Below are positions 1 to 64,000 of a stretch of DNA of 64,000 nucleotides, piece after piece (within the stretch, counting starts at the first letter, position 1; the number at the start of each line of letters is the position of its first letter). Both the position numbers and the translations under genes were made by a program. Under the pieces are notes generated by a model that was given only the letters and a program-made list of their open reading frames with translations, ran no database searches and had not been told where the DNA came from. The stretch covers positions 1,184,001 to 1,248,000 of the forward strand of contig CAWBOS010000010.1 of assembly GCA_963790475.1 (NCBI GenBank). The letters run 5' to 3'. The DNA comes from an uncultured delta proteobacterium. GTDB taxonomy: Bacteria > Desulfobacterota > RBG-13-43-22.

Positions 1-1449
1 GCCCAGGGGGCTCCGCTGGAAGGGGAAGTCAAGAAGGAAGAAATTCTTTTCCTGACCAAAACAGGGAAAATAAAATCTCCCATCACTCCTCCCCCGCTCG
101 ATAATCACGGCAATTATGTTGTATCCCTGTCAAGATTGGTGGAATGGCTGGGGCAGAAAGTGGAAGAACAAGGGGTCACCATCTTTCCCGGATTTGCCGG
201 CACGGAGGTCCTTTATGAGGGCGAGAAAGTTATCGGTGTCCGCACCGGAGATAAAGGTATCGATGCCGACGGAAGTCAAAAATCCAATTTTGAACCGGGT
301 ATTGATCTAAAGGCCAAGGTCACTGTTTTTGGAGACGGCTCCAGAGGTAATCTGACTAAGACGCTCATCCAAAAATTCAAGCTGGGTCAGGGTAAAAACG
401 GTCAAGGCTATGAGGTGGGGGTCAAAGAAATCTGGGAGCTGCCGGACGACAAAATCAAGCCGGGGGATGTGATCGAAACCATGGGCTATCCCCTGAAAAC
501 CGATACCTTCGGCGGAGGTTTTATTTATGGGATGCGGGATAACCGGATCGCCATCGGTCTTTTGACCAGTTTGGATTATGCAGACCCGTTTATGGATCCC
601 CATCGTGAGTTCCAAAAATTAAAACTTCATCCTTACATTGCCGGACTATTAAAAGGCGGAAAGATGGTTCAATACGGCGCCAAGACGGTCCCGGTTAGTG
701 GTTTTTTTTCGATGCCCGAGCCTGTTTTCAATGGGGGTATCCTGGTGGGTGATGCCGCCTGCCTCTTTAACGGGATGAAAATCAAAGGGATCCACTATGC
801 CATGAAATCAGGAATGCTGGCCGCTGAAACCATCATGGACTGCCTTATCCAAAATGATTTTTCCCTTGGCCAGCTTAAAAAATACCGCACCCGGCTGGAG
901 AATAGCTATATCCATAAGGACTTACATAAGGTCCGTAATTTCCATCAGGCTTTTCAAAAAGGTTTCTGGCCGGGGATGATCAAAGCCGGTTTCCAGTTTC
1001 TGCTTGGCGGCAGGGTCCTGAAAGACCGAATTGAAGCCGGACCCGATTTTGAGCATATGAAGAAAATAGTCGATTATTATAAAACTCCAACCCCCGACGA
1101 TGACCAAAAAGGGGATATCAAATATGATGGGGTCCAAACCTTTGATAAAGCCAGTGATGTTTATTACGCCGGAGCCACCCATGAAGAGAAACAACCGGCT
1201 CATTTGAAGGTATTGGATCTGAATACCTGTTATAACCGCTGCACCAAGGAATATGGAAACCCATGCGTAAGATTCTGTCCGGCCGGGGTTTATGAAATGG
1301 AAGTTGATGAAAAGACCGGTAAGCAGAAACTGATCGTTAACTTTTCCAACTGTGTCCATTGCAAGACCTGTGATGTGAAAGACCCTTATGAAAATATCAC
1401 CTGGGTGCCTCCGGAAGGCGGCGGCGGCCCCAAATATACTATGACTTAA
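1..1449 (+). CDS. Electron transfer flavoprotein:quinone oxidoreductase (FixC/FixX-like fusion), 5' end outside window
   Basis: Frame open from base 1 (…DNHGNYVVSLSRLVEWLG…); GVKEIW, LVGDAA, KIKGIHYAMKSG motifs; C-terminal 4Fe-4S RFCPAGVYE…NCVHCKTCD…WVPPEGGGGP. Confidence 0.93.
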   Translation, partial: AQGAPLEGEVKKEEILFLTKTGKIKSPITPPPLDNHGNYVVSLSRLVEWLGQKVEEQGVTIFPGFAGTEVLYEGEKVIGVRTGDKGIDADGSQKSNFEPGIDLKAKVTVFGDGSRGNLTKTLIQKFKLGQGKNGQGYEVGVKEIWELPDDKIKPGDVIETMGYPLKTDTFGGGFIYGMRDNRIAIGLLTSLDYADPFMDPHREFQKLKLHPYIAGLLKGGKMVQYGAKTVPVSGFFSMPEPVFNGGILVGDAACLFNGMKIKGIHYAMKSGMLAAETIMDCLIQNDFSLGQLKKYRTRLENSYIHKDLHKVRNFHQAFQKGFWPGMIKAGFQFLLGGRVLKDRIEAGPDFEHMKKIVDYYKTPTPDDDQKGDIKYDGVQTFDKASDVYYAGATHEEKQPAHLKVLDLNTCYNRCTKEYGNPCVRFCPAGVYEMEVDEKTGKQKLIVNFSNCVHCKTCDVKDPYENITWVPPEGGGGPKYTMT

Positions 1450-1504
1450 CATCGAAAGGTTTCGTAAAATGATTTTTTTGTGATTTTAGATATAGCCTAT
1501 TAGT

Positions 1505-1549
1505 AAAAGAAAGCCTGCCCGATTTTGCGATCAGACAGGCTTTCTTTTT
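1505..1549. terminator. Bidirectional intrinsic terminator
   Basis: aaaagaaagcctg…caggctttctttt hairpin between convergent genes. Confidence 0.75.
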
Positions 1550-1624
1550 CAAGGAGCCGGATGATGAATCCGGAGACGTCGCCCGGGAAATACCGGACGA
1601 ATTCAATTGGCCTGATATCTTTTT

Positions 1625-2182
1625 CTAAGCCCAGGTGGCGATAATTTCCGTGTAGGGAGCCCCTTTGGACAACGATTGGGTGATAAGGATCTTCACGTTT
1701 TTACAACCGCTGATTTCCAGGGCCTTTTCCATCCAACCGGCAATACGATTTTCAATCAATGCCGAAGGTTCTGAAAATTTGGTGATGTGCACCACCGCCT
1801 TCCGGTCTTCCTGAGCCACCACCTTCATTTCGCTGGGTTGATAATAGCTGGTAAAAATGGCACTGGCCCTGCGGATCAAAAATTCGGGAGATCCCAATTT
1901 GACGAATATACGATAAACCCCTTTCAAACCCTTTTCGGCGCTGAACCGGCCGCCTTCCCTGGCGCCCTTTAAATCCCCCCGATAGAACAATTCACACATC
2001 TTTCTCGTCGGTTCCACCATGATTTCTTTTATCGGATACCAGTTCCCGGCCAGGATAGCCCCCGCATAGATCCTCCGGGGGTTTTCCGAAAGGGCATTCA
2101 GCCACTGGTTTAACCCTTCTTTTCCAAATTTTCCAAGAATGAATTCGGGAATGGAATTGATGGCCGTACCTTTCACTTCCAT
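1625..2182 (-). CDS. DUF2378/H-NOX-V4R-like small-ligand-binding protein
   Basis: Start re-called at MEVKG behind GGAG RBS; VKG…WYP…GRF.A…P…Y…GW…W pattern typical of DUF2378/V4R-fold proteins. Confidence 0.6.
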   Translation of the reverse strand: MEVKGTAINSIPEFILGKFGKEGLNQWLNALSENPRRIYAGAILAGNWYPIKEIMVEPTRKMCELFYRGDLKGAREGGRFSAEKGLKGVYRIFVKLGSPEFLIRRASAIFTSYYQPSEMKVVAQEDRKAVVHITKFSEPSALIENRIAGWMEKALEISGCKNVKILITQSLSKGAPYTEIIATWA

Positions 2183-2500
2183 AAGGTCTCCCCCTTCCGT
2201 TTTTATTTCCTTTTGGTCTTTTATCGGCACCATTTCTTGTTTTCTTAAGTGCCAATCCAACCTTTTAATATATTCCCGACTTTTTGCGGCCCTTTTGGTC
2301 AAAGGGGAATGCCAAGTCAATCATAATTAACTGTTACCAAGAGATAGTAGGATTGGATCATTTTACCCTTGAAATAAAAGAGGTTTCCTTTTATTCTTTA
2401 GCTAACGATCCAAATGGATTCCCATTGCCTATAACCTGTCTGTCGTCCCTTAGATCGAAAATGTTTATGCCAACCCTATTTTTTTAGCGTGGAAAAGAAC

Positions 2501-4999
2501 ATGGCAAAAAAGACCACTAACGATAATCCGAAAGTAGGGAAATCCTCTTCCCAAGAACCGCCACCTGACAACCAACCGCTGAAAGCTCTGATTGATCTAT
2601 TTTCCGATTGGTACTGGGAACAGGACCCTGAATTCCGCTTCACACGGTTTGAGGGGAGGAACAGCGATATTTTTATCGACGAAAGTCCTCTCGGCAAACG
2701 GCCCTGGGAAACCGGTCTGGAGATCGAAGGCGGATGGGAGACCTATCGGTTATTGCTCAAAACACACCAACCTTTCCGTGAAATCGTCATGCATCGATCA
2801 TTGCCGAAGGGGACGCGGCGCTATCTCCGCATGAGCGGCCTACCGATCTTTGACGACCGGGGCCGATTCCTGGGTTACCGGGGAATCGCTCAGGACTTTA
2901 CCGAACGTAAACTGGCCGAAGAGGCCCTGATCCAGAGTGAGGAGAGATACCGTTCTATTCTGGATAATACCCGGGAAGGCTATTTTGAGGCTGACCTGGC
3001 CGGTAATTTTACCTTTGTTAACGATGCCGAGTGCCACGATCTTGGCTATACCCGGGAAGAATTGATCGGGATGAACTACAAGCAGTATACCGATGAGACC
3101 GAAGGGAAAAAATTGCTGGAGGTCTCCCTTGGGGTTTTTAGAACCGGGGAACAAATCAATGCCTTTGATGGGGAATTTATCAAGAAAGACGGAACGAAAG
3201 GGTTTAACCAAGTTTCGTTATCTCTGATAAAAAACCAAGAAGGCCAACCCATCGGATTCCGCGGTCTTTCCCGGGACATAACCGAACGCAAGAAAATGGA
3301 GGAGACCATCCGTCAATCGGAGGAGAGATATCGGACCATCATCGAAGAAATGAAAGAATGGTATTTTGAAACCGACCTGTCCGGCAATATCATCTTTTTC
3401 AATGAAATCTTTGCCGATGTCTTGGGATATTCCGAAGGCGCCCTGACCGGGCTGAATTTTCGCTCATTATTCAAAAAGGAAGAATCGGACTCTATCTACG
3501 AAATATTTAATCAGGTCTTTAAAACCGGCCAGCCTTCCAGGAACTTTCCTCATGAGTTTATCCAACCGGATGGCACGATGACCTCGGCCGAATTTTCCAT
3601 ATTTCCTAAACGGGACGGGGACGACCGGATAGTGGGATTTCGTGGGGTAGGACATGACATCACCGAACGCAAAATTGCCGAAAAGCGGATTCAATACCTG
3701 GCCACCCACGATGCCCTGACCGACCTGCCCAACCGCATGATGTTCAGCCAGCTTCTGAACCACACCCTTCAGTCTGCCCGGCGTTTCAAACGACAATTCG
3801 CCGTCTTTTTTATCGACCTGGACCGCTTCAAAGTGATCAATGACACCCTGGGACACGAAGCCGGTGATCAATTGTTGCAGGAGATAGCGAAAACATTTAA
3901 AAGGGTGCTGCGGGAAATCGATGTGATCGCCCGTCTGGGAGGAGATGAGTTCGTTATCCTGATTGAAGAAGTCGACGATTTGACGCAAATTACCGGAGTC
4001 GCCCAAAGGGTTCTTTCCGCTGCCATGAAACCCATGGTTATTATGGGTCAGGAATGCCGGATAACGGCCAGCATCGGCATAAGTGTGTACCCCAAGGACG
4101 CGCAAGACGAACAGACGTTAATGAAGAATGCCGATCTGGCCATGTATCTGGCTAAGGAAGAAGGCAAGAATAATTACCAGTTCTACACCCCCAAAATGAA
4201 GTCCCAATCTTTCGAACGGTTGTCTCTGGAGACCAACCTGCGCCACGCTCTGGAGCGTCAGGAGTTCTATTTACATTATCAAGCCAAGCTGGATTTCAAA
4301 ACCGGGGGCATCACCGGGGTCGAAGCCCTGCTGCGTTGGCAGAACCCGGACCTGGGCAACGTGTCGCCCACCCGATTCATCCCGATGGCCGAAGAGACCG
4401 GTCTGATCGTGCCGATCGGCCGCTGGGTGTTAAAGACCGCCTGTTCCCAAAACGTAGCCTGGCAAAGCCAGGGTCTGGCAACGGTTTGTATGGCGGTAAA
4501 TCTTTCTATACGTCAACTCATGGACGATACTCTGGTCCCGGACATCAGGGCTGTCCTCAAAGAATCCGGTCTGGCCCCGAGTCTGTTGGAACTTGAGATT
4601 ACCGAAAGTATGTTGATGCAAGATCCTGAACGGGTAATTAAAATTCTGACCGAAATTAAAAAAATGGGGGTTCGCCTGGCCATCGACGATTTCGGTACCG
4701 GCTATTCCTCACTCGGCCAACTCAAACGCTTTCCAATCGACACCCTCAAGGTGGATCGATCTTTCATCCGCGACCTCTCCAGAAATTCTGAGGACCGGGG
4801 AATCACCGAAGCGATTATTGCCATGGGCAAGACCCTGAGTCTGACCGTTATCGCCGAAGGGGTGGAAACCGAGGAGCAGGAGGCCTTTTTGCGGTCCCAC
4901 GCCTGCGACGAGATGCAGGGGTATTACTTCAGCAAACCCACTCCGCCTGACCAGTTTGCTGAATTGCTGCGAAAACATGTTCCCCCGCTGGTCAGGTAG
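2501..4999 (+). CDS. 3xPAS/PAC-GGDEF-EAL diguanylate cyclase/phosphodiesterase
   Basis: Three PAS/PAC repeats ending DFTERK/DITERK; ARLGGDEF; VEALLRW; IDDFGTGYSS; LKVDRSF. Confidence 0.96.
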   Translation: MAKKTTNDNPKVGKSSSQEPPPDNQPLKALIDLFSDWYWEQDPEFRFTRFEGRNSDIFIDESPLGKRPWETGLEIEGGWETYRLLLKTHQPFREIVMHRSLPKGTRRYLRMSGLPIFDDRGRFLGYRGIAQDFTERKLAEEALIQSEERYRSILDNTREGYFEADLAGNFTFVNDAECHDLGYTREELIGMNYKQYTDETEGKKLLEVSLGVFRTGEQINAFDGEFIKKDGTKGFNQVSLSLIKNQEGQPIGFRGLSRDITERKKMEETIRQSEERYRTIIEEMKEWYFETDLSGNIIFFNEIFADVLGYSEGALTGLNFRSLFKKEESDSIYEIFNQVFKTGQPSRNFPHEFIQPDGTMTSAEFSIFPKRDGDDRIVGFRGVGHDITERKIAEKRIQYLATHDALTDLPNRMMFSQLLNHTLQSARRFKRQFAVFFIDLDRFKVINDTLGHEAGDQLLQEIAKTFKRVLREIDVIARLGGDEFVILIEEVDDLTQITGVAQRVLSAAMKPMVIMGQECRITASIGISVYPKDAQDEQTLMKNADLAMYLAKEEGKNNYQFYTPKMKSQSFERLSLETNLRHALERQEFYLHYQAKLDFKTGGITGVEALLRWQNPDLGNVSPTRFIPMAEETGLIVPIGRWVLKTACSQNVAWQSQGLATVCMAVNLSIRQLMDDTLVPDIRAVLKESGLAPSLLELEITESMLMQDPERVIKILTEIKKMGVRLAIDDFGTGYSSLGQLKRFPIDTLKVDRSFIRDLSRNSEDRGITEAIIAMGKTLSLTVIAEGVETEEQEAFLRSHACDEMQGYYFSKPTPPDQFAELLRKHVPPLVR

Positions 5000-5064
5000 A
5001 AATTTAACGCTATTCAACTAAAACCTTAACCATGTATTTCAAAAAGCAAGTCAGGAGGATAAAA

Positions 5065-6180
5065 ATGTTAAGAACCAAGCTTACGGATTTACTCGGAATC
5101 AAACACCCCATCATTCAAGCCGGCATGGGCCCCTTCAGCAATAACAACCTTTGCGTCGCCGCCAGCAAGGCCGGGGTGCTGGGATTGCTTTCGACCAGCG
5201 GTATTTTTAACAAAACCCAGCAACCCTGGATCTACAATGCCTTTGTGGAGACCGCTGAAGCTACCATGCATGATGATATGCCTACGGTGCTGGAAAAGGT
5301 ATTAAAACGAACTTATCGTCTGACCAAAGACCAGGGGGGCATTTTCGGTATCAATGTCATGGTATCCGCGGAATTAGTGCCTCTTTCGACAATCCTCATC
5401 GACACGGCCATTAGAGTCGTTAATGAAAACCCGGAGATGAAGAATCATTTCAAAGTGATTTTTACTTCGGCCGGCGACCCCGTTCCCTGGGGGGAAAAAA
5501 TTAAAGGTGCCGGATTCAAATGGCTGCACGTCGTCCCCTCGGTTAAAGGGGCTCTCAGATGCGCTAAAGCCGGGGTAGACTTAATTGTGGCCTCCGGCCA
5601 TGAAGGCGGATTTCATACTTCCTGGGAACCGGTCCATTCCATGACTTTATTGCCCTCCGTGGTCGAGGCCCTGTCAGGAACGAATATCCCGGTGGCCGGC
5701 GCCGGCGGGTTCTGCGACGGAAAAACTTTGGCGGCGGCTCTCGCGTTGGGCGCGGCCGGAGCCCAAATGGGGACCCGATTCCTGGCCACTCAGGAGAGCG
5801 ATTTCCATCCCCTCTGGAAGGAACAGGTTGTAAAAACCCCGGATAGAGGCACGCTGGTGGCCCGCGGCATGGTGGGGCCGGCCCGTTGGCTGAAAACGCC
5901 TTCAAGTTTGGAGCATCAAAGAAATACCCTGGCCAAATCTCCGTCAATCTATCTGGATACACCGGATGACTATAACACCCCTGGAGCCCAGGAACTGGTC
6001 GCCTATGAAACGGAAGGGATCAAGGCCGTGTGTATGGGCGACCGGGAAAAAGCGATGATGGCCGGAGGGGAATGTGCCCAGAGGGTGGAAGATCTGCCTA
6101 AGGTCCAGGATCTGGTTGACCGGATCATGGGGGAAGCAACGGATATCCTTCAAAATGCACCCAAGTTTGTAATCGCCTAA
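5065..6180 (+). CDS. Nitronate monooxygenase/FabK-family FMN oxidoreductase
   Basis: PIIQAGMG, GHEGGFH, AGGFCDG, AQMGTRF motifs; AGGAGG RBS. Confidence 0.9.
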   Translation: MLRTKLTDLLGIKHPIIQAGMGPFSNNNLCVAASKAGVLGLLSTSGIFNKTQQPWIYNAFVETAEATMHDDMPTVLEKVLKRTYRLTKDQGGIFGINVMVSAELVPLSTILIDTAIRVVNENPEMKNHFKVIFTSAGDPVPWGEKIKGAGFKWLHVVPSVKGALRCAKAGVDLIVASGHEGGFHTSWEPVHSMTLLPSVVEALSGTNIPVAGAGGFCDGKTLAAALALGAAGAQMGTRFLATQESDFHPLWKEQVVKTPDRGTLVARGMVGPARWLKTPSSLEHQRNTLAKSPSIYLDTPDDYNTPGAQELVAYETEGIKAVCMGDREKAMMAGGECAQRVEDLPKVQDLVDRIMGEATDILQNAPKFVIA

Positions 6181-6245
6181 TTTTTTCGGGAATCCTCCGG
6201 CCGTGCCGGGGGATTCCCTGGTTTAAATGGGAAGGGACTTAAGAT

Positions 6246-7061
6246 ATGTCGGATTACCAACAGATCATTTACCAAAAGCAGGATGCGGTTGCCCGGGTGA
6301 GAATGAATCGGCCGCGCTTTCGAAATGCGCAATCCAGGATGTTGCTGGAAGAACTGGACGCGGCTTTTAAGGAAGCCGTTGCTGATAATGATATTCGGGT
6401 GATCATTCTGTCGGGCGAAGGAGATCATTTCAGCTCGGGCCACGACCTGGGCACCCCCGAACAAAAGGAAGACGAAGCCCGGAGGCCCTACCCTTCCGGG
6501 ATTTTGGGGCAGTATCAGAAGCAATGGGGGCAATTTCATGATATGGGCATCCGCTGGCGGGACCTGCCGAAACCGACCATAGCCGAGGTCCATGGATACT
6601 GTATTTTCGGAGGCTGGCTTATTGCCTCGGCCATGGACATTATTGTCGCCGCGGAGGATGCCCTGTTTCTTCCCTCTTTACTCCAGTACTTCAGTGTGCC
6701 CTGGGACATCGGGGTAAGGAAGGCCAAAGAAATTCTTTTTCAGACACGATTTGTCACCGCTCGGGAAGCCGGTGAACTTGGTTTTGTCAATGCCGTTGTT
6801 CCGAGGGACAAACTTAAATCGGAAACTCAAAGATTGGCCGAACGGATTGCCGAATCGGATCCTATCTTTACCCGCCTGGCGAAACTCTCGATCAACCAGG
6901 TTCAGGATGCCGCCGGATTTCGCGTCGCCGCACAATCGGCCTTTTCCAACTACATGATTTTTCATCAGGCCGGGTTGGTCCGGACCGAAAAGGAAAAACA
7001 GGAAGGAAAACGCAGTCTTTCCCGGGTGGATCGGGCTCTCCGGCACCTCAAAGGTGCGTAA
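6246..7061 (+). CDS. Enoyl-CoA hydratase/crotonase family protein
   Basis: MNRP…RNA, FSSGHDL, PKPTIAEVHGYCIFGG. Confidence 0.92.
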   Translation: MSDYQQIIYQKQDAVARVRMNRPRFRNAQSRMLLEELDAAFKEAVADNDIRVIILSGEGDHFSSGHDLGTPEQKEDEARRPYPSGILGQYQKQWGQFHDMGIRWRDLPKPTIAEVHGYCIFGGWLIASAMDIIVAAEDALFLPSLLQYFSVPWDIGVRKAKEILFQTRFVTAREAGELGFVNAVVPRDKLKSETQRLAERIAESDPIFTRLAKLSINQVQDAAGFRVAAQSAFSNYMIFHQAGLVRTEKEKQEGKRSLSRVDRALRHLKGA

Positions 7062-7140
7062 TTAGGATAAGTGAATAGACTCTCTTGTTATTTTGACTTA
7101 TAATAGCAAAGATCCCAATAAAGCTGAGGAGATCCTCCAG

Positions 7141-8091
7141 ATGTTCAATATCTTTATAGACGGCCGGGAAGGAACGACGGGATTACAAATCCACGAAAGA
7201 CTCAAATCCAGAACCGATATCAACCTTCTTGAGATACCGGAACAGGATCGCAAGAATCCGCAGGTCAAAAAACGTTTATTAAACGGAGCGGATGCGGTGC
7301 TCCTTTGCCTTCCCGATGAGGCCTCCCGAGAATCCGTTACCCTGATTGAAAATGAGAAAACCAAGGTGATCGATTCCAGTACGGCCTTTCGGACCGCTGA
7401 AGGATGGACCTACGGCATTCCGGAATTGAACCGGCAACAACGGGACTTGATCAAAAAAACAAAACGCCTGACTAATCCGGGGTGTCACGCCACCGGTTTC
7501 ATCATGGCCCTTTATCCGCTGATTCAGGAGCGGATCGTGCCCCTGGATTATCCGGTGTTCGCCCAGTCGCTAACCGGCTACAGCGGCGGCGGGAAAAAAT
7601 TGATTGCCCTCTATGAGTCGGGAGAAACCCCGGAAGTGCAACTTAAAGGACCCCGGCACTATGCCTTGAATCTCAATCATAAACATCTGGCGGAAATGCA
7701 AAAGGTCACCGGGCTGCAATATCCGCCCTTATTCACACCGATTGTCGGCCAGTATTATCAGGGGATGGTGGTTTCCATCCCCCTGCTGTCCCGAATGATT
7801 CCCAAAAGGATGACTGCCCGGAATATTCGGGAGATTTTGGCCGATTATTATCAATCGGAACCTTTTGTCCGGGTGGTCCCTTTCGGTGACAATACTTATT
7901 TGGACAATGGTTTTCTCATACCCACGGAATGCAATCAGACCAACCGAATCGACCTGTTTGTCTTCGGCAATGATGAGCAGATTCTGGTGGCTGCCCGATT
8001 GGACAACCTGGGTAAAGGGGCCTCCGGAGCAGCGGTTCAGAACATGAATATTATGCTCGGGGTTGAGGAAGGGACCGGATTGTCAAGTTAA
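7141..8091 (+). CDS. argC: N-acetyl-gamma-glutamyl-phosphate reductase (type 2)
   Basis: IFIDGREGTTGLQI, NPGCHATG, TGYSGGGK, LDNLGKGASGAAVQNMN. Confidence 0.96.
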   Translation: MFNIFIDGREGTTGLQIHERLKSRTDINLLEIPEQDRKNPQVKKRLLNGADAVLLCLPDEASRESVTLIENEKTKVIDSSTAFRTAEGWTYGIPELNRQQRDLIKKTKRLTNPGCHATGFIMALYPLIQERIVPLDYPVFAQSLTGYSGGGKKLIALYESGETPEVQLKGPRHYALNLNHKHLAEMQKVTGLQYPPLFTPIVGQYYQGMVVSIPLLSRMIPKRMTARNIREILADYYQSEPFVRVVPFGDNTYLDNGFLIPTECNQTNRIDLFVFGNDEQILVAARLDNLGKGASGAAVQNMNIMLGVEEGTGLSS

Positions 8092-8142
8092 GAACAGACC
8101 TGGTTTAAATTTTAATTTTGAGATAAAAGAATCTGAGAGTAT

Positions 8143-8216
8143 CCAAATTCAAATTCAAGTTCGGAGTTGGGAGTTCGGAGTTAGAGTTTCAACTCGGAAC
8201 TAATCACTCCGAACTG
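8143..8216. repeat. Inverted array of ~7-bp repeats (gttcgga/gagtt…aactc/ctccgaac)
   Basis: agttcggagttgggagttcggagttagagtt followed by complementary aactcggaactaatcactccgaact. Confidence 0.7.
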
Positions 8217-8284
8217 ACTGAGACAGTTAATCCCCTTCAATCCTCTTTCAATCTACAGGGCTTCCCCAAAAAGAAATGACTTTT

Positions 8285-8866
8285 TCACCGGACCCTCCGA
8301 GGGCGGCGGCGAAAATGAGGTAAGGGCGAGCCAAAAAGAAAGGCCTGATAGATATCTCCGATCGCCTTATCCGCCCCATTCATCGTGCCGACTACTACCA
8401 ACCGGGCCAGACCATCGATAAATTCATCAAATGATTGACGGCCATGAAAATGGTCTTCGTGGATATGTTTATAGATATGATGGGTCCTGAATTCTTCAAA
8501 CGATTCCCGATGAAGCCTGTTCTGCAGAACCTCGTCAAAAGGTTGGGGCCAAAAGTAGACGGCATAGAGGCGTTTCTCCGGCAGGGACCGGTAACGGAGT
8601 AAGGCCCCCTGGATCTCTTCCAGAATTTCATCGACCCCGTTTTCTGCGCCTATGGCCACCCCTTCGGCCAGGTGACGGACAAAGGTTTCATAGCTGTCGA
8701 ATCGATCGGAATAAACCCCTTGATAAATCCCGGAAAAGGCCTTGGCTCCTTGAATGACAGCCTCAAAGGCTTGCTTTAGATCAGTCTTGATGACCCACTT
8801 GTATTCCTCGGGCCAATACCTTTCCGCCGCCGCATCCTCTTCATCGGTGTCCGGCATATCGTGCAT
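8285..8866 (-). CDS. Hypothetical protein made of two tandem ~90-aa repeats
   Basis: WP…F…LA..V..G..NG.D…I..A.L….LP occurs twice. Confidence 0.7.
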   Translation of the reverse strand: MHDMPDTDEEDAAAERYWPEEYKWVIKTDLKQAFEAVIQGAKAFSGIYQGVYSDRFDSYETFVRHLAEGVAIGAENGVDEILEEIQGALLRYRSLPEKRLYAVYFWPQPFDEVLQNRLHRESFEEFRTHHIYKHIHEDHFHGRQSFDEFIDGLARLVVVGTMNGADKAIGDIYQAFLFGSPLPHFRRRPRRVR

Positions 8867-8912
8867 TATAATTTCGGGTCCTCAGGCCAACAAAAAGGTT
8901 CAAGGTACGAGG

Positions 8913-9071
8913 TTGATGAGTTCGTAAAAAGTTGTCACCCCGGTAAAAGCCGGGGTCCAGGAAATTACAATCAGTTAATAAGACTGGATTCCGGCTGGAG
9001 TCTATCCCGCACTTGATGCGGGATCGGAATAACTCACAGTGGCTGATTTTTACTTTTTACGAAATTCTCAA
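8913..9071. repeat. MITE-like palindromic intergenic element
   Basis: Outer IR ttgatgagttcgtaaaaagt…actttttacgaaattctcaa around core gtcaccccggtaaaagccggggtccag…ctggattccggc…cggaataac. Confidence 0.75.
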
Positions 9072-9163
9072 GGTTAATGATTAAAAAGAACTACAGGCTG
9101 TTTACTTGGCCCTGATTTTCTCACTCACTCTTTTTCTCCAAAACTCTTCACTCCGAACTGCAT

Positions 9164-9922
9164 TCAAGGTCCGCCTTTGACCTTAATCACTTGACCGGAA
9201 ACATAGCCGGATTCATCCGAGGCCAGAAACAAGGCGACGCTGCTTACATCTTCCACCGTTCCCAGTCGCCGCAAAGGAATATGGGCCAGGGCGGCTTTCT
9301 TGAAGTCCTCCAGGAACATCCCCTCAACCTTGATGCTTTCCCTGGTCATCCGGGTCTGAAGAAAGTCCGGGGCGATGCAGTTGACATTGATATTATAGCC
9401 GCCCAGTTCTATAGCCAGGGATTGGGTGAGTCCCATCAAACCGGCATTGGCCGTGCTATAATTGAGGGTGCCGGGTTTTCCCAGTCCGGGAGGAACCGGA
9501 GAGGCAATGACAATGATCTTCCCGTACTTCTTTTCCACCATATATTTCCGAACTGCTTTGGCGCAGTTGAAACAACCTTTCAACGATACGGCAAGAACTT
9601 TGTCCCACTGGGATTCACTCAGCGAGTGAAGGAAGGCGTCCTGCCTTATACCCGCATTCGATACCAGGATATCCACTTTCCCGTAAGCGGCGGCGGCCTT
9701 GCTGAAGAGGGCCTCCATCGCTTCCGGATCGGTTACGTCGCCCTGGAAAGGGATGGCCCTCATTCCCCTTTCCTTTATCTTTTCGGTGACACTCTCCGCG
9801 GCCATCAGGCTGAGGTCATTGGCCACTACATCGGCGCCTTCCACCGCAAACCTTAAAGCGATCGCCCGTCCGATATCACCGGCGGCCCCGGTAATGACGG
9901 CCACTTTACCTTCGAGTCTCAT
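9164..9922 (-). CDS. Short-chain dehydrogenase/reductase, FabG-like, atypical YxxxN motif
   Basis: TGAAGDIG, SNAGI, NYSTAN, NCIAP, IPLRRLG. Confidence 0.9.
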   Translation of the reverse strand: MRLEGKVAVITGAAGDIGRAIALRFAVEGADVVANDLSLMAAESVTEKIKERGMRAIPFQGDVTDPEAMEALFSKAAAAYGKVDILVSNAGIRQDAFLHSLSESQWDKVLAVSLKGCFNCAKAVRKYMVEKKYGKIIVIASPVPPGLGKPGTLNYSTANAGLMGLTQSLAIELGGYNINVNCIAPDFLQTRMTRESIKVEGMFLEDFKKAALAHIPLRRLGTVEDVSSVALFLASDESGYVSGQVIKVKGGP

Positions 9923-10602
9923 GCCTCCTCCCGAAAATCTTTCTGCCATCGATCGTCCACTGCGGAAAACCGTCTTTGCTTAATTTGATTAATGAGGTCC
10001 CGCTCACCTTCGATTTTTTCTTCAAAAATAGTATAACAAGCCCCCACGCCCAGGATGGCATGGGCGTCACTTCCCCCTGTCCCGGGAAGATGAAGATGAT
10101 GGGCAACCGCTTTGGTAAATGAAGTTTCTTTTAATCCGGCACGCCCGTTATAGATCTCCAGGGCGTCGACTATTTCAAATACCGCGCGGTTCCTGATAGT
10201 GTTTATTCCCCTGGGGATAATTTCATTTGAATCGGATTCCGAAAGGTCAAAGGTGCTATAGAGTTCAGGCTCAGTTCGGAAAGGATGGGCCATGATCATG
10301 ACCCCATCGGCTTCATCGACCATCGTTTTTAAGGAAACAGCACTGTAAACCTGCAGGACAGGCCGATGCAGGCCGAAAACCAGTATCTCGCCCAGGTCGG
10401 TGCTGACTTCCACCCCGCCGATGACCAGGAAGTCGTGTTTTTCCCGGAGACGATCAATCGCTTCCTTTTCCCATAATTGATTGTGCTCCGTGATGCAGAC
10501 CCCATCAAGCCCCGTGAGTTTGGCCCGCTGAATAAGCTGATCCGGATCCATATAGGCACACGCCGATCCGTAGAGGGTGTGGAGATGGAGATCGATTTTC
10601 AT
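9919..10602 (-). CDS. PHP-domain metallohydrolase
   Basis: DLHLHT, CITEHN, GVEVS, AHPFR, GGSDAH. Confidence 0.92.
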   Translation of the reverse strand: MKIDLHLHTLYGSACAYMDPDQLIQRAKLTGLDGVCITEHNQLWEKEAIDRLREKHDFLVIGGVEVSTDLGEILVFGLHRPVLQVYSAVSLKTMVDEADGVMIMAHPFRTEPELYSTFDLSESDSNEIIPRGINTIRNRAVFEIVDALEIYNGRAGLKETSFTKAVAHHLHLPGTGGSDAHAILGVGACYTIFEEKIEGERDLINQIKQRRFSAVDDRWQKDFREEA

Positions 10603-10639
10603 TCTTTAGAACAGCCTGTCAATACGATAGCTTTTCAGA

Positions 10640-11221
10640 TCAGGCCCTTTTGGCCTCAAACTGACAGTAGCCCTCTTTGGGAATGGCGGCCGTCATGCTG
10701 ATTAAGGCGTCAATCTCCAGATCCTCATGTATGGTCCGGCAGGCGGTCAGGCAGGCATGTTTACAGGCTAGAAGGCCGGCGACCTCTTCCCCGCATTTTT
10801 CCTTTATTTTATTAAAGGTTTTACAATTTAACATGCGGTAGATCAATCGTTCATGATTGTTTTCCACAATAGGCAGAATCGAAATCTCTTGGGTACTAAG
10901 ATAGGCTATCTCGATAAACCGCTGGGGGACCAAGGCAAATTTCAGGTATCCATTCGTTTTATCCACCGCTTCGAGAAGAACTTCATAGGTCCGGTCGGGA
11001 TATTGGTCTCCAAGTTTATGGGTCTTTTTCATCCAGTCCCGGCCATAAGATTCAAAGAGTTCCTTTCCTATGGTCTCAATCTCCGATTCGGTTTTCCCCT
11101 TGACGGCCTCGGCAAAGCGGGCGGCCAGCTTATCCACCTCAAATTCCTGGCCCAGGAGGTGGAGCATTTCCGGGTTGAGTTCAAAGGAATAGTGTTTTAT
11201 GTCATATTGTAAATCAGTCAT
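10640..11221 (-). CDS. Hypothetical protein, probable V4R/ATC-hydrolase-like fold with Cys cluster
   Basis: Start re-called at MTDLQ behind GGAGG; NC…C…LACKHAC…GYCQF C-terminus resembles V4R-type domains. Confidence 0.6.
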   Translation of the reverse strand: MTDLQYDIKHYSFELNPEMLHLLGQEFEVDKLAARFAEAVKGKTESEIETIGKELFESYGRDWMKKTHKLGDQYPDRTYEVLLEAVDKTNGYLKFALVPQRFIEIAYLSTQEISILPIVENNHERLIYRMLNCKTFNKIKEKCGEEVAGLLACKHACLTACRTIHEDLEIDALISMTAAIPKEGYCQFEAKRA

Positions 11222-11232
11222 GATCCCTCCAA

Positions 11233-11505
11233 TTAGACCTTCTGGGTCCCGGGAAAAGTAATGGTCAAGGCATCCACGGGACAAAGTTCGATGCAAAGAT
11301 TACAGCCGGTACATTTGTCCCGAAAAGGGGCGAACACCATATAATTCCCCGGCTCTTTAGGATTGGTCTCCCGGCCTCTTTCCACCTTCAAAGCGGCCAC
11401 CTGGAACACCGATTGGGGACACCCCTGGAGGCAAAGTTTACAATCAAAGGGGGTGGTGCATTTCGTCGAATCAATCTTTATCATCGCAAAATTAGGAGCC
11501 GCCAT
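11233..11505 (-). CDS. 2x[4Fe-4S] ferredoxin
   Basis: CTTPFDCKLCLQGCP and CTGCNLCIELCP. Confidence 0.92.
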   Translation of the reverse strand: MAAPNFAMIKIDSTKCTTPFDCKLCLQGCPQSVFQVAALKVERGRETNPKEPGNYMVFAPFRDKCTGCNLCIELCPVDALTITFPGTQKV

Positions 11506-11506
11506 T

Positions 11507-12358
11507 TTACCAAACCTCCTTTAAACCGGGAAGACTGGTTCGATCAATCAGAGAAATCGCCTTTCTGGGACAGGCCGTCTCGCAAAGTCCGCACCCAAAA
11601 CATTTCATCTGATCAATATTCGTTTTTTCCATGGTGACCTCAAATTTGATGGCCCCGAACTGACAGCGTTGGACGCAGATTCCGCAGCCGTTACAAAGGT
11701 CATAGTCCATAAGGGCCACGGAGTGGCTTTTGAGACAGCCGGTCGTGATCCCGTAATCAACCCGGTTTCTAATCATTCCACAGTCCGGATAATCGCAATT
11801 ACAGATGCCGCCGACATAGGATCCCCCGAAGGTCATCAGGATATGGACCATCCCCTTTTTGTTCCATTTGACCAACCACTCCTTGGCCTCATCAGGGGTC
11901 ATAAAATTAACGCCCCCCTTATATCTTTCCGGCCACCGTTCCCATTTAAACATCCCCACTCCCAGACCGGTGCAGGAATATTCATGTTCATTTCTTTCTT
12001 CATGGGCCCGAGAGTGAATCCGGCAGATACAGGACATGGAGGTCACCGGGTAAGACATCTCAACCGCCTTGAAGGCCTCCTGAATAGGAATGACCTGACC
12101 GATCTGGAAGGGACCTTTCTCCCTCATATCATTGGCCTCTTTGATCAACTGTTGAAATTTTACCGGATCCTCAAAACGGAGGTTCATGATTTCCCGGATG
12201 GTCCTTCCGGATTGGGCCTCAGGGTCAGAGCCGTAGGCCGCATCCTTTTGTCCCGGTTTTTTTATTTTATACATCTGCCGGGAATGGTTCTTGGGATTAA
12301 GGTACCATTTCCCACCCCCAAACTCCGGATCACCATAAGCGTCGCAAACCCAACACAT
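11507..12358 (-). CDS. Cys-rich 4Fe-4S-binding protein
   Basis: MCWVC N-terminus, SCICR…C, ICNCDYPDC and two C-terminal CxxCxxCxxxC motifs; AGGAG RBS. Confidence 0.88.
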   Translation of the reverse strand: MCWVCDAYGDPEFGGGKWYLNPKNHSRQMYKIKKPGQKDAAYGSDPEAQSGRTIREIMNLRFEDPVKFQQLIKEANDMREKGPFQIGQVIPIQEAFKAVEMSYPVTSMSCICRIHSRAHEERNEHEYSCTGLGVGMFKWERWPERYKGGVNFMTPDEAKEWLVKWNKKGMVHILMTFGGSYVGGICNCDYPDCGMIRNRVDYGITTGCLKSHSVALMDYDLCNGCGICVQRCQFGAIKFEVTMEKTNIDQMKCFGCGLCETACPRKAISLIDRTSLPGLKEVW

Positions 12359-12390
12359 AAATTTTTTCTCCTCTATTTTTAGAATTATAG

Positions 12391-12540
12391 GTTCAAAGTT
12401 CAAAGTTCAAAGTTCGAGGTCTCAGGTCTCAGGTTTAAGGTTTAAGGTTTAAGGTTTGAAATTTACAATTTGCAATTTGACTTTTCTTGCCCAAGGTTTA
12501 AGGTAAAATCCTTACACCGTAAACCGTGTACCTTATACCG
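12391..12540. repeat. Degenerate heptamer tandem array with partial inverted copy
   Basis: gttcaaa x3, ggtctca x2, ggtttaa x3, aatttac/aatttgc; later ccttacaccgtaaaccgtgtaccttataccg. Confidence 0.75.
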
Positions 12541-12548
12541 GTCTTTTC

Positions 12549-14114
12549 TTACAACAGTCGGGTACTGGTTTCAAAACAAAGTTGGCCCCGGTCAAAGATA
12601 CAATTACCACACATCCGGCAATTTAGACAGCGTTTGGCCTCCTCAATGACCTGCCATTCCGTATATCCTAAATCGGTTTCCTGAAAGGAACGCGTGGCGT
12701 CGCTGTTGGAGAGGGAAGGCATGTTCCAGCGGTCTTTTCTAACCAGGAAGGAAGGGATAACGGTCTCTTCCCCAAGTTTAAACACTTCCTGTGTCTTTTT
12801 CTTCGGTTTCGATTTGAGCTCTTTTCCTCTCAGATATTGATCGATAGAACGGGCCGCCCGATGCCCGGCGGCAATCGCTCCGACAATCGTACCCGGCATG
12901 GCCGCCGCATCTCCGGCGGCAAAAACACCCTTAAGGTTAGTGGCCATAGTCTCCGGATCGATTTTAAAGGTTCCGCCTTTATTCAGATCGACCCCTTGGA
13001 TAAAAGAAGGGTCAGGGACCTGCCCGATGGCCACAATCACCAGGTCCGCTTTCAGGGCTGCTTCACTCCCCGGGCCGGATTCAAGTTCCCAACTGAGCTG
13101 CCCATCCACCCCCCTGTTCATGCTGGCAACCTTGGTAAAGGCCACTCGCTGCGCTTTCCCACCCACTCTGGCGATGATCTTTTGCGGTGCCAGGGAAGGG
13201 AGTATTTCAACCCCCTCTTCTTCGGCCTTTTCGATTTCCCAGGCGAAGGCCGGCATATCGGCCCTGGATTCCAGACAGGCCAGGGTTACCTTTTCCGCTC
13301 CTAAGCGCAATGCGGTCCGGGCGGCATCCACGGCCACGTTCCCGCCGCCGATGATGACCACCTGCCCCTTGATATGACGCTTATCTCCCAGCTTGACCTC
13401 CCGCAGGAAATGGAGGGCCTGAACGACACCCTTCAGATCAATGCCGGGTATGTTCAGTTCAGCGCTTTTCCAGGCCCCGGTGGCCAGAAGGACGGCCTTG
13501 TATCCCTGATTCCAAATATCTTCAAGAGTAAACTCTTTCCCGATACGCATATTCGTTTTAATGTCAACCCCCAGGGCCCTGATATAATCCACTTCGAATT
13601 TTACCACAGGTTTGGGTAGATTAAAATCCGGTATCCCGGCAGCCAGCATCCCACCGGCCACGGGAAGGGCTTCAAAAACACTCACTCCGTAACCGGTTTG
13701 GGCCAGGTCGTGAGCGGCGGTCAAACCCGCGGGGCCCGATCCGATGATCGCCATCCGTTCTTTGGTTCCGCGTTGGGTTCGCGGCTTCTTATGGCCATTA
13801 CCTTGTTCCACCTGGCCGATGAATCTTTTCAGCCATTCAATGGCAATAGGCCGGTCAACGAGCGACCGGGTGCAGGCCTCCTCACAAGGATGATGACAGA
13901 CCCGGCCGCAGATGGAAGGAAATGGATTGGTCTGTCGCACAATAGCCATGGCTTCCTTGAATTTACCCTGGGAAAGGGCAATGACATAGCTCGGGATGTC
14001 CATATGAATGGGGCAGGCCTCTTCACAAGGAGACAGTTTATCCACCATAGGCCAGCATTTTTCCCCATGAACCCGGGAAAGGTTCAGGCTAACTTTTTTC
14101 CGTCCGTGTCCCAC
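12549..14114 (-). CDS. GltD/SudA/DsrL-like FAD/NAD(P)-dependent Fe-S oxidoreductase
   Basis: PCEEACP…NPFPSICGRVC..PCE..C; IIGSGPAG; IIGGGNVAVD; FAAGD; EAKRCLNCRMCGNC; GTG start. Confidence 0.9.
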   Translation of the reverse strand: MGHGRKKVSLNLSRVHGEKCWPMVDKLSPCEEACPIHMDIPSYVIALSQGKFKEAMAIVRQTNPFPSICGRVCHHPCEEACTRSLVDRPIAIEWLKRFIGQVEQGNGHKKPRTQRGTKERMAIIGSGPAGLTAAHDLAQTGYGVSVFEALPVAGGMLAAGIPDFNLPKPVVKFEVDYIRALGVDIKTNMRIGKEFTLEDIWNQGYKAVLLATGAWKSAELNIPGIDLKGVVQALHFLREVKLGDKRHIKGQVVIIGGGNVAVDAARTALRLGAEKVTLACLESRADMPAFAWEIEKAEEEGVEILPSLAPQKIIARVGGKAQRVAFTKVASMNRGVDGQLSWELESGPGSEAALKADLVIVAIGQVPDPSFIQGVDLNKGGTFKIDPETMATNLKGVFAAGDAAAMPGTIVGAIAAGHRAARSIDQYLRGKELKSKPKKKTQEVFKLGEETVIPSFLVRKDRWNMPSLSNSDATRSFQETDLGYTEWQVIEEAKRCLNCRMCGNCIFDRGQLCFETSTRLL

Positions 14115-14364
14115 GTTGCTTTTCTCCTTAATAAATAATCCCCATCAGAATATTTAATGAATTTTGGTGACCGAGAATCTCACCTTTGGATAAACCTGAT
14201 CAGATCCGAATCAAGATCTCAGAATAAAAGGAGGGTCTATTAATTCAGGGTCCTTATATAGTCATTATTTTATCAACTTTCTTTTTAGACTGTCAAGCCC
14301 AAAAAAATGCATATTGAACTTGCCCTTCTCTTCATTTCTTTGTATTATAATCATCTGGTGCGGA

Positions 14365-15012
14365 ATGTTCAAGATTGATTTGCATGTTCATACTGTTTTC
14401 GGTGGTGACTCTATTATCAAACCGCAGGAGTTAGTTTCTCGTTCCCGACAAGTGGGTTTGGATGCGGTCTGTGTAACGGAACACCATTCTTACTTTCTTA
14501 GCGATCCTTACAAAAAAATTGCTCTGGAAACGGGCTTTCCTATCTTTCAAGGCCTGGAATACCGCGCTCATGAAGGGCATCTGTTGGTTTTCGGACTGAA
14601 AGTCGAACAAGAAGATCTTCCCCCAAGACTGCCGATGCAATGGACCCTGGATTGGGTTCATGGGCGGGGAGGCGTCGCTATCCCGGCCCACCCTTTTCAA
14701 AAATGGGACTCCAACGGCTTTCCCGGGAATCGGATCCATCAATTAAATAATCTTTTCGCCCTGGAAGCCCTGAATGCCAGCCTGTCATCTCAAGAAAATC
14801 ATTTGGCCGCCAAAGCGGCCACCGACCTGAATATTCATAGTATCGGGGGGTCGGACGCCCACGGGCCATCGGTTCTGGGCCGGGCCTATACCCTGTTTCC
14901 GGCCCCGATCACAACTGAGGAAGAACTGGTTCAGGCCTTACGCAACGGTGGATATATCCCCTGTTGGAACGATAATTTTTACAAGGCTGAACATTTAGAC
15001 CATTGGATGTGA
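14365..15012 (+). CDS. PHP-domain metallohydrolase (paralog of 9919-10602)
   Basis: DLHVHT, CVTEHH, GLEY, AHPF, GGSDAH. Confidence 0.9.
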   Translation: MFKIDLHVHTVFGGDSIIKPQELVSRSRQVGLDAVCVTEHHSYFLSDPYKKIALETGFPIFQGLEYRAHEGHLLVFGLKVEQEDLPPRLPMQWTLDWVHGRGGVAIPAHPFQKWDSNGFPGNRIHQLNNLFALEALNASLSSQENHLAAKAATDLNIHSIGGSDAHGPSVLGRAYTLFPAPITTEEELVQALRNGGYIPCWNDNFYKAEHLDHWM

Positions 15013-15035
15013 ATTTTCCCAATAATGGAGAACCC

Positions 15036-16346
15036 TTGAAAAAAAATTTGTTCTTATTAATGGTTTTTGTTTTTTCTTTAACCTTGGGATCAGCTCAGGC
15101 CGCAGCTCCGAATCAACCGGTTTCCGATCCCTTAAGCGGGGCCAGTCTATATGAAACCGTAATGAAATATTCTGAATTTGAAAATCATCAGACCGGAAAT
15201 AAAGGTGATGTCGCCACCTCGAACTGGATTATGGATGAATTGAAAAAGGCCGGTCTGAAAACGGAATTGAAACCATGGAAGCTGCGTCAGTTTTTCCTAA
15301 AAGACTGTGAATTGAAAGTGGATGGTAACCGTTTCGAGAGTTTTCCCGGGTGGCATCCCAATACTCATCCGGTCAAAGGCCCGCTGGCCCTCTTCGACCC
15401 TTCCAATACCGGCAATTTGAAGGGTCATATTGCCTTTGCCGGTCTCAAATACGGTGCGGTTTCCAATACCGGTATGCTTAAAATAGTGGAAAAGGTCCGC
15501 GAGGCCGGGGCCATCGGCCTTATCGTCGCCTGTAAAAATTTCGGCGACTCCGGTATGTTGACAGCCGCCAATGCGGAGAAAAAAGGCCAGGGACCGGAAT
15601 ATTATCAGACCCCGTTGCCTCTACCCGCCGTGGTCGTTGCCGGTGATGATGAAACCCAATTGACCGAGGCCGCTTCGGCCGGAAAAAAAGCGTCAATAAA
15701 GATTACCGGTGTTTCCAAAAAAAACGTGACTGCCTACAATGTGGTCGGTACGCTTAAAAGAGGGGATCAATGGGTCATCATTACCACACCGTCGTCCGGG
15801 TGGTTCCAATGCAGCGGCGAGAGGGGGCCGGGGGTGGCCCTTTTCCTGGGATTGGCCCGATGGACGGCGAAAACGGATTCCAAATACAGTTACATTTTCA
15901 TCGCCAACTCCGGTCACGAGATGGCCTACATGGGGGCTCATTATGTTCCGGCTGAATATCTGCCCGAAAATAAAATCACCAAGGAAAACGTCGCCTGCTG
16001 GTTCCACCTGGGCGCGGCCATCGCTTGCCGGGCCTGGAAAAAGAGGGACATCCTCTACGAACCGCTTAACGAACCCAATAAGGTCTGCTATCTGACTGCC
16101 GTCCCCGGATTGCTCGATTTGGTGAAAGCATCCTTCGGCGAGGTCAAAGGACTGACCATAGGCAGCGGCACTTATGCCGGCGAATTACTCAATATCGTCA
16201 AAGACGGGTATAATGCCTGCGGTTTTTTTGGGTCCAATTATTTTTTCCACACCCGACAGGATAATGACAATGAAACCAGTCCCGCGCTGTTGGACCCGGT
16301 GGGAAAAGGGATGGTCAATTTTTTCAAAACCCTCGAGAAACGCTGA
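15036..16346 (+). CDS. Exported PA-domain/M28-peptidase-like protein
   Basis: Signal peptide LKKNLFLL…AQA; H.TG, GAIG, NVVG, SGHE, FHT..D architecture; TTG start behind GGAG. Confidence 0.6.
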   Translation: MKKNLFLLMVFVFSLTLGSAQAAAPNQPVSDPLSGASLYETVMKYSEFENHQTGNKGDVATSNWIMDELKKAGLKTELKPWKLRQFFLKDCELKVDGNRFESFPGWHPNTHPVKGPLALFDPSNTGNLKGHIAFAGLKYGAVSNTGMLKIVEKVREAGAIGLIVACKNFGDSGMLTAANAEKKGQGPEYYQTPLPLPAVVVAGDDETQLTEAASAGKKASIKITGVSKKNVTAYNVVGTLKRGDQWVIITTPSSGWFQCSGERGPGVALFLGLARWTAKTDSKYSYIFIANSGHEMAYMGAHYVPAEYLPENKITKENVACWFHLGAAIACRAWKKRDILYEPLNEPNKVCYLTAVPGLLDLVKASFGEVKGLTIGSGTYAGELLNIVKDGYNACGFFGSNYFFHTRQDNDNETSPALLDPVGKGMVNFFKTLEKR

Positions 16347-16377
16347 TAAGGGCCAAGGGAATAACTGGTTAGAGGTT

Positions 16378-16849
16378 TCATTCTTCCGGCTCTACTACCC
16401 GCGCTGCCTCGCTTCCGCAATTCAGGCACTTTCCCCGCATCACCAGGGAGCGTCTCGACATTCCTCCCTCTCGCAGTTGTAACGTCACGATTGTCCGGCA
16501 TTTTGAACACCAGACGCTCTCAAGGATGCTTTGTCTTACCTACTCTGGTATCTTTTCCCATCGTTTCTTTGCCGGAGGTATGAGTTTTGGAAAGGGGTAT
16601 TGCCATGCTTTCCTCGACAAAATGTCGTTTGAAGAGTTCTTTCGCCTTGAGAAAGCCTTCCTCAGTCATTCCCACCGATTTTGCCTTGACAATCGGATTC
16701 GAAATGTAGCCTTTCTCGTGAAGTCTGTTCAGTGTCTCCCAATCGAACCCCTTCCATGCTCGTGCTCCAAGTCCTTCACGTCTTTCATGGGTAACGAGGT
16801 AAAGAAGAGCCAGGGTGTATTCATCTATCTTGTCTTTATCGTAGTTCAT
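16378..16849 (-). pseudogene. DUF6429-like protein with frameshifted C-terminal Zn-ribbon (relic cassette)
   Basis: LALLYL…RAWKGFDW..L.RLHEKGYI..P..KAKSV.MTEEG; after a frameshift near 16595 and a TAG the frame continues …WCSKC…KCLNC…VEPEE to TGA at 16378. Confidence 0.65.
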
Positions 16850-16862
16850 TTGTTCTCCTTGG

Positions 16863-16911
16863 GTCGAACGAGAAGCTGAACTGCGGCGTCAGCTTAAGCG
16901 ACTTGTTGGAC
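16863..16911 (-). other. Relic (centrally shortened) attC-like site
   Basis: Minus strand GTCCAAC-aagtc-gcttaagctgacgccgcagttcagc-ttctc-GTTCGAC, then ccaaggag RBS and ATG. Confidence 0.6.
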
Positions 16912-17059
16912 CGGTGGCACCCGTCATTATCAAATTAATTATTTTTTTTTCTTTCCCTTTTCGATTACTTCCTTCACTCTGAGTTTAGTAATCTTCGAAA
17001 TTAATTCATATGGAATTGGCTTTCCTATGGGGAACCTTTCGATCGATAATAAAAATATC

Positions 17060-18004
17060 TTACAGTTTTCCCTCTTCAATATCCCTTTTCAGGAGATTGA
17101 TCAGTTCAATATCCTGCCGGCGCTGAAGGGCTTCGCCGCGATCCGGCCAATCATAAAATCCCTTCCCGGATTTCATGCCCAGTTCCCCGCGTTCGACTCG
17201 TTCTTTAATTGGCTCCCAGGCTTCCCGGCCGGCGGCTTTGGCGGCATTGTAGGGGAAATCAAGCCCGATCAGGTCGTTTCGGATAAACCAACCCGTGTTG
17301 GTCATACGGCGCCCAAACCCATACATAATGATTTCGTCGATCATCTGGGGGGTGCAGATCTTTTTATTAACCAGATCCATGATCTCCCGGCCAAGGGCTC
17401 CTTGAAGGCGATTACCGGCATGGGCGGGCACCTCGATAGGAATCACCACCGGTTTCTTTTGAGCTCCGACCAGAATTTGACAAGTGCGTTGGATGGTTTC
17501 CGGAGAGGTCTTTTCTCCTCCCACCACTTCGACCAATGGTAGTAAGTGGGGCGGCTGAAAGTAGTGGGCCACACAACAGCGCTCCGGGTGTTTGATTTCA
17601 TTTTCACTGACAATTCTTGTGGTGGTAAAGTTGGAAGAGTTGGTGGTCAGGATAGCCGAAGCCGGACAAAGCCGATCCATGTCAGCGAAGACTTTTCGTT
17701 TCAGGGTTAAAGATTCCGAAACCGATTCGGAGATATAATCCGCCCCTTCACAGGCCTCTTCCAGGCGGGTGGTCGGGTGCAAAAAGCCATAAGCCTTATC
17801 GGCCTCGGACGCGGTCATCATCCCGGCCTCCACAAAAAATCCCAGGGCCTTTCGCGCCCGCTCCATGGACTGACGGCTGGTCTCCTCCCGGGTGTTGTAC
17901 AGCCAGGTCGGATAACCGGCCCTTATAAAATCGACTCCGATACCAAAACCCATAAGGCCGGCACCGATGATCGCCACTTTGTTAACCCCTTCAACTTTTC
18001 TCAT
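17060..18004 (-). CDS. 3-hydroxyacyl-CoA dehydrogenase family protein
   Basis: IIGAGLMG, ESVSE.L.LK, TNSS, AHYFQPPHLLPLVEV, NRLQ, GMKSGKGFY. Confidence 0.93.
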   Translation of the reverse strand: MRKVEGVNKVAIIGAGLMGFGIGVDFIRAGYPTWLYNTREETSRQSMERARKALGFFVEAGMMTASEADKAYGFLHPTTRLEEACEGADYISESVSESLTLKRKVFADMDRLCPASAILTTNSSNFTTTRIVSENEIKHPERCCVAHYFQPPHLLPLVEVVGGEKTSPETIQRTCQILVGAQKKPVVIPIEVPAHAGNRLQGALGREIMDLVNKKICTPQMIDEIIMYGFGRRMTNTGWFIRNDLIGLDFPYNAAKAAGREAWEPIKERVERGELGMKSGKGFYDWPDRGEALQRRQDIELINLLKRDIEEGKL

Positions 18005-18470
18005 AGTCTCTTCCTTTCTAAAAAAAGCTGGCAATGGAAGAACAATTTCTTACCTATTGCCCTTAGCCTGTTGTCTGTAACTTGTTTTCACCCCTCTGGG
18101 GCATGAGCTTAGAAAAATGGAATTCGATGTTGCATAAAAATTGATCAATAATATAGTAAAATCCAAACTTCACATAGAGTGACTTTTAGCACTGGCAACG
18201 AAACCATTATAACACTTTGGGATTATAAATAAATTGTCATCTCAAGATCAATTTTTACGCAACTTCGAGGTTGATTACGAATCGGCCACTAAAGCCTTAT
18301 GTCTTTTATTACCTTATCCCTTTCTATTTGTAAACCTTGATGTTGCAAAAGTCGAGGATGTGCCAATTTGGCTCCATAATAATCTGAAGGGAAAATAGGT
18401 TGGATACAAGAAACGAAAACGAAAAGGACGTTAGGAAATTTGTATTGTTTTCGCCGATTTTAGATTATCC

Positions 18471-18511
18471 TTGACAGACAGGACATAATGACTATAATGA
18501 CCATAATGACC
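18471..18511 (+). promoter_or_regulatory. Sigma70 promoter with overlapping operator repeats for vapBC
   Basis: TTGACA(18471)-16 bp-TATAAT(18493); ataatgac repeated three times at 9-bp period. Confidence 0.8.
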
Positions 18512-18528
18512 TTTTTAAGGGGATCACT

Positions 18529-18792
18529 ATGAATCCAGAAACCATCAGTATCGCCGAGGCCAAAAAAACTTTCTCCGAACTCTTAGGGAAAGTGGCCTAC
18601 GGGAAAAAAAAGATTATGATCACTAAAAGGGGGAAACCAATGGCCTTGTTGTCTCCGCCGGAAAATATCGATTCCCCACTCTTCGAATTCAAGGGTTGGC
18701 TCAACGAATCGGATCCCTTCTTTTCCTCCATTGATCGAATCGTTCAAGAACGGGCCGAACACAAGCCAAGGGTCTCAAAAAGGAAAAAATAG
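18529..18792 (+). CDS. Phd/YefM-family antitoxin
   Basis: ISIAEAKKTFSELL…ITKRGKPMA. Confidence 0.9.
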   Translation: MNPETISIAEAKKTFSELLGKVAYGKKKIMITKRGKPMALLSPPENIDSPLFEFKGWLNESDPFFSSIDRIVQERAEHKPRVSKRKK

Positions 18793-18797
18793 TTCGA

Positions 18798-19205
18798 ATG
18801 TTTCTGCTGGACACCAATATCCTTAGTGAATTAGTTAAGAAGAAACCCAACCCGTATTTGCTTTCCCGTTTATCGTCCCTTCCGATCCATACCCTTTTCA
18901 CCTCGATTATTTGCCTCATGGAATTACGATATGGAAGTGCCCTGCGGGCCGATTTTGATTCCTTTTGGTCGAAAATTGTGGGACAAGTTATTTTCCAGGT
19001 TCAGGTTATTTCATTGGGTCCGGAAGAAGGATTAATAGCGGGAGACCTACTTGCCCGGTTGAGAAGGAAGGGCCAATCGATCGGGTTGGAAGATATCCTG
19101 ATTTCGTCCACAGCCATTGCTCACAATCTTGTTTTAGTGACAGCAAATATAAAGCACTTTTCAAAAATTGATGGATTGACCGTTGAAAACTGGTTAGTTG
19201 TTTAA
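18798..19205 (+). CDS. vapC: VapC PIN-domain toxin
   Basis: FLLDTNILSE, E.RYG, D.LI..TA, LVTAN..HF. Confidence 0.93.
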   Translation: MFLLDTNILSELVKKKPNPYLLSRLSSLPIHTLFTSIICLMELRYGSALRADFDSFWSKIVGQVIFQVQVISLGPEEGLIAGDLLARLRRKGQSIGLEDILISSTAIAHNLVLVTANIKHFSKIDGLTVENWLVV

Positions 19206-19276
19206 TCTGAAGAAACAAGAAATACTTTATTACGTTAGTTTGACCCTATTTACGATTTTTATTCCATAAGGTTAGA

Positions 19277-19307
19277 AACTTGAGGTCGCAAATTGTGACC
19301 TCAAGTT
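19277..19307. repeat. 31-bp near-perfect palindrome
   Basis: aacttgaggtcgcaaattgtgacctcaagtt. Confidence 0.8.
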
Positions 19308-19535
19308 CATTCAATTGAGTCGGAACCCGCTTTAACGAGGTTGAGGATTTTGCTGAGGGACGGGGGACAGAAAACAGAGTGCAAAGAAAATGAACCTGCC
19401 CCCCGGCCTAAGCATCTGGAGTTTTGTGTACATTTAAGATTTGAATATACCGGTTGAAGAAACCACCCTGTCCAGATGGTTGGTGTCAACCATTCCGGGC
19501 AGGGGTTCCAATGGTTCCGTTCAGGATCCAATCAG

Positions 19536-20306
19536 CTAATTTTTCTTTCGGCAATCAATGCCATATACCTCTCGCATGGATTTGTCCTGATTGGCATCAA
19601 GGTATTGGATTTCAATAGTGTAGGAATCATGGACAATGCGATCAAGGATGGCATCAGCCAGAGTGGTTTCTGAGATTTTCTTGTGCCAGCCCGCCGGGGC
19701 AAACTGGGAACAAAAAATGGTGGATGCGTTTTTATGGCGGGAGTGAATGATTTCCAATAGATCTCTGGCCTCGGTTTCGGTTAAGGAAACCAGCATCCAT
19801 TCATCCAGGATCAGGAGGCTGTACTTTTTATACTGGTTGATACTCTTCTTGAAGCTTCCTTCTCCCCTGGCAACGGCCAGCTCGGCCAGCAATTCCGGAA
19901 GACGGATGTATTTCACGGTGTAGTGGCGTTTACAGGCTTCCATGCCGAAGGCGCAGGCAATGTACGATTTTCCCGCGCCTGTGGCACCAAGAACAATGAT
20001 GTTATGCTTCTCGGTTATGTATTCACAGCTGGAGAGACGCTCAATCAGGTTTTTGTTGAGCTTTCTGCCGGAATGGTAATTAATTTCTGCGATGCAGGCT
20101 CCCGGCTGGTCAAAGGAGGCATTTTTAATCAGCCGGTGCAGGCGGTTGTTTTTGCGGTTGGTATATTCTATGTCCACCAGCATCCCAAGCCGTTCCTCGA
20201 AGGAAAAGCCCTGCAGGGAACTGTCCTGCAACTGGGTACGGAAGGCATGGGCCATGGCGGGTAGGCGCATTTCAATTAATTTGTTGATAGTGGTTATATT
20301 AGTCAT
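19536..20306 (-). CDS. istB: IS21 helper ATPase IstB
   Basis: GATGAGKS, LLILDEW, AILDRIVH. Confidence 0.95.
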   Translation of the reverse strand: MTNITTINKLIEMRLPAMAHAFRTQLQDSSLQGFSFEERLGMLVDIEYTNRKNNRLHRLIKNASFDQPGACIAEINYHSGRKLNKNLIERLSSCEYITEKHNIIVLGATGAGKSYIACAFGMEACKRHYTVKYIRLPELLAELAVARGEGSFKKSINQYKKYSLLILDEWMLVSLTETEARDLLEIIHSRHKNASTIFCSQFAPAGWHKKISETTLADAILDRIVHDSYTIEIQYLDANQDKSMREVYGIDCRKKN

Positions 20307-20310
20307 GACC

Positions 20311-21855
20311 TTACCTCCCATAGTAGCCGGCGCCGCGGGTGAAACCATATTCAGCTAAGGCAGAGGATCTTTCTGGCTGTTTGGACCGTTCATCCGTTAG
20401 CTTGTCTTGGCCGGTGGCCAAAATGTTTTTGATGCTCTTATAGCTCGGATGAGGGGTATAGGATAACGCCCTTTTACAGGCCGCTTCCAGGCGCTCCACG
20501 GAATATCGGTCTGCCAGCTTTAAAAGGCCCATACAGCTTTTATAACCCTGCTGTTCCACCCGGTAGGAGGCCAGTATCGATTTAATGGTGATTACGGAAT
20601 GAACGCCGATTTTTTCGGCCCAGGCTATAAAGCGGTCTCTGTCCCATTTCAGGTATTTCTGGTGGTCTTCCGGCATATGGGTCTCAATGGTACTGTATTG
20701 GCCGGGACGTCCATAAAGGCGTTTATGGGAACAGATACGGGTGTTATGGTACAAGACCTCGATGACGTTGCGGGTTGACCGCACATCGACCTTCTGTTTG
20801 ATATATTCGTAAGGAACGGAGTATTGCATCTTGTCTACGGATATATGATAATTGAACTGGACGGTGGCCTGCTTCCAGGTCGCTCGTTCATAGAAGGTAG
20901 CCGGTAACGGGGCCATAAATGGCTTTTCTTCCTCAAAGAAAATACGGTATCGGCTGCCTTCTTTCTTTTGGAAAGGGTGACGGTTATAGGCCTCCAGCTT
21001 GGAGCGGATTTCCCGGTTCAGTTCCTCTAAGGAGAAAAACTTTTCATGGCGAAGAGCCGCGGTAATCCAGGTGGATACGGCCCTTACCGAGCCTTCTACA
21101 TTCGGCTTGTCCTTGGGTCTCCTGACGCGTGCCGGAATCACGGCGGTGCCGTAGTGTTCCGCCATTTCATGGTAGGTTTTGTTGATTATTGGCGTGTACC
21201 AGTCACTGCGGTCCACCCCGGTTTTCAAGTTGTCGGGCACCAGCATGCGTGTTACACCGCCAAAGAATTGATACAGGTTGACATGGGCTGTAATCCAACT
21301 GTCCATGTCCTGTGAAAAGAAGGCTTCTACATAGGCGTATAGGCTGTAGGAAAGAACACCCACGAAAAGGTAGGCAGGAATAATTTCCCCGGTGTCCCGG
21401 TCAACTACACAGGCGGGGTCCCCGGCCCAGTCTACCTCAATCTGGTCTCCCGGTTTCCTCGGGATGTGCATGGTGGCGCGCTTCTTTTCGGAATGCTTTT
21501 GAAAATGAAAACAGAACTGGGAATACATGAGAGGCAGCTCATTACCTTGTCTGCATGCCTCACAGTATTCATTCCAGAGAAGCTTTAAGGTCACGCCATT
21601 CCGCATCATTTCCCTGGCAATGTAGTCATAATCAGGATATTTACGGGATGGTTCCGGTGCTGATTTCTCTGGAAAAAACTGTTCCTCCAGTTCAGCATCC
21701 GTGATTTCGGCCTTTAACGGCCATACCAGGTCCAGCTCTTTGGCACGGTTAAGAACCTTTCGGACCGTTGCCCTGGCGCACTCACAGCTTCCGGCAATAC
21801 TGGTTTGATTAATCCCCAGACTCTGTAGCCGAAGGATTTCTCGGTATTTGGTCAT
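20311..21855 (-). CDS. istA: IS21 transposase IstA
   Basis: PGDQIEVDWAG, VPDNLKTGV, PARVRRPKDK..VE. Confidence 0.95.
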   Translation of the reverse strand: MTKYREILRLQSLGINQTSIAGSCECARATVRKVLNRAKELDLVWPLKAEITDAELEEQFFPEKSAPEPSRKYPDYDYIAREMMRNGVTLKLLWNEYCEACRQGNELPLMYSQFCFHFQKHSEKKRATMHIPRKPGDQIEVDWAGDPACVVDRDTGEIIPAYLFVGVLSYSLYAYVEAFFSQDMDSWITAHVNLYQFFGGVTRMLVPDNLKTGVDRSDWYTPIINKTYHEMAEHYGTAVIPARVRRPKDKPNVEGSVRAVSTWITAALRHEKFFSLEELNREIRSKLEAYNRHPFQKKEGSRYRIFFEEEKPFMAPLPATFYERATWKQATVQFNYHISVDKMQYSVPYEYIKQKVDVRSTRNVIEVLYHNTRICSHKRLYGRPGQYSTIETHMPEDHQKYLKWDRDRFIAWAEKIGVHSVITIKSILASYRVEQQGYKSCMGLLKLADRYSVERLEAACKRALSYTPHPSYKSIKNILATGQDKLTDERSKQPERSSALAEYGFTRGAGYYGR

Positions 21856-22219
21856 AAAGATGACCTCCTTTAAAATGAATTTACACCGATTCTCGATGTA
21901 TGAACCCATTATAAAGGAGGGTAAAGGAATTGGCACAAGCCCGGAATGATTGAGACCTTTAACCGGAACGGTTGGAACGGAACTCCGGATTCATTGGGAA
22001 AAGTGGCCCGGAATATTCAAGATTTGACCCTAAATGCTCTACCTAAATGCTCTATGATATGCAGAAGGATTGAAAAAGACTTTGAAGAAGACTTTCAGGA
22101 GATAACTAATAATGATTTAATAGGGATATTGTGTGGGGAGATGCCTTCGGGCAATTAAATCAAGATAAATTGCCATTAACTTTTACTTTGAAGACTCCCT
22201 TACTTTGTGAAGATATACA

Positions 22220-22246
22220 GAAAAACTTTAGAATAATTTGTTAACC
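22220..22246 (+). other. Putative attI-like crossover site (G|TTAACC)
   Basis: AT-rich tttagaataatttGTTAACC; GTTAACC exactly complements the R'' (GGTTAAC) of the first cassette's attC. Confidence 0.5.
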
Positions 22247-22261
22247 TTGGTAAATATAATA

Positions 22262-22720
22262 ATGATAGAACCTATTGGTATCATACATACGCCCTACGCG
22301 AGAAAAGAGGAATGCCCTATACAACCGCTTTATTCAGCGGATTCGCTCGGTCGCGTCGAGGTATTTGAAAAGTATGAGGCGGGACTGAAGGATATTGAGA
22401 CCTTTTCTCATATTTATCTACTGTATTTGTTTGACCGGGCGGGCAAGATAGAGATGGTGCGTGCAACATTTCTTGACGATGAATCGCACGGCATTTATGC
22501 TTCAAGACATCCGTGTAGGCCGAACGGGTTAGGGCTGTCAGTTGTAAGATTGCTACGACGCGAACAAAACGTCCTAATAGTCGAAGGCGTCGACATGCTG
22601 GACAAATCATCGCTCTTAGATATAAAGCCTTACATCCCGAAGTACGACGCCATTGCTTCTGCATCCGATGGGTGGACTACCGATAAGAAATGGCGTTCCA
22701 AGCCCGAGGGAAGAGAATGA
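22262..22720 (+). CDS. tsaA: TsaA/TrmO-family SAM-dependent tRNA methyltransferase (cassette 1)
   Basis: PIGIIHTPY…CPIQ, FSHIYLLY, GIYASRHPCRPNGLGLS, DMLD…LLDIKPY. Confidence 0.88.
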   Translation: MIEPIGIIHTPYARKEECPIQPLYSADSLGRVEVFEKYEAGLKDIETFSHIYLLYLFDRAGKIEMVRATFLDDESHGIYASRHPCRPNGLGLSVVRLLRREQNVLIVEGVDMLDKSSLLDIKPYIPKYDAIASASDGWTTDKKWRSKPEGRE

Positions 22721-22728
22721 CTAAAAGA

Positions 22729-22791
22729 GGTTAACCATGCCATGCACCCGATCGCGCAAACGGCGCGCTCCGGGTGATGGCCGTGTTAGTC
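22729..22791 (+). other. attC site (63 bp)
   Basis: GGTTAAC…gccatGcacccg…gcgc-aaacg-gcgc…cgggtgatggc…GTTAGTC with extrahelical G. Confidence 0.88.
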
Positions 22792-23195
22792 ATTAGAGGA
22801 GAAAGATGAATCGCGACTACCTCCTTGATAGTCTGGATGGTCTGAAAGGGCTCGTATTCCGGTTGTTACCCGCGGATGTTGTCGCATTGATTGGCTGCGT
22901 TCCAATGACAACCGATGGGCCATGGAGCGATGAAGAGAAGACTGTCTTTGAGACGGTGATAGGAATCCCAAAAGAGCGAGTCTACTGGACGCCTGGAGGA
23001 TTCAAGAACGTACCTTCTGCGGCTGATCGGGATGAGCGTTCAAGGTGGGTCCATGCAGTTGCAGCCATCAAACAAAGGTATTTATTTCTCGATCCAGACA
23101 CAGGCTTCTATACACACCATACCGGGGTATCCGAAAAGATGGTCCTCGTTAGTGAACTCAAAGATATGCTTCGTGGACCGGAGGCGCTGATTATA

Positions 23196-24727
23196 CCTAA
23201 ACGTTGCAAAAGAAATCGCCAAATTTTGAATTATGCTGCCATTTTAAAAGTATCTAAGAATTTGAACAAACCATGTTTAACGACTTCATTACCACTCATA
23301 GTAAGAGTCAGGTTACCCTGGGGTGCTGTGAGTCTTCCTGCTCTTTGAATATAACGATGGCGGATCCATTTTAATTCATGAAAATTCCAAAGCGGGGTTC
23401 TTTTCTCGGAGGTTCCTCGATCTCTATCCCGGGTAGCCATTTGTAATTCCCGGTTCAGGTTATGGGCAAAAATAGCCGCTATCATGTAACATTGGTTTCC
23501 TGAAAGTTTCTTAACCGCAATATAATCCAGTTGGCTTTGGGATTTCAATTCCCCAAAGACACTCTCCTGACTTCCTCGACCATTGTGAAAGACCAGGATC
23601 TTTTTAGCAGAAATCCTCTTGTTGGTTACGATGACCTTATACTCGTACCCATATTCTAAAGGGATAAAGAGATCCAATTGAATCGGGGCTTTTTGGATTT
23701 GCTTGCATCGTTGTCGTATAAAAACAAAACGGAACTTTACCGGCCATTTTTTCGGTTTCCAGGGGGTTTCAAAATACGACCAGCGATTATTTAAATGACG
23801 CCAACGCACTCGATTTTCAATCATCGATTTTAATTCGGCAAAGCGTTCAAAAGGAACGCTGAGGGTAAATTCGATGGATTCCTGGTCTAATAAGGCAACT
23901 ATTTCCTGGCTGAAAAAAGCGCTATCCATCCGGACCTCAAGCGTAATACCCGGCAGTTCTTGTTTGAGCCAGCTAAGGCATTGATGGATAAACTCACTGG
24001 CCCCATTCGAATCATGGACATTGCCGGGGCGATGATAGAAATCAAATACTTGTCCGGTTTGGGCAATGGTACAAAAAAGGGGATAGTAACTTCGGGCTCC
24101 CTTCTTTTTCTTGTTAAATCCAACCGCCGTGCCTTCGGCTTTTCGGGATGTAGATAAAACTGATCCATCAAAGTCAACGGTTAATCGACTCAGACCAGTT
24201 TTTTGGAGACGTTCGATAACCATCTGGCGGTTCAGTTCTCGGATTTTTTGGATGGCTTTTGGATCGGTACTTTTTAAGGCGCGACAAACCGTAGAGACAT
24301 CCGGGAGGCGTTTCATTCCTAATAGTCTTTGAACCAAAGGATCATCTTTATAATAGTCCATATCCCGGAGTCTTCGAAAGCCCAAAAGAATATGGATAAT
24401 CAGCAGCATCATAATTACATGATGTCCTATAATTTCCGAGACGTGCAGGTGACGAAAACACTGGCGCAGTCGTTCTTTCAAACCCAGTTTCTGAAACAAA
24501 GGATGAAAAATTATCAAACCTGAAAAGGATGTAAGTTTCTGATCTTCAAATCGGATCTGAGGAGTTTTATATGCTCGACTAAAAAAATGCCTTTTGCTAT
24601 ACTTCACCTTAGGTGGCCTCCAGTGACGGAAAATTGTGTGATGTGCTAATCTCACTTTAACCAATACTGGAGCCACCTTTCAAGCTCTTTATTACTTTTA
24701 TTACACTTTTTTTATGCCACTATAGAG
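23196..24727 (-). mobile_element. IS1380-family insertion sequence
   Basis: DDE transposase; imperfect IRs (cctaaacgttgcaaaa / ttatgccactatagag); TATA duplicated at 23192-23195 and 24728-24731. Confidence 0.85.
23231..24676 (-). CDS. IS1380 transposase (start codon uncertain)
   Basis: LTSFSGL, VDFDGS, GFN..KKG..SYYPL, RPGNVH, VRMDSAF, HNGRG..E. Confidence 0.9.
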   Translation of the reverse strand: MAPVLVKVRLAHHTIFRHWRPPKVKYSKRHFFSRAYKTPQIRFEDQKLTSFSGLIIFHPLFQKLGLKERLRQCFRHLHVSEIIGHHVIMMLLIIHILLGFRRLRDMDYYKDDPLVQRLLGMKRLPDVSTVCRALKSTDPKAIQKIRELNRQMVIERLQKTGLSRLTVDFDGSVLSTSRKAEGTAVGFNKKKKGARSYYPLFCTIAQTGQVFDFYHRPGNVHDSNGASEFIHQCLSWLKQELPGITLEVRMDSAFFSQEIVALLDQESIEFTLSVPFERFAELKSMIENRVRWRHLNNRWSYFETPWKPKKWPVKFRFVFIRQRCKQIQKAPIQLDLFIPLEYGYEYKVIVTNKRISAKKILVFHNGRGSQESVFGELKSQSQLDYIAVKKLSGNQCYMIAAIFAHNLNRELQMATRDRDRGTSEKRTPLWNFHELKWIRHRYIQRAGRLTAPQGNLTLTMSGNEVVKHGLFKFLDTFKMAA

Positions 24728-24971
24728 TATATATAGGCATCAATACTTTCCAAACCCAAAGCCACACAACATTGCGGAGTACGTCAGTCCATATGTGTGG
24801 CATAGCTTGCGTATACTAGAAGACGTTGGCTTTGTCAGATTTGTCTATCAGTCACAGGCTGCAAGCTTGTTCTTTATAGCCAAACAAAAGGCAGCTTTGA
24901 CACCTCTGGAAAACGGCCTTCGGCGGGCGTTTCATGGGGTGTCGGCCTCAGTACTCATGAGACGAATAGTG

Positions 24972-25029
24972 GCCTAACCCCGGGCTTCCAGCGGATCGCT
25001 AAACGCTCCCGCTAAAACCCACGTTAAGC
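24972..25029 (+). other. attC site (58 bp)
   Basis: GCCTAAC…gggcttccagcgg…ccgctaaaaccc..GTTAAGC. Confidence 0.8.
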
Positions 25030-25050
25030 CATAGAAGCGGATATGAAATT

Positions 25051-25485
25051 ATGTTTTCAAGAAAGACCTTAATAGAATTAATCCAAGCCTTAAATTTTTG
25101 GACTCATGCCGAGGTAGAAAGATTTGGGCTTGAGTTTAATATTGAGGATTCGATTACAGGTACATATGTAAAGGAAAAAGAAACATCTATTGTAAAATAT
25201 CTTGTATCAAATCCAGAAGCGATTGGACCTAATGGTTCCAATATAGCGATTGAGATTGTTGAATATGCAGTAAAGGCCCACCGGGGATTTGACTCGTTCT
25301 CAGAAAGTCATCCAGATTTCGCCCATTTACTCGATAGAGATGGTTATGAACTCACAAGTAGTGGATTAAGAAAGAAGCTCCCAACAGAATTCCCCGTAGT
25401 TGAACAAGAAAATCAATTAATCTCCCTTTTGGAAAAATTTGGATTTACAACTGCTAAGGGACATTATGAAAGAAAGCTTGCTTGA
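25051..25485 (+). pseudogene. Cassette 3, AT-rich hypothetical protein, 3'-truncated
   Basis: Starts 22 bp after attC; no downstream attC; runs into a convergent gene fragment after …TAKGHYE. Confidence 0.6.
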
Positions 25486-25609
25486 TCCCCAGTGCTTCCG
25501 ACTCAGACCTTCTTTCCAGTGTCATGCCCAGTTTATCTTGAAACGTTTTTATGCCTTCTTCAATATCCTTTACCCGTACGACGATATGATCCATTCCTTT
25601 AATTCCCAT
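25454..25609 (-). pseudogene. N-terminal fragment of VOC/methylmalonyl-CoA epimerase-like protein
   Basis: GGAGG RBS; MGIKGMDHIVVRVKDIEEGIKTFQDKLGM…GIKQAFF then premature end (51 aa). Confidence 0.7.
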
Positions 25610-25683
25610 TTTTCCTCCTTTATTATTAAATTGGTTATCCGGATACCAGCTTCATAAACGTTTAGGAGAAACTGAATGCCGGT

Positions 25684-26166
25684 TTATCTCTTATCTCTAT
25701 TCAATTTGGGCAAACGATAGGGTTGTGCAACCCCGCATGAATAACAGGTACGCTCGTACCAGTGCATTTGCGCACGGCATCCGGGACAGCGCCACCGTTC
25801 CTCCTGTTCAACAATCCATTTTTCAGCCCCAATTTCTCGCAAATGGTTAAGATTTTCCAGAACCTCAGCATGGTGACGCATGCCGTCGTTGTTAAAATCA
25901 GTGATCAGGTGGCAGGGGAAATCTGAACAGTCGGCACATTGGGTAACCCCGGGCCTGTCTTCAGCGCAGTGCCGAATCTTACAATCCCTGCAATAGGGTG
26001 TAAGAGAGCCCCCACCAAGGCATCCATCGCATTGACTCTCGTCTTCAGGCATTTTCCATACTTTTAAAATCTCCTCAAGACGTTGAGGATTGTTGTCTCG
26101 TCTGGCCCGATAGAGAGCACACGCCCCACAGTAAAGCCCGCAGACGGCCACTAAAGGCTCTTTCAT
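25684..26166 (-). CDS. DUF3795-like Cys-rich protein
   Basis: AVCGLYCGAC, CDGC, CRDCKIRHC, CADCSDFPC, WRCPGC…CYSC. Confidence 0.85.
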   Translation of the reverse strand: MKEPLVAVCGLYCGACALYRARRDNNPQRLEEILKVWKMPEDESQCDGCLGGGSLTPYCRDCKIRHCAEDRPGVTQCADCSDFPCHLITDFNNDGMRHHAEVLENLNHLREIGAEKWIVEQEERWRCPGCRAQMHWYERTCYSCGVAQPYRLPKLNRDKR

Positions 26167-26206
26167 CGTTATACCTCCTTTTCTAATATCAACCTACCCA
26201 CCAGGA

Positions 26207-26320
26207 TTATTCAAATCGAACTTTGAGGGGCTTTCGGTCCACGGTGCGAAGATAGGTCCAACTCGGATACCCCATGATCAGGACACTGAATATTTTATGA
26301 CCGTGAAGAAGGTTTAATTC
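26207..26320 (-). pseudogene. C-terminal fragment of nitroreductase-family gene
   Basis: Minus strand reads ELNLLHGHKIFSVLIMGYPSWTYLRTVDRKPLKVRFE*; no start. Confidence 0.55.
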
Positions 26321-26327
26321 TTCCACT

Positions 26328-26686
26328 TCAAATGGCCGCTTTCAAAGGCAGGCGCACCCGCAAGGCGGTAAAGAAATTGATGATGGCAATGGCCGCCCCG
26401 AACAAGAAAACATATTGAAAGCCGAAGGCATTCCAAATAACGCCGCCCACCAGGGCCGACGAAATTGAGAAAACATGGTCAATGGACACCGCGGCGCTAA
26501 GCGCAGGCTGGATGTGATCGGAAATTCGAGGAAGGAACGCTGAAAACCGCTCAGTTGAAAATTGAATTCCAGAAAATTATTGAAGGTTGAATCAATCATG
26601 GAAAATCCCATGCCCAAGGCCAACGCGGCTGTGGCAAACAGCGACAGTTCGCGCGGGGAGGTTTTGATGCGGGCGAGGATATTCAT
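26328..26686 (-). pseudogene. MFS transporter with large internal deletion
   Basis: N-terminus …STFNNFL…QRSFLEFP joined out of frame near 26520 to C-terminus DHIQPALSAAVSIDHVFSI…GGVIW..FGFQYVF. Confidence 0.7.
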
Positions 26687-26719
26687 GATTGTAATCTATC
26701 AAGGGGAACGGGTTAAAGA

Positions 26720-26810
26720 AGTTCGGAGTTCGGAGTCGAGGAAAAAATATGGTTATTACTTCTTATGACTCTGAACCCCGAACTAACCTCTCCGTACTAA
26801 CCGTTCCGGA
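26720..26810. repeat. Inverted heptamer array
   Basis: agttcggagttcggagtc … gactctgaaccccgaact. Confidence 0.6.
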
Positions 26811-26811
26811 C

Positions 26812-28230
26812 TCATCCATCCGAACTAAGCTGGTCCCTCAATCGGTAATATTCAAAGGTATTTTTTAAGGCAATAGCCCCCCGTTCAATGTTCGGAAAAG
26901 TGGGGATGCCTTTCCTCTGGAATTTAGACACGGCCTCTTTGACCACCGGCAATTCCTCCAGCGAATAATAGTTAATAATGGAAATGATCGGCTTCCCGGT
27001 TTGGTCTTTGATATTGGAGATCATATCAACCAAGCCGTCCAACCTGCCGTTCATGTTCAGCATCCGGGCCAGGGAAAGAAGGACCAGGTTGTCGATATTG
27101 GGATCCCGGGCCAGGATATTCACGATCCGGTCCATTTCAAACCGGTTCTGGTTGCCCGTATCCACCGGGTTTAGATAACCTCCGCCGATGATATTATAAA
27201 ACTCCCGTAATTTATCATAGGAATCTTCGGTCAGCCTGGGCAAACGCAATCCCGCTTCGGCAAAGGTATCGGCAATATTGACCGATTGTCCTCCGGCACC
27301 TCCGGTTACGCCCACTCTTAGACCACGAACCGGAGGCAGATAGGTCAGGGCATTGGCCGTATCAATCAAATCCTCCATCTCCACGGCACTCAACCCGCCG
27401 CATTGACGGATCATCGCTTCCCAGATGGCATGCGGTACGGCCAGAGATCCGGTGTGCGAAGCAATCGCTCTTCCCCCCTCCTCCGTTCTCCCCCCTTTCC
27501 AGATCACCACCGGTTTTATGGAGGTTGTTTCCCGCAATACCTTCAGGAACCGGTCCCCGTCATTCACCCCTTCCAGGTACATGATAATGACCTTGATCTC
27601 CGGATCCTGGGCAAAGTATTCCAGAAAGTCCGTGGAATCCAGCACCGTTCCGTTCCCGAAACTCACCGACTTATTGACATCCAAGCCCTGCATGTGGGCG
27701 CTTATGCTCATATTGACCGCGTGACCACCGCTTTGGGAGATAATCCCCAAAGACCCGTAAGACCCGGAATATTGTTCCGGGAATTGCCGGTTCCCGAGTC
27801 GGGGATTGAATAATCCCATACAGTTGGGTCCGATGACATGAAGATTGGCCTCTTCCGCCCGCTGTTTAAGCCAATATTCGGCCTGCATTCCCTCTTCGGT
27901 ATCCGTTTCTCTGAAACCGGCGGTGAACATATGGGCCGCGGCTACATCCTTACGAATACAGTCCTCCACTACCTGGGGAACCGCCGCCCGGGGGACGGAG
28001 ATGATGGCCAGGTCCACCGGTTCCGGGATATCCAGGATACTGGTATAGTTGGTTATCCCCAGGGCCTTTATACTTTCGATAGACTCCGGGTTGACTTGCA
28101 CGGAATACAATTTTCCCTGAAAGGTATTCTGGGCTCGCAGCCACTGAAATTCGTTGCGACCGCTGTCTCCTATCACGACCAGGCATTTTGGATTAAAGGC
28201 CCGATTTAATTTATTAAAATCCGCTTTCAA
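26812..28230 (-). CDS. NDP-forming acyl-CoA synthetase alpha-type subunit (CoA-binding)
   Basis: FNPK..VIG, IGPNCMG, SQSGG, YLEG, KGGRT..G..A..SHTG (phospho-His), NPVD. Confidence 0.92.
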   Translation of the reverse strand: MKADFNKLNRAFNPKCLVVIGDSGRNEFQWLRAQNTFQGKLYSVQVNPESIESIKALGITNYTSILDIPEPVDLAIISVPRAAVPQVVEDCIRKDVAAAHMFTAGFRETDTEEGMQAEYWLKQRAEEANLHVIGPNCMGLFNPRLGNRQFPEQYSGSYGSLGIISQSGGHAVNMSISAHMQGLDVNKSVSFGNGTVLDSTDFLEYFAQDPEIKVIIMYLEGVNDGDRFLKVLRETTSIKPVVIWKGGRTEEGGRAIASHTGSLAVPHAIWEAMIRQCGGLSAVEMEDLIDTANALTYLPPVRGLRVGVTGGAGGQSVNIADTFAEAGLRLPRLTEDSYDKLREFYNIIGGGYLNPVDTGNQNRFEMDRIVNILARDPNIDNLVLLSLARMLNMNGRLDGLVDMISNIKDQTGKPIISIINYYSLEELPVVKEAVSKFQRKGIPTFPNIERGAIALKNTFEYYRLRDQLSSDG

Positions 28231-28513
28231 TTTATTCTCATCCTCCTTAGTTTATAATTATAGTATGAATCCCTTTTGAATCACCCTGCCTGTTGGGGAA
28301 ATGGTCCAGGATTGTAGTCTCCAAGATATTGAATTCTATCTGCTGTCGGATGGTTTTATCAGAAAGAATTTCCCTTGAGGCGTGCCAGGTGTGTCAAAGA
28401 TTATAGGGGAAGGTCTCGGGAAAGGTCAAGAAAATTTAACAAGAAAACAGGCTAGAGGCAATAGGTTGCAAGGAGATCAACCCCTTTTGGCCTATCGCCT
28501 CGTGCCTGCCTTG

Positions 28514-29671
28514 TTAAGCCCGGTTCGGGGAATAACCCAAAGCCGTATTGGCCACAATGGTGGTGTGCATATTCGAAGTCCCTTCCAGGGTCTCAAATTG
28601 CTTGGAATCCCTCAAGAAGCGTCCGCAGGGATATTCATCGGAATACCCGAAGGAACCGAACAACTTCATGCACTCATTGGCGGCGTGGACCACGACCTTG
28701 GCCCCATACAGTTTGGACATGGAGGTCTCCATGACATTCGGCTGTCCCAGGTCCTTGAGCCAGGCCGCCTTGTAAACCAGGGCCGCCAGGGACTCATGTT
28801 CCATCTTCATTTCGGCGATCTGCTGTTGAATCAATTGGAATTTCCCGATCTGCTGACCGAACTGGGACCTTTCGTTGGCATACTTGATCGATTCCTCCAA
28901 TATAGCCCCGGAAAGTCCGAGGGAACCGGCGGAACAGCCGAGTCGGGTGCTGTTCAATTGGGTCATACACATCTGAAAACCCCTATTGACCTGACCGAGG
29001 ACCAGGGTTTTGGGCACCTTGACGTCTTCAAAGGTGAGCTCCGCCGTATCGGAGGCCTTAAGGCCTACTTTATCGTGAATTTTTCTCCGGGTGATACCGG
29101 GAAGACTGTAATCCATAATGAAACAGGTAACCCCCTTGGCCCCGGCGTCTTTGTCCGTTTTCACATAAAGCAAACCGTGGGTAGTGACCGTTCCGTTGGT
29201 GATCCACATCTTGTTCCCGTTGATCAGATAATAATCCCCTTTGTCTTCAGCCCGGCATTTCATCCCGGCCACATCGGAACCGACATCGGTTTCAGTCATG
29301 GCAAAACTGCCGATATATTCCCCGCTGACGAACTTGGGGATATATTGTTTTTTCTGTTCATCCGTTCCGAATTTTTGGATGGTCAAGGCCGGACCCCAGC
29401 ATTGCATGTTAAAAGGCATTCGCCAGGAGGTGTGGACCTTGGCCACCTGCTCGATGGCCAGGGTTCCTTCCAAAAAGCCCATGCCGTTGCCTCCGTATTG
29501 TTCTTCGATACAGAAACCGAAAAAACCCAATTCGGCCATTTTGTCAAAGATCTCTTTGCGCCAGTGCTCATTTTTCTCGTCTTCTTCGACGTGAGGTTTG
29601 ATTTCATTTTCCGCAAAATTTTTAGCCATATCCTGAAGCATTTTCTGTTCTTCGGTCAAGGCGAAATTCAT
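28514..29671 (-). CDS. Acyl-CoA dehydrogenase (resembles non-decarboxylating glutaryl-CoA dehydrogenase clade)
   Basis: FAMTE..GSD, NGNKMWITNG, ERSQFG, GYS.EYP..R..RD, EGTSN, C-terminal NRA. Confidence 0.93.
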   Translation of the reverse strand: MNFALTEEQKMLQDMAKNFAENEIKPHVEEDEKNEHWRKEIFDKMAELGFFGFCIEEQYGGNGMGFLEGTLAIEQVAKVHTSWRMPFNMQCWGPALTIQKFGTDEQKKQYIPKFVSGEYIGSFAMTETDVGSDVAGMKCRAEDKGDYYLINGNKMWITNGTVTTHGLLYVKTDKDAGAKGVTCFIMDYSLPGITRRKIHDKVGLKASDTAELTFEDVKVPKTLVLGQVNRGFQMCMTQLNSTRLGCSAGSLGLSGAILEESIKYANERSQFGQQIGKFQLIQQQIAEMKMEHESLAALVYKAAWLKDLGQPNVMETSMSKLYGAKVVVHAANECMKLFGSFGYSDEYPCGRFLRDSKQFETLEGTSNMHTTIVANTALGYSPNRA

Positions 29672-29907
29672 CGTATTTCCTCCTGATTCATGGATTACTT
29701 TTATTGATTGATCGGAGCGTTTTTTTCCGCTATAGAAATATAGAGAAAAGAACAATATCCGTCAAGAAGGAAATGACCCTTATCCTTCTATTCTCTTGGT
29801 AACATTTAATTATGATTCAATTGGGCGACCATTATTGACTTTTGCTATAATCTTAACTGCCCTGAAAGAATTCAACAGGGGAAACCCGTAATGAAGGAGG
29901 AGCTTCA

Positions 29908-31341
29908 ATGAAGACCATTCTCGAACCACAGAAAAAAATCCCGGTCATTGATGAAGCCGATGTGATCGTTGTCGGCGGCGGGCCTGCCGGTATTGGCGCG
30001 GCCCTGGCCTCTGCCCGTAACGGGGCCAAGACCATACTCCTGGAACGCTTCGGCAGTTTGGGCGGATTGCAGACCCAGGGGTTTAACGCCTCCTTTTCCT
30101 TTATCGATCCTGAAATCCAAGGCGGGGTTATTTCGGATATCATTTACGGCTTAAAAAGAAACGGCGGTCTCATCCGGGACACCTCGGCCGACACCCGCAT
30201 CGGCAAAGGCATGGGCGGCATATTCTTCGACATCGAGAGCTACAAATTTCTTTTGGACAACCTGATCCTGGAGGCCGGGGTCAAACCCATGTATCACGTC
30301 TTTGGCGCTTCGGCCATCAAAGAGAACCATAAAATCAAGGCCGTCATCATTGAGAGTAAGGAGGGTCGTCAGGCGGTCTTGGGAAAAGTGATCGTCGACA
30401 CCACAGGCAGCGCCGACATCGCCTGGAAGTCCGGCGCGCCCTGCCTGGATGAGGGCTTTCCCCGAGGTCCGAAGAAGGGACGTCATTCGGGGTTCGGCTA
30501 TACCTTTTTCTTCGGCGGTGTCGACTATGCCAAATTAAAGGCCTTTCGAAAAGAAAATCCCGAAGAATGGGGCGGTTTGTTTGGCGGCCGAGAACTGATC
30601 AAGAAGTCCAAAGCCAATGGAGCACTCTATGGAAACCGCGCCGCTTTCCTTTTGAGCGAGATTTGGGGTCATGGATCTATTTGGATTCTGGGTCCCCAAT
30701 ATCCTTTGCCCAGGGGACATCATGGCTGGCTCACCGCGGACATCACCAGCGGGGAAATCGATCTGCGGAAACAGGCCTGGTCCATGTACCATCTGTTAAG
30801 GAAGAATGTACCGGGCTTTGAGAAATCTTATATAGAAAAAACGCCCAATTCCCTGATGCTGAGAGATACGCACCGCCTGCTGGGCGAATATGTCCTGACG
30901 GAAAAGGATATGCGACAGGGGAAGGTCTTTGCTGATTCCATCGCCATCAGCAATATGTGCCCCGACGTCTTCGGCCCCGATGATGAACACGAGTGGATGG
31001 GCGATATCCCCCCCTACGACATTCCTTACCGCTGTCTCCTGTCCAAAGAGACCGAGAACCTTCTGGCCGCCGGTTCGACCATGTCCGCGGATTTTATCAC
31101 CTTCTGTGCCACCCGCTACTGCACTCCCAGTGTCTGCACCGGGCAGGCAGCAGGTACGGCCGCCGCCTTATCGGCCAAGAATAATGTGAGCCCCAAGAGA
31201 CTCGAGGTGAAACTCTTGCAGGATACCTTAAGCGGGCAGGGAGCCCGCATCAGTGTCAAACACCTGGCCAAATCTGTTTTTAATGAATACCAAAAAAAGG
31301 CCCAACAAGCCCAGGAAAGAATAAGAAACCACGCCTTCTGA
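29908..31341 (+). CDS. FAD-dependent oxidoreductase (FAD_oxidored type)
   Basis: DVIVVGGGPAG, LERFGSLGG, VDTTGSAD, YDIPYRCL, GQAAG.AAAL. Confidence 0.9.
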   Translation: MKTILEPQKKIPVIDEADVIVVGGGPAGIGAALASARNGAKTILLERFGSLGGLQTQGFNASFSFIDPEIQGGVISDIIYGLKRNGGLIRDTSADTRIGKGMGGIFFDIESYKFLLDNLILEAGVKPMYHVFGASAIKENHKIKAVIIESKEGRQAVLGKVIVDTTGSADIAWKSGAPCLDEGFPRGPKKGRHSGFGYTFFFGGVDYAKLKAFRKENPEEWGGLFGGRELIKKSKANGALYGNRAAFLLSEIWGHGSIWILGPQYPLPRGHHGWLTADITSGEIDLRKQAWSMYHLLRKNVPGFEKSYIEKTPNSLMLRDTHRLLGEYVLTEKDMRQGKVFADSIAISNMCPDVFGPDDEHEWMGDIPPYDIPYRCLLSKETENLLAAGSTMSADFITFCATRYCTPSVCTGQAAGTAAALSAKNNVSPKRLEVKLLQDTLSGQGARISVKHLAKSVFNEYQKKAQQAQERIRNHAF

Positions 31342-31363
31342 TTTGCCGCTCCGGACATCGGTC

Positions 31364-31400
31364 ATTCAATGACCTCCGCTTCTATTGGAGGTCATTGAAT
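31364..31400 (+). terminator. Hairpin downstream of FAD oxidoreductase
   Basis: attcaatgacctcc…ggaggtcattgaat. Confidence 0.55.
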
Positions 31401-31520
31401 CGGCTTCTATCCTTTCCCTTTCTCCCGGCCAGGAATTCAACCAGCAAACAGTAATAATTAACTGATGATTTATTTGTTTTCCTAAATCTCAGTGCGCAAA
31501 ATATGTAAAACAAATTTCCC

Positions 31521-31549
31521 TTGACAGGGTTGAATCACCTTAATACTAT
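31521..31549 (+). promoter_or_regulatory. Sigma70 promoter of ABC operon 1
   Basis: TTGACA-17 bp-TACTAT. Confidence 0.5.
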
Positions 31550-31648
31550 CTTCTCATCAGCAGAACATTTTTTTATCTTTTCAGCACTCGTTAATGACCA
31601 AAGAAGAAGGGCCAACCCACACACCAACATAATTAAACAGGAGGTTTT

Positions 31649-32902
31649 ATGAAGAGCAATGGTAAAAAGGTAAGTGGAGGACTCAATCGGAGAGAATTTT
31701 TGAAGGGAACGGCAGCGGCAGCAGCCGCTACAGCGGTGTCGGGTCCTTTTTTTCTGGCCCGGGCTGCCAAACCGGAAATTCGGGTGGGTATGACCCTGAC
31801 CTATTCCGGGGTTTATGCCGTCGTCGGGAAACGGGTGGAAAATGGAGCCAGGTTGGCCTTTGCCCTGTCCAAATACAAGGACCAGGTCAAGTTCTTCCCC
31901 GAAGATACCCAGGGCAAACCCAATGTAGCCATTGAAAAAGCCCAAAAACTTTTCGAGAAAGACCAAATTCACATGTTGGTGGGTCCTATCGCCGGCCATG
32001 AATCTTTAGCCGTCAGCGAGATGCTCAAGCCGAAAAAGAAATTGATGCTCCTGGCCTACGGGGCCAATATCAAACTTTGCGGCGAGTCTTGCAGCCGTTA
32101 CACCTTCCTTTGCGGCCACACCCCGTGGAACCAGAGCTATCCGGCCGTAGACTGGTTCCTGAAGACTCTGGGAAAAAAGGTTTATCTGATCGGAGCCGAT
32201 TATTCCACCGGTCATGAAGTCGTCAAATTTTTCAAGGAACCTTTTGAGAAAAAAGGCGGTCAGGTGGTGGGGTCCTTTTTTGCACCACTGGGAACGACTG
32301 AGTTTGCACCCTACTTGGCCAAAATCAAAAGCGCCAGTCCCAAACCGGACGGCATCTTCGGTTTTATCGGTGGAAATGATCTGGTAAATTTCGTCAAGCA
32401 GTATGACGAGTTCGGCCTCCGGAAAGAAAATATCCCCATCATCGTCGGCTTAGGGGGATTCGGACCGGCTTTGCTCCCAGCCATGGGCGATGCCGCCGTC
32501 GGTAATTACCATGTCTTTCATTACAGTGATTGGCTGGAAAATAAGGAAAATGAGGCTTTTAAAACCGCTTATGCCAAAATGTTTCCTGGTGAACTGGCGG
32601 AAGAATCCGCTGTTCTGGGTTACGAAGTCGGAACGATGATGGTCAAAGGGCTGGATTATGCCGGCGGCAACCCGGAGGATACAGAAAAGATCATCAACGG
32701 TATCGAAAAAGTGAACTATCGGAGCCCCCGTGGTCAGATCAAGATGGATCCGAACCATGTAGCCAATGTGCCGATTTACATATTCCAGGTGGTAAAAAAG
32801 GATGGCAAGTTAATGCTTAGAACAGCGGCCAGCTTAGGAAACTTTGGCACACCCTATTCCGGTCCGGATGCCCCCGGCGGCGAATGTAAAATGACCAAAT
32901 AG
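31649..32902 (+). CDS. Liv-type ABC substrate-binding protein with Tat signal
   Basis: NRREFLK Tat motif; ED..GKP; T.EFAPYL; SPRG. Confidence 0.92.
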   Translation: MKSNGKKVSGGLNRREFLKGTAAAAAATAVSGPFFLARAAKPEIRVGMTLTYSGVYAVVGKRVENGARLAFALSKYKDQVKFFPEDTQGKPNVAIEKAQKLFEKDQIHMLVGPIAGHESLAVSEMLKPKKKLMLLAYGANIKLCGESCSRYTFLCGHTPWNQSYPAVDWFLKTLGKKVYLIGADYSTGHEVVKFFKEPFEKKGGQVVGSFFAPLGTTEFAPYLAKIKSASPKPDGIFGFIGGNDLVNFVKQYDEFGLRKENIPIIVGLGGFGPALLPAMGDAAVGNYHVFHYSDWLENKENEAFKTAYAKMFPGELAEESAVLGYEVGTMMVKGLDYAGGNPEDTEKIINGIEKVNYRSPRGQIKMDPNHVANVPIYIFQVVKKDGKLMLRTAASLGNFGTPYSGPDAPGGECKMTK

Positions 32903-32929
32903 GAACTAAGCAAGGTATTTCAAATTCTG

Positions 32930-32963
32930 AAACGGTCAAAGAAGGTCTTCCCTTTGGCCGTTT
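32930..32963 (+). terminator. Intercistronic hairpin after SBP gene
   Basis: aaacggtcaaag…ctttggccgttt. Confidence 0.5.
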
Positions 32964-33015
32964 ATAAAAATTAGAGATGAAATCTCAGATTTATGATGAA
33001 AGAATCTAAAAGCCC

Positions 33016-33879
33016 TTGGACCTTTCTCTTTTATTGACCAACCTCCTTTACGGGGTCACCATCGGCAGCGCCTTGATCCTCATCGCCAGCGGGCTTTCCT
33101 TGACCTTCGGGGTGATGGGTGTTCTCAACTTTGCCCATGGCGGCCTCTGTATGCTGGGGGCTTACTTAGGCTATACCCTGGTTCAGATAACCGGGAACTT
33201 CTGGCTTTCTCTGATTGTGGCCCCCCTGATCGTGGCTGGGATCGGTATTTTATTGGAAGCCTTCACCATCCGTCCTCTCTATGGTCTGAACCCCTTATAC
33301 CAGCTTCTTCTGACGGTCGGGCTGGCCATGATCATTGCCAATGTGGTTTTACTGACTTGGGGAGGGGATCAGCTATCGATCACCCTCCCCCCTTATTTTA
33401 AAGGCTATGTCCATTTCTTTGGTCTGGATTATCCCCGATTTCGTCTTTTCGTGCTCCTTTTCAGCGCGACCATAGCCGGGATTCTCTGGATCACTATCAG
33501 ACGCACTAAATGGGGTATTGTGATCCGGGCCGGCATGCACGACTTGGAAACGGTCAGTGCCTTCGGCATCAACATCTACCGGGTTTTCACCATCGTTTTT
33601 GCCATCGGTGCCGGCCTGGCCGCCCTGGCCGGGGTCATCATCGGATCCATGCGGGCCATCAATCCCGAGATGGACTTTGAGTTGTTGACCAGCGCGCTGC
33701 TGGTGGTAGTTATCGGCGGTATGGGTTCTTTTCGGGGAGCGGTGGTCGGTTCGCTCCTCCTGGGTATTACCGATGCCTTCGGGGCTCAATTTTTTACCGG
33801 CGCGGCTAAGTTTTCGGTCTGGTTTCTGATGGTCGTCGTTCTCCTCTTTAGGCCGGAAGGCCTGTTCAAGGAGGATTAA
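33016..33879 (+). CDS. livH: Liv-type ABC permease
   Basis: GLSLTFGVMGVLNFAHG; VVIGGMGS; RPEGLF. Confidence 0.92.
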   Translation: MDLSLLLTNLLYGVTIGSALILIASGLSLTFGVMGVLNFAHGGLCMLGAYLGYTLVQITGNFWLSLIVAPLIVAGIGILLEAFTIRPLYGLNPLYQLLLTVGLAMIIANVVLLTWGGDQLSITLPPYFKGYVHFFGLDYPRFRLFVLLFSATIAGILWITIRRTKWGIVIRAGMHDLETVSAFGINIYRVFTIVFAIGAGLAALAGVIIGSMRAINPEMDFELLTSALLVVVIGGMGSFRGAVVGSLLLGITDAFGAQFFTGAAKFSVWFLMVVVLLFRPEGLFKED

Positions 33880-33880
33880 G

Positions 33881-34846
33881 GTGAAACGCCGCTATTGGAT
33901 CTGGATCGTTCTGGCCGCCTTGTTAGCCTTTCCCTTAGGGGCTAATTTCCTTTACAGCAGTTTCTATATCTCTCTGCTCACCCGGATTTTTATTTATGCC
34001 ATAATCGTGCTTGGCTTTGACTTGCTGGCCGGATATACCGGCATGGTTTCCTATGGTCACGCCCTGTTTTTCGGCACCGGGGCCTATCTGACCGGCATGA
34101 TACTTAAACATTGGACCGCCTGGTTTTGGCCGCCGATTTTTATCACCATTGTCGCCAGTGCCGGTATCGCTTATATTATCGGTTTATTATCCATCCGCAC
34201 CCGTGAAATTTATTTTGTTTTTCTGACCTTTGCTTTTGCCCAGTTCTTTTTCGTCACTGCCAACAGCTTGGATTTTATCGGGGCCTCCAACGGTCTTTCC
34301 GCCGTTCCCAAACCGATTATCTTTCCGGGAATAAGTCTTTCCGGGGAAAATGCCTTTTATTATTTTGCCCTATCCTGCCTGGTCGCCGGCTATCTATTGG
34401 CCCGCTTGATCACTCAAAGCGCCTTTGGCCGGGTCATGGTCGGTATCAGGGAGAATGAGGAAAGGACCAAATTTTTAGGATACGATACCCGCCAGACCAT
34501 TCTGCGGGTATTTATCATTTCCGGGATATACGGCGGATTTGCCGGTGCCCTCTTAGCGGCCTTCAACTCTTTTGTTTCCCCGAACCTTTATCACCCGGCC
34601 GTTTCCGGAGAGATCATTATGATGGCCCTTTTAGGAGGGATGGGCACCCTGATAGGCCCGGTGATCGGTTCCGGGCTGGTCATCATTCTGGGGGACATCC
34701 TTTCCAGCTGGCTGGCGGAGTCCTGGATGATGATCCTGGGTGCCGTCTTTGTAATCATTATCTTATTCAGCCCCGGAGGGATCATGGCCCTCAGCCGCAA
34801 AATCAGCGAACGGTTGAAAATTGGGAGAGACCATGGCCCTTCTTGA
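33881..34846 (+). CDS. livM: Liv-type ABC permease
   Basis: GYTGMVSYGH; IRENE; LGGMGTL.GP. Confidence 0.92.
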   Translation: MKRRYWIWIVLAALLAFPLGANFLYSSFYISLLTRIFIYAIIVLGFDLLAGYTGMVSYGHALFFGTGAYLTGMILKHWTAWFWPPIFITIVASAGIAYIIGLLSIRTREIYFVFLTFAFAQFFFVTANSLDFIGASNGLSAVPKPIIFPGISLSGENAFYYFALSCLVAGYLLARLITQSAFGRVMVGIRENEERTKFLGYDTRQTILRVFIISGIYGGFAGALLAAFNSFVSPNLYHPAVSGEIIMMALLGGMGTLIGPVIGSGLVIILGDILSSWLAESWMMILGAVFVIIILFSPGGIMALSRKISERLKIGRDHGPS

Positions 34847-35573
34847 ATTACGCGGGGTTGGAAAAAGCTTCGGCGCCCTTGAGGTCCTGTCTCAGATCGA
34901 TCTTGACGTCGAAGCGGGTAAAATTACCAGCGTGATCGGACCGAACGGGGCCGGAAAGACGACCCTTTTTAATGTCATCTCCGGGCGTTTTCCGGCCAGT
35001 TCCGGGACCATCCTTTTCCAGGGACGCGACATTGCCCGACTGAAAGATCATGAAATAACCCTGGCCGGGCTGGCCCGCTCCTTTCAGATCACCAATATCT
35101 TCCAGAGATTGACGGTTTGGGAAAATATCTTTCTGGCCGTGCAAACCAGGTCCACAAAAAGAATGAGCCTTTTTACCCGTTTTCAGAAAATGGACAGCGT
35201 CAAAAGCCGGACCGGAGAGATCCTGAAACGGGTTGGTCTCGATCAATGGAAGGATAGTCCTGCCGGCCAGCTCAGCCATGGAGACCAGCGCCACCTGGAA
35301 ATAGGGATGACTTTGGCCACCGGCCCGGAGCTTCTCCTTTTGGATGAGCCCACCAGCGGTATGTCCCCGATCGAGGCTTCCCAGACCATGGATCTGATCG
35401 AGGACCTCTCCCGGGACTGCACCATTTTTCTCATTGAGCATAACATGGATATTGTCATGAACATTTCCGACCACATCTTTGTTCTGAATTTCGGCCGAAA
35501 AATCGCCGAAGGATCCCCGGAAGAAGTGGCCGATGATCCGGAAGTGTGCCGGGTATATTTGGGAGGGATATGA
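34833..35573 (+). CDS. livG: Liv-type ABC ATPase
   Basis: GPNGAGKT; LLLDEP; IEH. Confidence 0.93.
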   Translation: MALLELRGVGKSFGALEVLSQIDLDVEAGKITSVIGPNGAGKTTLFNVISGRFPASSGTILFQGRDIARLKDHEITLAGLARSFQITNIFQRLTVWENIFLAVQTRSTKRMSLFTRFQKMDSVKSRTGEILKRVGLDQWKDSPAGQLSHGDQRHLEIGMTLATGPELLLLDEPTSGMSPIEASQTMDLIEDLSRDCTIFLIEHNMDIVMNISDHIFVLNFGRKIAEGSPEEVADDPEVCRVYLGGI

Positions 35574-36313
35574 GTGCTCTGACCCTGGAAGCGATTCACA
35601 GTTATTATGGGAACAGCCATGTCCTGCAGGGGATATCGTTGGAAGTGCAGGAAGGGGAAGTGGTTTGTTTGTTGGGAAGAAATGGGGCCGGAAAGACCAC
35701 CACCATCCGTTCTATTATCGGGTTGACCCCCCCTCGAGAAGGAAAGGTCCGGATATTCGGACGGGAGATGCAGGGGAAGAAACCTTACGAAATCTTTCAC
35801 AGTGGTCTGCGGCTCATCCCCCAAGGCCGGCATGTATTTCCCATGCTGACCGTGGAAGAGAATTTAAGATTGGCCCTGGTAGCCACCGGCATCAAAGATG
35901 AGCGGGGAGAGCTGGACAAGGCCTACGCCATGTTTCCCGTTCTCAAAGAAAAAAGACAGGATCGGAGTCGGACTCTGTCCGGCGGACAATTGCAGATGGT
36001 GGCCAATGCCCGGGCCCTCATGGGTCCGGCAAAGCTGATTCTCATGGATGAGCCGACCGAAGGGTTGTCCCCTATCCTTATTGAACAGATCGGCCAATCC
36101 ATTTTGGAAATGAAACAAAGTGGAAAGACTATCCTGCTGGCCGAGCAGCATCTGCAGATGGCCCTGGCCGCCGGGGACCGTCATTATATTATCGATAACG
36201 GCCATCTGGTTTTCCAGGGGACTTCAGAAGATATCCAGGCCAATGAAGAAATCAAAGCCACCTATTTAGGCGTTTCCAAAAAACGCATCGTTTCAAAAAG
36301 AGGAGAATGCTGA
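35570..36313 (+). CDS. livF: Liv-type ABC ATPase
   Basis: GRNGAGKT; LSGGQ; MDEPTEGL. Confidence 0.93.
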   Translation: MSALTLEAIHSYYGNSHVLQGISLEVQEGEVVCLLGRNGAGKTTTIRSIIGLTPPREGKVRIFGREMQGKKPYEIFHSGLRLIPQGRHVFPMLTVEENLRLALVATGIKDERGELDKAYAMFPVLKEKRQDRSRTLSGGQLQMVANARALMGPAKLILMDEPTEGLSPILIEQIGQSILEMKQSGKTILLAEQHLQMALAAGDRHYIIDNGHLVFQGTSEDIQANEEIKATYLGVSKKRIVSKRGEC

Positions 36314-36315
36314 CA

Positions 36316-37158
36316 ATGAAATGGAAAATTCATGTACTCTACCTTGGGGATATTACCATTCCCAAAGCCATGGGGACCATGGGTCTGGATTTGAACCTGG
36401 TCTTTCCGGCCCCCTATTTGGCTTTTCTGCTGGAATCCGGTCTTGGCAAAATTCTGGTGGATACGGGCATTCATTCCCGTTTCATCGTCGATGGGAAGGC
36501 CTGGGCCGGGGCCCCGGCCAAAGGAGGAGAGTCTTTTTTATTGAAAGCCTTGAAAAAGCACCGGACGCTTCCGGAGGAAATCGAAACGGTACTTTATACC
36601 CATCTCCACAACGATCACGCCGGGAACGGCCATCTCTTTCCAAAAGCCCTTCATGTTTTCCATTATGACGAATGGAACGAACTCGTCAATCCCCTCCCTT
36701 CAATGCGCATCAGACAGGATTTCGATCCGGCGGTCATTCCCATCCTGGAAACGTTTCGCTGTCGAAAGGTGGTCGGCGATGGGGAGTTTACTGAAGGCAT
36801 CCGTTATTATCATACTCCGGGACATACCATTGGCGGTCTGACCTTCGCCATAGATACCTTGGACGGCCCCTATGTTATCCCCGGTGATATCGTCAATATC
36901 TACCAGAACATGTTTCCGAAGATGTCCTGGATGCTGGGATTGGATGGAAAACGGCTTGACATAACTCCGGCCCCTGAGCGATACGGCCCCCTCGGGGTTC
37001 CTTCCGGAATTCTCTATGATCACTATGCCTGGTATCGATCGATCTGGAAGATTCGAGGATTACTGAAAACACCCAAACATCTGCTTCCCTGCCATGAACC
37101 GGCTATCAGCGGCAAAACTTTCCCGGGGGACAGCATCGACCTGGACATCCCGGAATAA
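36316..37158 (+). CDS. Metallo-beta-lactamase-fold AHL-lactonase-family protein
   Basis: LVDTG, THLHNDHAG, TPGHT, PGD, PCHE. Confidence 0.88.
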   Translation: MKWKIHVLYLGDITIPKAMGTMGLDLNLVFPAPYLAFLLESGLGKILVDTGIHSRFIVDGKAWAGAPAKGGESFLLKALKKHRTLPEEIETVLYTHLHNDHAGNGHLFPKALHVFHYDEWNELVNPLPSMRIRQDFDPAVIPILETFRCRKVVGDGEFTEGIRYYHTPGHTIGGLTFAIDTLDGPYVIPGDIVNIYQNMFPKMSWMLGLDGKRLDITPAPERYGPLGVPSGILYDHYAWYRSIWKIRGLLKTPKHLLPCHEPAISGKTFPGDSIDLDIPE

Positions 37159-37258
37159 ACAGTACTAAAAGGCTTTATCCCAATTCGCGGATAAGAGAAA
37201 AATACAAAATCGGATGATAATAGCAATCAACCTACTATTCAAAATAAAGGAGAGTTAA

Positions 37259-38122
37259 GTGGAAAAAGTTATCATCAGTGCCGCCCTTACCGGAGCAGCC
37301 ACGCGAAAAGAACAAAACCCGGCAGTCCCCTACACCCCTCAGGAATTTGCCGATGAGTCTTATAAATGCTGGAAGGCCGGAGCGGCTATTGTGCATATCC
37401 ACGTCCGCGACCCGAAGACGGGCTTCCCCACGGCGGAACTTCCCTTGATCCGGGAGACCATCGACGCCATACGGAACAAATGTCCGGAAGTGATTCTGAA
37501 CATGAGTTCGGCCATTGGGGTCGGATTCAGCAACGAACAGCGGATCGCCCCCATTGTGGAAATGAAACCGGAACTGGCCTCTTTGAACACCAATTCCATG
37601 AACTTTTCCATAGCCGATCATAAAACAGGGCAGATCGTAATGAACGGAGACGCCATCTTTGAAAACACCTTCAATATGATGATTGATTTTGCCATTCAAA
37701 TGCGTCAAAACAGGGTCAAACCGGAATGTGAGGCCTACGACTTCGGCGGTATTTATAATATCCTTCTGGTCCGCAAACAGGGCCTCTTCGAAGAACCCAT
37801 GCACTTCCAACTCGTTTTCGGCGTGGCCGGAGGCGTTCCCTTTACCCCTCTGAATATGGTTCATATGCAAAGTCTTCTTCCCCCTGATGCCACCTGGTCG
37901 GTCTGTGGTGTGGGGCCTAATCAATATCCAGCCGCTATCCAGGCCTCAATCATGGGGGGACATATTCGGGTCGGGCTGGAAGATAATATTCGGGTGTTGA
38001 GGGGAAAGATGGCTAAAGGAAGCTGGGAACAGGTTGAAGTGGCCAAAAGGATCATAGAGCTGGCCGAAAGGGATGTGGCCACAGCGGATGAAGCCCGGGA
38101 GATCCTGAATCTGCATAGGTAG
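37259..38122 (+). CDS. Beta-keto acid cleavage enzyme (BKACE/Kce, DUF849)
   Basis: AALTGA, PYTP.E, AGAAIVHIHVRD, KPECEAYD, GGHIRVGLED. Confidence 0.93.
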   Translation: MEKVIISAALTGAATRKEQNPAVPYTPQEFADESYKCWKAGAAIVHIHVRDPKTGFPTAELPLIRETIDAIRNKCPEVILNMSSAIGVGFSNEQRIAPIVEMKPELASLNTNSMNFSIADHKTGQIVMNGDAIFENTFNMMIDFAIQMRQNRVKPECEAYDFGGIYNILLVRKQGLFEEPMHFQLVFGVAGGVPFTPLNMVHMQSLLPPDATWSVCGVGPNQYPAAIQASIMGGHIRVGLEDNIRVLRGKMAKGSWEQVEVAKRIIELAERDVATADEAREILNLHR

Positions 38123-38261
38123 TGTAGTGTATCCGTAATCACTTTACAGTCTTGTCATTCCGGACTTGATCCGGAATCCAGTCTTTCAACCCTGGATTCC
38201 CGCTTTCGCGGGAATGACGGGATAGGGACATTGTAAAGGAAACATAGAAACACTACAGTAG
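38120..38261. repeat. MITE-like palindromic element
   Basis: Outer IR tagtgtagtgt…acactacagta; core gtcattccggacttgatccggaatccag…ctggattcccgctttcgcgggaatgac. Confidence 0.8.
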
Positions 38262-38321
38262 TATATACTCGGCCAGTTGCCAAACTTACATTTGCTATAA
38301 CAGGGATAGGGAATAAATTCT

Positions 38322-39113
38322 CTCTGCTATATAGAAGACATTAAAGATACCAGGGCATTCCTCAACGCCCTGGGCCGGACGACGGCCGAAAAGCCGGTCA
38401 TCATCCTCAAAGGCGGGAGAACGGAGACCGGAGCAAGAGCGGCCGCCAGCCACACCGGCGCTATGGCCAGTGACTACACTATCTGGTCTTCTGCGGTAAG
38501 ACAGTATGGAGGGATTTTAGTCGATGATTTCGATCAGATGATGAATCTGGTCATGCTCAGTACGGGGGAAAAAACACTGGGAGGAAAACGGGTGGGATTC
38601 TTCGGCGCAGGAGGAGGGATATCCGTTCTTTTCACCGATCTTGCCCTGCAGGCGGGGCTTTCACTGCCGGAATTGAGCGAAAAAACACAACGGATGATCG
38701 CTAAGAAAATCAAAGGCGTCAACACCTCGACGGCAAACCCCGTCGATCTGGGCGCCTTTGGCTTTGACCTCAAAGTCATGTCTCATACCATGAAGGCCCT
38801 GGATGAGGATGACGGCATCGATGTAATCATCCCCTATTTTTCCGTCGAGTACATCATGCGGTCGGAAATCTTTCTCAATGTGAAAAACAACGAGCAGACC
38901 TTTTTCGATATGGCCGAAGAAATAAAAAAGCCGATTATACCTATCCTTTCCTGTTTTACGGATGATAATCTTGATGTCGAGCGTTCCAGAATTTCCACTT
39001 TTTCCGCTTTGCGAAGGGCGGGCTTACCAGTGTACCCCAAAATACAGGACGCAATTTATTCTATCGGTATTTACTGGGAATGGGTGGCCAAACAAACAGC
39101 GGCCAAAAAGTAG
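38322..39113 (+). pseudogene. 5'-truncated NDP-forming acyl-CoA synthetase alpha-type subunit
   Basis: In-frame CYIEDIKD…KPVIILKGGRTETGARAAASHTGAMAS upstream of the 38463 ATG; CoA-binding N-terminus absent. Confidence 0.8.
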
Positions 39114-39248
39114 CCAAATCTACTTGAAATTTTGGGAGGTCATCGGTAGTCTTTGGTAAAGGGTTAGAGATAAATCCTCGGATGATCTGATGAAAAAATC
39201 TGAGCCGATTTCGGCCTTGATTTGGATAAAGGGGATTTTGTGATTGGG

Positions 39249-39701
39249 TTATAGAAGGTGCTTCAAATACGGCCGGGCCTGGTTAAACAAGTCTGCAAAA
39301 ATGCTGATCGTACCAATTTCCGGCTCTCCTATGGAGAGGATAACGGTTTTTTTCCAGTAAAGGTTCCCTTCCCTCAACCCTTTGACCATTTCCCAGGGGA
39401 TGAATAACGGTTTAAGCCGGGAGGAAAAGGGAATGTTAACCTCCAAATAAAGCCCTTGTTCGGTGATCCCCACCGTGGCACATCGCCTATAAAACACCTG
39501 ACCTGCTTCTATGGTTTGTCCTTTGAACAAATCCCCCAGTGGTGGAGATGACGCCGGGAAGCGTTCAGCCAGCCTTGTCCAGCCCCCACCCCGGCCGCTG
39601 ATGTTTTTCAAAATTTTCGGAAGCAGAAAAACCAAGCCGATTATTAGGAGAATAACAATGACAATAGCCAGGGAAAGAAAGAAAATAAAAGATGAATCCA
39701 A
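39249..39701 (-). CDS. Membrane-anchored hypothetical protein
   Basis: N-terminal TM helix; GGW..LA..F…PLFIPW. Confidence 0.7.
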   Translation of the reverse strand: MDSSFIFFLSLAIVIVILLIIGLVFLLPKILKNISGRGGGWTRLAERFPASSPPLGDLFKGQTIEAGQVFYRRCATVGITEQGLYLEVNIPFSSRLKPLFIPWEMVKGLREGNLYWKKTVILSIGEPEIGTISIFADLFNQARPYLKHLL

Positions 39702-39737
39702 TGGCTGCCCTTCTATTTATTTTAATATCCGATGAAC

Positions 39738-39968
39738 TTATTTGGGTCCGAAGACTTCCCCAGCGGGGGTTTGGGTCTTTTTTGGGGTTCCTTTTTTCGC
39801 CGGGGCCTTGGTCTCTTTTGGCTCAGCAGGAGGAGCCTTGGGAGGCGCTTCCTTTTCCCCCGCAATAGATTGTTTCACGTCGTTGACTACATGTTTGACT
39901 TGAACGCAGCCTACCAAGAAGCAAAGTGACAAGAGGATGATTAAAAGGTTTTTTATCCGAGGAACCAT
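39738..39968 (-). CDS. Small lipoprotein
   Basis: Lipobox FLVGC; Pro/Lys/Ala-rich tail; GGAGG RBS. Confidence 0.7.
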   Translation of the reverse strand: MVPRIKNLLIILLSLCFLVGCVQVKHVVNDVKQSIAGEKEAPPKAPPAEPKETKAPAKKGTPKKTQTPAGEVFGPK

Positions 39969-40152
39969 GTTGGTAACCTCCGCTGTTAACGAAAAAAGAA
40001 TAGAATGGTGAAAGTATATGAGGGAAAAGAAAACAGGTCAAGGAGAAAAAAGATAAATATCTGACCGAATGGGCCCGACCCAGCTCCACATGATAACCTG
40101 CCCATTCACGTTGAATTGAACCGGGACCATTTTCATAAAGAGATTTGAATTA

Positions 40153-40395
40153 ATGAGAAAAGGTTTTTTTATTTTGGCAATACTGAACGGTTGGCTTTGC
40201 TGGCTTCCTTTTTCGGAAGCGGCCGTCACTCTTCCCAATGAACCTGTCGTGGACCACCCGGCAGATGTTGTCTTGCCTCGGGATTTTCCTTTTCCGATAT
40301 CAGAAAAGGTCATCGAGACCGGGGGCCTCAAAATCCTGGTTTTTGGGCACAGCGGTACCGGTGATGAGATTCAGATGAAGGTCGACCGGCCATGA
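40153..40395 (+). CDS. Short secreted hypothetical protein (possibly truncated)
   Basis: Signal-peptide-like N-terminus MRKGFFIL…SEA. Confidence 0.35.
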   Translation: MRKGFFILAILNGWLCWLPFSEAAVTLPNEPVVDHPADVVLPRDFPFPISEKVIETGGLKILVFGHSGTGDEIQMKVDRP

Positions 40396-40452
40396 AAAAT
40401 TTTTGCGAAAAGAACGGGTGTCATCTGGGCCTCACCGGTCGCGTAGGCAAAA

Positions 40453-40659
40453 TCAGCGGAGCATTTCGATGGCACAGCTCGGGCACAGGATCCGGAGACG
40501 GGTAATGGCATCACCCTCTCTCAGTTTTTCAATTTCCCTGTGTTCCTTTCGCATTTGATCGGTACAGTGGAGGCAGTAAACCTTTCCGCAATCAGGGCAT
40601 TCTACCCAACCTTCGTCGGCAGTATAATCCTTTCCGCAGGATTCACATTTTTTCTTCAT
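40453..40659 (-). CDS. Small double zinc-finger protein
   Basis: CESC, CPDC, CLHC, CPSC; GGAGG RBS. Confidence 0.75.
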   Translation of the reverse strand: MKKKCESCGKDYTADEGWVECPDCGKVYCLHCTDQMRKEHREIEKLREGDAITRLRILCPSCAIEMLR

Positions 40660-40841
40660 GTTGGTTTTTCCTCCCTCTTTTCTGTATAGCCTGTGAGTTA
40701 AAAGTTCCGGGTAGATTTTGAATTATAGGAAAGGGCCTGTTTACATGTCAAGGGTGAAATGACTCAAATTACAGGGTTAGATCCACCGAGGATATTTTAT
40801 CGAATAGGTTTTTGAAGTTGAGGTTTCTTGTTAGAAGAGAC

Positions 40842-40877
40842 AAAAAAGGCAGGAGTCTATAAAACTCCTGCCTTTTT
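40842..40877. terminator. Intrinsic terminator
   Basis: aaaaaggcaggagt…actcctgccttttt. Confidence 0.8.
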
Positions 40878-40915
40878 CTTTTCCAAAAAATAAATATTGA
40901 GTTAAAGGTTATCTT

Positions 40916-41149
40916 CTATTGAGACAAGGGAAACGGTGCTGGCAGTGAAGCTTTTTCCGTATAACCGTTTATTTTTACCTGAATGAAATACATATCTTTA
41001 GGACTTAAATTGGTGCCAAAAACCTTTTCCGCCCAATCCATGATCGATTTCTTGGTAATTCTTTCAGAATCGTTCCTCCTTTCTGGGAGAATACCAAGTA
41101 ACTCGTATCCCTTTGCTGGATCGTGCCAATAAAATTCGTAGGCAACCAT
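40916..41149 (-). CDS. Small hypothetical protein (YEFY…LIG.LPERR-type)
   Basis: Start re-called at MVAYEFY behind GAGG; followed by terminator. Confidence 0.7.
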   Translation of the reverse strand: MVAYEFYWHDPAKGYELLGILPERRNDSERITKKSIMDWAEKVFGTNLSPKDMYFIQVKINGYTEKASLPAPFPLSQ

Positions 41150-41367
41150 TAGAATTCCTCTCTTGGGTTTACAAACAACACCGAAAAAAAGGCACCCCTT
41201 TCTCAACTTGCCCTTCTTCACGAAATTTGTTCAGAGATTATTCGCGAATTTTTTCCCCGGACCCCTTGGTCTGGCAGACCAGACTTAAAAAGGAGAATTC
41301 ATATTTTTTTCTACTACTTTAAGTACTTAAGGTCAATCAACTTTTTTCTGATCCTTTACCTTTTTTT

Positions 41368-41384
41368 TGCAATTCGCATACCAA
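41368..41384 (-). promoter_or_regulatory. Sigma54 (-24/-12) promoter
   Basis: Minus strand TTGGTATGCGAATTGCA (GG-N10-GC). Confidence 0.65.
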
Positions 41385-41805
41385 AAACACAACGTCAAGT
41401 AAATATTATATAATTATAATTATGGGTAATAGAGGGAAAGTTTGAATTTGTAAAGAAATCCGACAAAAAAACAGGATTCCGGAAGGAAAGAACTTAATAA
41501 AAAATAAATATCGTGTAATTTCAATAAGAAACAAATAACAGCACAGGATTTTGAGGAGTTTTCATTTCTGTTAAGAATTCCGACATTATTGAAAAAACCA
41601 ATCTTCCGGAATCATTAAGATCGGGACTTCCGATAAAAAGAAGGATTTTTTTTAAACTCAAGGATAGAAAATATTCTCAGGTAAATCTAAAGTATCAAGG
41701 GCGAAGTCCCGTTGAAGCAGGAATAAGGTGGCTCCTTAAACCTCAGGGAATATTCATCCAAGAATAATCGGAACGATCAGAATTTGGTTTCCCGGTTTGA
41801 ATCCT

Positions 41806-43161
41806 TCACTTAACGGTTTTGTTCGCTTCAGCCATAACGACCAGAGGAATTTTTACCTTGCCTTTTCCCAAGATGCGGTCGGCCGCTTCCTGGGATAAGC
41901 TCCTGTAAAGCAGTCTGACATTTATCGTCACCGGTTTCGAAAAGGTTCCGGGGATCGTCAGCACTTCCCTTAAAGACCCCAAAGGCGGCACGCGATGGTC
42001 TCTGAGGATCTGACGCGCCTTGGAAATGTTGTCCACTTCTTTGCCCTTCCCGTCTCCGAAGACGGTATTGAAAAGGATCGATCCCTTCGGCAGATATCCG
42101 TCCGGTTGGATCACTCCGCTGCTAAATATCGTCTTGGCTGCGGCGTCCTTAACCACAACCTCGAGCCACATTTGACGGACATCCGTAATCCCGGTCGGCA
42201 GCGAGTGACCGGCGCCGGTGTTCTTCACCGACACAATAATCTTGCCTTGTTCTATATTCGAAGGGTCGATATCCAGATCTGCGGCTTTTTTTAAATGCTC
42301 CTCAACCATTTTCGCCTTGATTTTGTCGCCGAACAGGGAAGGCACAGTCATATTACCCCCCAGGAAATAATGGGTATAGATATGCTTGCGCTGAGGTCCG
42401 TCCTGGGCGGCCTGACCCGGATTCTTCGGTCTCGGGGTGGAGCCGGTAGCCGGCACACCGGGTCGTTGAAACATATGACACCCCTGACAGGTTAGGCGTT
42501 TTTGGGGGTCAGGAGAATTATACCGACTCTTAGACCATTCTTCGTAGGTGGTATCAAGTTTTGTCCCAAATGCGGCATGGCGGACGTTATGGCAGACACC
42601 GCACATTTCTGAATTAGTGTGGAATTCCGAGTAACTGTTTTTATGGAAGTCTGATTCCGAATCCTTAAAAGGTCCCCGTTTAATCCCGGGATTTTCTTCC
42701 CCATGGCCCGGATCGAGTTTCATCTGGTTGTTGTAAACGGCATAGGCCCCGGTGGCCGAATGACAGAAATCGCACTGAACGCCCTGTTTGGGAATGGCGG
42801 CCACCTTGCCGGGGTTGTTTCGATCCTGAGAAACCGTGTTCGGGAACCCCGAAAAAAAACCAACCGGCGTATGGCATTTGACGCAGATTTCACTCTCCAT
42901 GATTTCGCCGGCATCGGTGAGACCTGTCAGGGACTGGTAGGCGACGGCGCGATAGATGGGGTCGACATGGGAAAGGTTGTGCATCGAGTATTTCCATTGA
43001 TTGTAGATTTCATCGTGGCATTCACCGCATTTCTCGGGTGAGATAAATCTTGAGAGTTCGAAATGTTGCATCTTGGGGGAGGAAAATAAGACCGGAGGAA
43101 AGGACAGACAGATAGTGAAAACGAAAAAAATGAGACTCTTCGATTTGAAGTATCTTATCAT
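41806..43161 (-). CDS. Periplasmic pentaheme c-type cytochrome (c554-like)
   Basis: Signal peptide; CGECH, CVKCH, CDFCH, CGVCH, CQGCH; C-terminal N.GAGH.LPTG domain. Confidence 0.92.
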   Translation of the reverse strand: MIRYFKSKSLIFFVFTICLSFPPVLFSSPKMQHFELSRFISPEKCGECHDEIYNQWKYSMHNLSHVDPIYRAVAYQSLTGLTDAGEIMESEICVKCHTPVGFFSGFPNTVSQDRNNPGKVAAIPKQGVQCDFCHSATGAYAVYNNQMKLDPGHGEENPGIKRGPFKDSESDFHKNSYSEFHTNSEMCGVCHNVRHAAFGTKLDTTYEEWSKSRYNSPDPQKRLTCQGCHMFQRPGVPATGSTPRPKNPGQAAQDGPQRKHIYTHYFLGGNMTVPSLFGDKIKAKMVEEHLKKAADLDIDPSNIEQGKIIVSVKNTGAGHSLPTGITDVRQMWLEVVVKDAAAKTIFSSGVIQPDGYLPKGSILFNTVFGDGKGKEVDNISKARQILRDHRVPPLGSLREVLTIPGTFSKPVTINVRLLYRSLSQEAADRILGKGKVKIPLVVMAEANKTVK

Positions 43162-43352
43162 GTTGTTTTATATTAGAGAGGAAAGACCAATAAGTCCACA
43201 AAAATATCTGCTCGAAAAAAAGGCTTTTTTAAATACCTCCCCTACCGTTATACAATATTGAGATATTCCATTTATAATACTCTAACCGGTTTGTAGATAT
43301 CTTTTTTAATTGAAGGGATCTCCCCAGCCCTATCGGTCAAATGCGTTGTTTG

Positions 43353-43670
43353 TTATCTTGAAGACCGTTTACCCAGTGTTCCCGGGCGATACCGGAGAAC
43401 TAAAGACACGGTAAGCAGAACGGAGACCAGCGAGATAGCGGTCGATAGAACCAGTGGCCATCCCCTGCCGTTCAGCAGGAGTTGAACTATGGCGTAGAAC
43501 AAGCCAAAAAAAGAGGAAAGGGTCCAGATACACCAGGACCTGAGAGAGATATCTCGACTCGATCTGGTGCGAACGAGTTGGACCCACTGGGGAAGATAGG
43601 CCGACAGGGCAATGACGGGTACAGCCATCTGACAGACATTGGCACTGGTGATTACGGATTCCGGGAGCAT
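43353..43670 (-). CDS. PQ-loop/SemiSWEET-like small membrane protein
   Basis: YLPQ…RTRSSRDISL; three TM segments. Confidence 0.75.
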   Translation of the reverse strand: MLPESVITSANVCQMAVPVIALSAYLPQWVQLVRTRSSRDISLRSWCIWTLSSFFGLFYAIVQLLLNGRGWPLVLSTAISLVSVLLTVSLVLRYRPGTLGKRSSR

Positions 43671-43686
43671 ATCGATTAACCTCTTT

Positions 43687-44442
43687 CTATATTTTTCCCA
43701 CCGTCGCCAGGTAAATGACAAATTCATCTACGCCGTCGATTCTCAATAATCGGTCCATGGCTTCCTGGTCGTAAGCGGCTATCGCACAGGTCCCGCAACC
43801 TACCGCCTCACAAGCCAGATAAAGATTCTGACCGACATGTCCCGCATCCAGGGCAATGACCTTATGAGCCGCCAGTCCATACCGCCATTCCATCCGATAG
43901 GGTACGGCTGTCCAGATAAAGGTCACCGCCGCTTTTCCGGGATAAGGTTGTCTGAAAATGGCCCTGACTAACTTTTCCCCCAGCCCCTCTTCAGGTCCTT
44001 CAAACAGCAATTGATGTTCCTGGGGAAGATAGCGGTAAATCCCCCGGTCAAGACCTTCCACCTTCAAAACACACAGATAGGTTTCCAGGGCATGGCGGCA
44101 GCCGGCCGAAGGGACGGTCCGGTAGGCATGTCCCTGGTCAATCTGCTGACGGATCCCCTGGGTGGCCCATAAGAGAAAAGAAAGCTCATCCAATTTCAAA
44201 GGCCGGTCGATAAAGGTTCTATGGCTCTTACGGGTTTTGATGGCTTCTACCAGGCTGATACCGGCGATGTTTTCCCAGGAATCCATTTTTAAAAGGTTGA
44301 TCCTCAAGGCATCGGGGGAAAAGGGCTTTTCAATCGGAGGAGGGGCAATGCCCCGGTTTTGATCCGTTGTTGAGAAATCGAAATTCTTGCGAATCGTGTC
44401 CTTGAGAAAAGACCGGTATTGTTGGAGAAGATGATCGTTCAT
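43687..44442 (-). CDS. SagB/ThcOx-family nitroreductase-fold protein
   Basis: RKSHR, RTVPSAG, WRYG, LDAGHVGQN. Confidence 0.9.
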   Translation of the reverse strand: MNDHLLQQYRSFLKDTIRKNFDFSTTDQNRGIAPPPIEKPFSPDALRINLLKMDSWENIAGISLVEAIKTRKSHRTFIDRPLKLDELSFLLWATQGIRQQIDQGHAYRTVPSAGCRHALETYLCVLKVEGLDRGIYRYLPQEHQLLFEGPEEGLGEKLVRAIFRQPYPGKAAVTFIWTAVPYRMEWRYGLAAHKVIALDAGHVGQNLYLACEAVGCGTCAIAAYDQEAMDRLLRIDGVDEFVIYLATVGKI

Positions 44443-44613
44443 CAAGGTTTCTCCTTTCTTTCAAACTTTTATTTTTAGTGAACCCTCATCCCCTCCGGCA
44501 CCACGCACAACGAAGCAAGAAAAAAAGATTCCAGGGGTCAAGGGCTCAAGACCGCTTGGCGGAGTAAAAGGCGTCGCAGTTAAACCATGTGGCCCCTGAA
44601 GAGGGGTGTCTTT

Positions 44614-46302
44614 TTAGGTCGGCCTGTCGACCTCCCGGGTCCCTGCTTTCTTGTTAAAAACCTTATAGGTCTCATATCCCCCGCTCAGGTTCCAGGCCCG
44701 AAATCCCTTCTGGGTCAGGATCCGATACCCGACGTAGGCCCGCTGCCCTACGGCGCAATAAATGACATAGTTTTTCTCTCGGTCCAGGTTCTTCAACTGA
44801 TCCCTCAGGTTATCCACGGGGATATTCAACGCCCCCGAAATGGCGCCCGATGCCTTGATTTCCGCTTTGGAACGCAAATCCAAAAAGAGATGCTCTTTCA
44901 GATCATGATCGTCAACCTCCTGAGGATAGACATTTTTCATATCCCCCTTGATCAGGTTGGAGGCCACAAATCCGGCAATGTTTACCGGGTCTTTAGCCGA
45001 TGAATAGGGCGGGGCATAGGCCAGTTCCAACTCCTCCAGATCAAAAACCGTCATTCCCCCGTGAATGGCCGTGGCCAGAACATCGATCCGTTTGTCCACC
45101 CCTTCTTTTCCGATGATTTGGGCGCCGAGAACAGTTCCCTTTCCGGGTGAAAAAAGGAGCTTAATGGTCATGGTTTCGGCCCCCGGATAATAGGAGGCAT
45201 GAGAACCGGAACAGGTGTAACTCACCTGATGTGGCAAATCGTAGGCATGGAGCGTTTTTTCGCTTAAGCCGGCTGAGGCGACCGTAAGATCGAAGACCTT
45301 GACAATCGAGGTCCGCATGGTTCCCCGGAAAACCGCCTTTCGCCCCAGGGCATTATCAGCCGCAATCCGACCCTGCTTGTTAGCCGGGCCGGCCAGGGCC
45401 GATATTAATGGAAACCCGGTGATAAATTCCCTGACCTCTACGGCATCACCCACTGCATAGATATCCGGGTCGGACGTTTGCATAGAGGCATCGACCTTTA
45501 TGCCTCCGGTTTTTCCAATTTCCAACCCCGCTTCTTTGGCCAGACGGTTTTCCGGCCGGATGCCGATGGACAGGATGACCATGTCACACCGAATATCTTT
45601 CTCATTTTCAACCGAGACTACCAATTGATCCCCTTCTTCTCTAAACCCCCTAACTCCTTTGCCCAACTTGCAAACGACCCCTTTGGATTCCAGATGGGCC
45701 CGCACCATTTCGGCCATCTCCGCATCAAGAGGCAACATCACTTGCTCGGCCATCTCCACAATGGTGGTCCGGACACCGCGCTGAACCAGATTCTCCACCA
45801 TCTCCAGTCCGATAAACCCGCCGCCGACGATGACGGCCGATTGGGGATTTTTTTTATCCACGTGAGACTTGATCTTGTCGGTATCCGGGATATTGCGAAG
45901 ATTAAAAATCCCTTCCAGATTGATCCCTTCCAGGGGTGGCCTCAAAGGTTCCGCGCCGGGCGCCAGAATGATCTTGTCATAGGTTTCCCAATAAGTCTCC
46001 CGGGTCTGGTGATCGTGAACGGATACCCGTTTATTCTTTCGGTCTATGACAGTTACTTCACAAAAAATTCGAATATCGATCTGATATCTTTTTCGGAAGG
46101 CCTCGGGGGTGGTCACCAACAGGTCTTTACGTTTTTTAATGACCTCGCCCACATAATAAGGCAACCCGCAATTGGCAAAAGAGATGTACTCACCCCTCTC
46201 CAAAAGAATGATTTCCGCTTCTTCATCCATTCGTCTGGCCCTGGCCGCGGCCGTAGCCCCGCCGGCCACTCCTCCGATAATAATTAGCTTGGTCTTGCTC
46301 AT
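44614..46302 (-). CDS. CoA-disulfide reductase with C-terminal rhodanese domain
   Basis: IIGGVAGG, SFANCGLPY, GGGFIGLE, AYAPPY, YCAVGQR. Confidence 0.93.
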   Translation of the reverse strand: MSKTKLIIIGGVAGGATAAARARRMDEEAEIILLERGEYISFANCGLPYYVGEVIKKRKDLLVTTPEAFRKRYQIDIRIFCEVTVIDRKNKRVSVHDHQTRETYWETYDKIILAPGAEPLRPPLEGINLEGIFNLRNIPDTDKIKSHVDKKNPQSAVIVGGGFIGLEMVENLVQRGVRTTIVEMAEQVMLPLDAEMAEMVRAHLESKGVVCKLGKGVRGFREEGDQLVVSVENEKDIRCDMVILSIGIRPENRLAKEAGLEIGKTGGIKVDASMQTSDPDIYAVGDAVEVREFITGFPLISALAGPANKQGRIAADNALGRKAVFRGTMRTSIVKVFDLTVASAGLSEKTLHAYDLPHQVSYTCSGSHASYYPGAETMTIKLLFSPGKGTVLGAQIIGKEGVDKRIDVLATAIHGGMTVFDLEELELAYAPPYSSAKDPVNIAGFVASNLIKGDMKNVYPQEVDDHDLKEHLFLDLRSKAEIKASGAISGALNIPVDNLRDQLKNLDREKNYVIYCAVGQRAYVGYRILTQKGFRAWNLSGGYETYKVFNKKAGTREVDRPT

Positions 46303-46409
46303 ATCATCCCCCTTTGTTTTGGCTGTGAGGTATTCATAACCACGTTGAATTATTATACCCCGGCAGAAATAATAAAAGAGCTAAACGATTACAAAAACAG
46401 AAAAGATTA

Positions 46410-47462
46410 TCACGATATCCAGACCCCCCATTCGCCGCCGGCCCCTTGGGGAAAATCCGGAACGACCCCCTTCTCCACCAGTCGGTCTGCGGCATAGGAA
46501 TAGGCCAGGTGAAACAGCATACAAAGGACGTCGGGCCAGGAACATTGAGCAAAAGAACACTGATCGGCACGATATCGGAGTCCTTCCATCTCGGGGAAAA
46601 AATGGTCTATTATTTTTTGGGAAGTTTTCCGACAAAGTTCGAAAACGGCCTCCCGATCGCTGTCATCAAAGACGGGGATGGCTAGCTGCGGGGGATTATC
46701 CAAAGTCAGTAACCCCGCCTCTTGGAGCGAACCCTCTACCCTTTTCCGAGATGAGGATTGATGCAAATCGAATAAGATTGTCCTATCGCCCTTGTCCCGT
46801 CCCTCAATAAAACGGTTAAGATAATTCCAGGTATCACGTCGGCTCAAAACAGCCTTGAGGCTCCCTCGGTCCATCCCGTGAGATCGAATAATGTGAAGCT
46901 GTTTTCCCTCCAAACCGTTATAGGTGGTGAATCCGAAAATTCTTTGAGGACCGGCGGCAAAGGCATAACCCCAGAAAAAGAAATTCCCGGCCACCCCTCT
47001 TGGGGGATAGGTCCCTATCACCTCCCGCCGAAGCAGTGAAAACACCCAAGAGTCCAAGGTCAGGGCACAGATCAGGATGGTCAGGAGGTTATCAACAATC
47101 TGCTTTGAAGAAAAAGTCCTTCCAGCCAAGGTCTGGGCTAAAGCCCGGTAGTCTTCCGCCTGATCCAAGACGGCCTTGGCCATAAACCGGGAAATATCGT
47201 CGAACCAGGTTTTCAGAATAGTCAGATCGTCGTCACTCATGATCGGTCCCAGGGGGACTGCCCTTTCTTTATCGAACCGGACAATCGCGGCTCGGTTCCA
47301 GGACGATAAAAGCTTCCACTTAGGATCCGATTCAGCCGGCAGGGAAATCCCCTTGGGATAAAGGTCCGCATATAGCCGGCGGGACGGTTCATCGGGAAGG
47401 AGATTTTGCCAGCTCCCGGAGCCGGACATGCGGAAACTGATTGAATTCATGGACCAGCTCAT
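46410..47462 (-). CDS. Hypothetical protein
   Basis: 350-aa ORF filling the gap; no recognisable motif. Confidence 0.65.
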   Translation of the reverse strand: MSWSMNSISFRMSGSGSWQNLLPDEPSRRLYADLYPKGISLPAESDPKWKLLSSWNRAAIVRFDKERAVPLGPIMSDDDLTILKTWFDDISRFMAKAVLDQAEDYRALAQTLAGRTFSSKQIVDNLLTILICALTLDSWVFSLLRREVIGTYPPRGVAGNFFFWGYAFAAGPQRIFGFTTYNGLEGKQLHIIRSHGMDRGSLKAVLSRRDTWNYLNRFIEGRDKGDRTILFDLHQSSSRKRVEGSLQEAGLLTLDNPPQLAIPVFDDSDREAVFELCRKTSQKIIDHFFPEMEGLRYRADQCSFAQCSWPDVLCMLFHLAYSYAADRLVEKGVVPDFPQGAGGEWGVWIS

Positions 47463-47650
47463 GGGACCAGGAAATAATCCTTAAGGGAAGAAAAAAAATA
47501 CCCTTTAATCAAACGTCTTTTTCAGGTTTACGGTTAAGTTACTTTTCCTTAGGTTTCGTTGCTCTCTTCTGGAACAAAAAATTTATTAAAAAAAATAATA
47601 CATAGAGTAACATAATTCCGGGACTCAATAAAGTCATAAAGATCGCCTCC

Positions 47651-49030
47651 ATGCCCTCTAAAATCATCCAAGAGCTGCAGGTAAAAGTCGAATTTTAGGA
47701 ACGGGTGCTGGACAAAGTCCGGAACGGGGTTATGATCACCGACCCTAAGGGCCGGATTATCTTTTTCAGCCGACTTATGGGAATTTCCTGGGGATCGACC
47801 CCAAAAAAGTTATCGGCAAACATTGCAGTAAGGTGGTGGAAAACACCCGGATGGTTGCGGTGGCTCAAACCGGTATCCGGGAGATCAATCATCCCCATCG
47901 CATAAAAGGGCTGGACATGGTCTTCAAAGGATTCCCATCCAGATGGGTCGGGTCCTTGCCGTTTACGGCCAGGTAATGTTTGAAGATGTCCGTGATGTCC
48001 AGGCCCTGGCCAAAAAATTATCCTTACTGGAATCCAAGGTCGAGCTCTATGAGAAGGAACTGGAAAGTTTACAGTCTTCCAAATATACTTTCAGTCACAT
48101 TGCCGGAAAAAGCATGTCCATCTTGGAATTGAAGAAAATCGCCCTCAAGGCCGCCAGGACCAATGCCCCGGTCCTGATTCTGGGGGAAAGCGGCACAGGC
48201 AAAGGGCTCTTCGCCCATGCCATTCATTATGCCAGCAACCGGCGGTTGTCCCCCTGTATCCGTTTAAATTATGCCGCCATCCCAGAGATCTTTTGGAGCC
48301 GGAGCTCTTCGGGTATCAGCCGGGTGCCTTTACCGGGGCCAGCAGTAAAGGCAAGCCGGGAAAATTAGAACTGGCTCATCAGGGACCGCCTTCCTGGATG
48401 AAATCGGAGTTCTTCCCTTGGAAATGCAGCCCAAACTGCTCGGTGATCGAGGAGAAAGAAACCGAGCGTCTGGGGGACACTCGGGTTTTTAAATCCGATT
48501 TTCGTCTCATTGCCGCTACCCATGAGAACCTGGAGAAGCTGGTCGACGAAGGCCGTTTTCGCAAGGACCTCTTTTACCGGCTCCAGGTCATCCCCATCAC
48601 CATCCCTCCTTTGCGGGAAAGAAAAGAAGATATTCCCATCCTGGCTCATCATCTGATGGGAACCCTGAACAACGATTTGGGGACCAAGATCACCCGGTTG
48701 ACTCCGGAGGTCCTTCGAAGTTTCGAAAGCTACCCTTGGCCGGGCAATGTCCGCGAACTGGCCAATATCCTGGAACGGATACTTTACTCCCTGGATGGAG
48801 GCCGTATTGAACGGCATCATTTACCGATTTATCTGCCGGACAAGACAAGAGGGCCCTCCCCACCCGCCACTGCCTCCTTGAAAAAAATCAGGGAAAGCCA
48901 GGAAAGGGAAATCCTTTTACAGGTCCTTGAACATTCCAAATACAATAAAAAAAGGCCGACCTGGTTCTGGGCATTCACCGCACGGCCTTATATAAAAAGA
49001 TGAAAAAAACATCAAATCCCTCTTTATCCT
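47651..49030 (+). pseudogene. PAS-AAA-HTH sigma54 activator, multiply disrupted
   Basis: TAG at 47696; GESGTGKG, ELFG…GAFTGA, FRKDLFYRL, WPGNVREL and LGIHRTALYKKM fall in different frames. Confidence 0.9.
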
Positions 49031-49129
49031 TATCTAACTCGGAATATTAAATAAAAAAATAATTTCCAAACGGAGTCCTGTATTGAGGATCGCTGCTCTC
49101 GAAGCGAAAGATGTAGCTTTATTTCAATA

Positions 49130-49216
49130 TGTAGCTATTTATCTACAGTTCAATGAATTCCCTGTAATTGTTCTTCTTTTTTATCATATCTTCTTGAGTG
49201 TAGCCTGAGGTCTACA
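49130..49216. promoter_or_regulatory. Two enhancer (UAS) palindromes TGTAG-N8-CTACA
   Basis: 49130-49147 tgtagctatttatctaca; 49199-49216 tgtagcctgaggtctaca. Confidence 0.7.
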
Positions 49217-49313
49217 GTATCGGATGAAAACTTTCAAATAAATTCATTTGGATATTTAAAAAAATATATTCAAATTTCTATTACTTAACTATTTTATGGC
49301 CTTGATTCATTTC

Positions 49314-49330
49314 TTGGCTTGTATCTTGCT
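49314..49330 (+). promoter_or_regulatory. Sigma54 (-24/-12) promoter
   Basis: TTGGCTTGTATCTTGCT (GG 49316, GC 49328). Confidence 0.75.
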
Positions 49331-49576
49331 TATAAAAATAAAAAGATGAATAAATCATTTTTCAAAGTCCCACCCGAATCGAACCAAATAAAAAAAAGAT
49401 ATTTAATCTTTATCAGCAATAAATGTTTTTTTTTAAATCTCTCTTCCCTGGGAGTCAGGAATGAACTAAAGACCGGAAAGTTCCCGGTCGTTCCAGACCA
49501 ATAGATTTATTCCCAATAAGTTTTCTTTTAGAAACGGATATTCCCCCGAGCGGAACCATCGAAAAGGATTTGTCTT

Positions 49577-50428
49577 ATGCGAGTAAGTAAAGAACTGATG
49601 GAGCCAGTGATCAGGAAGGATGATCTCCTGATTCTACCCGATTCGGATTTTAGTCCCGCTCATGTTTGCATCGTCACCGGGGCTGCCGGCGGTATCGGCC
49701 GGGCTACGGCCATTACGGCGGCCGCCAACGGCCTGATGACCGTTGGATTGGACATCGATCAAAAAGAGGGCAACAAAACCCAGCAAAAAGCCAGAGAAAT
49801 GGGCGGACAGATGATCTTTCTTCAAACCGATTTGACTCAAGATGAAGAACTCAAACAGGCGGTTGCCGAAGCCGCCAAACTGGGCGCCATTAAATACTTG
49901 GCCAATATCGCCGGGATTCAGCACATCGATTCCATCGAAAACTTTCCTATGGAAAGATACGACTATATGCAGCGGTTGATGTTGCGGGCCCCTTTTCTGC
50001 TTTCCCAGCTGGTGATCCCCCATATCAAAAAGAGCAAAAACGGAACCGGGGCTATTGGCAACATGGCTTCCATTCATGCCCACATCTGCACCCTGAACAA
50101 ACCGGTCTACAATATCGCCAAGTTCGGCCTGCGGGCCTTGACCCAATCTATTGCCGCAGAAGGGATGGGAAAAGTACGGTCATTTTCGGTTAGTACCGGA
50201 TTTGTAAAAACTGCGCTGGCCTTAAAACAGGTTCCAGTACAGGCCAAGCAGCGGGGGATCAGTCCCAAAGAGGTGATCCAAGAGGTAATGCTGGGCAATT
50301 CCCGGGTCAAAGAAATGATGGCCCCGGCCGAGGTGGCCAATCTCTTCATTTTCGGCTTTTCACGTTTTGCCAAATATCTGGTCGGCGGAGATCTGTTGTT
50401 CGACGGGGGGATGGTGCTCACCTATTAG
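49577..50428 (+). CDS. SDR, 3-hydroxybutyrate dehydrogenase-like
   Basis: TGAAGGIG, NIAGIQH..IENFP, ASIH, YNIAK. Confidence 0.85.
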   Translation: MRVSKELMEPVIRKDDLLILPDSDFSPAHVCIVTGAAGGIGRATAITAAANGLMTVGLDIDQKEGNKTQQKAREMGGQMIFLQTDLTQDEELKQAVAEAAKLGAIKYLANIAGIQHIDSIENFPMERYDYMQRLMLRAPFLLSQLVIPHIKKSKNGTGAIGNMASIHAHICTLNKPVYNIAKFGLRALTQSIAAEGMGKVRSFSVSTGFVKTALALKQVPVQAKQRGISPKEVIQEVMLGNSRVKEMMAPAEVANLFIFGFSRFAKYLVGGDLLFDGGMVLTY

Positions 50429-50559
50429 TGAAATAAGGAGCGGATTCATTTTTATCTTACGAATTTTATGAGAAAAAGGGGAGGTGATCGATCCATAAAT
50501 AAAGGAGGTGGATGATATCAGTTTGGAAAAATCTGATTCCATTTAACAAAGGGAGGTTG

Positions 50560-51813
50560 ATGATGAAGCAAATCGCACTAAAAATCCTGGTCTTCTTGCA
50601 ATCCATTTTTATATTGGGGGGATTAGTTCTTTCTGGCCAAGTTATGGCCGCCGAGACGTATAATCTCGGGGTCGCTTTAGGCCTAACCGGCACCGGTGCT
50701 CTTTACAGCAAAGATGGTGTTGATGCCATTAAACTGGCCGTCGATGAAATTAATGCCCGCGGAGGCTTCTTGGGGAAACACCCGATCAAGTTAATCATCA
50801 GAGACGATCAGACCAAACCCGATGTGGGCGTCCGAGAGACCAAGGATCTGATCCTGCGAGACAAGGTCCGATGCGTCTTGGGGAGCTATTCTAGCGCTGT
50901 CGCCGAGGCCATCAAACCGGTCTGCCAGGAATATAAAGTTCTCCATATCGCCGCCATCAGCAACTCAGAAAACATCACTATGGTTAATTTCAGCCCTTAT
51001 ACATATCAGGTTGTTCCCAACACCTATATGCAGGCCAAGGCCGTGGTCTTAGGTGTGGCCCAGTTGGCCAAAAAGAAAGGTTGGAAAGATTACGTTACCA
51101 TCGCCTCGGACTATGAGTGGGGCAGATCCACCCAAGAAAATACAGTAAAACTCCTGAAAGAAGCGGCCCCTGATTTGAAGTTAAAAAAGGAATTTTGGCC
51201 GCCATTGGGAGAAACGCAGTTTACCTCCTATATTACGGCCATCATGGCCCAGAAACCTGATTTTGTAATCGGCTCTGTGGCCTCCAAGGATAACGTGGCC
51301 TGGATGCAACAGGCCAAGGCCTATGGGTTTTTTGATAAAATTCCCTACCCAGGATCATTGATCAGCGTCTCTGAGTTGATTATCGAGGCCAAAACACTGA
51401 CCCGGGGTCTGGTGGGACTGAGCCGGGCACCCTTCTTTGCCCATATGGATGTTCCCATGATGGCCAGTTTTGTAAAAAACTTTAAAGCCAAATATGACCG
51501 GTATCCGAGTGATTGGGCGGTCATGGAATATGATGCCGTTTATGCCTTGAAGCAGGGTATTGAGAAGGCGAAAAGCATCGACACAGAGAAAGTAAAGGAT
51601 GCCCTGAAAGGAGCGACCATTAGTACCACCCGAGGCAAGCTCTATTTCCGACAGATAGACAATCAACTGAGCTGCTCATCTTATCTCGGTGTGGTAGCGG
51701 ATGATCCCAAATATCCTTTCCCTATCTACCATGACCTGGTTGAGGTAAAGGGCCCGGATTCCTGGCGTCCTGAAGCTGAAATTATCGCTGCCCGAAAAGG
51801 CGAGAAAAAATAA
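50560..51813 (+). CDS. Liv-type ABC substrate-binding protein
   Basis: Signal peptide; AVDEINARGG.LG; RDDQTKP. Confidence 0.92.
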   Translation: MMKQIALKILVFLQSIFILGGLVLSGQVMAAETYNLGVALGLTGTGALYSKDGVDAIKLAVDEINARGGFLGKHPIKLIIRDDQTKPDVGVRETKDLILRDKVRCVLGSYSSAVAEAIKPVCQEYKVLHIAAISNSENITMVNFSPYTYQVVPNTYMQAKAVVLGVAQLAKKKGWKDYVTIASDYEWGRSTQENTVKLLKEAAPDLKLKKEFWPPLGETQFTSYITAIMAQKPDFVIGSVASKDNVAWMQQAKAYGFFDKIPYPGSLISVSELIIEAKTLTRGLVGLSRAPFFAHMDVPMMASFVKNFKAKYDRYPSDWAVMEYDAVYALKQGIEKAKSIDTEKVKDALKGATISTTRGKLYFRQIDNQLSCSSYLGVVADDPKYPFPIYHDLVEVKGPDSWRPEAEIIAARKGEKK

Positions 51814-51825
51814 GCAGGAACAAAG

Positions 51826-52710
51826 ATGGATATTTCTTTGTTAATGTCGCAATTTCTGAGTGGCTTGGCCCGGGGTACCATGCTCTTTCTTATCGCCTCG
51901 GGCCTGTCCCTCATCTTCGGGGTAATGAATATTCTTAATTTTGCCCATGCCTCCCTATGGTTGGTTGGGGCCTATTTCTGCCATACTTTCTGGCTTATCT
52001 TTCAAAATTATGGTTTTGGGCTTTGGGTGAGTATCCCTATGGCGGCTTTGACCCTGGCTGTTATTGGATGGTTTATAGAGGTAGTGTTGATCCGCCGGGT
52101 TTACAACCGGGAACTTCCTGAGCAACTCTTGCTGACCTATGCCATGGTTTTGATCATCGGAGATCTGATAAAGCTCGTTTGGGGTGTGGAAGACAGGATC
52201 ATTGTTCGACCTACCATAGTGGAGGGACCGGTTTTTTTCTTTGGTATTCCCTTCGATTCTTATTTCATTTTCGTTATCCTAATCGGTGCCGCCATTGCCC
52301 TAGGCCTCTGGTGGTTTATGAAAAAAACTCGATACGGCCATATTGTGAGGGCCGCGGTTTTCAGCCGGGAAATGGTCGGCGCCCTGGGGATCCCTATTCC
52401 CAGGATCTATACCGGTGTATTTACCTTAGGAATCTTTATAGCTGGTTTAGCTGGGGCCGTTCAGGCCCCGGTGGGTTCGATCACACTCGGCATGGATATG
52501 GCGGTTATTGTTCAGGCATTTTGTGTGGTGGTCATCGGCGGGTTTGGAAGTCTCCCGGGTACCCTGGTGGGATCCATGATTGTAGGTGAAATCTACTCCT
52601 TTTCCATTCTCTTTTGGCCGGCAGGGGCCCTCGTTCTTATCTTTGTCGTAACCGCTTTTATCTTGATCATCCGCCCCTGGGGTTTATTCGGAACCCCCAT
52701 GAGAATCTAA
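51826..52710 (+). CDS. livH: Liv-type ABC permease
   Basis: GLSLIFGVMNILNFAH; VVIGGFGS; RPWGLFG. Confidence 0.92.
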   Translation: MDISLLMSQFLSGLARGTMLFLIASGLSLIFGVMNILNFAHASLWLVGAYFCHTFWLIFQNYGFGLWVSIPMAALTLAVIGWFIEVVLIRRVYNRELPEQLLLTYAMVLIIGDLIKLVWGVEDRIIVRPTIVEGPVFFFGIPFDSYFIFVILIGAAIALGLWWFMKKTRYGHIVRAAVFSREMVGALGIPIPRIYTGVFTLGIFIAGLAGAVQAPVGSITLGMDMAVIVQAFCVVVIGGFGSLPGTLVGSMIVGEIYSFSILFWPAGALVLIFVVTAFILIIRPWGLFGTPMRI

Positions 52711-52735
52711 AGAGTTAAGCAGAAGGGATGCTCCT

Positions 52736-53683
52736 ATGAAGAGATACTGGTGGCTGGGATTGCTTTTTATCGCGGTCTTATTCCTTCCCTTGATGGTCGG
52801 GGAATTCTGGATTCATGTGGCTATTGAAATCCTGGTTTTAGGCCTTTTCGCGTCCAGCTTTAATATGATCTTTGGCTATATGGGTCAGCTTAGTTTTGGC
52901 CATGCGGCCTATTTCGGCGTGGGGGCGTATGCCACGGGTCTGCTTATGGTAAAGGCTTCACTTCCCCTTCCCATCTGTCTGGTCGCTTCCATCATAACAG
53001 CAGGGATATGGGCCTTGATCTTTGGATACTTTTGTGTCCGTCTTACCGGGATCTATTTCGCCATCCTGACCCTGGCCTTCGGCCAACTGATGTACTATAT
53101 CATATTCCAATGGTATTCCTTTACCGGGGGGGACAACGGCCTGCAGGGGATCAATCCCCCGGCTATACTTGTTAGAGCCAATTCCTACTACTATTTTACC
53201 CTCCTTATTGTCACCGCGGCCCTGGTGGTCATGTGGTTTATCAGTAAATCCCCCTTCGGGTATACTATGCGGGCCATCCGGGATAACACTGACCGGACGC
53301 GGTTTATTGGTATCCATGTCCGGAAATACATGCTCATCAACTTTGTGGTGGCCGGGATGTTTGCCGGCTTGGCTGGCGGCCTTTGGGGGCCCTTCAACCG
53401 GAGTGTTGCTCCTGATCTTTGCAACTGGCACCAGTCAGGAATTCCGGTGTTCATGACAGTTATCGGAGGTCCTTTGGGCTTTTTGGGGCCTATGCTCGGG
53501 TCTGTGATTTACACCTTCCTCATGGCCTTTGTCACCGGGTTTACCGAATATTGGCCCCTGGTTATTGGTTTGGTCATTACTTTCGTCGTCCTCTTTGTTC
53601 CCGGCGGAATTCTTGGGTTGGTAGAAGAAAAAACAAAGGGTAGACGGGCCAAGGGACTTGAGGCCGAAAGGAACAAATCTTAG
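52736..53683 (+). CDS. livM: Liv-type ABC permease
   Basis: [10 protein letters not shown]; AIRDN. Confidence 0.92.
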
Positions 53684-53703
53684 AATTATAGAAAGTAGAG
53701 CAT

Positions 53704-54456
53704 ATGGCCGAAGAAGTGATCCTCAGAGTAAAGGGATTGTTCAAGTCCTTTGGCGGGCTTTTGGCCACAAATGATGTTAACCTTGAGATTAAAGCCGGAG
53801 AAATGTCCGCCATTATAGGCCCCAACGGCGCAGGAAAGAGCACTTTATTTAACCTCTTAACCGGATATCATGCCGTCGACAAAGGGCAGGTTTTCTATAA
53901 AGAAAAGAATATTACCAATTGGCCGCCTTATAAGATTGCCCGTCTTGGGATAGCCCGTGCCTTTCAGGTCAGTAATATTTATCCCAAACTGACCACCTGT
54001 GAGAATGTTCGACAAGCAATTTTAACTCAGCAAAAAAAGACACTTAATTTCTTTACCCCCGCCAGGCGGCTGGCCCAAAAAGAGACCCAGGACTTGATTC
54101 AAATCACCGGACTAACCGAAAACGCCGAGATGGTCGCCGGCAACCTTTCTCAGGGAGATAAGAAACGACTGGAATTGGCTATTGCCCTGGGGAGTAAGCC
54201 CGATCTACTTTTTCTGGACGAACCCACCGCCGGCATGTCCGGGGAAGAGACCCACGAAACCATGGAGTTGGTGGCTCGGCTCAACCGGGAAATGGGGTTG
54301 ACTATTCTTTTCACGGAGCATGATATGCCTGTGGTATTTGGGTATGCCCGAAGACTTACTGTTTTACACGCCGGGGCTATTATTGCTGAAGGCACACCGG
54401 AAGAAGTACGGGCCAACGAAGCAGCCCAAAAAATTTATCTCGGGGAGAAAGTATGA
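53704..54456 (+). CDS. livG: Liv-type ABC ATPase
   Basis: GPNGAGKS; FLDEPTAG; TEHD. Confidence 0.93.
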
Positions 54457-55160
54457 TTTTGGAGGTCAAAGAGGTCCATACCTTTTATGGGACGAGTCAT
54501 ATCCTTTTTGGGGTTTCTCTTTCCGTGGATCGTGGACAAATTGTCTGCCTTTTGGGGAGAAACGGGGCCGGTAAAACCACCACTATGCGCAGTATCATGG
54601 GTCTAACTGCGGCTCATTCCGGAACTATCCAATTCAAGGGTGAAGAGATAAAGGGGAAGCCTCCCCATTATATAGCTCAGAAAGGGATGGGCTATGTCCC
54701 TGACAATCGGTTGATTTTTCCGGACCTTACCGTCCGCGAAAATTTAGAGATAGCTATCAAGGTTCCCAAAGGGTTTCTGGGAGAATCTTGGACAGTGGAC
54801 CGAGTTTATGAACTTTTTCCTCTTCTTAAAAAATTGGACAAACACTTGGGGGGTCATTTGAGTGGTGGTGAACAGCAAATGCTGACGGTGGGTCGGACCT
54901 TAATGGGAAATCCGGAACTCATTCTTTTGGATGAGCCGGTGGAGGGGTTGGCCCCTTTGGTTGTCAGGGACTTAGGAGAACAAATCCTCAAACTGAAGGA
55001 GATGGGAGAAACCATCCTTTTTTCAGAACAAAATATTAAATTCGCTACCAGGATCGCCGAGAAGGCTTATGTGATTGAAAAAGGTAAAATACGATACGAA
55101 GGAAGTATTGAGGACTTGAAAGCTAACGATGAAGTTCGAAAAAAATATCTAATGATTTGA
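54453..55160 (+). CDS. livF: Liv-type ABC ATPase
   Basis: GRNGAGKT; LSGGEQQM; LDEP. Confidence 0.93.
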   Translation: MILEVKEVHTFYGTSHILFGVSLSVDRGQIVCLLGRNGAGKTTTMRSIMGLTAAHSGTIQFKGEEIKGKPPHYIAQKGMGYVPDNRLIFPDLTVRENLEIAIKVPKGFLGESWTVDRVYELFPLLKKLDKHLGGHLSGGEQQMLTVGRTLMGNPELILLDEPVEGLAPLVVRDLGEQILKLKEMGETILFSEQNIKFATRIAEKAYVIEKGKIRYEGSIEDLKANDEVRKKYLMI

Positions 55161-55365
55161 AGTTTAAGATTTCTAATTGCCTCTTCCTTCAAAACGGAAA
55201 TACTGTTTATTGTTAAGTCAGTGCTTGGCGTTCGGGTAACCTATTTTAATATTTCGTGGTTCTTCTCTTGAACAGGCATGTTAGTTTATCTCAGAAATAT
55301 GGGCCTGGTTGTTTAAGAATAACCGTTTTGAACAACCTCAGATTCAAGAACCACTGACAGGTAAG

Positions 55366-55443
55366 GTAGGTCGGGTTGCGACCAAAGGGAGCTTCCTGAC
55401 AAAATAAGTAGGTCAAGGAACCCAATATAGTGCCCTAACCTAC
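55366..55443. repeat. Degenerate REPIN-like element (GTAG…CTAC)
   Basis: gtaggtcgggttgc…gccctaacctac. Confidence 0.4.
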
Positions 55444-55505
55444 GAGCTCGACGGTTTCATTTTCTATGGCCCTCCTGAAGCATGAGGGTATAAAAAGGAC
55501 ATTTA

Positions 55506-57143
55506 ATGCTAAAAAAGGGAAAGACCTACCTGGAGGTATATGATTCCTTCCGTTGGAAAATCCCTAAATATTACAATATCGGGGTGGATATCTGTGACAA
55601 ATGGGCTGACCAAAGATATCGTCTGGCTCTTATTTATGAAGATGAAAAAGGACATGTCGAAAAATACACCTTCTGGGACCTGAAACAGTTTTCCAATCGA
55701 TTGGCCAATGCCTTCCGGGCCTATGGCCTCCAACAGGGAGACCGGGTCGGGATCCTGCTGCCTCAATGCCCGGAAACGGCCCTTTCCCACATCGCCCTTT
55801 ACAAAATCGGAGCAATCGCTGTTCCGTTATTTACCCTCTTCGGTCCGGAGGCTCTGGAATACCGCCTGATCAACAGCAGGGCCAAAGCCATCATCACCGA
55901 CGGTCTGAATCTGGAAAAAGTCCTGGAGATCAAAGACCGGCTTCCGAATTTGGATCATATCATTTGCACCCATCCTTACCACCTCCCGGGGATCATTGAT
56001 TTTCACGATGCTATTGAAAAAGGTTCTCCTTCCTTTTCTCCGGTACGGACCAGGGCCGACGATCCGGCTTTAATTATTTTTACCTCCGGCACAACCGGTC
56101 CGCCCAAGGGGGCCTCGCATGCCCACCGGGTCTTGCTGGGCCACGTCCCGGGGGTGGAGTTCTTTCACGATTTTTTTCCTAAAAAAGACGACCTCTACTG
56201 GACCCCGGCCGATTGGGCCTGGATCGGCGGGTTGATCGACGTCCTGCTTCCCAGTTGGCATCACGGCGTTCCCGTTGTGGCCTTTCGGGCCAGGAAATTC
56301 GATCCGGAACAGGCCTTTTATTTCATCGCCAAATACGGCATACGCAACGCCTTCATGCCGCCTACGGCTTTGAAACTGATGCGTCAAGTCAAAGATCCCC
56401 GAAGCCGTTACGATTATCAAATGCGTACTATCGGTTCTGGCGGGGAGACCCTGGGGGAAGAACTCCTGCAATGGGGCCGGGAGGTCATGGGTTTAACCAT
56501 CAATGAGTTTTACGGACAAACTGAAGCCAATCTGGTCCTGGGGAACTGTTCGGAGATTATGGAGAACAAACGAGGTTCCATGGGTCGGCCCATTCCCGGC
56601 CACCGGGTGGAGGTGGTGGATGAATCAGGGCTGCCGGTTCCGCCAGGGGTGGTGGGAGAGGTGGCGGTCATGAGGCCGGACCCGGTTATGTTTCTGGGTT
56701 ACTGGGACAATCCCAGGGCTACCGAAGAAAAATTTTCCGGGGACTGGTGTCTGACCGGTGATCTGGCCCGCAAAGGTGAGGACGGCTATTTCTGGTTTAT
56801 CGGCAGGAAGGACGATTTGATCACCAGTGCCGGCTACAGGATCGGTCCGGCGGAGATCGAAGACTGCCTGATCAAGCATCCGGCCGTTTCCATGGCCGGG
56901 GTAATCGGCAGCCCGGATGAAGTCCGTGGGGAAATCGTTAAGGCCTTCATCGTGTTGAACCCTCAGTTCGCCCCGGATGAAGCCCTGAAAAAGGATATAC
57001 AGTCTTTTGTTAAAAACCGTCTGGCGGCCCATGAATATCCCCGGGAGGTTGAGTTTATTGCCGAGCTTCCCCTGACGGCCACCGGAAAAATCATGCGTAA
57101 AGACTTACGGAAAATGGATTTGGGAGCAAAACAAAAACTATGA
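55506..57143 (+). CDS. AMP-forming short/medium-chain acyl-CoA synthetase
   Basis: FTSGTTGPPKG, WTPADWAWIGG, FYGQTE, GRKDD, TATGKIMR. Confidence 0.94.
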   Translation: MLKKGKTYLEVYDSFRWKIPKYYNIGVDICDKWADQRYRLALIYEDEKGHVEKYTFWDLKQFSNRLANAFRAYGLQQGDRVGILLPQCPETALSHIALYKIGAIAVPLFTLFGPEALEYRLINSRAKAIITDGLNLEKVLEIKDRLPNLDHIICTHPYHLPGIIDFHDAIEKGSPSFSPVRTRADDPALIIFTSGTTGPPKGASHAHRVLLGHVPGVEFFHDFFPKKDDLYWTPADWAWIGGLIDVLLPSWHHGVPVVAFRARKFDPEQAFYFIAKYGIRNAFMPPTALKLMRQVKDPRSRYDYQMRTIGSGGETLGEELLQWGREVMGLTINEFYGQTEANLVLGNCSEIMENKRGSMGRPIPGHRVEVVDESGLPVPPGVVGEVAVMRPDPVMFLGYWDNPRATEEKFSGDWCLTGDLARKGEDGYFWFIGRKDDLITSAGYRIGPAEIEDCLIKHPAVSMAGVIGSPDEVRGEIVKAFIVLNPQFAPDEALKKDIQSFVKNRLAAHEYPREVEFIAELPLTATGKIMRKDLRKMDLGAKQKL

Positions 57144-57296
57144 TGATGTAACTACGAATCCTGAAGGATTCAGAAAGAGTCGTCATCCCGGTGAAAACCG
57201 GGTTCCAGGAGACTCTGAATAATTGAAAGTTCTGGATTCCGGCTTTCGCCGGAATGACTCAAAGGATTATTTCCCAACTTATTATTAAGCCGTCAA
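57141..57296. repeat. MITE-like palindromic element (third copy of core)
   Basis: Core 57182-57258 gtcatcccggtgaaaaccgggttccag…ctggattccggctttcgccggaatgac. Confidence 0.75.
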
Positions 57297-57324
57297 TATT
57301 CAAAAATGCTTTAGAGAAGAATCC

Positions 57325-58872
57325 ATGAACTTGGGAACATTGCTGCCGCGTCAGGCCCGATTTCGTTCGAATCACACCGCCGTGGTTTTTAAGGAGACCC
57401 GCCTGACTTATGAAGAGCTCAACCGAAGTGTCAACCGCCTGGCCAATGTCCTCTGGGATCTCGGGATTCGTAAAGGGGATAAGGTGGCCACTATCATGCC
57501 CAACAGTTTGGAACTGTACGAGACCTATTGGGCCGTGGCCCGAATTGGGGCAGTGGTGGTTCCCTTGAGCCCCTTGCTTCGAGGAACGGGTTTGATCAGC
57601 TTACTGAATGACTCCGACACTCTGGCCCTGATCACCAATAAACAATTTGTAGAAGTTCTTGATCCTATTAAGGATCAATTGCCAGCTATCCAGTCCAACC
57701 GATATCTGTTAACCGACGGAGAAGACCTGCCGGGTTATCAGAGCTATCATCTTCTGAAGGCCCAGGCCAAAGAAGAGGATCCTCCGAAGGTCGAAATTAC
57801 CGACCAGGACCCTTACAATATCATTTACAGCAGCGGGACTACCGGTCTGCCCAAAGGGATCATCCATACCCATTATGTTCGGTCCATGTATGGGATGATC
57901 TTTTCTTCCACTTATCGAATTTCTCCCGAAAGTGTTATTCTCCATAGCGGTTCCATTGTCTTTAATGGGGCCTTTTTAACACTTATGCCGGCCATGTTCC
58001 TGGGGGCCACCTATATCCTGCAGCCCCAATTCGAGACCGAGGCCATGATTGAAACCATTCATAAAGAAAAGGTAACCCATGTGGATGTCGTCCCGGCCCA
58101 GGTTATTGCCTTACTTAACTCCCCTAATTTTTCCCTGAAGACCCTCCAATCCCTGGAAATGTTCATGTCCCTTGGCGCACCTCTGTTGAAGGAACACAAA
58201 GAAGAGTTGAATCGGCGGTTACCAGGGCGGTTTTACGAGCTCTATGGATTGACCGAAGGTTTTGTAACCATCCTGGATAAAAATGATTTCCCGGCCAAAT
58301 TATCATCCGTCGGCTGCTGCCCTCCTTTTTTCGAAATGAAGATAATGAATGATCAGCGTCAGGAGGTGCCAGTCGGAGAGGTGGGGGAGATTGTCGGACG
58401 AGGACCGATCCTGATGCCCGGCTATTATAAACGTCCTGATTTGAGCGAGAAGACCATCATCGGCGGCTGGCTTTACAGCGGCGACCTGGGATATGTTGAC
58501 GAAGAGGGTTATCTGTATTTAGTGGACCGCAAGAAAGATATGATCATCTCTGGAGGGATCAATGTCTATCCCAAAGATATCGAAGAAATCATCGTCCAGC
58601 ACCCGGCGGTACGGGAGGTGGCTGTTTTCGGCATCCCCCATGAAAAATGGGGCGAGACCCCGGTGGCCGCCGTTATTCTTCATCAACCGGGAGAGGTTTC
58701 TGAAGAAGATCTAAAGAGCTGGATCAATGAAAAGGTGGGCGCAGCCTACCAACGGGTTCATCAAGTAGTTTTTAAGGACGACTTCCCGCGAAGCACCGCC
58801 GGCAAGACCCTTAAACGGGTTATGAGGGAAGAGTTCACCGGTGATGGTTTAAAGGGAAGAGTTCACCGGTGA
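57325..58872 (+). CDS. AMP-forming (long-chain/aryl) acyl-CoA ligase
   Basis: YSSGTTGLPKG, YGLTE, SGDLG, DRKKDMIISGG, AGKTLKR. Confidence 0.94.
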   Translation: MNLGTLLPRQARFRSNHTAVVFKETRLTYEELNRSVNRLANVLWDLGIRKGDKVATIMPNSLELYETYWAVARIGAVVVPLSPLLRGTGLISLLNDSDTLALITNKQFVEVLDPIKDQLPAIQSNRYLLTDGEDLPGYQSYHLLKAQAKEEDPPKVEITDQDPYNIIYSSGTTGLPKGIIHTHYVRSMYGMIFSSTYRISPESVILHSGSIVFNGAFLTLMPAMFLGATYILQPQFETEAMIETIHKEKVTHVDVVPAQVIALLNSPNFSLKTLQSLEMFMSLGAPLLKEHKEELNRRLPGRFYELYGLTEGFVTILDKNDFPAKLSSVGCCPPFFEMKIMNDQRQEVPVGEVGEIVGRGPILMPGYYKRPDLSEKTIIGGWLYSGDLGYVDEEGYLYLVDRKKDMIISGGINVYPKDIEEIIVQHPAVREVAVFGIPHEKWGETPVAAVILHQPGEVSEEDLKSWINEKVGAAYQRVHQVVFKDDFPRSTAGKTLKRVMREEFTGDGLKGRVHR

Positions 58873-58880
58873 TGGTTTAA
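58825..58880 (+). repeat. Exact 28-bp tandem duplication
   Basis: agggaagagttcaccggtgatggtttaa x2. Confidence 0.9.
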
Positions 58881-59014
58881 TATGAAGATCGGCCTGACGC
58901 TTAATAATTTATCGGCCTTTTTTCTTGACATCTCTAACTGATTTTATTAGAAACCTAATAATATTATTAATATTTTTTGGAGATAAACATTCAAAATATT
59001 AAGGAGGGACTGTA

Positions 59015-60238
59015 ATGAAAACAAAAGGATTCATTGGGTTATTGTTGGCAGCATTTGTAATCGGCCTGTTTTTTGTAGCTGCGCCTGTCAAAGCGGCGGA
59101 GCCGATTAAAATAGGCACGATTTTGCCCTTATCCGATGCCACGGGTAAGGACGGGGTTCGGTCAATGCAAATGGCCGTAAAGGAAATCAACGCCAAAGGC
59201 GGTCTCCTGGGGCGTAAGGTAGAGCTGATCGTTATTGACGACGAAATGAAGCCCGATAAGGGGGCAGCCGCTTTGGATAAATTGGCCACTGTGGATAACG
59301 TTGATATATTGGTCGGCGGTATGTCCTCAGCCGTAACTATGGCCTTGATTCCCGGTATGAAAAAATACGGCAAAATCACCGTCTGGTGCGGCGGTGCCTC
59401 GGGCAGAATTGAAGAGGCCATGGCCGGCCAGGATTGGTTCTTCCATCTGCACACCTGGGATTATCAGCAGGGCGCCATGTATGAAGTGGGCTGGAAAGAA
59501 ATGATGCAGAAATATCCCCAAGTCAAGAGGAATAAGGTCTTCTTGGCCTATGAAGAAGGTGCCTTTGGTGCCAACAGTTTTAAGGCCAGTAAACCCTTGG
59601 CCGAGGCCAATAAGTATGAGTTGCAAGGCGAAGCCTTTAAGAGTGCCGCACTGGGCGGCGGCGATTATCGTTCCGTATTGCGTCATGCCAAAGAATATAA
59701 CCCGGATCAATTTGTTTGGGCAGGTTACGATAAGGACGCCTTACCGATGTTGGAACAGGCCAAGGAAATCGGCTTTGTCCCGCCAATGTATATTGGCGCT
59801 CCTCCGGCCTGGCCCGTTGATTTTGCCAAGTCACCCCTCAATGAAGGGGTGGTTTTTTACAGCATGTGGAATGAAGTCATGAGAAACGTGAGTAAGCCCA
59901 GCAAGGCCTACTCCGACGCTTTCCATAAAGCCTACAACGATTCTCCGACTACTTATTTTGGTCCCCTGGCCTACACCAATATTATGATTGTTGCCGAAGC
60001 GATTAAAAGAGCACGTTCTTTGGATAAGACCGCTTTGATTAAAGCTCTGGAAGCAACCAGTTACGACTCCCCCACCGGAGATAAATTTACTTTCGGCAAG
60101 AGCGCGGTGATCAGCCACCAGGCTGATCCGACTCTGAAGTTTATGCAGTGGCAAAAAGGGAAAGTGGTCGTTCTTTGGCCTTTTAAAGTGGCAACCGGGA
60201 AATTGATGTATCCCTTTCCAGCCTGGAACAAACGCTAA
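59015..60238 (+). CDS. Liv-type ABC substrate-binding protein
   Basis: Signal peptide …VKA-AEPIKIG; EINAKGGLLG; DDEMKP. Confidence 0.92.
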   Translation: MKTKGFIGLLLAAFVIGLFFVAAPVKAAEPIKIGTILPLSDATGKDGVRSMQMAVKEINAKGGLLGRKVELIVIDDEMKPDKGAAALDKLATVDNVDILVGGMSSAVTMALIPGMKKYGKITVWCGGASGRIEEAMAGQDWFFHLHTWDYQQGAMYEVGWKEMMQKYPQVKRNKVFLAYEEGAFGANSFKASKPLAEANKYELQGEAFKSAALGGGDYRSVLRHAKEYNPDQFVWAGYDKDALPMLEQAKEIGFVPPMYIGAPPAWPVDFAKSPLNEGVVFYSMWNEVMRNVSKPSKAYSDAFHKAYNDSPTTYFGPLAYTNIMIVAEAIKRARSLDKTALIKALEATSYDSPTGDKFTFGKSAVISHQADPTLKFMQWQKGKVVVLWPFKVATGKLMYPFPAWNKR

Positions 60239-60256
60239 ATACCTTAGAACAAAAAT

Positions 60257-60346
60257 GGGTTCGAGGGTTCCGGGGTTCAAGGGTTCAAGGGTTAATAATT
60301 CCATGCCTTTCACTTGCCCCCTTGATCCCTCGGCCCCTTGAACCCT
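60257..60346. repeat. Inverted octamer array (gggttcaa / ttgaaccc)
   Basis: gggttcga gggttccg gggttcaa gggttcaa … ttgatccc tcggcccc ttgaaccc. Confidence 0.75.
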
Positions 60347-60376
60347 TTATAAGTTCAACCCAAGGAGGCAAAACCG

Positions 60377-61162
60377 ATGTCCACAATCACTTCCAACCAC
60401 ATCCATCTGTATTATGAAGAACACGGCCATGGTCAACCTCTGGTTTTCATCCACGGACTAGGCTCCAGCACCAAAGATTGGGAGTCTCAAGTGCCTGAGT
60501 TCTCCAAGTCATATCGGGTTGTCACCTTTGACTTGCGCGGTCATGGTCAATCCGACAAGCCCGCCGGTCCCTATCAGATCCCGATCCTGGCGGTTGACCT
60601 GGCCGGCCTGTTCCAAGCGTTGAACATCCCATCAGCCCACCTCGTGGGCCTCTCGCTGGGGGGTGCAGTCGCCTTCCAATTTGCGATCGATTACCCGGCC
60701 AAGGTTAAGACCCTGACCATTGTCAACAGCGGCCCCAGCCTGGGCGGGACCCCGGAACAAGCCCAGCAGGAAGTCGATCGCCGAGTAGGCATCGTCCAAC
60801 AGCTTGGGATGCGAGCCATGGGCGAGGCCTTAGCCCCAACTCTGTATCCGAACCCGAAGCAGGCCACTTTACGCGAAACCTTTATCAAACGGTGGGCGGA
60901 AAATGATCCGCGGGCCTACATTGAGGCCACCCGCTCGTTGCTGGGCTGGAATGTGGAGGGTCAACTGGGGACGATTAAGTGTCCCACACTGATTTTGGCG
61001 GCGGATCAGGATTACACTCCGGTGGCAACGAAAGAAGCTTACGTTAAGCTGATACCCCACGCTCGACTGGTTGTGATCCCGGAGGCTCATCATGCAACTC
61101 CGCTTGAACAACCGGAGAAATTCAACACGGCCTTGAGAGAATTCCTGGATCAGTATCGCTGA
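60377..61162 (+). CDS. Alpha/beta hydrolase (3-oxoadipate enol-lactonase-like)
   Basis: FIHGLG, DLRGHG, VGLSLGG nucleophile elbow, D, AHH. Confidence 0.92.
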   Translation: MSTITSNHIHLYYEEHGHGQPLVFIHGLGSSTKDWESQVPEFSKSYRVVTFDLRGHGQSDKPAGPYQIPILAVDLAGLFQALNIPSAHLVGLSLGGAVAFQFAIDYPAKVKTLTIVNSGPSLGGTPEQAQQEVDRRVGIVQQLGMRAMGEALAPTLYPNPKQATLRETFIKRWAENDPRAYIEATRSLLGWNVEGQLGTIKCPTLILAADQDYTPVATKEAYVKLIPHARLVVIPEAHHATPLEQPEKFNTALREFLDQYR

Positions 61163-61309
61163 ATGCCGCCCAACGAGTGCGGCACCGAAAAACACCGGTT
61201 GGTTTCCACCTGGCTTGTCAATGGTCGATAGATTATTGTTAGACCACAGGGTAGTTCCTTGCGGACCGCAGGCCCGCAAGGAACTTTTTATGGTTGGGAT
61301 AAAAAGGTT

Positions 61310-62254
61310 ATGACCAATTCAATAGTCCATAAGTTCAAACAAAGAAATTTTCTTATCGGCTTTATCATCATACCTGTCGTCCTGATTCTGTTAGGGATAT
61401 ATAAACCTTATGTTCTTGTTGAAGGTCTGCAAAGATCGTGTTTGTATGCCTTAATTACTCTGCCGATGGCCCTTCTTTTAGGTGTTGTCGGAATCATCAA
61501 TCTGGCCCACGGCGATTACATGATGATCGGCGCCTATTTCGCCTACTGGCTGAATGTGCAATTCGGCATCGATCCCCTGGTGGCCATTATTCCCTCGTTA
61601 GCGGTATTCTTCATTTTTGGCATTATTTCTTATTATATCACTTTCAAGCATGTTATCGGAGCTCCCGAGCTTAACCAGCTGCTTCTGGGTTTCGGTCTCT
61701 CTATGGTTCTGGGACAGGGCGTAACTTTGGTGGCCACCAATGCGCCGCGTAAAATCAGTTTGGATTACGTTTCTTCTTCGATAAATATCGGGAGTTTTCA
61801 ATTTGGGACCTTTGAATTCATCTATGTTGCCGGAGCGATTATAGTACTTCTTGGCCTGCAATTATTTCTAAAAAAAACCAGGACCGGACAGGCGGCCTTG
61901 GCCGTAGGACAGAATCCCCGGGGGGCCAAGATTGTCGGAATTAATATAGGCTGGATTTACCTGTTCGTTTTCGCCTTGTCCATAGCTCTAATCGGCGCTA
62001 TCGGCCCGATGTTCGGAACAAGAAATACGATCTTCCCGGAAGTCGGCTTGGCCTTCACGCTGAAATCATTTGCCCTTATTGCTGTTGCCGGTATCGGTTC
62101 TCTTACCGGTGTCTTATGGGTAAGCCTGATTTTGGGTGTTTCCGAATGCCTGGTTCTTTCCTCGATCAGATATGCTAAATGGTCGGAGATTATCTTTTTT
62201 GCGCTAATCATTGGGGTTATTATGTATAGATCCCATCAAAGGCAGGTAAAATGA
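61310..62254 (+). CDS. livH: Liv-type ABC permease
   Basis: GVVGIINLAHG; AGIGSL. Confidence 0.88.
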   Translation: MTNSIVHKFKQRNFLIGFIIIPVVLILLGIYKPYVLVEGLQRSCLYALITLPMALLLGVVGIINLAHGDYMMIGAYFAYWLNVQFGIDPLVAIIPSLAVFFIFGIISYYITFKHVIGAPELNQLLLGFGLSMVLGQGVTLVATNAPRKISLDYVSSSINIGSFQFGTFEFIYVAGAIIVLLGLQLFLKKTRTGQAALAVGQNPRGAKIVGINIGWIYLFVFALSIALIGAIGPMFGTRNTIFPEVGLAFTLKSFALIAVAGIGSLTGVLWVSLILGVSECLVLSSIRYAKWSEIIFFALIIGVIMYRSHQRQVK

Positions 62255-63171
62255 AGTCCTGGAAATATTTAATTTTTGCTGTTGGTGTGCTGATAGCGAT
62301 TTCACTTCCCAGGTTTCTGAGTGTTTATCATCTGCAAATGCTGAACATTATTTTGATTTATATGGCCTTGGCCTTGAGTTGGGATATATTGCTGCGATCC
62401 GGCATGATGTCCTTGGGTGTAGCCGGTTTTTGCGGAATAGGCGGTTATTCGGCGGTGCTTTGCACGACCAATCTGGCCTTAAACCCTTTGGTCGGGATTC
62501 TTATCGGTTCTATAATCGCAGCCATCATTGCCCTTCTGGTTGGCTATTCGGTGTTGCATTTAAGGGCCATGTACTTTGCCATAGTGACTCTGGCCGTAAC
62601 CGAAATATTCCGAATCCTGGCGCGTAACCTGGAATTTACCGGCGGGCCGGAAGGGATAATTTTACCCAATGCCATATTTAAAGGCGATGCGGGCGGCACT
62701 TACTGGTTAATGTTGACCATCGGTGTTTTTACGATCATTCTCTCCTGGCTTTTCCAGAAGACCAGAGTTCACTTTGCGCTGACCGCTATTGCCAATGATG
62801 AAATAGTAGCTTCCTCCGCCGGAATAAACATTTTTAAATATCTGGTGGCCATATTTGTGGTTACTTCGGCCATTCAAGCTCTGGTTGGCGGCGCCTACGC
62901 TCAGATTTACGGGTTTGTCGAGCCTAATACCTCCTTCAGTGTGAATTTTGTCCTTTTGCCGATTACCATGGTTTTACTGGGCGGGACAAATTCAACCTGG
63001 GGACCGGTGATCGGCGCCGTGATACTAAGTGTAGTTGCGGAAGCCTTAAAGCTGAAAATTCCCTATGGTCATTTGTTTATTTACGGCCTTATTATGATCA
63101 TGGCCATCATCTGGTTCCCCGGAGGACTTATCGGTATTTTGAAGAAGGGCACGGCAAAAGTTCCTCATTAA
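62251..63171 (+). CDS. livM: Liv-type ABC permease
   Basis: G.MSLG; FTGGPEG; LLGGT…GPVIG. Confidence 0.9.
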   Translation: MKSWKYLIFAVGVLIAISLPRFLSVYHLQMLNIILIYMALALSWDILLRSGMMSLGVAGFCGIGGYSAVLCTTNLALNPLVGILIGSIIAAIIALLVGYSVLHLRAMYFAIVTLAVTEIFRILARNLEFTGGPEGIILPNAIFKGDAGGTYWLMLTIGVFTIILSWLFQKTRVHFALTAIANDEIVASSAGINIFKYLVAIFVVTSAIQALVGGAYAQIYGFVEPNTSFSVNFVLLPITMVLLGGTNSTWGPVIGAVILSVVAEALKLKIPYGHLFIYGLIMIMAIIWFPGGLIGILKKGTAKVPH

Positions 63172-63195
63172 TTAAATAACGATAGGGATTAATAA

Positions 63196-63918
63196 ATGCC
63201 CATTTTAAGAACGACTGGATTAACCAGACAATTTGGCGGGCTGACCGCGTTAGAGGATATCAGCCTGGAGATCGATGAAAAGGAAATCGTTGGCGTCATC
63301 GGGCCGAACGGCGCCGGTAAATCAACCTTTACCAATGTCGTAGCCGGGGTTTATTTGCCGACGTCAGGTAAGATTGAATTTAAAGGCCGGGATATTTCCA
63401 TGACCGCGGCCCACACCCGCTGTCAGTTGGGCATATCCAGAACCTTCCAGCTTATGCGTCCGCTGCAGGGTTTAAACCTGATCGGGAATATCATGCTGGG
63501 CAGTATGTTCGGCAAGGGTCATTCTCAGAAGAAAGCACGGAACAATTCTCTGGAAATTTGTAAGTTTCTCGGTTTAGACAATGTGGAAAGATCGATTTCA
63601 GCCATGACGGCGCTGGAAATCAAAAAAATGGAAATTGCCCGGGCCCTGGCCACCGAGCCTTCTTTGTTATTCCTCGATGAAGTTATGTCCGGTCTTAATA
63701 AAGATGAAACCATGGAACTGATTGAAACGGTCCGCAAAATCAATCAGCGGGGGATGACTATAATCATTATTGAACACGTTATGCGAGTTATTCGGGAACT
63801 GACTCATCGGGTTGTGGTATTGGACTGGGGGCGCCTCCTGACCGAAGGTCCTTATGATAAGGTTTCTTCTGATCCGCGAGTAATTATTGCCTATCTTGGT
63901 GAGGAAGCAGAATGTTAG
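63196..63918 (+). CDS. livG: Liv-type ABC ATPase
   Basis: GPNGAGKS; FLDEV; IEH. Confidence 0.92.
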   Translation: MPILRTTGLTRQFGGLTALEDISLEIDEKEIVGVIGPNGAGKSTFTNVVAGVYLPTSGKIEFKGRDISMTAAHTRCQLGISRTFQLMRPLQGLNLIGNIMLGSMFGKGHSQKKARNNSLEICKFLGLDNVERSISAMTALEIKKMEIARALATEPSLLFLDEVMSGLNKDETMELIETVRKINQRGMTIIIIEHVMRVIRELTHRVVVLDWGRLLTEGPYDKVSSDPRVIIAYLGEEAEC

Positions 63919-64000
63919 AAGTTAAAAATTTGAATGTATTTTACGGAAAATTACAGATTCTTTGGGATCTATCCATGCAGGTCGGTGATGAATCGGTAGG
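63912..64000 (+). CDS. livF: Liv-type ABC ATPase, partial (runs off window)
   Basis: MLEVKNLNVFYGKLQILWDLS. Confidence 0.85.
   Translation, partial: MLEVKNLNVFYGKLQILWDLSMQVGDESV

Follow-up and report, generated by a model that had tools for sequence, protein, structure and literature searches.

An operon of redox proteins with two PHP-family genes close by raises the question of whether these genes make up an oxidoreductase system in its own right, where the active site of such a system would lie, and whether anything comparable has been described. The gene set lies on the minus strand of the window, by which we mean the whole 64,000-nucleotide stretch of DNA that was analyzed. In order of transcription, it encodes a GltD/NfnB-family FAD-NAD(P)H subunit with a Fer4_20 Fe-S domain (12549..14114, 521 aa); FeS283, which consists of an N-terminal Cys6 domain and a C-terminal 2x[4Fe-4S] domain (11507..12358); a 2x[4Fe-4S] ferredoxin whose first motif is atypical (11233..11505, 90 aa); V4R193, a V4R/H-NOX-fold protein with four invariant Cys at 133, 153, 157, and 186 (10640..11221, 193 aa); the accessory PHP-family metalloprotein PHP1 (9919..10602, 227 aa); and a FabG-like SDR without the catalytic Lys (9164..9922, 252 aa). 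The original prediction had listed these six genes together with a divergent PHP gene on the plus strand, PHP2 (14365..15012), and all are in place. The last five genes of its list do overlap or lie less than 40 bp apart (gaps of 1, 11, 37, and −4 bp). A seventh gene of the set had been overlooked: h193 (8285..8866, minus strand) encodes an internally duplicated protein of 193 aa that belongs to no family. A Pfam scan of the 56 proteins of the window turned up neither a Mo/W nor a hydrogenase catalytic subunit, as had also been predicted.

The flanking signals are less informative than the genes. A sigma-70-like promoter candidate with an extended −10 (14267..14296, minus strand) lies about 150 bp 5' of the first gene and matches 11 of 12 consensus bases. 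It scores best among 11 such sites, and since shuffling leads one to expect 7.5, it should be read as a consensus match only. The terminator scan showed no excess, with 8 sites against 9.7 expected. The SDR and h193 genes are 297 bp apart here and 2 to 28 bp apart in 12 of 16 loci; a stretch in the spacer that is bounded by inverted repeats (8913..9071) is probably the reason. A 72-bp piece related to this stretch occurs elsewhere in L001, the closest related locus.

We ran the co-occurrence check that the original prediction had proposed for all six or seven genes on a comparison set of 31 loci, some of which are clipped by contig ends. The operon and its conservation are real. A core of FeS283, ferredoxin, and V4R is present in all untruncated loci, ranging from Desulfobacterota and Dehalococcoidia to Hel-/Hadarchaeota. 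FeS283 itself occurs in 27 of 27 untruncated loci and the ferredoxin gene in 29 of 31, with contig ends clipping the other two. The GltD gene is found in 18 of the 31 and is absent from 8 that have upstream space for it or another gene. The full seven-gene set recurs in 8 loci and a variant with a CooC-type ATPase in 6, across several phyla. PHP1 is not universal, being present in 11 of 31. Among the 16 loci whose GltD gene has more than 1.6 kb of sequence upstream, L001 alone contains PHP2, which is 28% identical to PHP1. Thus, PHP2 is not a member of the conserved system, and the operon is not bracketed by two PHP genes as had been thought, PHP1 being the fifth of seven. PHP2 alone behaves like a gene that came to lie here by chance. 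As an explanation of the operon, a random grouping of unrelated genes is refuted by the recurrence of the gene sets and of the gene order in other phyla, and we give it a negligible probability. Pairwise identities of the operon genes are also correlated (rho 0.52 to 0.81), a pattern that common ancestry yields too.

We propose FeS283 as the catalytic subunit. Its N-terminal domain contains six Cys, C110, C112, C129, C186, C188, and C193, which include two CxC motifs and are kept in 105 to 106 of 106 distant relatives. The family is a stand-alone one of 327 clusters at 50% identity, and the ferredoxin is fused to FeS283 in 4 of 106 full-length relatives. The co-occurrence data and the retention of the six Cys support the earlier view that the operon encodes a soluble oxidoreductase that is conserved and undescribed, and that its candidate active site is the non-canonical Cys site of the 283-aa protein. 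We judge catalysis at this putative site to be slightly favored over its opposite, and nickel at the site to be a tentative and less probable proposal.

The earlier statement that the system lacks precedent is not supported, because its Cys6 domain is related to that of IsrA, a putative nickel-dependent isoprene reductase from the Acetobacterium wieringae isr operon (PMC10134865). The comparison used an IsrA-type protein of 925 aa, L032, as a stand-in for IsrA. The L032 locus reads HypB-925 aa-HypA-DUF5692, in agreement with the neighborhood and domain order given by Kronen et al. for IsrA clade 9 (PMC10134865). The FeS283 N-domain profile scored 47.8 bits against the Cys6 region of L032, compared with 8.8 for the best scored of 2000 shuffles and 0.4 for the reversed sequence. 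The reciprocal search returned 161 FeS283-family matches and no V4R or h193 among 511 proteins. The relationship is remote (28% identity over 170 residues), and all six Cys align; the two CxC motifs are 76 residues apart in FeS283, 74 in L032, and 74 in IsrA (C180/C254; PMC10134865). By these profile comparisons, the Cys6 domain of FeS283 is homologous, via this surrogate, to the IsrA-type Cys6 domain. Kronen et al. proposed a substrate-proximal Ni site there and found HypA near 73% of 988 homologues; IsrA is a candidate on proteomic grounds only, and its nickel and Cys6 cluster are hypotheses (PMC10134865).

Sequence and profile searches of the PDB with the FeS283 N-domain, h193, and V4R193 gave no genuine relative, and a PPR-protein match was discarded as eight summed 3.6-bit repeats. 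In the search for solved Fe-S folds (FTR, ACS A-cluster, CCG) that resemble N-domain residues 1 to 210, whole FeS283 was used and matched at residues 210 to 283 only, the ferredoxin domain filling the lists; this is no proof of a new fold. A plasmid search with the N-domain found no match.

The original prediction placed V4R193 among the maturation or substrate-processing factors, and our complex model instead makes it a bound subunit. Its V4R-like assignment was borne out by the fold, which is that of the DmpR/PoxR sensory domain (Z 11.7; rmsd 3.3 to 3.4 Å over 157 to 158 residues; 6IY8, 3.3 Å over 157). Pfam gave no match, and a scan of 117 members returned noise alone; feature-based look-alikes were named ATC hydrolase (scores 0.95 and 0.90). 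OrpR has a PAS domain as its sensor instead of V4R (PMC8359166) and was set aside. The modeled V4R193-FeS283 complex scored 0.80 against 0.00 for the best control. The mark is one that 116 of 157 solved pairs reach, compared with 2 of 215 mismatched ones, and it is rough here, with our own alignments and a ligand present. Model runs agreed in at least 89% of contacts with partner pLDDT of at least 89, and the conserved motifs of V4R193 make up the predicted interface. The model thus supports docking of V4R193 on FeS283.

The 521-aa flavoprotein is proposed as the entry or exit point for electrons, and it may be part of the FeS283 complex. Its PDB matches are 9BOV_A (E 6.8e-110), 9N5U, 8OH5_C, and NfnB 4YLF_B, and it stays below the NCBIfam cut-offs (best model, 446.6 bits vs 516; TIGR01316, 351.8 vs 471.75). 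Of the 19 rows that span the motif, 18 read CLE and 1 reads CLD; L032 has CLE, and L033, an unrelated protein of 1195 aa, has YRR. The replacement of YRR by CLE suggests NAD(H) use. An additional C-terminal Cys run is conserved. For 14 of 16 GltD subunits, L033 gives the higher score and L032 the lower in a comparison with three outgroups. The subunit may thus not be specifically derived from IsrA, but it shares the CLE motif with L032. No NfnA/NfnS, GltB, or Dsr partner genes were found in the window or among the scanned neighbors of the loci.

The remaining genes look like an accessory module. h193 lies 3' of the SDR gene in 16 of 17 SDR loci, with a contig end clipping the remaining one, and is absent from 15 of 31 loci, some of them truncated and all archaeal loci included; the module is therefore sometimes non-adjacent. 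Relatives of h193 start with Met-His in 112 of 120 cases, have acidic residues in a conserved N-terminus, and average 0.39 Cys per sequence. HypA binds Ni through its His2 (PMC10134865), and we consider h193 a candidate metal (Ni) chaperone. It had no Pfam match, no BLAST match to the HypA of L032, and no usable match in the Atlas search. Nine h193 loci have PHP1 and seven have a CooC-type ATPase gene, 3' of h193, with none having both. PHP and CooC are thus mutually exclusive, although the split tracks lineage and represents few independent events. The ATPase, which PHP1 replaces in the operon of the window, has 3KJE as its best PDB match (E 4.4e-17) and a CxC in 8 of 8 cases. Because PHP1 swaps with it, a role in maturation is plausible for PHP1. 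PHP1 scores above the Pfam cut-offs for PHP and PHP_C. Its HxH, TxH, and SDxH motifs, which we take to be metal ligands, persist in 12 of 12 PHP1 rows; two of the ligand positions show Cys or Glu/Asp variants. Its best PDB match, weak and local, is PsfC (7RTY, E 3.6e-6), an enzyme of oxidative di-iron chemistry. The SDR was rightly called atypical: the catalytic Lys is present in 0 of 17 proteins including that of the window (N in 13, S in 3, G in 1), while Tyr is kept in 17 and Ser in 15. Judging from these residues, it is probably a pseudo-enzyme or an NAD(H)-binding accessory protein.

Based on these results, our main reading, to which we assign a probability of about 45%, is that the operon encodes a split, NADH-linked, multi-subunit relative of the IsrA-type oxidoreductases. 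NADH would reduce the FAD of the GltD-like subunit, and electrons would pass from its Fe-S clusters to the ferredoxin, then to the two FeS283 clusters, and finally to the Cys6 metal site as the catalytic center, which would probably be Ni-containing or else a non-cubane Fe-S cluster. V4R193, seated on FeS283, would shape substrate access. We infer loading of the site by h193 as metal carrier and by the CooC ATPase or PHP as insertase; the SDR, itself inactive, would take part by binding. The chemistry could be reduction of C=C bonds, or the reverse, on conjugated, isoprenoid, or acyl-CoA substrates during anaerobic degradation of organic matter; a C=C substrate is a tentative suggestion that we hold below even odds. 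Acyl-CoA dehydrogenases and enoyl-CoA hydratases each occur near 7 of 31 loci, beta-oxidation genes are frequent in the window itself, and phytoene-desaturase-like flavoproteins are near 4 of 31 loci. In a bolder version, distinctly unlikely in our estimate, FeS283 and V4R together would form the catalytic unit of a Ni-Fe-S enzyme class that has not been described. Such enzymes would reduce C=C bonds with little activation (isoprenoids and dienes, perhaps also aromatic rings) in Dehalococcoidia, Desulfobacterota, and Asgard archaea of deep sediments. Their maturation would depend on h193, as a new nickel-chaperone family, acting together with CooC or with a PHP protein that has taken on the role of metal insertase.

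The same genes could instead encode a non-catalytic electron-transfer or redox/ligand-sensing module, with the eight N-domain Cys forming two ordinary Fe-S or Zn sites, V4R193 sensing a small molecule, and the enzyme encoded elsewhere. The additional C2 and C5 of FeS283 are kept in 94 to 96 of 106 relatives, which gives enough Cys for two four-Cys sites, but they are substituted in 13 of 120 close relatives in which the six Cys remain. The nearest V4R folds are phenol-sensor domains, which favors this module; against it, Pfam found no DNA-binding or signaling domain in the operon genes. Cys6 plus ferredoxin proteins also exist alone, without a flavoprotein (L030, 389 aa, and L035), and the “ferredoxin” of the isr operon has a Cys6 domain as well (PMC10134865). 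It would be surprising for a simple electron conduit to have a CooC/h193 module of its own, and we regard this alternative as unlikely, if worth serious attention.

Somewhat more doubtful is a catalytic Cys6 site that is free of nickel, either an FTR-like [4Fe-4S] cluster with a redox-active disulfide (a disulfide/thiol reductase) or an ATPase-assembled double-cubane or P-cluster-like site. Kronen et al. noted CxC motifs in ferredoxin:thioredoxin reductase and the resemblance of the Cys6 site to P-type and double-cubane clusters (PMC10134865), and many loci have no adjacent Ni-type accessory gene. However, the ATPase is CooC-like with a CxC, HypA and HypB flank L032, and no thioredoxin-like gene is recurrent beside the operon. 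A far less probable option is a BzdV/KGOR-like NAD(P)H:ferredoxin oxidoreductase that, during the breakdown of aromatics, feeds an aryl-CoA reductase dependent on ATP. BzdV is mentioned in passing as a putative NADPH:ferredoxin oxidoreductase beside the ferredoxin BzdM (PMC5658619), 2-oxoacid:ferredoxin oxidoreductases are near 3 of 31 loci, and DmpR/PoxR bind phenols through their V4R fold. Yet the invariant core of FeS283, ferredoxin, and V4R does not include GltD, and aryl-CoA reductase subunits number 0 among 240 neighbor ORFs of the 31 loci and 0 among the 56 window proteins. Identity with the bzd cluster was rejected, given such passing mentions and no reductase genes near any locus.

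A split relative of IsrA would be useful because the IsrA Cys6 site is a hypothesized new metallocluster with no biochemical characterization in the literature examined, and the 283-aa FeS283 subunit should lend itself more readily to expression and spectroscopic work than a fusion protein of 900 aa. A second, independent nickel-type accessory set (CooC and a Met-His protein) tied to the site makes the nickel question directly testable. V4R193 and h193, families without annotation, would gain a role in uncultured organisms that abound in sediments and of whose substrates little is known.

Among known systems, the flavoprotein resembles the NfnB, GltD, DsrL, StnC, and NfnABC modules in sequence while falling under all NCBIfam cut-offs, and differs in having CLE for YRR and a short C-terminal Cys run in place of a complete ferredoxin domain. 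V4R193 shares its fold with the V4R/XylR-N sensory domains of DmpR and PoxR but is stand-alone and 10% identical, and it is like ATC-hydrolase-like proteins by features only. Of the features of HypA, whose HypA domain has two CxxC motifs, h193 shares only the Met-His start. The ATPase of related loci has the P-loop and CxC of the CooC/AcsF nickel-insertion ATPases (3KJE) without CODH/ACS neighbors. PHP1 belongs to the PHP family like PsfC, to which its resemblance is weak and local, and the SDR does not have the Ser-Tyr-Lys triad (YxxxK) of classical FabG-type SDRs.

The closest counterpart is IsrA clade 9. Both have a Cys6 domain with two CxC motifs 74 to 76 residues apart (via L032) followed by ferredoxin-type clusters, a GltD-type FAD/NADH module with CLE, and Ni-insertion-type genes nearby. 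In contrast, IsrA is one chain of about 900 aa, whereas the parts are divided among three or four genes here (521, 283, and 90 aa being separate), with an additional V4R subunit and the N-terminal C2/C5. No HypA or CobW/HypB family member was found among scanned neighbor ORFs of at least 110 aa, a limit that a short HypA could escape; in place of hypA/hypB, the loci have h193, either CooC or PHP, and the inactive SDR. Finally, the system described here is found in Desulfobacterota, Dehalococcoidia, and archaea, which sets it apart from clade 9.

The operon occupies the minus strand of the window, where all six genes of the original prediction were found, along with a divergent plus-strand PHP gene (PHP2). 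They encode a GltD-like flavoprotein (12549-14114), the 283-aa Fe-S protein FeS283 (11507-12358), a ferredoxin (11233-11505), V4R193, a 193-aa protein without a family (10640-11221), the PHP protein PHP1 (9919-10602), and an SDR (9164-9922), with gaps of 190, 1, 11, 37, and -4 bp. The predicted extent was incomplete: a minus-strand seventh gene, h193 (8285-8866), lies 297 bp after the SDR gene and recurs in 16 of 31 related loci. This last spacer holds a stretch bounded by inverted repeats, and the GltD-FeS283 spacer contains head-to-tail repeats of 6-7 bases each (12395-12500). A strong sigma-70-like site (14296-14267) is a consensus match only. The named close relatives of the proteins come chiefly from Thermodesulfobacteriota/Deltaproteobacteria MAGs.

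Elsewhere in the window, two ORFs lack a Pfam or NCBIfam match: one of 447 aa with a signal-peptide-like start (15003-16346) and one of 231 aa (1625-2320). A lower-GC stretch (18529-24676) carries a Phd/PIN toxin-antitoxin pair, an IS21-type element (19536-21936), and a DDE transposase (23231-24676). Two regions (29908-38122 and 49577-63918) read as organic-acid degradation islands, with three branched-chain-type ABC transporter sets, CoA ligases, a beta-keto acid cleavage enzyme, a metallo-beta-lactamase-fold protein, and an SDR. A cytochrome c554-type multiheme protein is encoded at 41806-43161.

A scan of GTDB genomes based on the V4R193 alignment yielded 47 pattern matches, of which 33 were confirmed, representing 31 loci; the scan reached only relatives bearing both exact motifs, and V4R is present in all 31 by construction. 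FeS283 was found in 27 loci and ferredoxin in 29, each absence coinciding with a contig end within 144 bp. The other genes were GltD (18 loci), SDR (17), h193 (16), PHP1 (11), a CooC-like ATPase (8), and PHP2 (1), so the proposed bracketing by two PHP genes did not hold up. All seven genes co-occur in eight loci, bearing out the expected conservation of the neighborhood, in Deltaproteobacteria-type MAGs, a Hydrogenedentota bin, and bins labeled Pseudomonadales and Nitrospirales. Dehalococcoidia (six complete loci and one truncated) have a variant without PHP1, in which the ATPase follows h193, and the FeS283-ferredoxin-V4R core occurs alone in Chloroflexota, Helarchaeota, and one truncated Hadarchaeota contig. 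Of the 16 h193 loci, nine carry PHP1 and seven the ATPase, with no locus carrying both or neither; the division tracks lineage and thus represents few independent events.

Individual loci showed further variation. Tandem copies of ferredoxin-V4R (L004:3200-5880), of FeS283 (L007:7960-9713), and of the entire trio, with divergent copies (L031:6867-10537), suggest paralogues for different substrates. FeS283 is apparently broken at L015:5301-6042 and GltD is split into three pieces at L019:6035-7614, through frameshifts or assembly errors. The archaeal locus L030 has two Cys6 (six-cysteine site) proteins, the second being a longer, stand-alone 389-aa type with two [4Fe-4S] clusters, divergent beside the trio (6974-8143). 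An ATC-hydrolase-family gene lies immediately upstream of the operon at L019:4678-5229. In L023, where SDR and h193 are missing, the gene after PHP1 (11302-11988) encodes a probable DUF6775/DUF7001 metallopeptidase.

FeS283 has a confidently predicted fold (mean pLDDT 90.1). Its Cys6 residues (C110, C112, C129, C186, C188, and C193) do not vary across the 24 locus sequences and persist in 105-106 of 106 distant relatives, a set made up of every full-length protein in the top 150 of 327 representatives (44 shorter or fragmentary matches were excluded). C2/C5 are common, yet substituted in 13 of 120 close relatives; one subgroup (L005, L006, L007, and L008) has Asn/Asp there. Ferredoxin fusions account for four of the 106. 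Only seven contain motif 139-146, a rarity suggesting that FeS283 proteins partnered with V4R make up a subfamily.

V4R193 adopts the V4R/H-NOX fold, as originally proposed, and its four invariant cysteines probably form a structural zinc site like that of DmpR. The multimer prediction, with three chains, four clusters, and three controls, supports binding of V4R193 to FeS283: V4R scored 0.80 vs 0.00 for the best control, on a scale whose mark (116 of 157 solved pairs and 2 of 215 mismatched ones attain it) applies only roughly to this complex. Runs had at least 89% of contacts in common, with partner pLDDT of at least 89. The modeled interface brings together the motifs that are most conserved in each protein (FeS283 22-34 and 134-141; V4R mainly 77-123), and FeS283 Tyr30 is one of its best-defined contacts.

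Among the accessory proteins, the ATPase of the related loci has CooC as its best solved relative (3KJE, E 4.4e-17) and keeps its CxC in 8/8. The h193 family (476 clusters at 90%) has an internal duplication, invariant Thr7, Asp11, Glu15, and Trp18, and a Met-His start in 112 of 120 relatives among the matches listed. HypA binds Ni through His2, according to PMC10134865. Because h193 tested negative as a HypA homologue, a chaperone role would be an analogy based on this start. The SDR is indeed atypical, always retaining Tyr and mostly Ser, with the catalytic Lys in none. PHP1 retains its metal motifs and is weakly similar to PsfC.

Our likeliest reading, with a probability of roughly 0.45, is that electrons would pass from NADH to the FAD/Fe-S centers of the GltD subunit, then to ferredoxin and the FeS283 cubanes, and finally to the Cys6 site adjoining V4R, the enzyme being matured by h193 together with CooC or PHP. 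A non-catalytic relay or sensor is unlikely, and a catalytic Cys6 site that works without Ni is a rather doubtful alternative. A BzdV-like role is very improbable, as no aryl-CoA reductase occurs among the 240 neighboring ORFs (at least 110 aa) around the 31 loci. That scan omitted core genes, several families already recognized in the window, and what looked like antisense shadows, and its greedy ORF picking may have dropped some genes. It found acyl-CoA dehydrogenases and enoyl-CoA hydratases near seven loci each, old yellow enzymes near two, 2-oxoacid:ferredoxin oxidoreductase near three, aldehyde:ferredoxin oxidoreductase near one, and, below family cut-offs, phytoene-desaturase-like flavoproteins near four (all three core-only archaeal loci, L029-L031, plus L028). 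These counts are weakly consistent with C=C chemistry.

The closest precedent is IsrA, a putative isoprene reductase. Kronen et al. (2023; PMC10134865) describe a 901-aa GltD-type protein encoded together with HypA/HypB, whose Cys6 site has two CxC motifs (C180-C182 and C254-C256) and is proposed to bind Ni; a 2026 preprint (10.64898/2026.02.25.708027) still handles IsrA as uncharacterized. We compared FeS283 with a surrogate for IsrA's own sequence, L032, from a Subdoligranulum variabile record in a plasmid collection. Its gene order (HypB, 925-aa oxidoreductase, HypA, DUF5692) agrees with the clade-9 neighborhood given in PMC10134865. Its CxC motifs are spaced 74 apart, and all six cysteines of the FeS283 profile align to it. 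The profile scored 47.8 bits (shuffles, at most 8.8) and a narrow version 27.9 bits (at most 10.7), and the reverse search returned 161 FeS283-family proteins and none from the V4R193 or h193 families.

The operon GltD shares a CLE motif with L032, which, read against the YRR motif, suggests NAD(H) preference. It also has a conserved C-terminal Cys run (C496, C499, C502, C505, and C513; 12549-12650) and N-terminal His/Cys (14040-14070), possibly an additional metal site. As a match to the operon GltD, the 1195-aa flavoprotein L033 outscored L032 in 14 of 16 cases, which counts against a simple "split IsrA." The operon system probably works like IsrA but is no member of its group, because GltD, FeS283, and ferredoxin are separate genes rather than a single fused chain and no HypA or CobW/HypB family turned up among the scanned neighbors, where a HypA shorter than 110 aa could have escaped notice. 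The supposed lack of precedent stands for the gene set, with no description in the literature searched, mostly outside subscription journals, but not for the Cys6 domain, which matches the IsrA-type L032.
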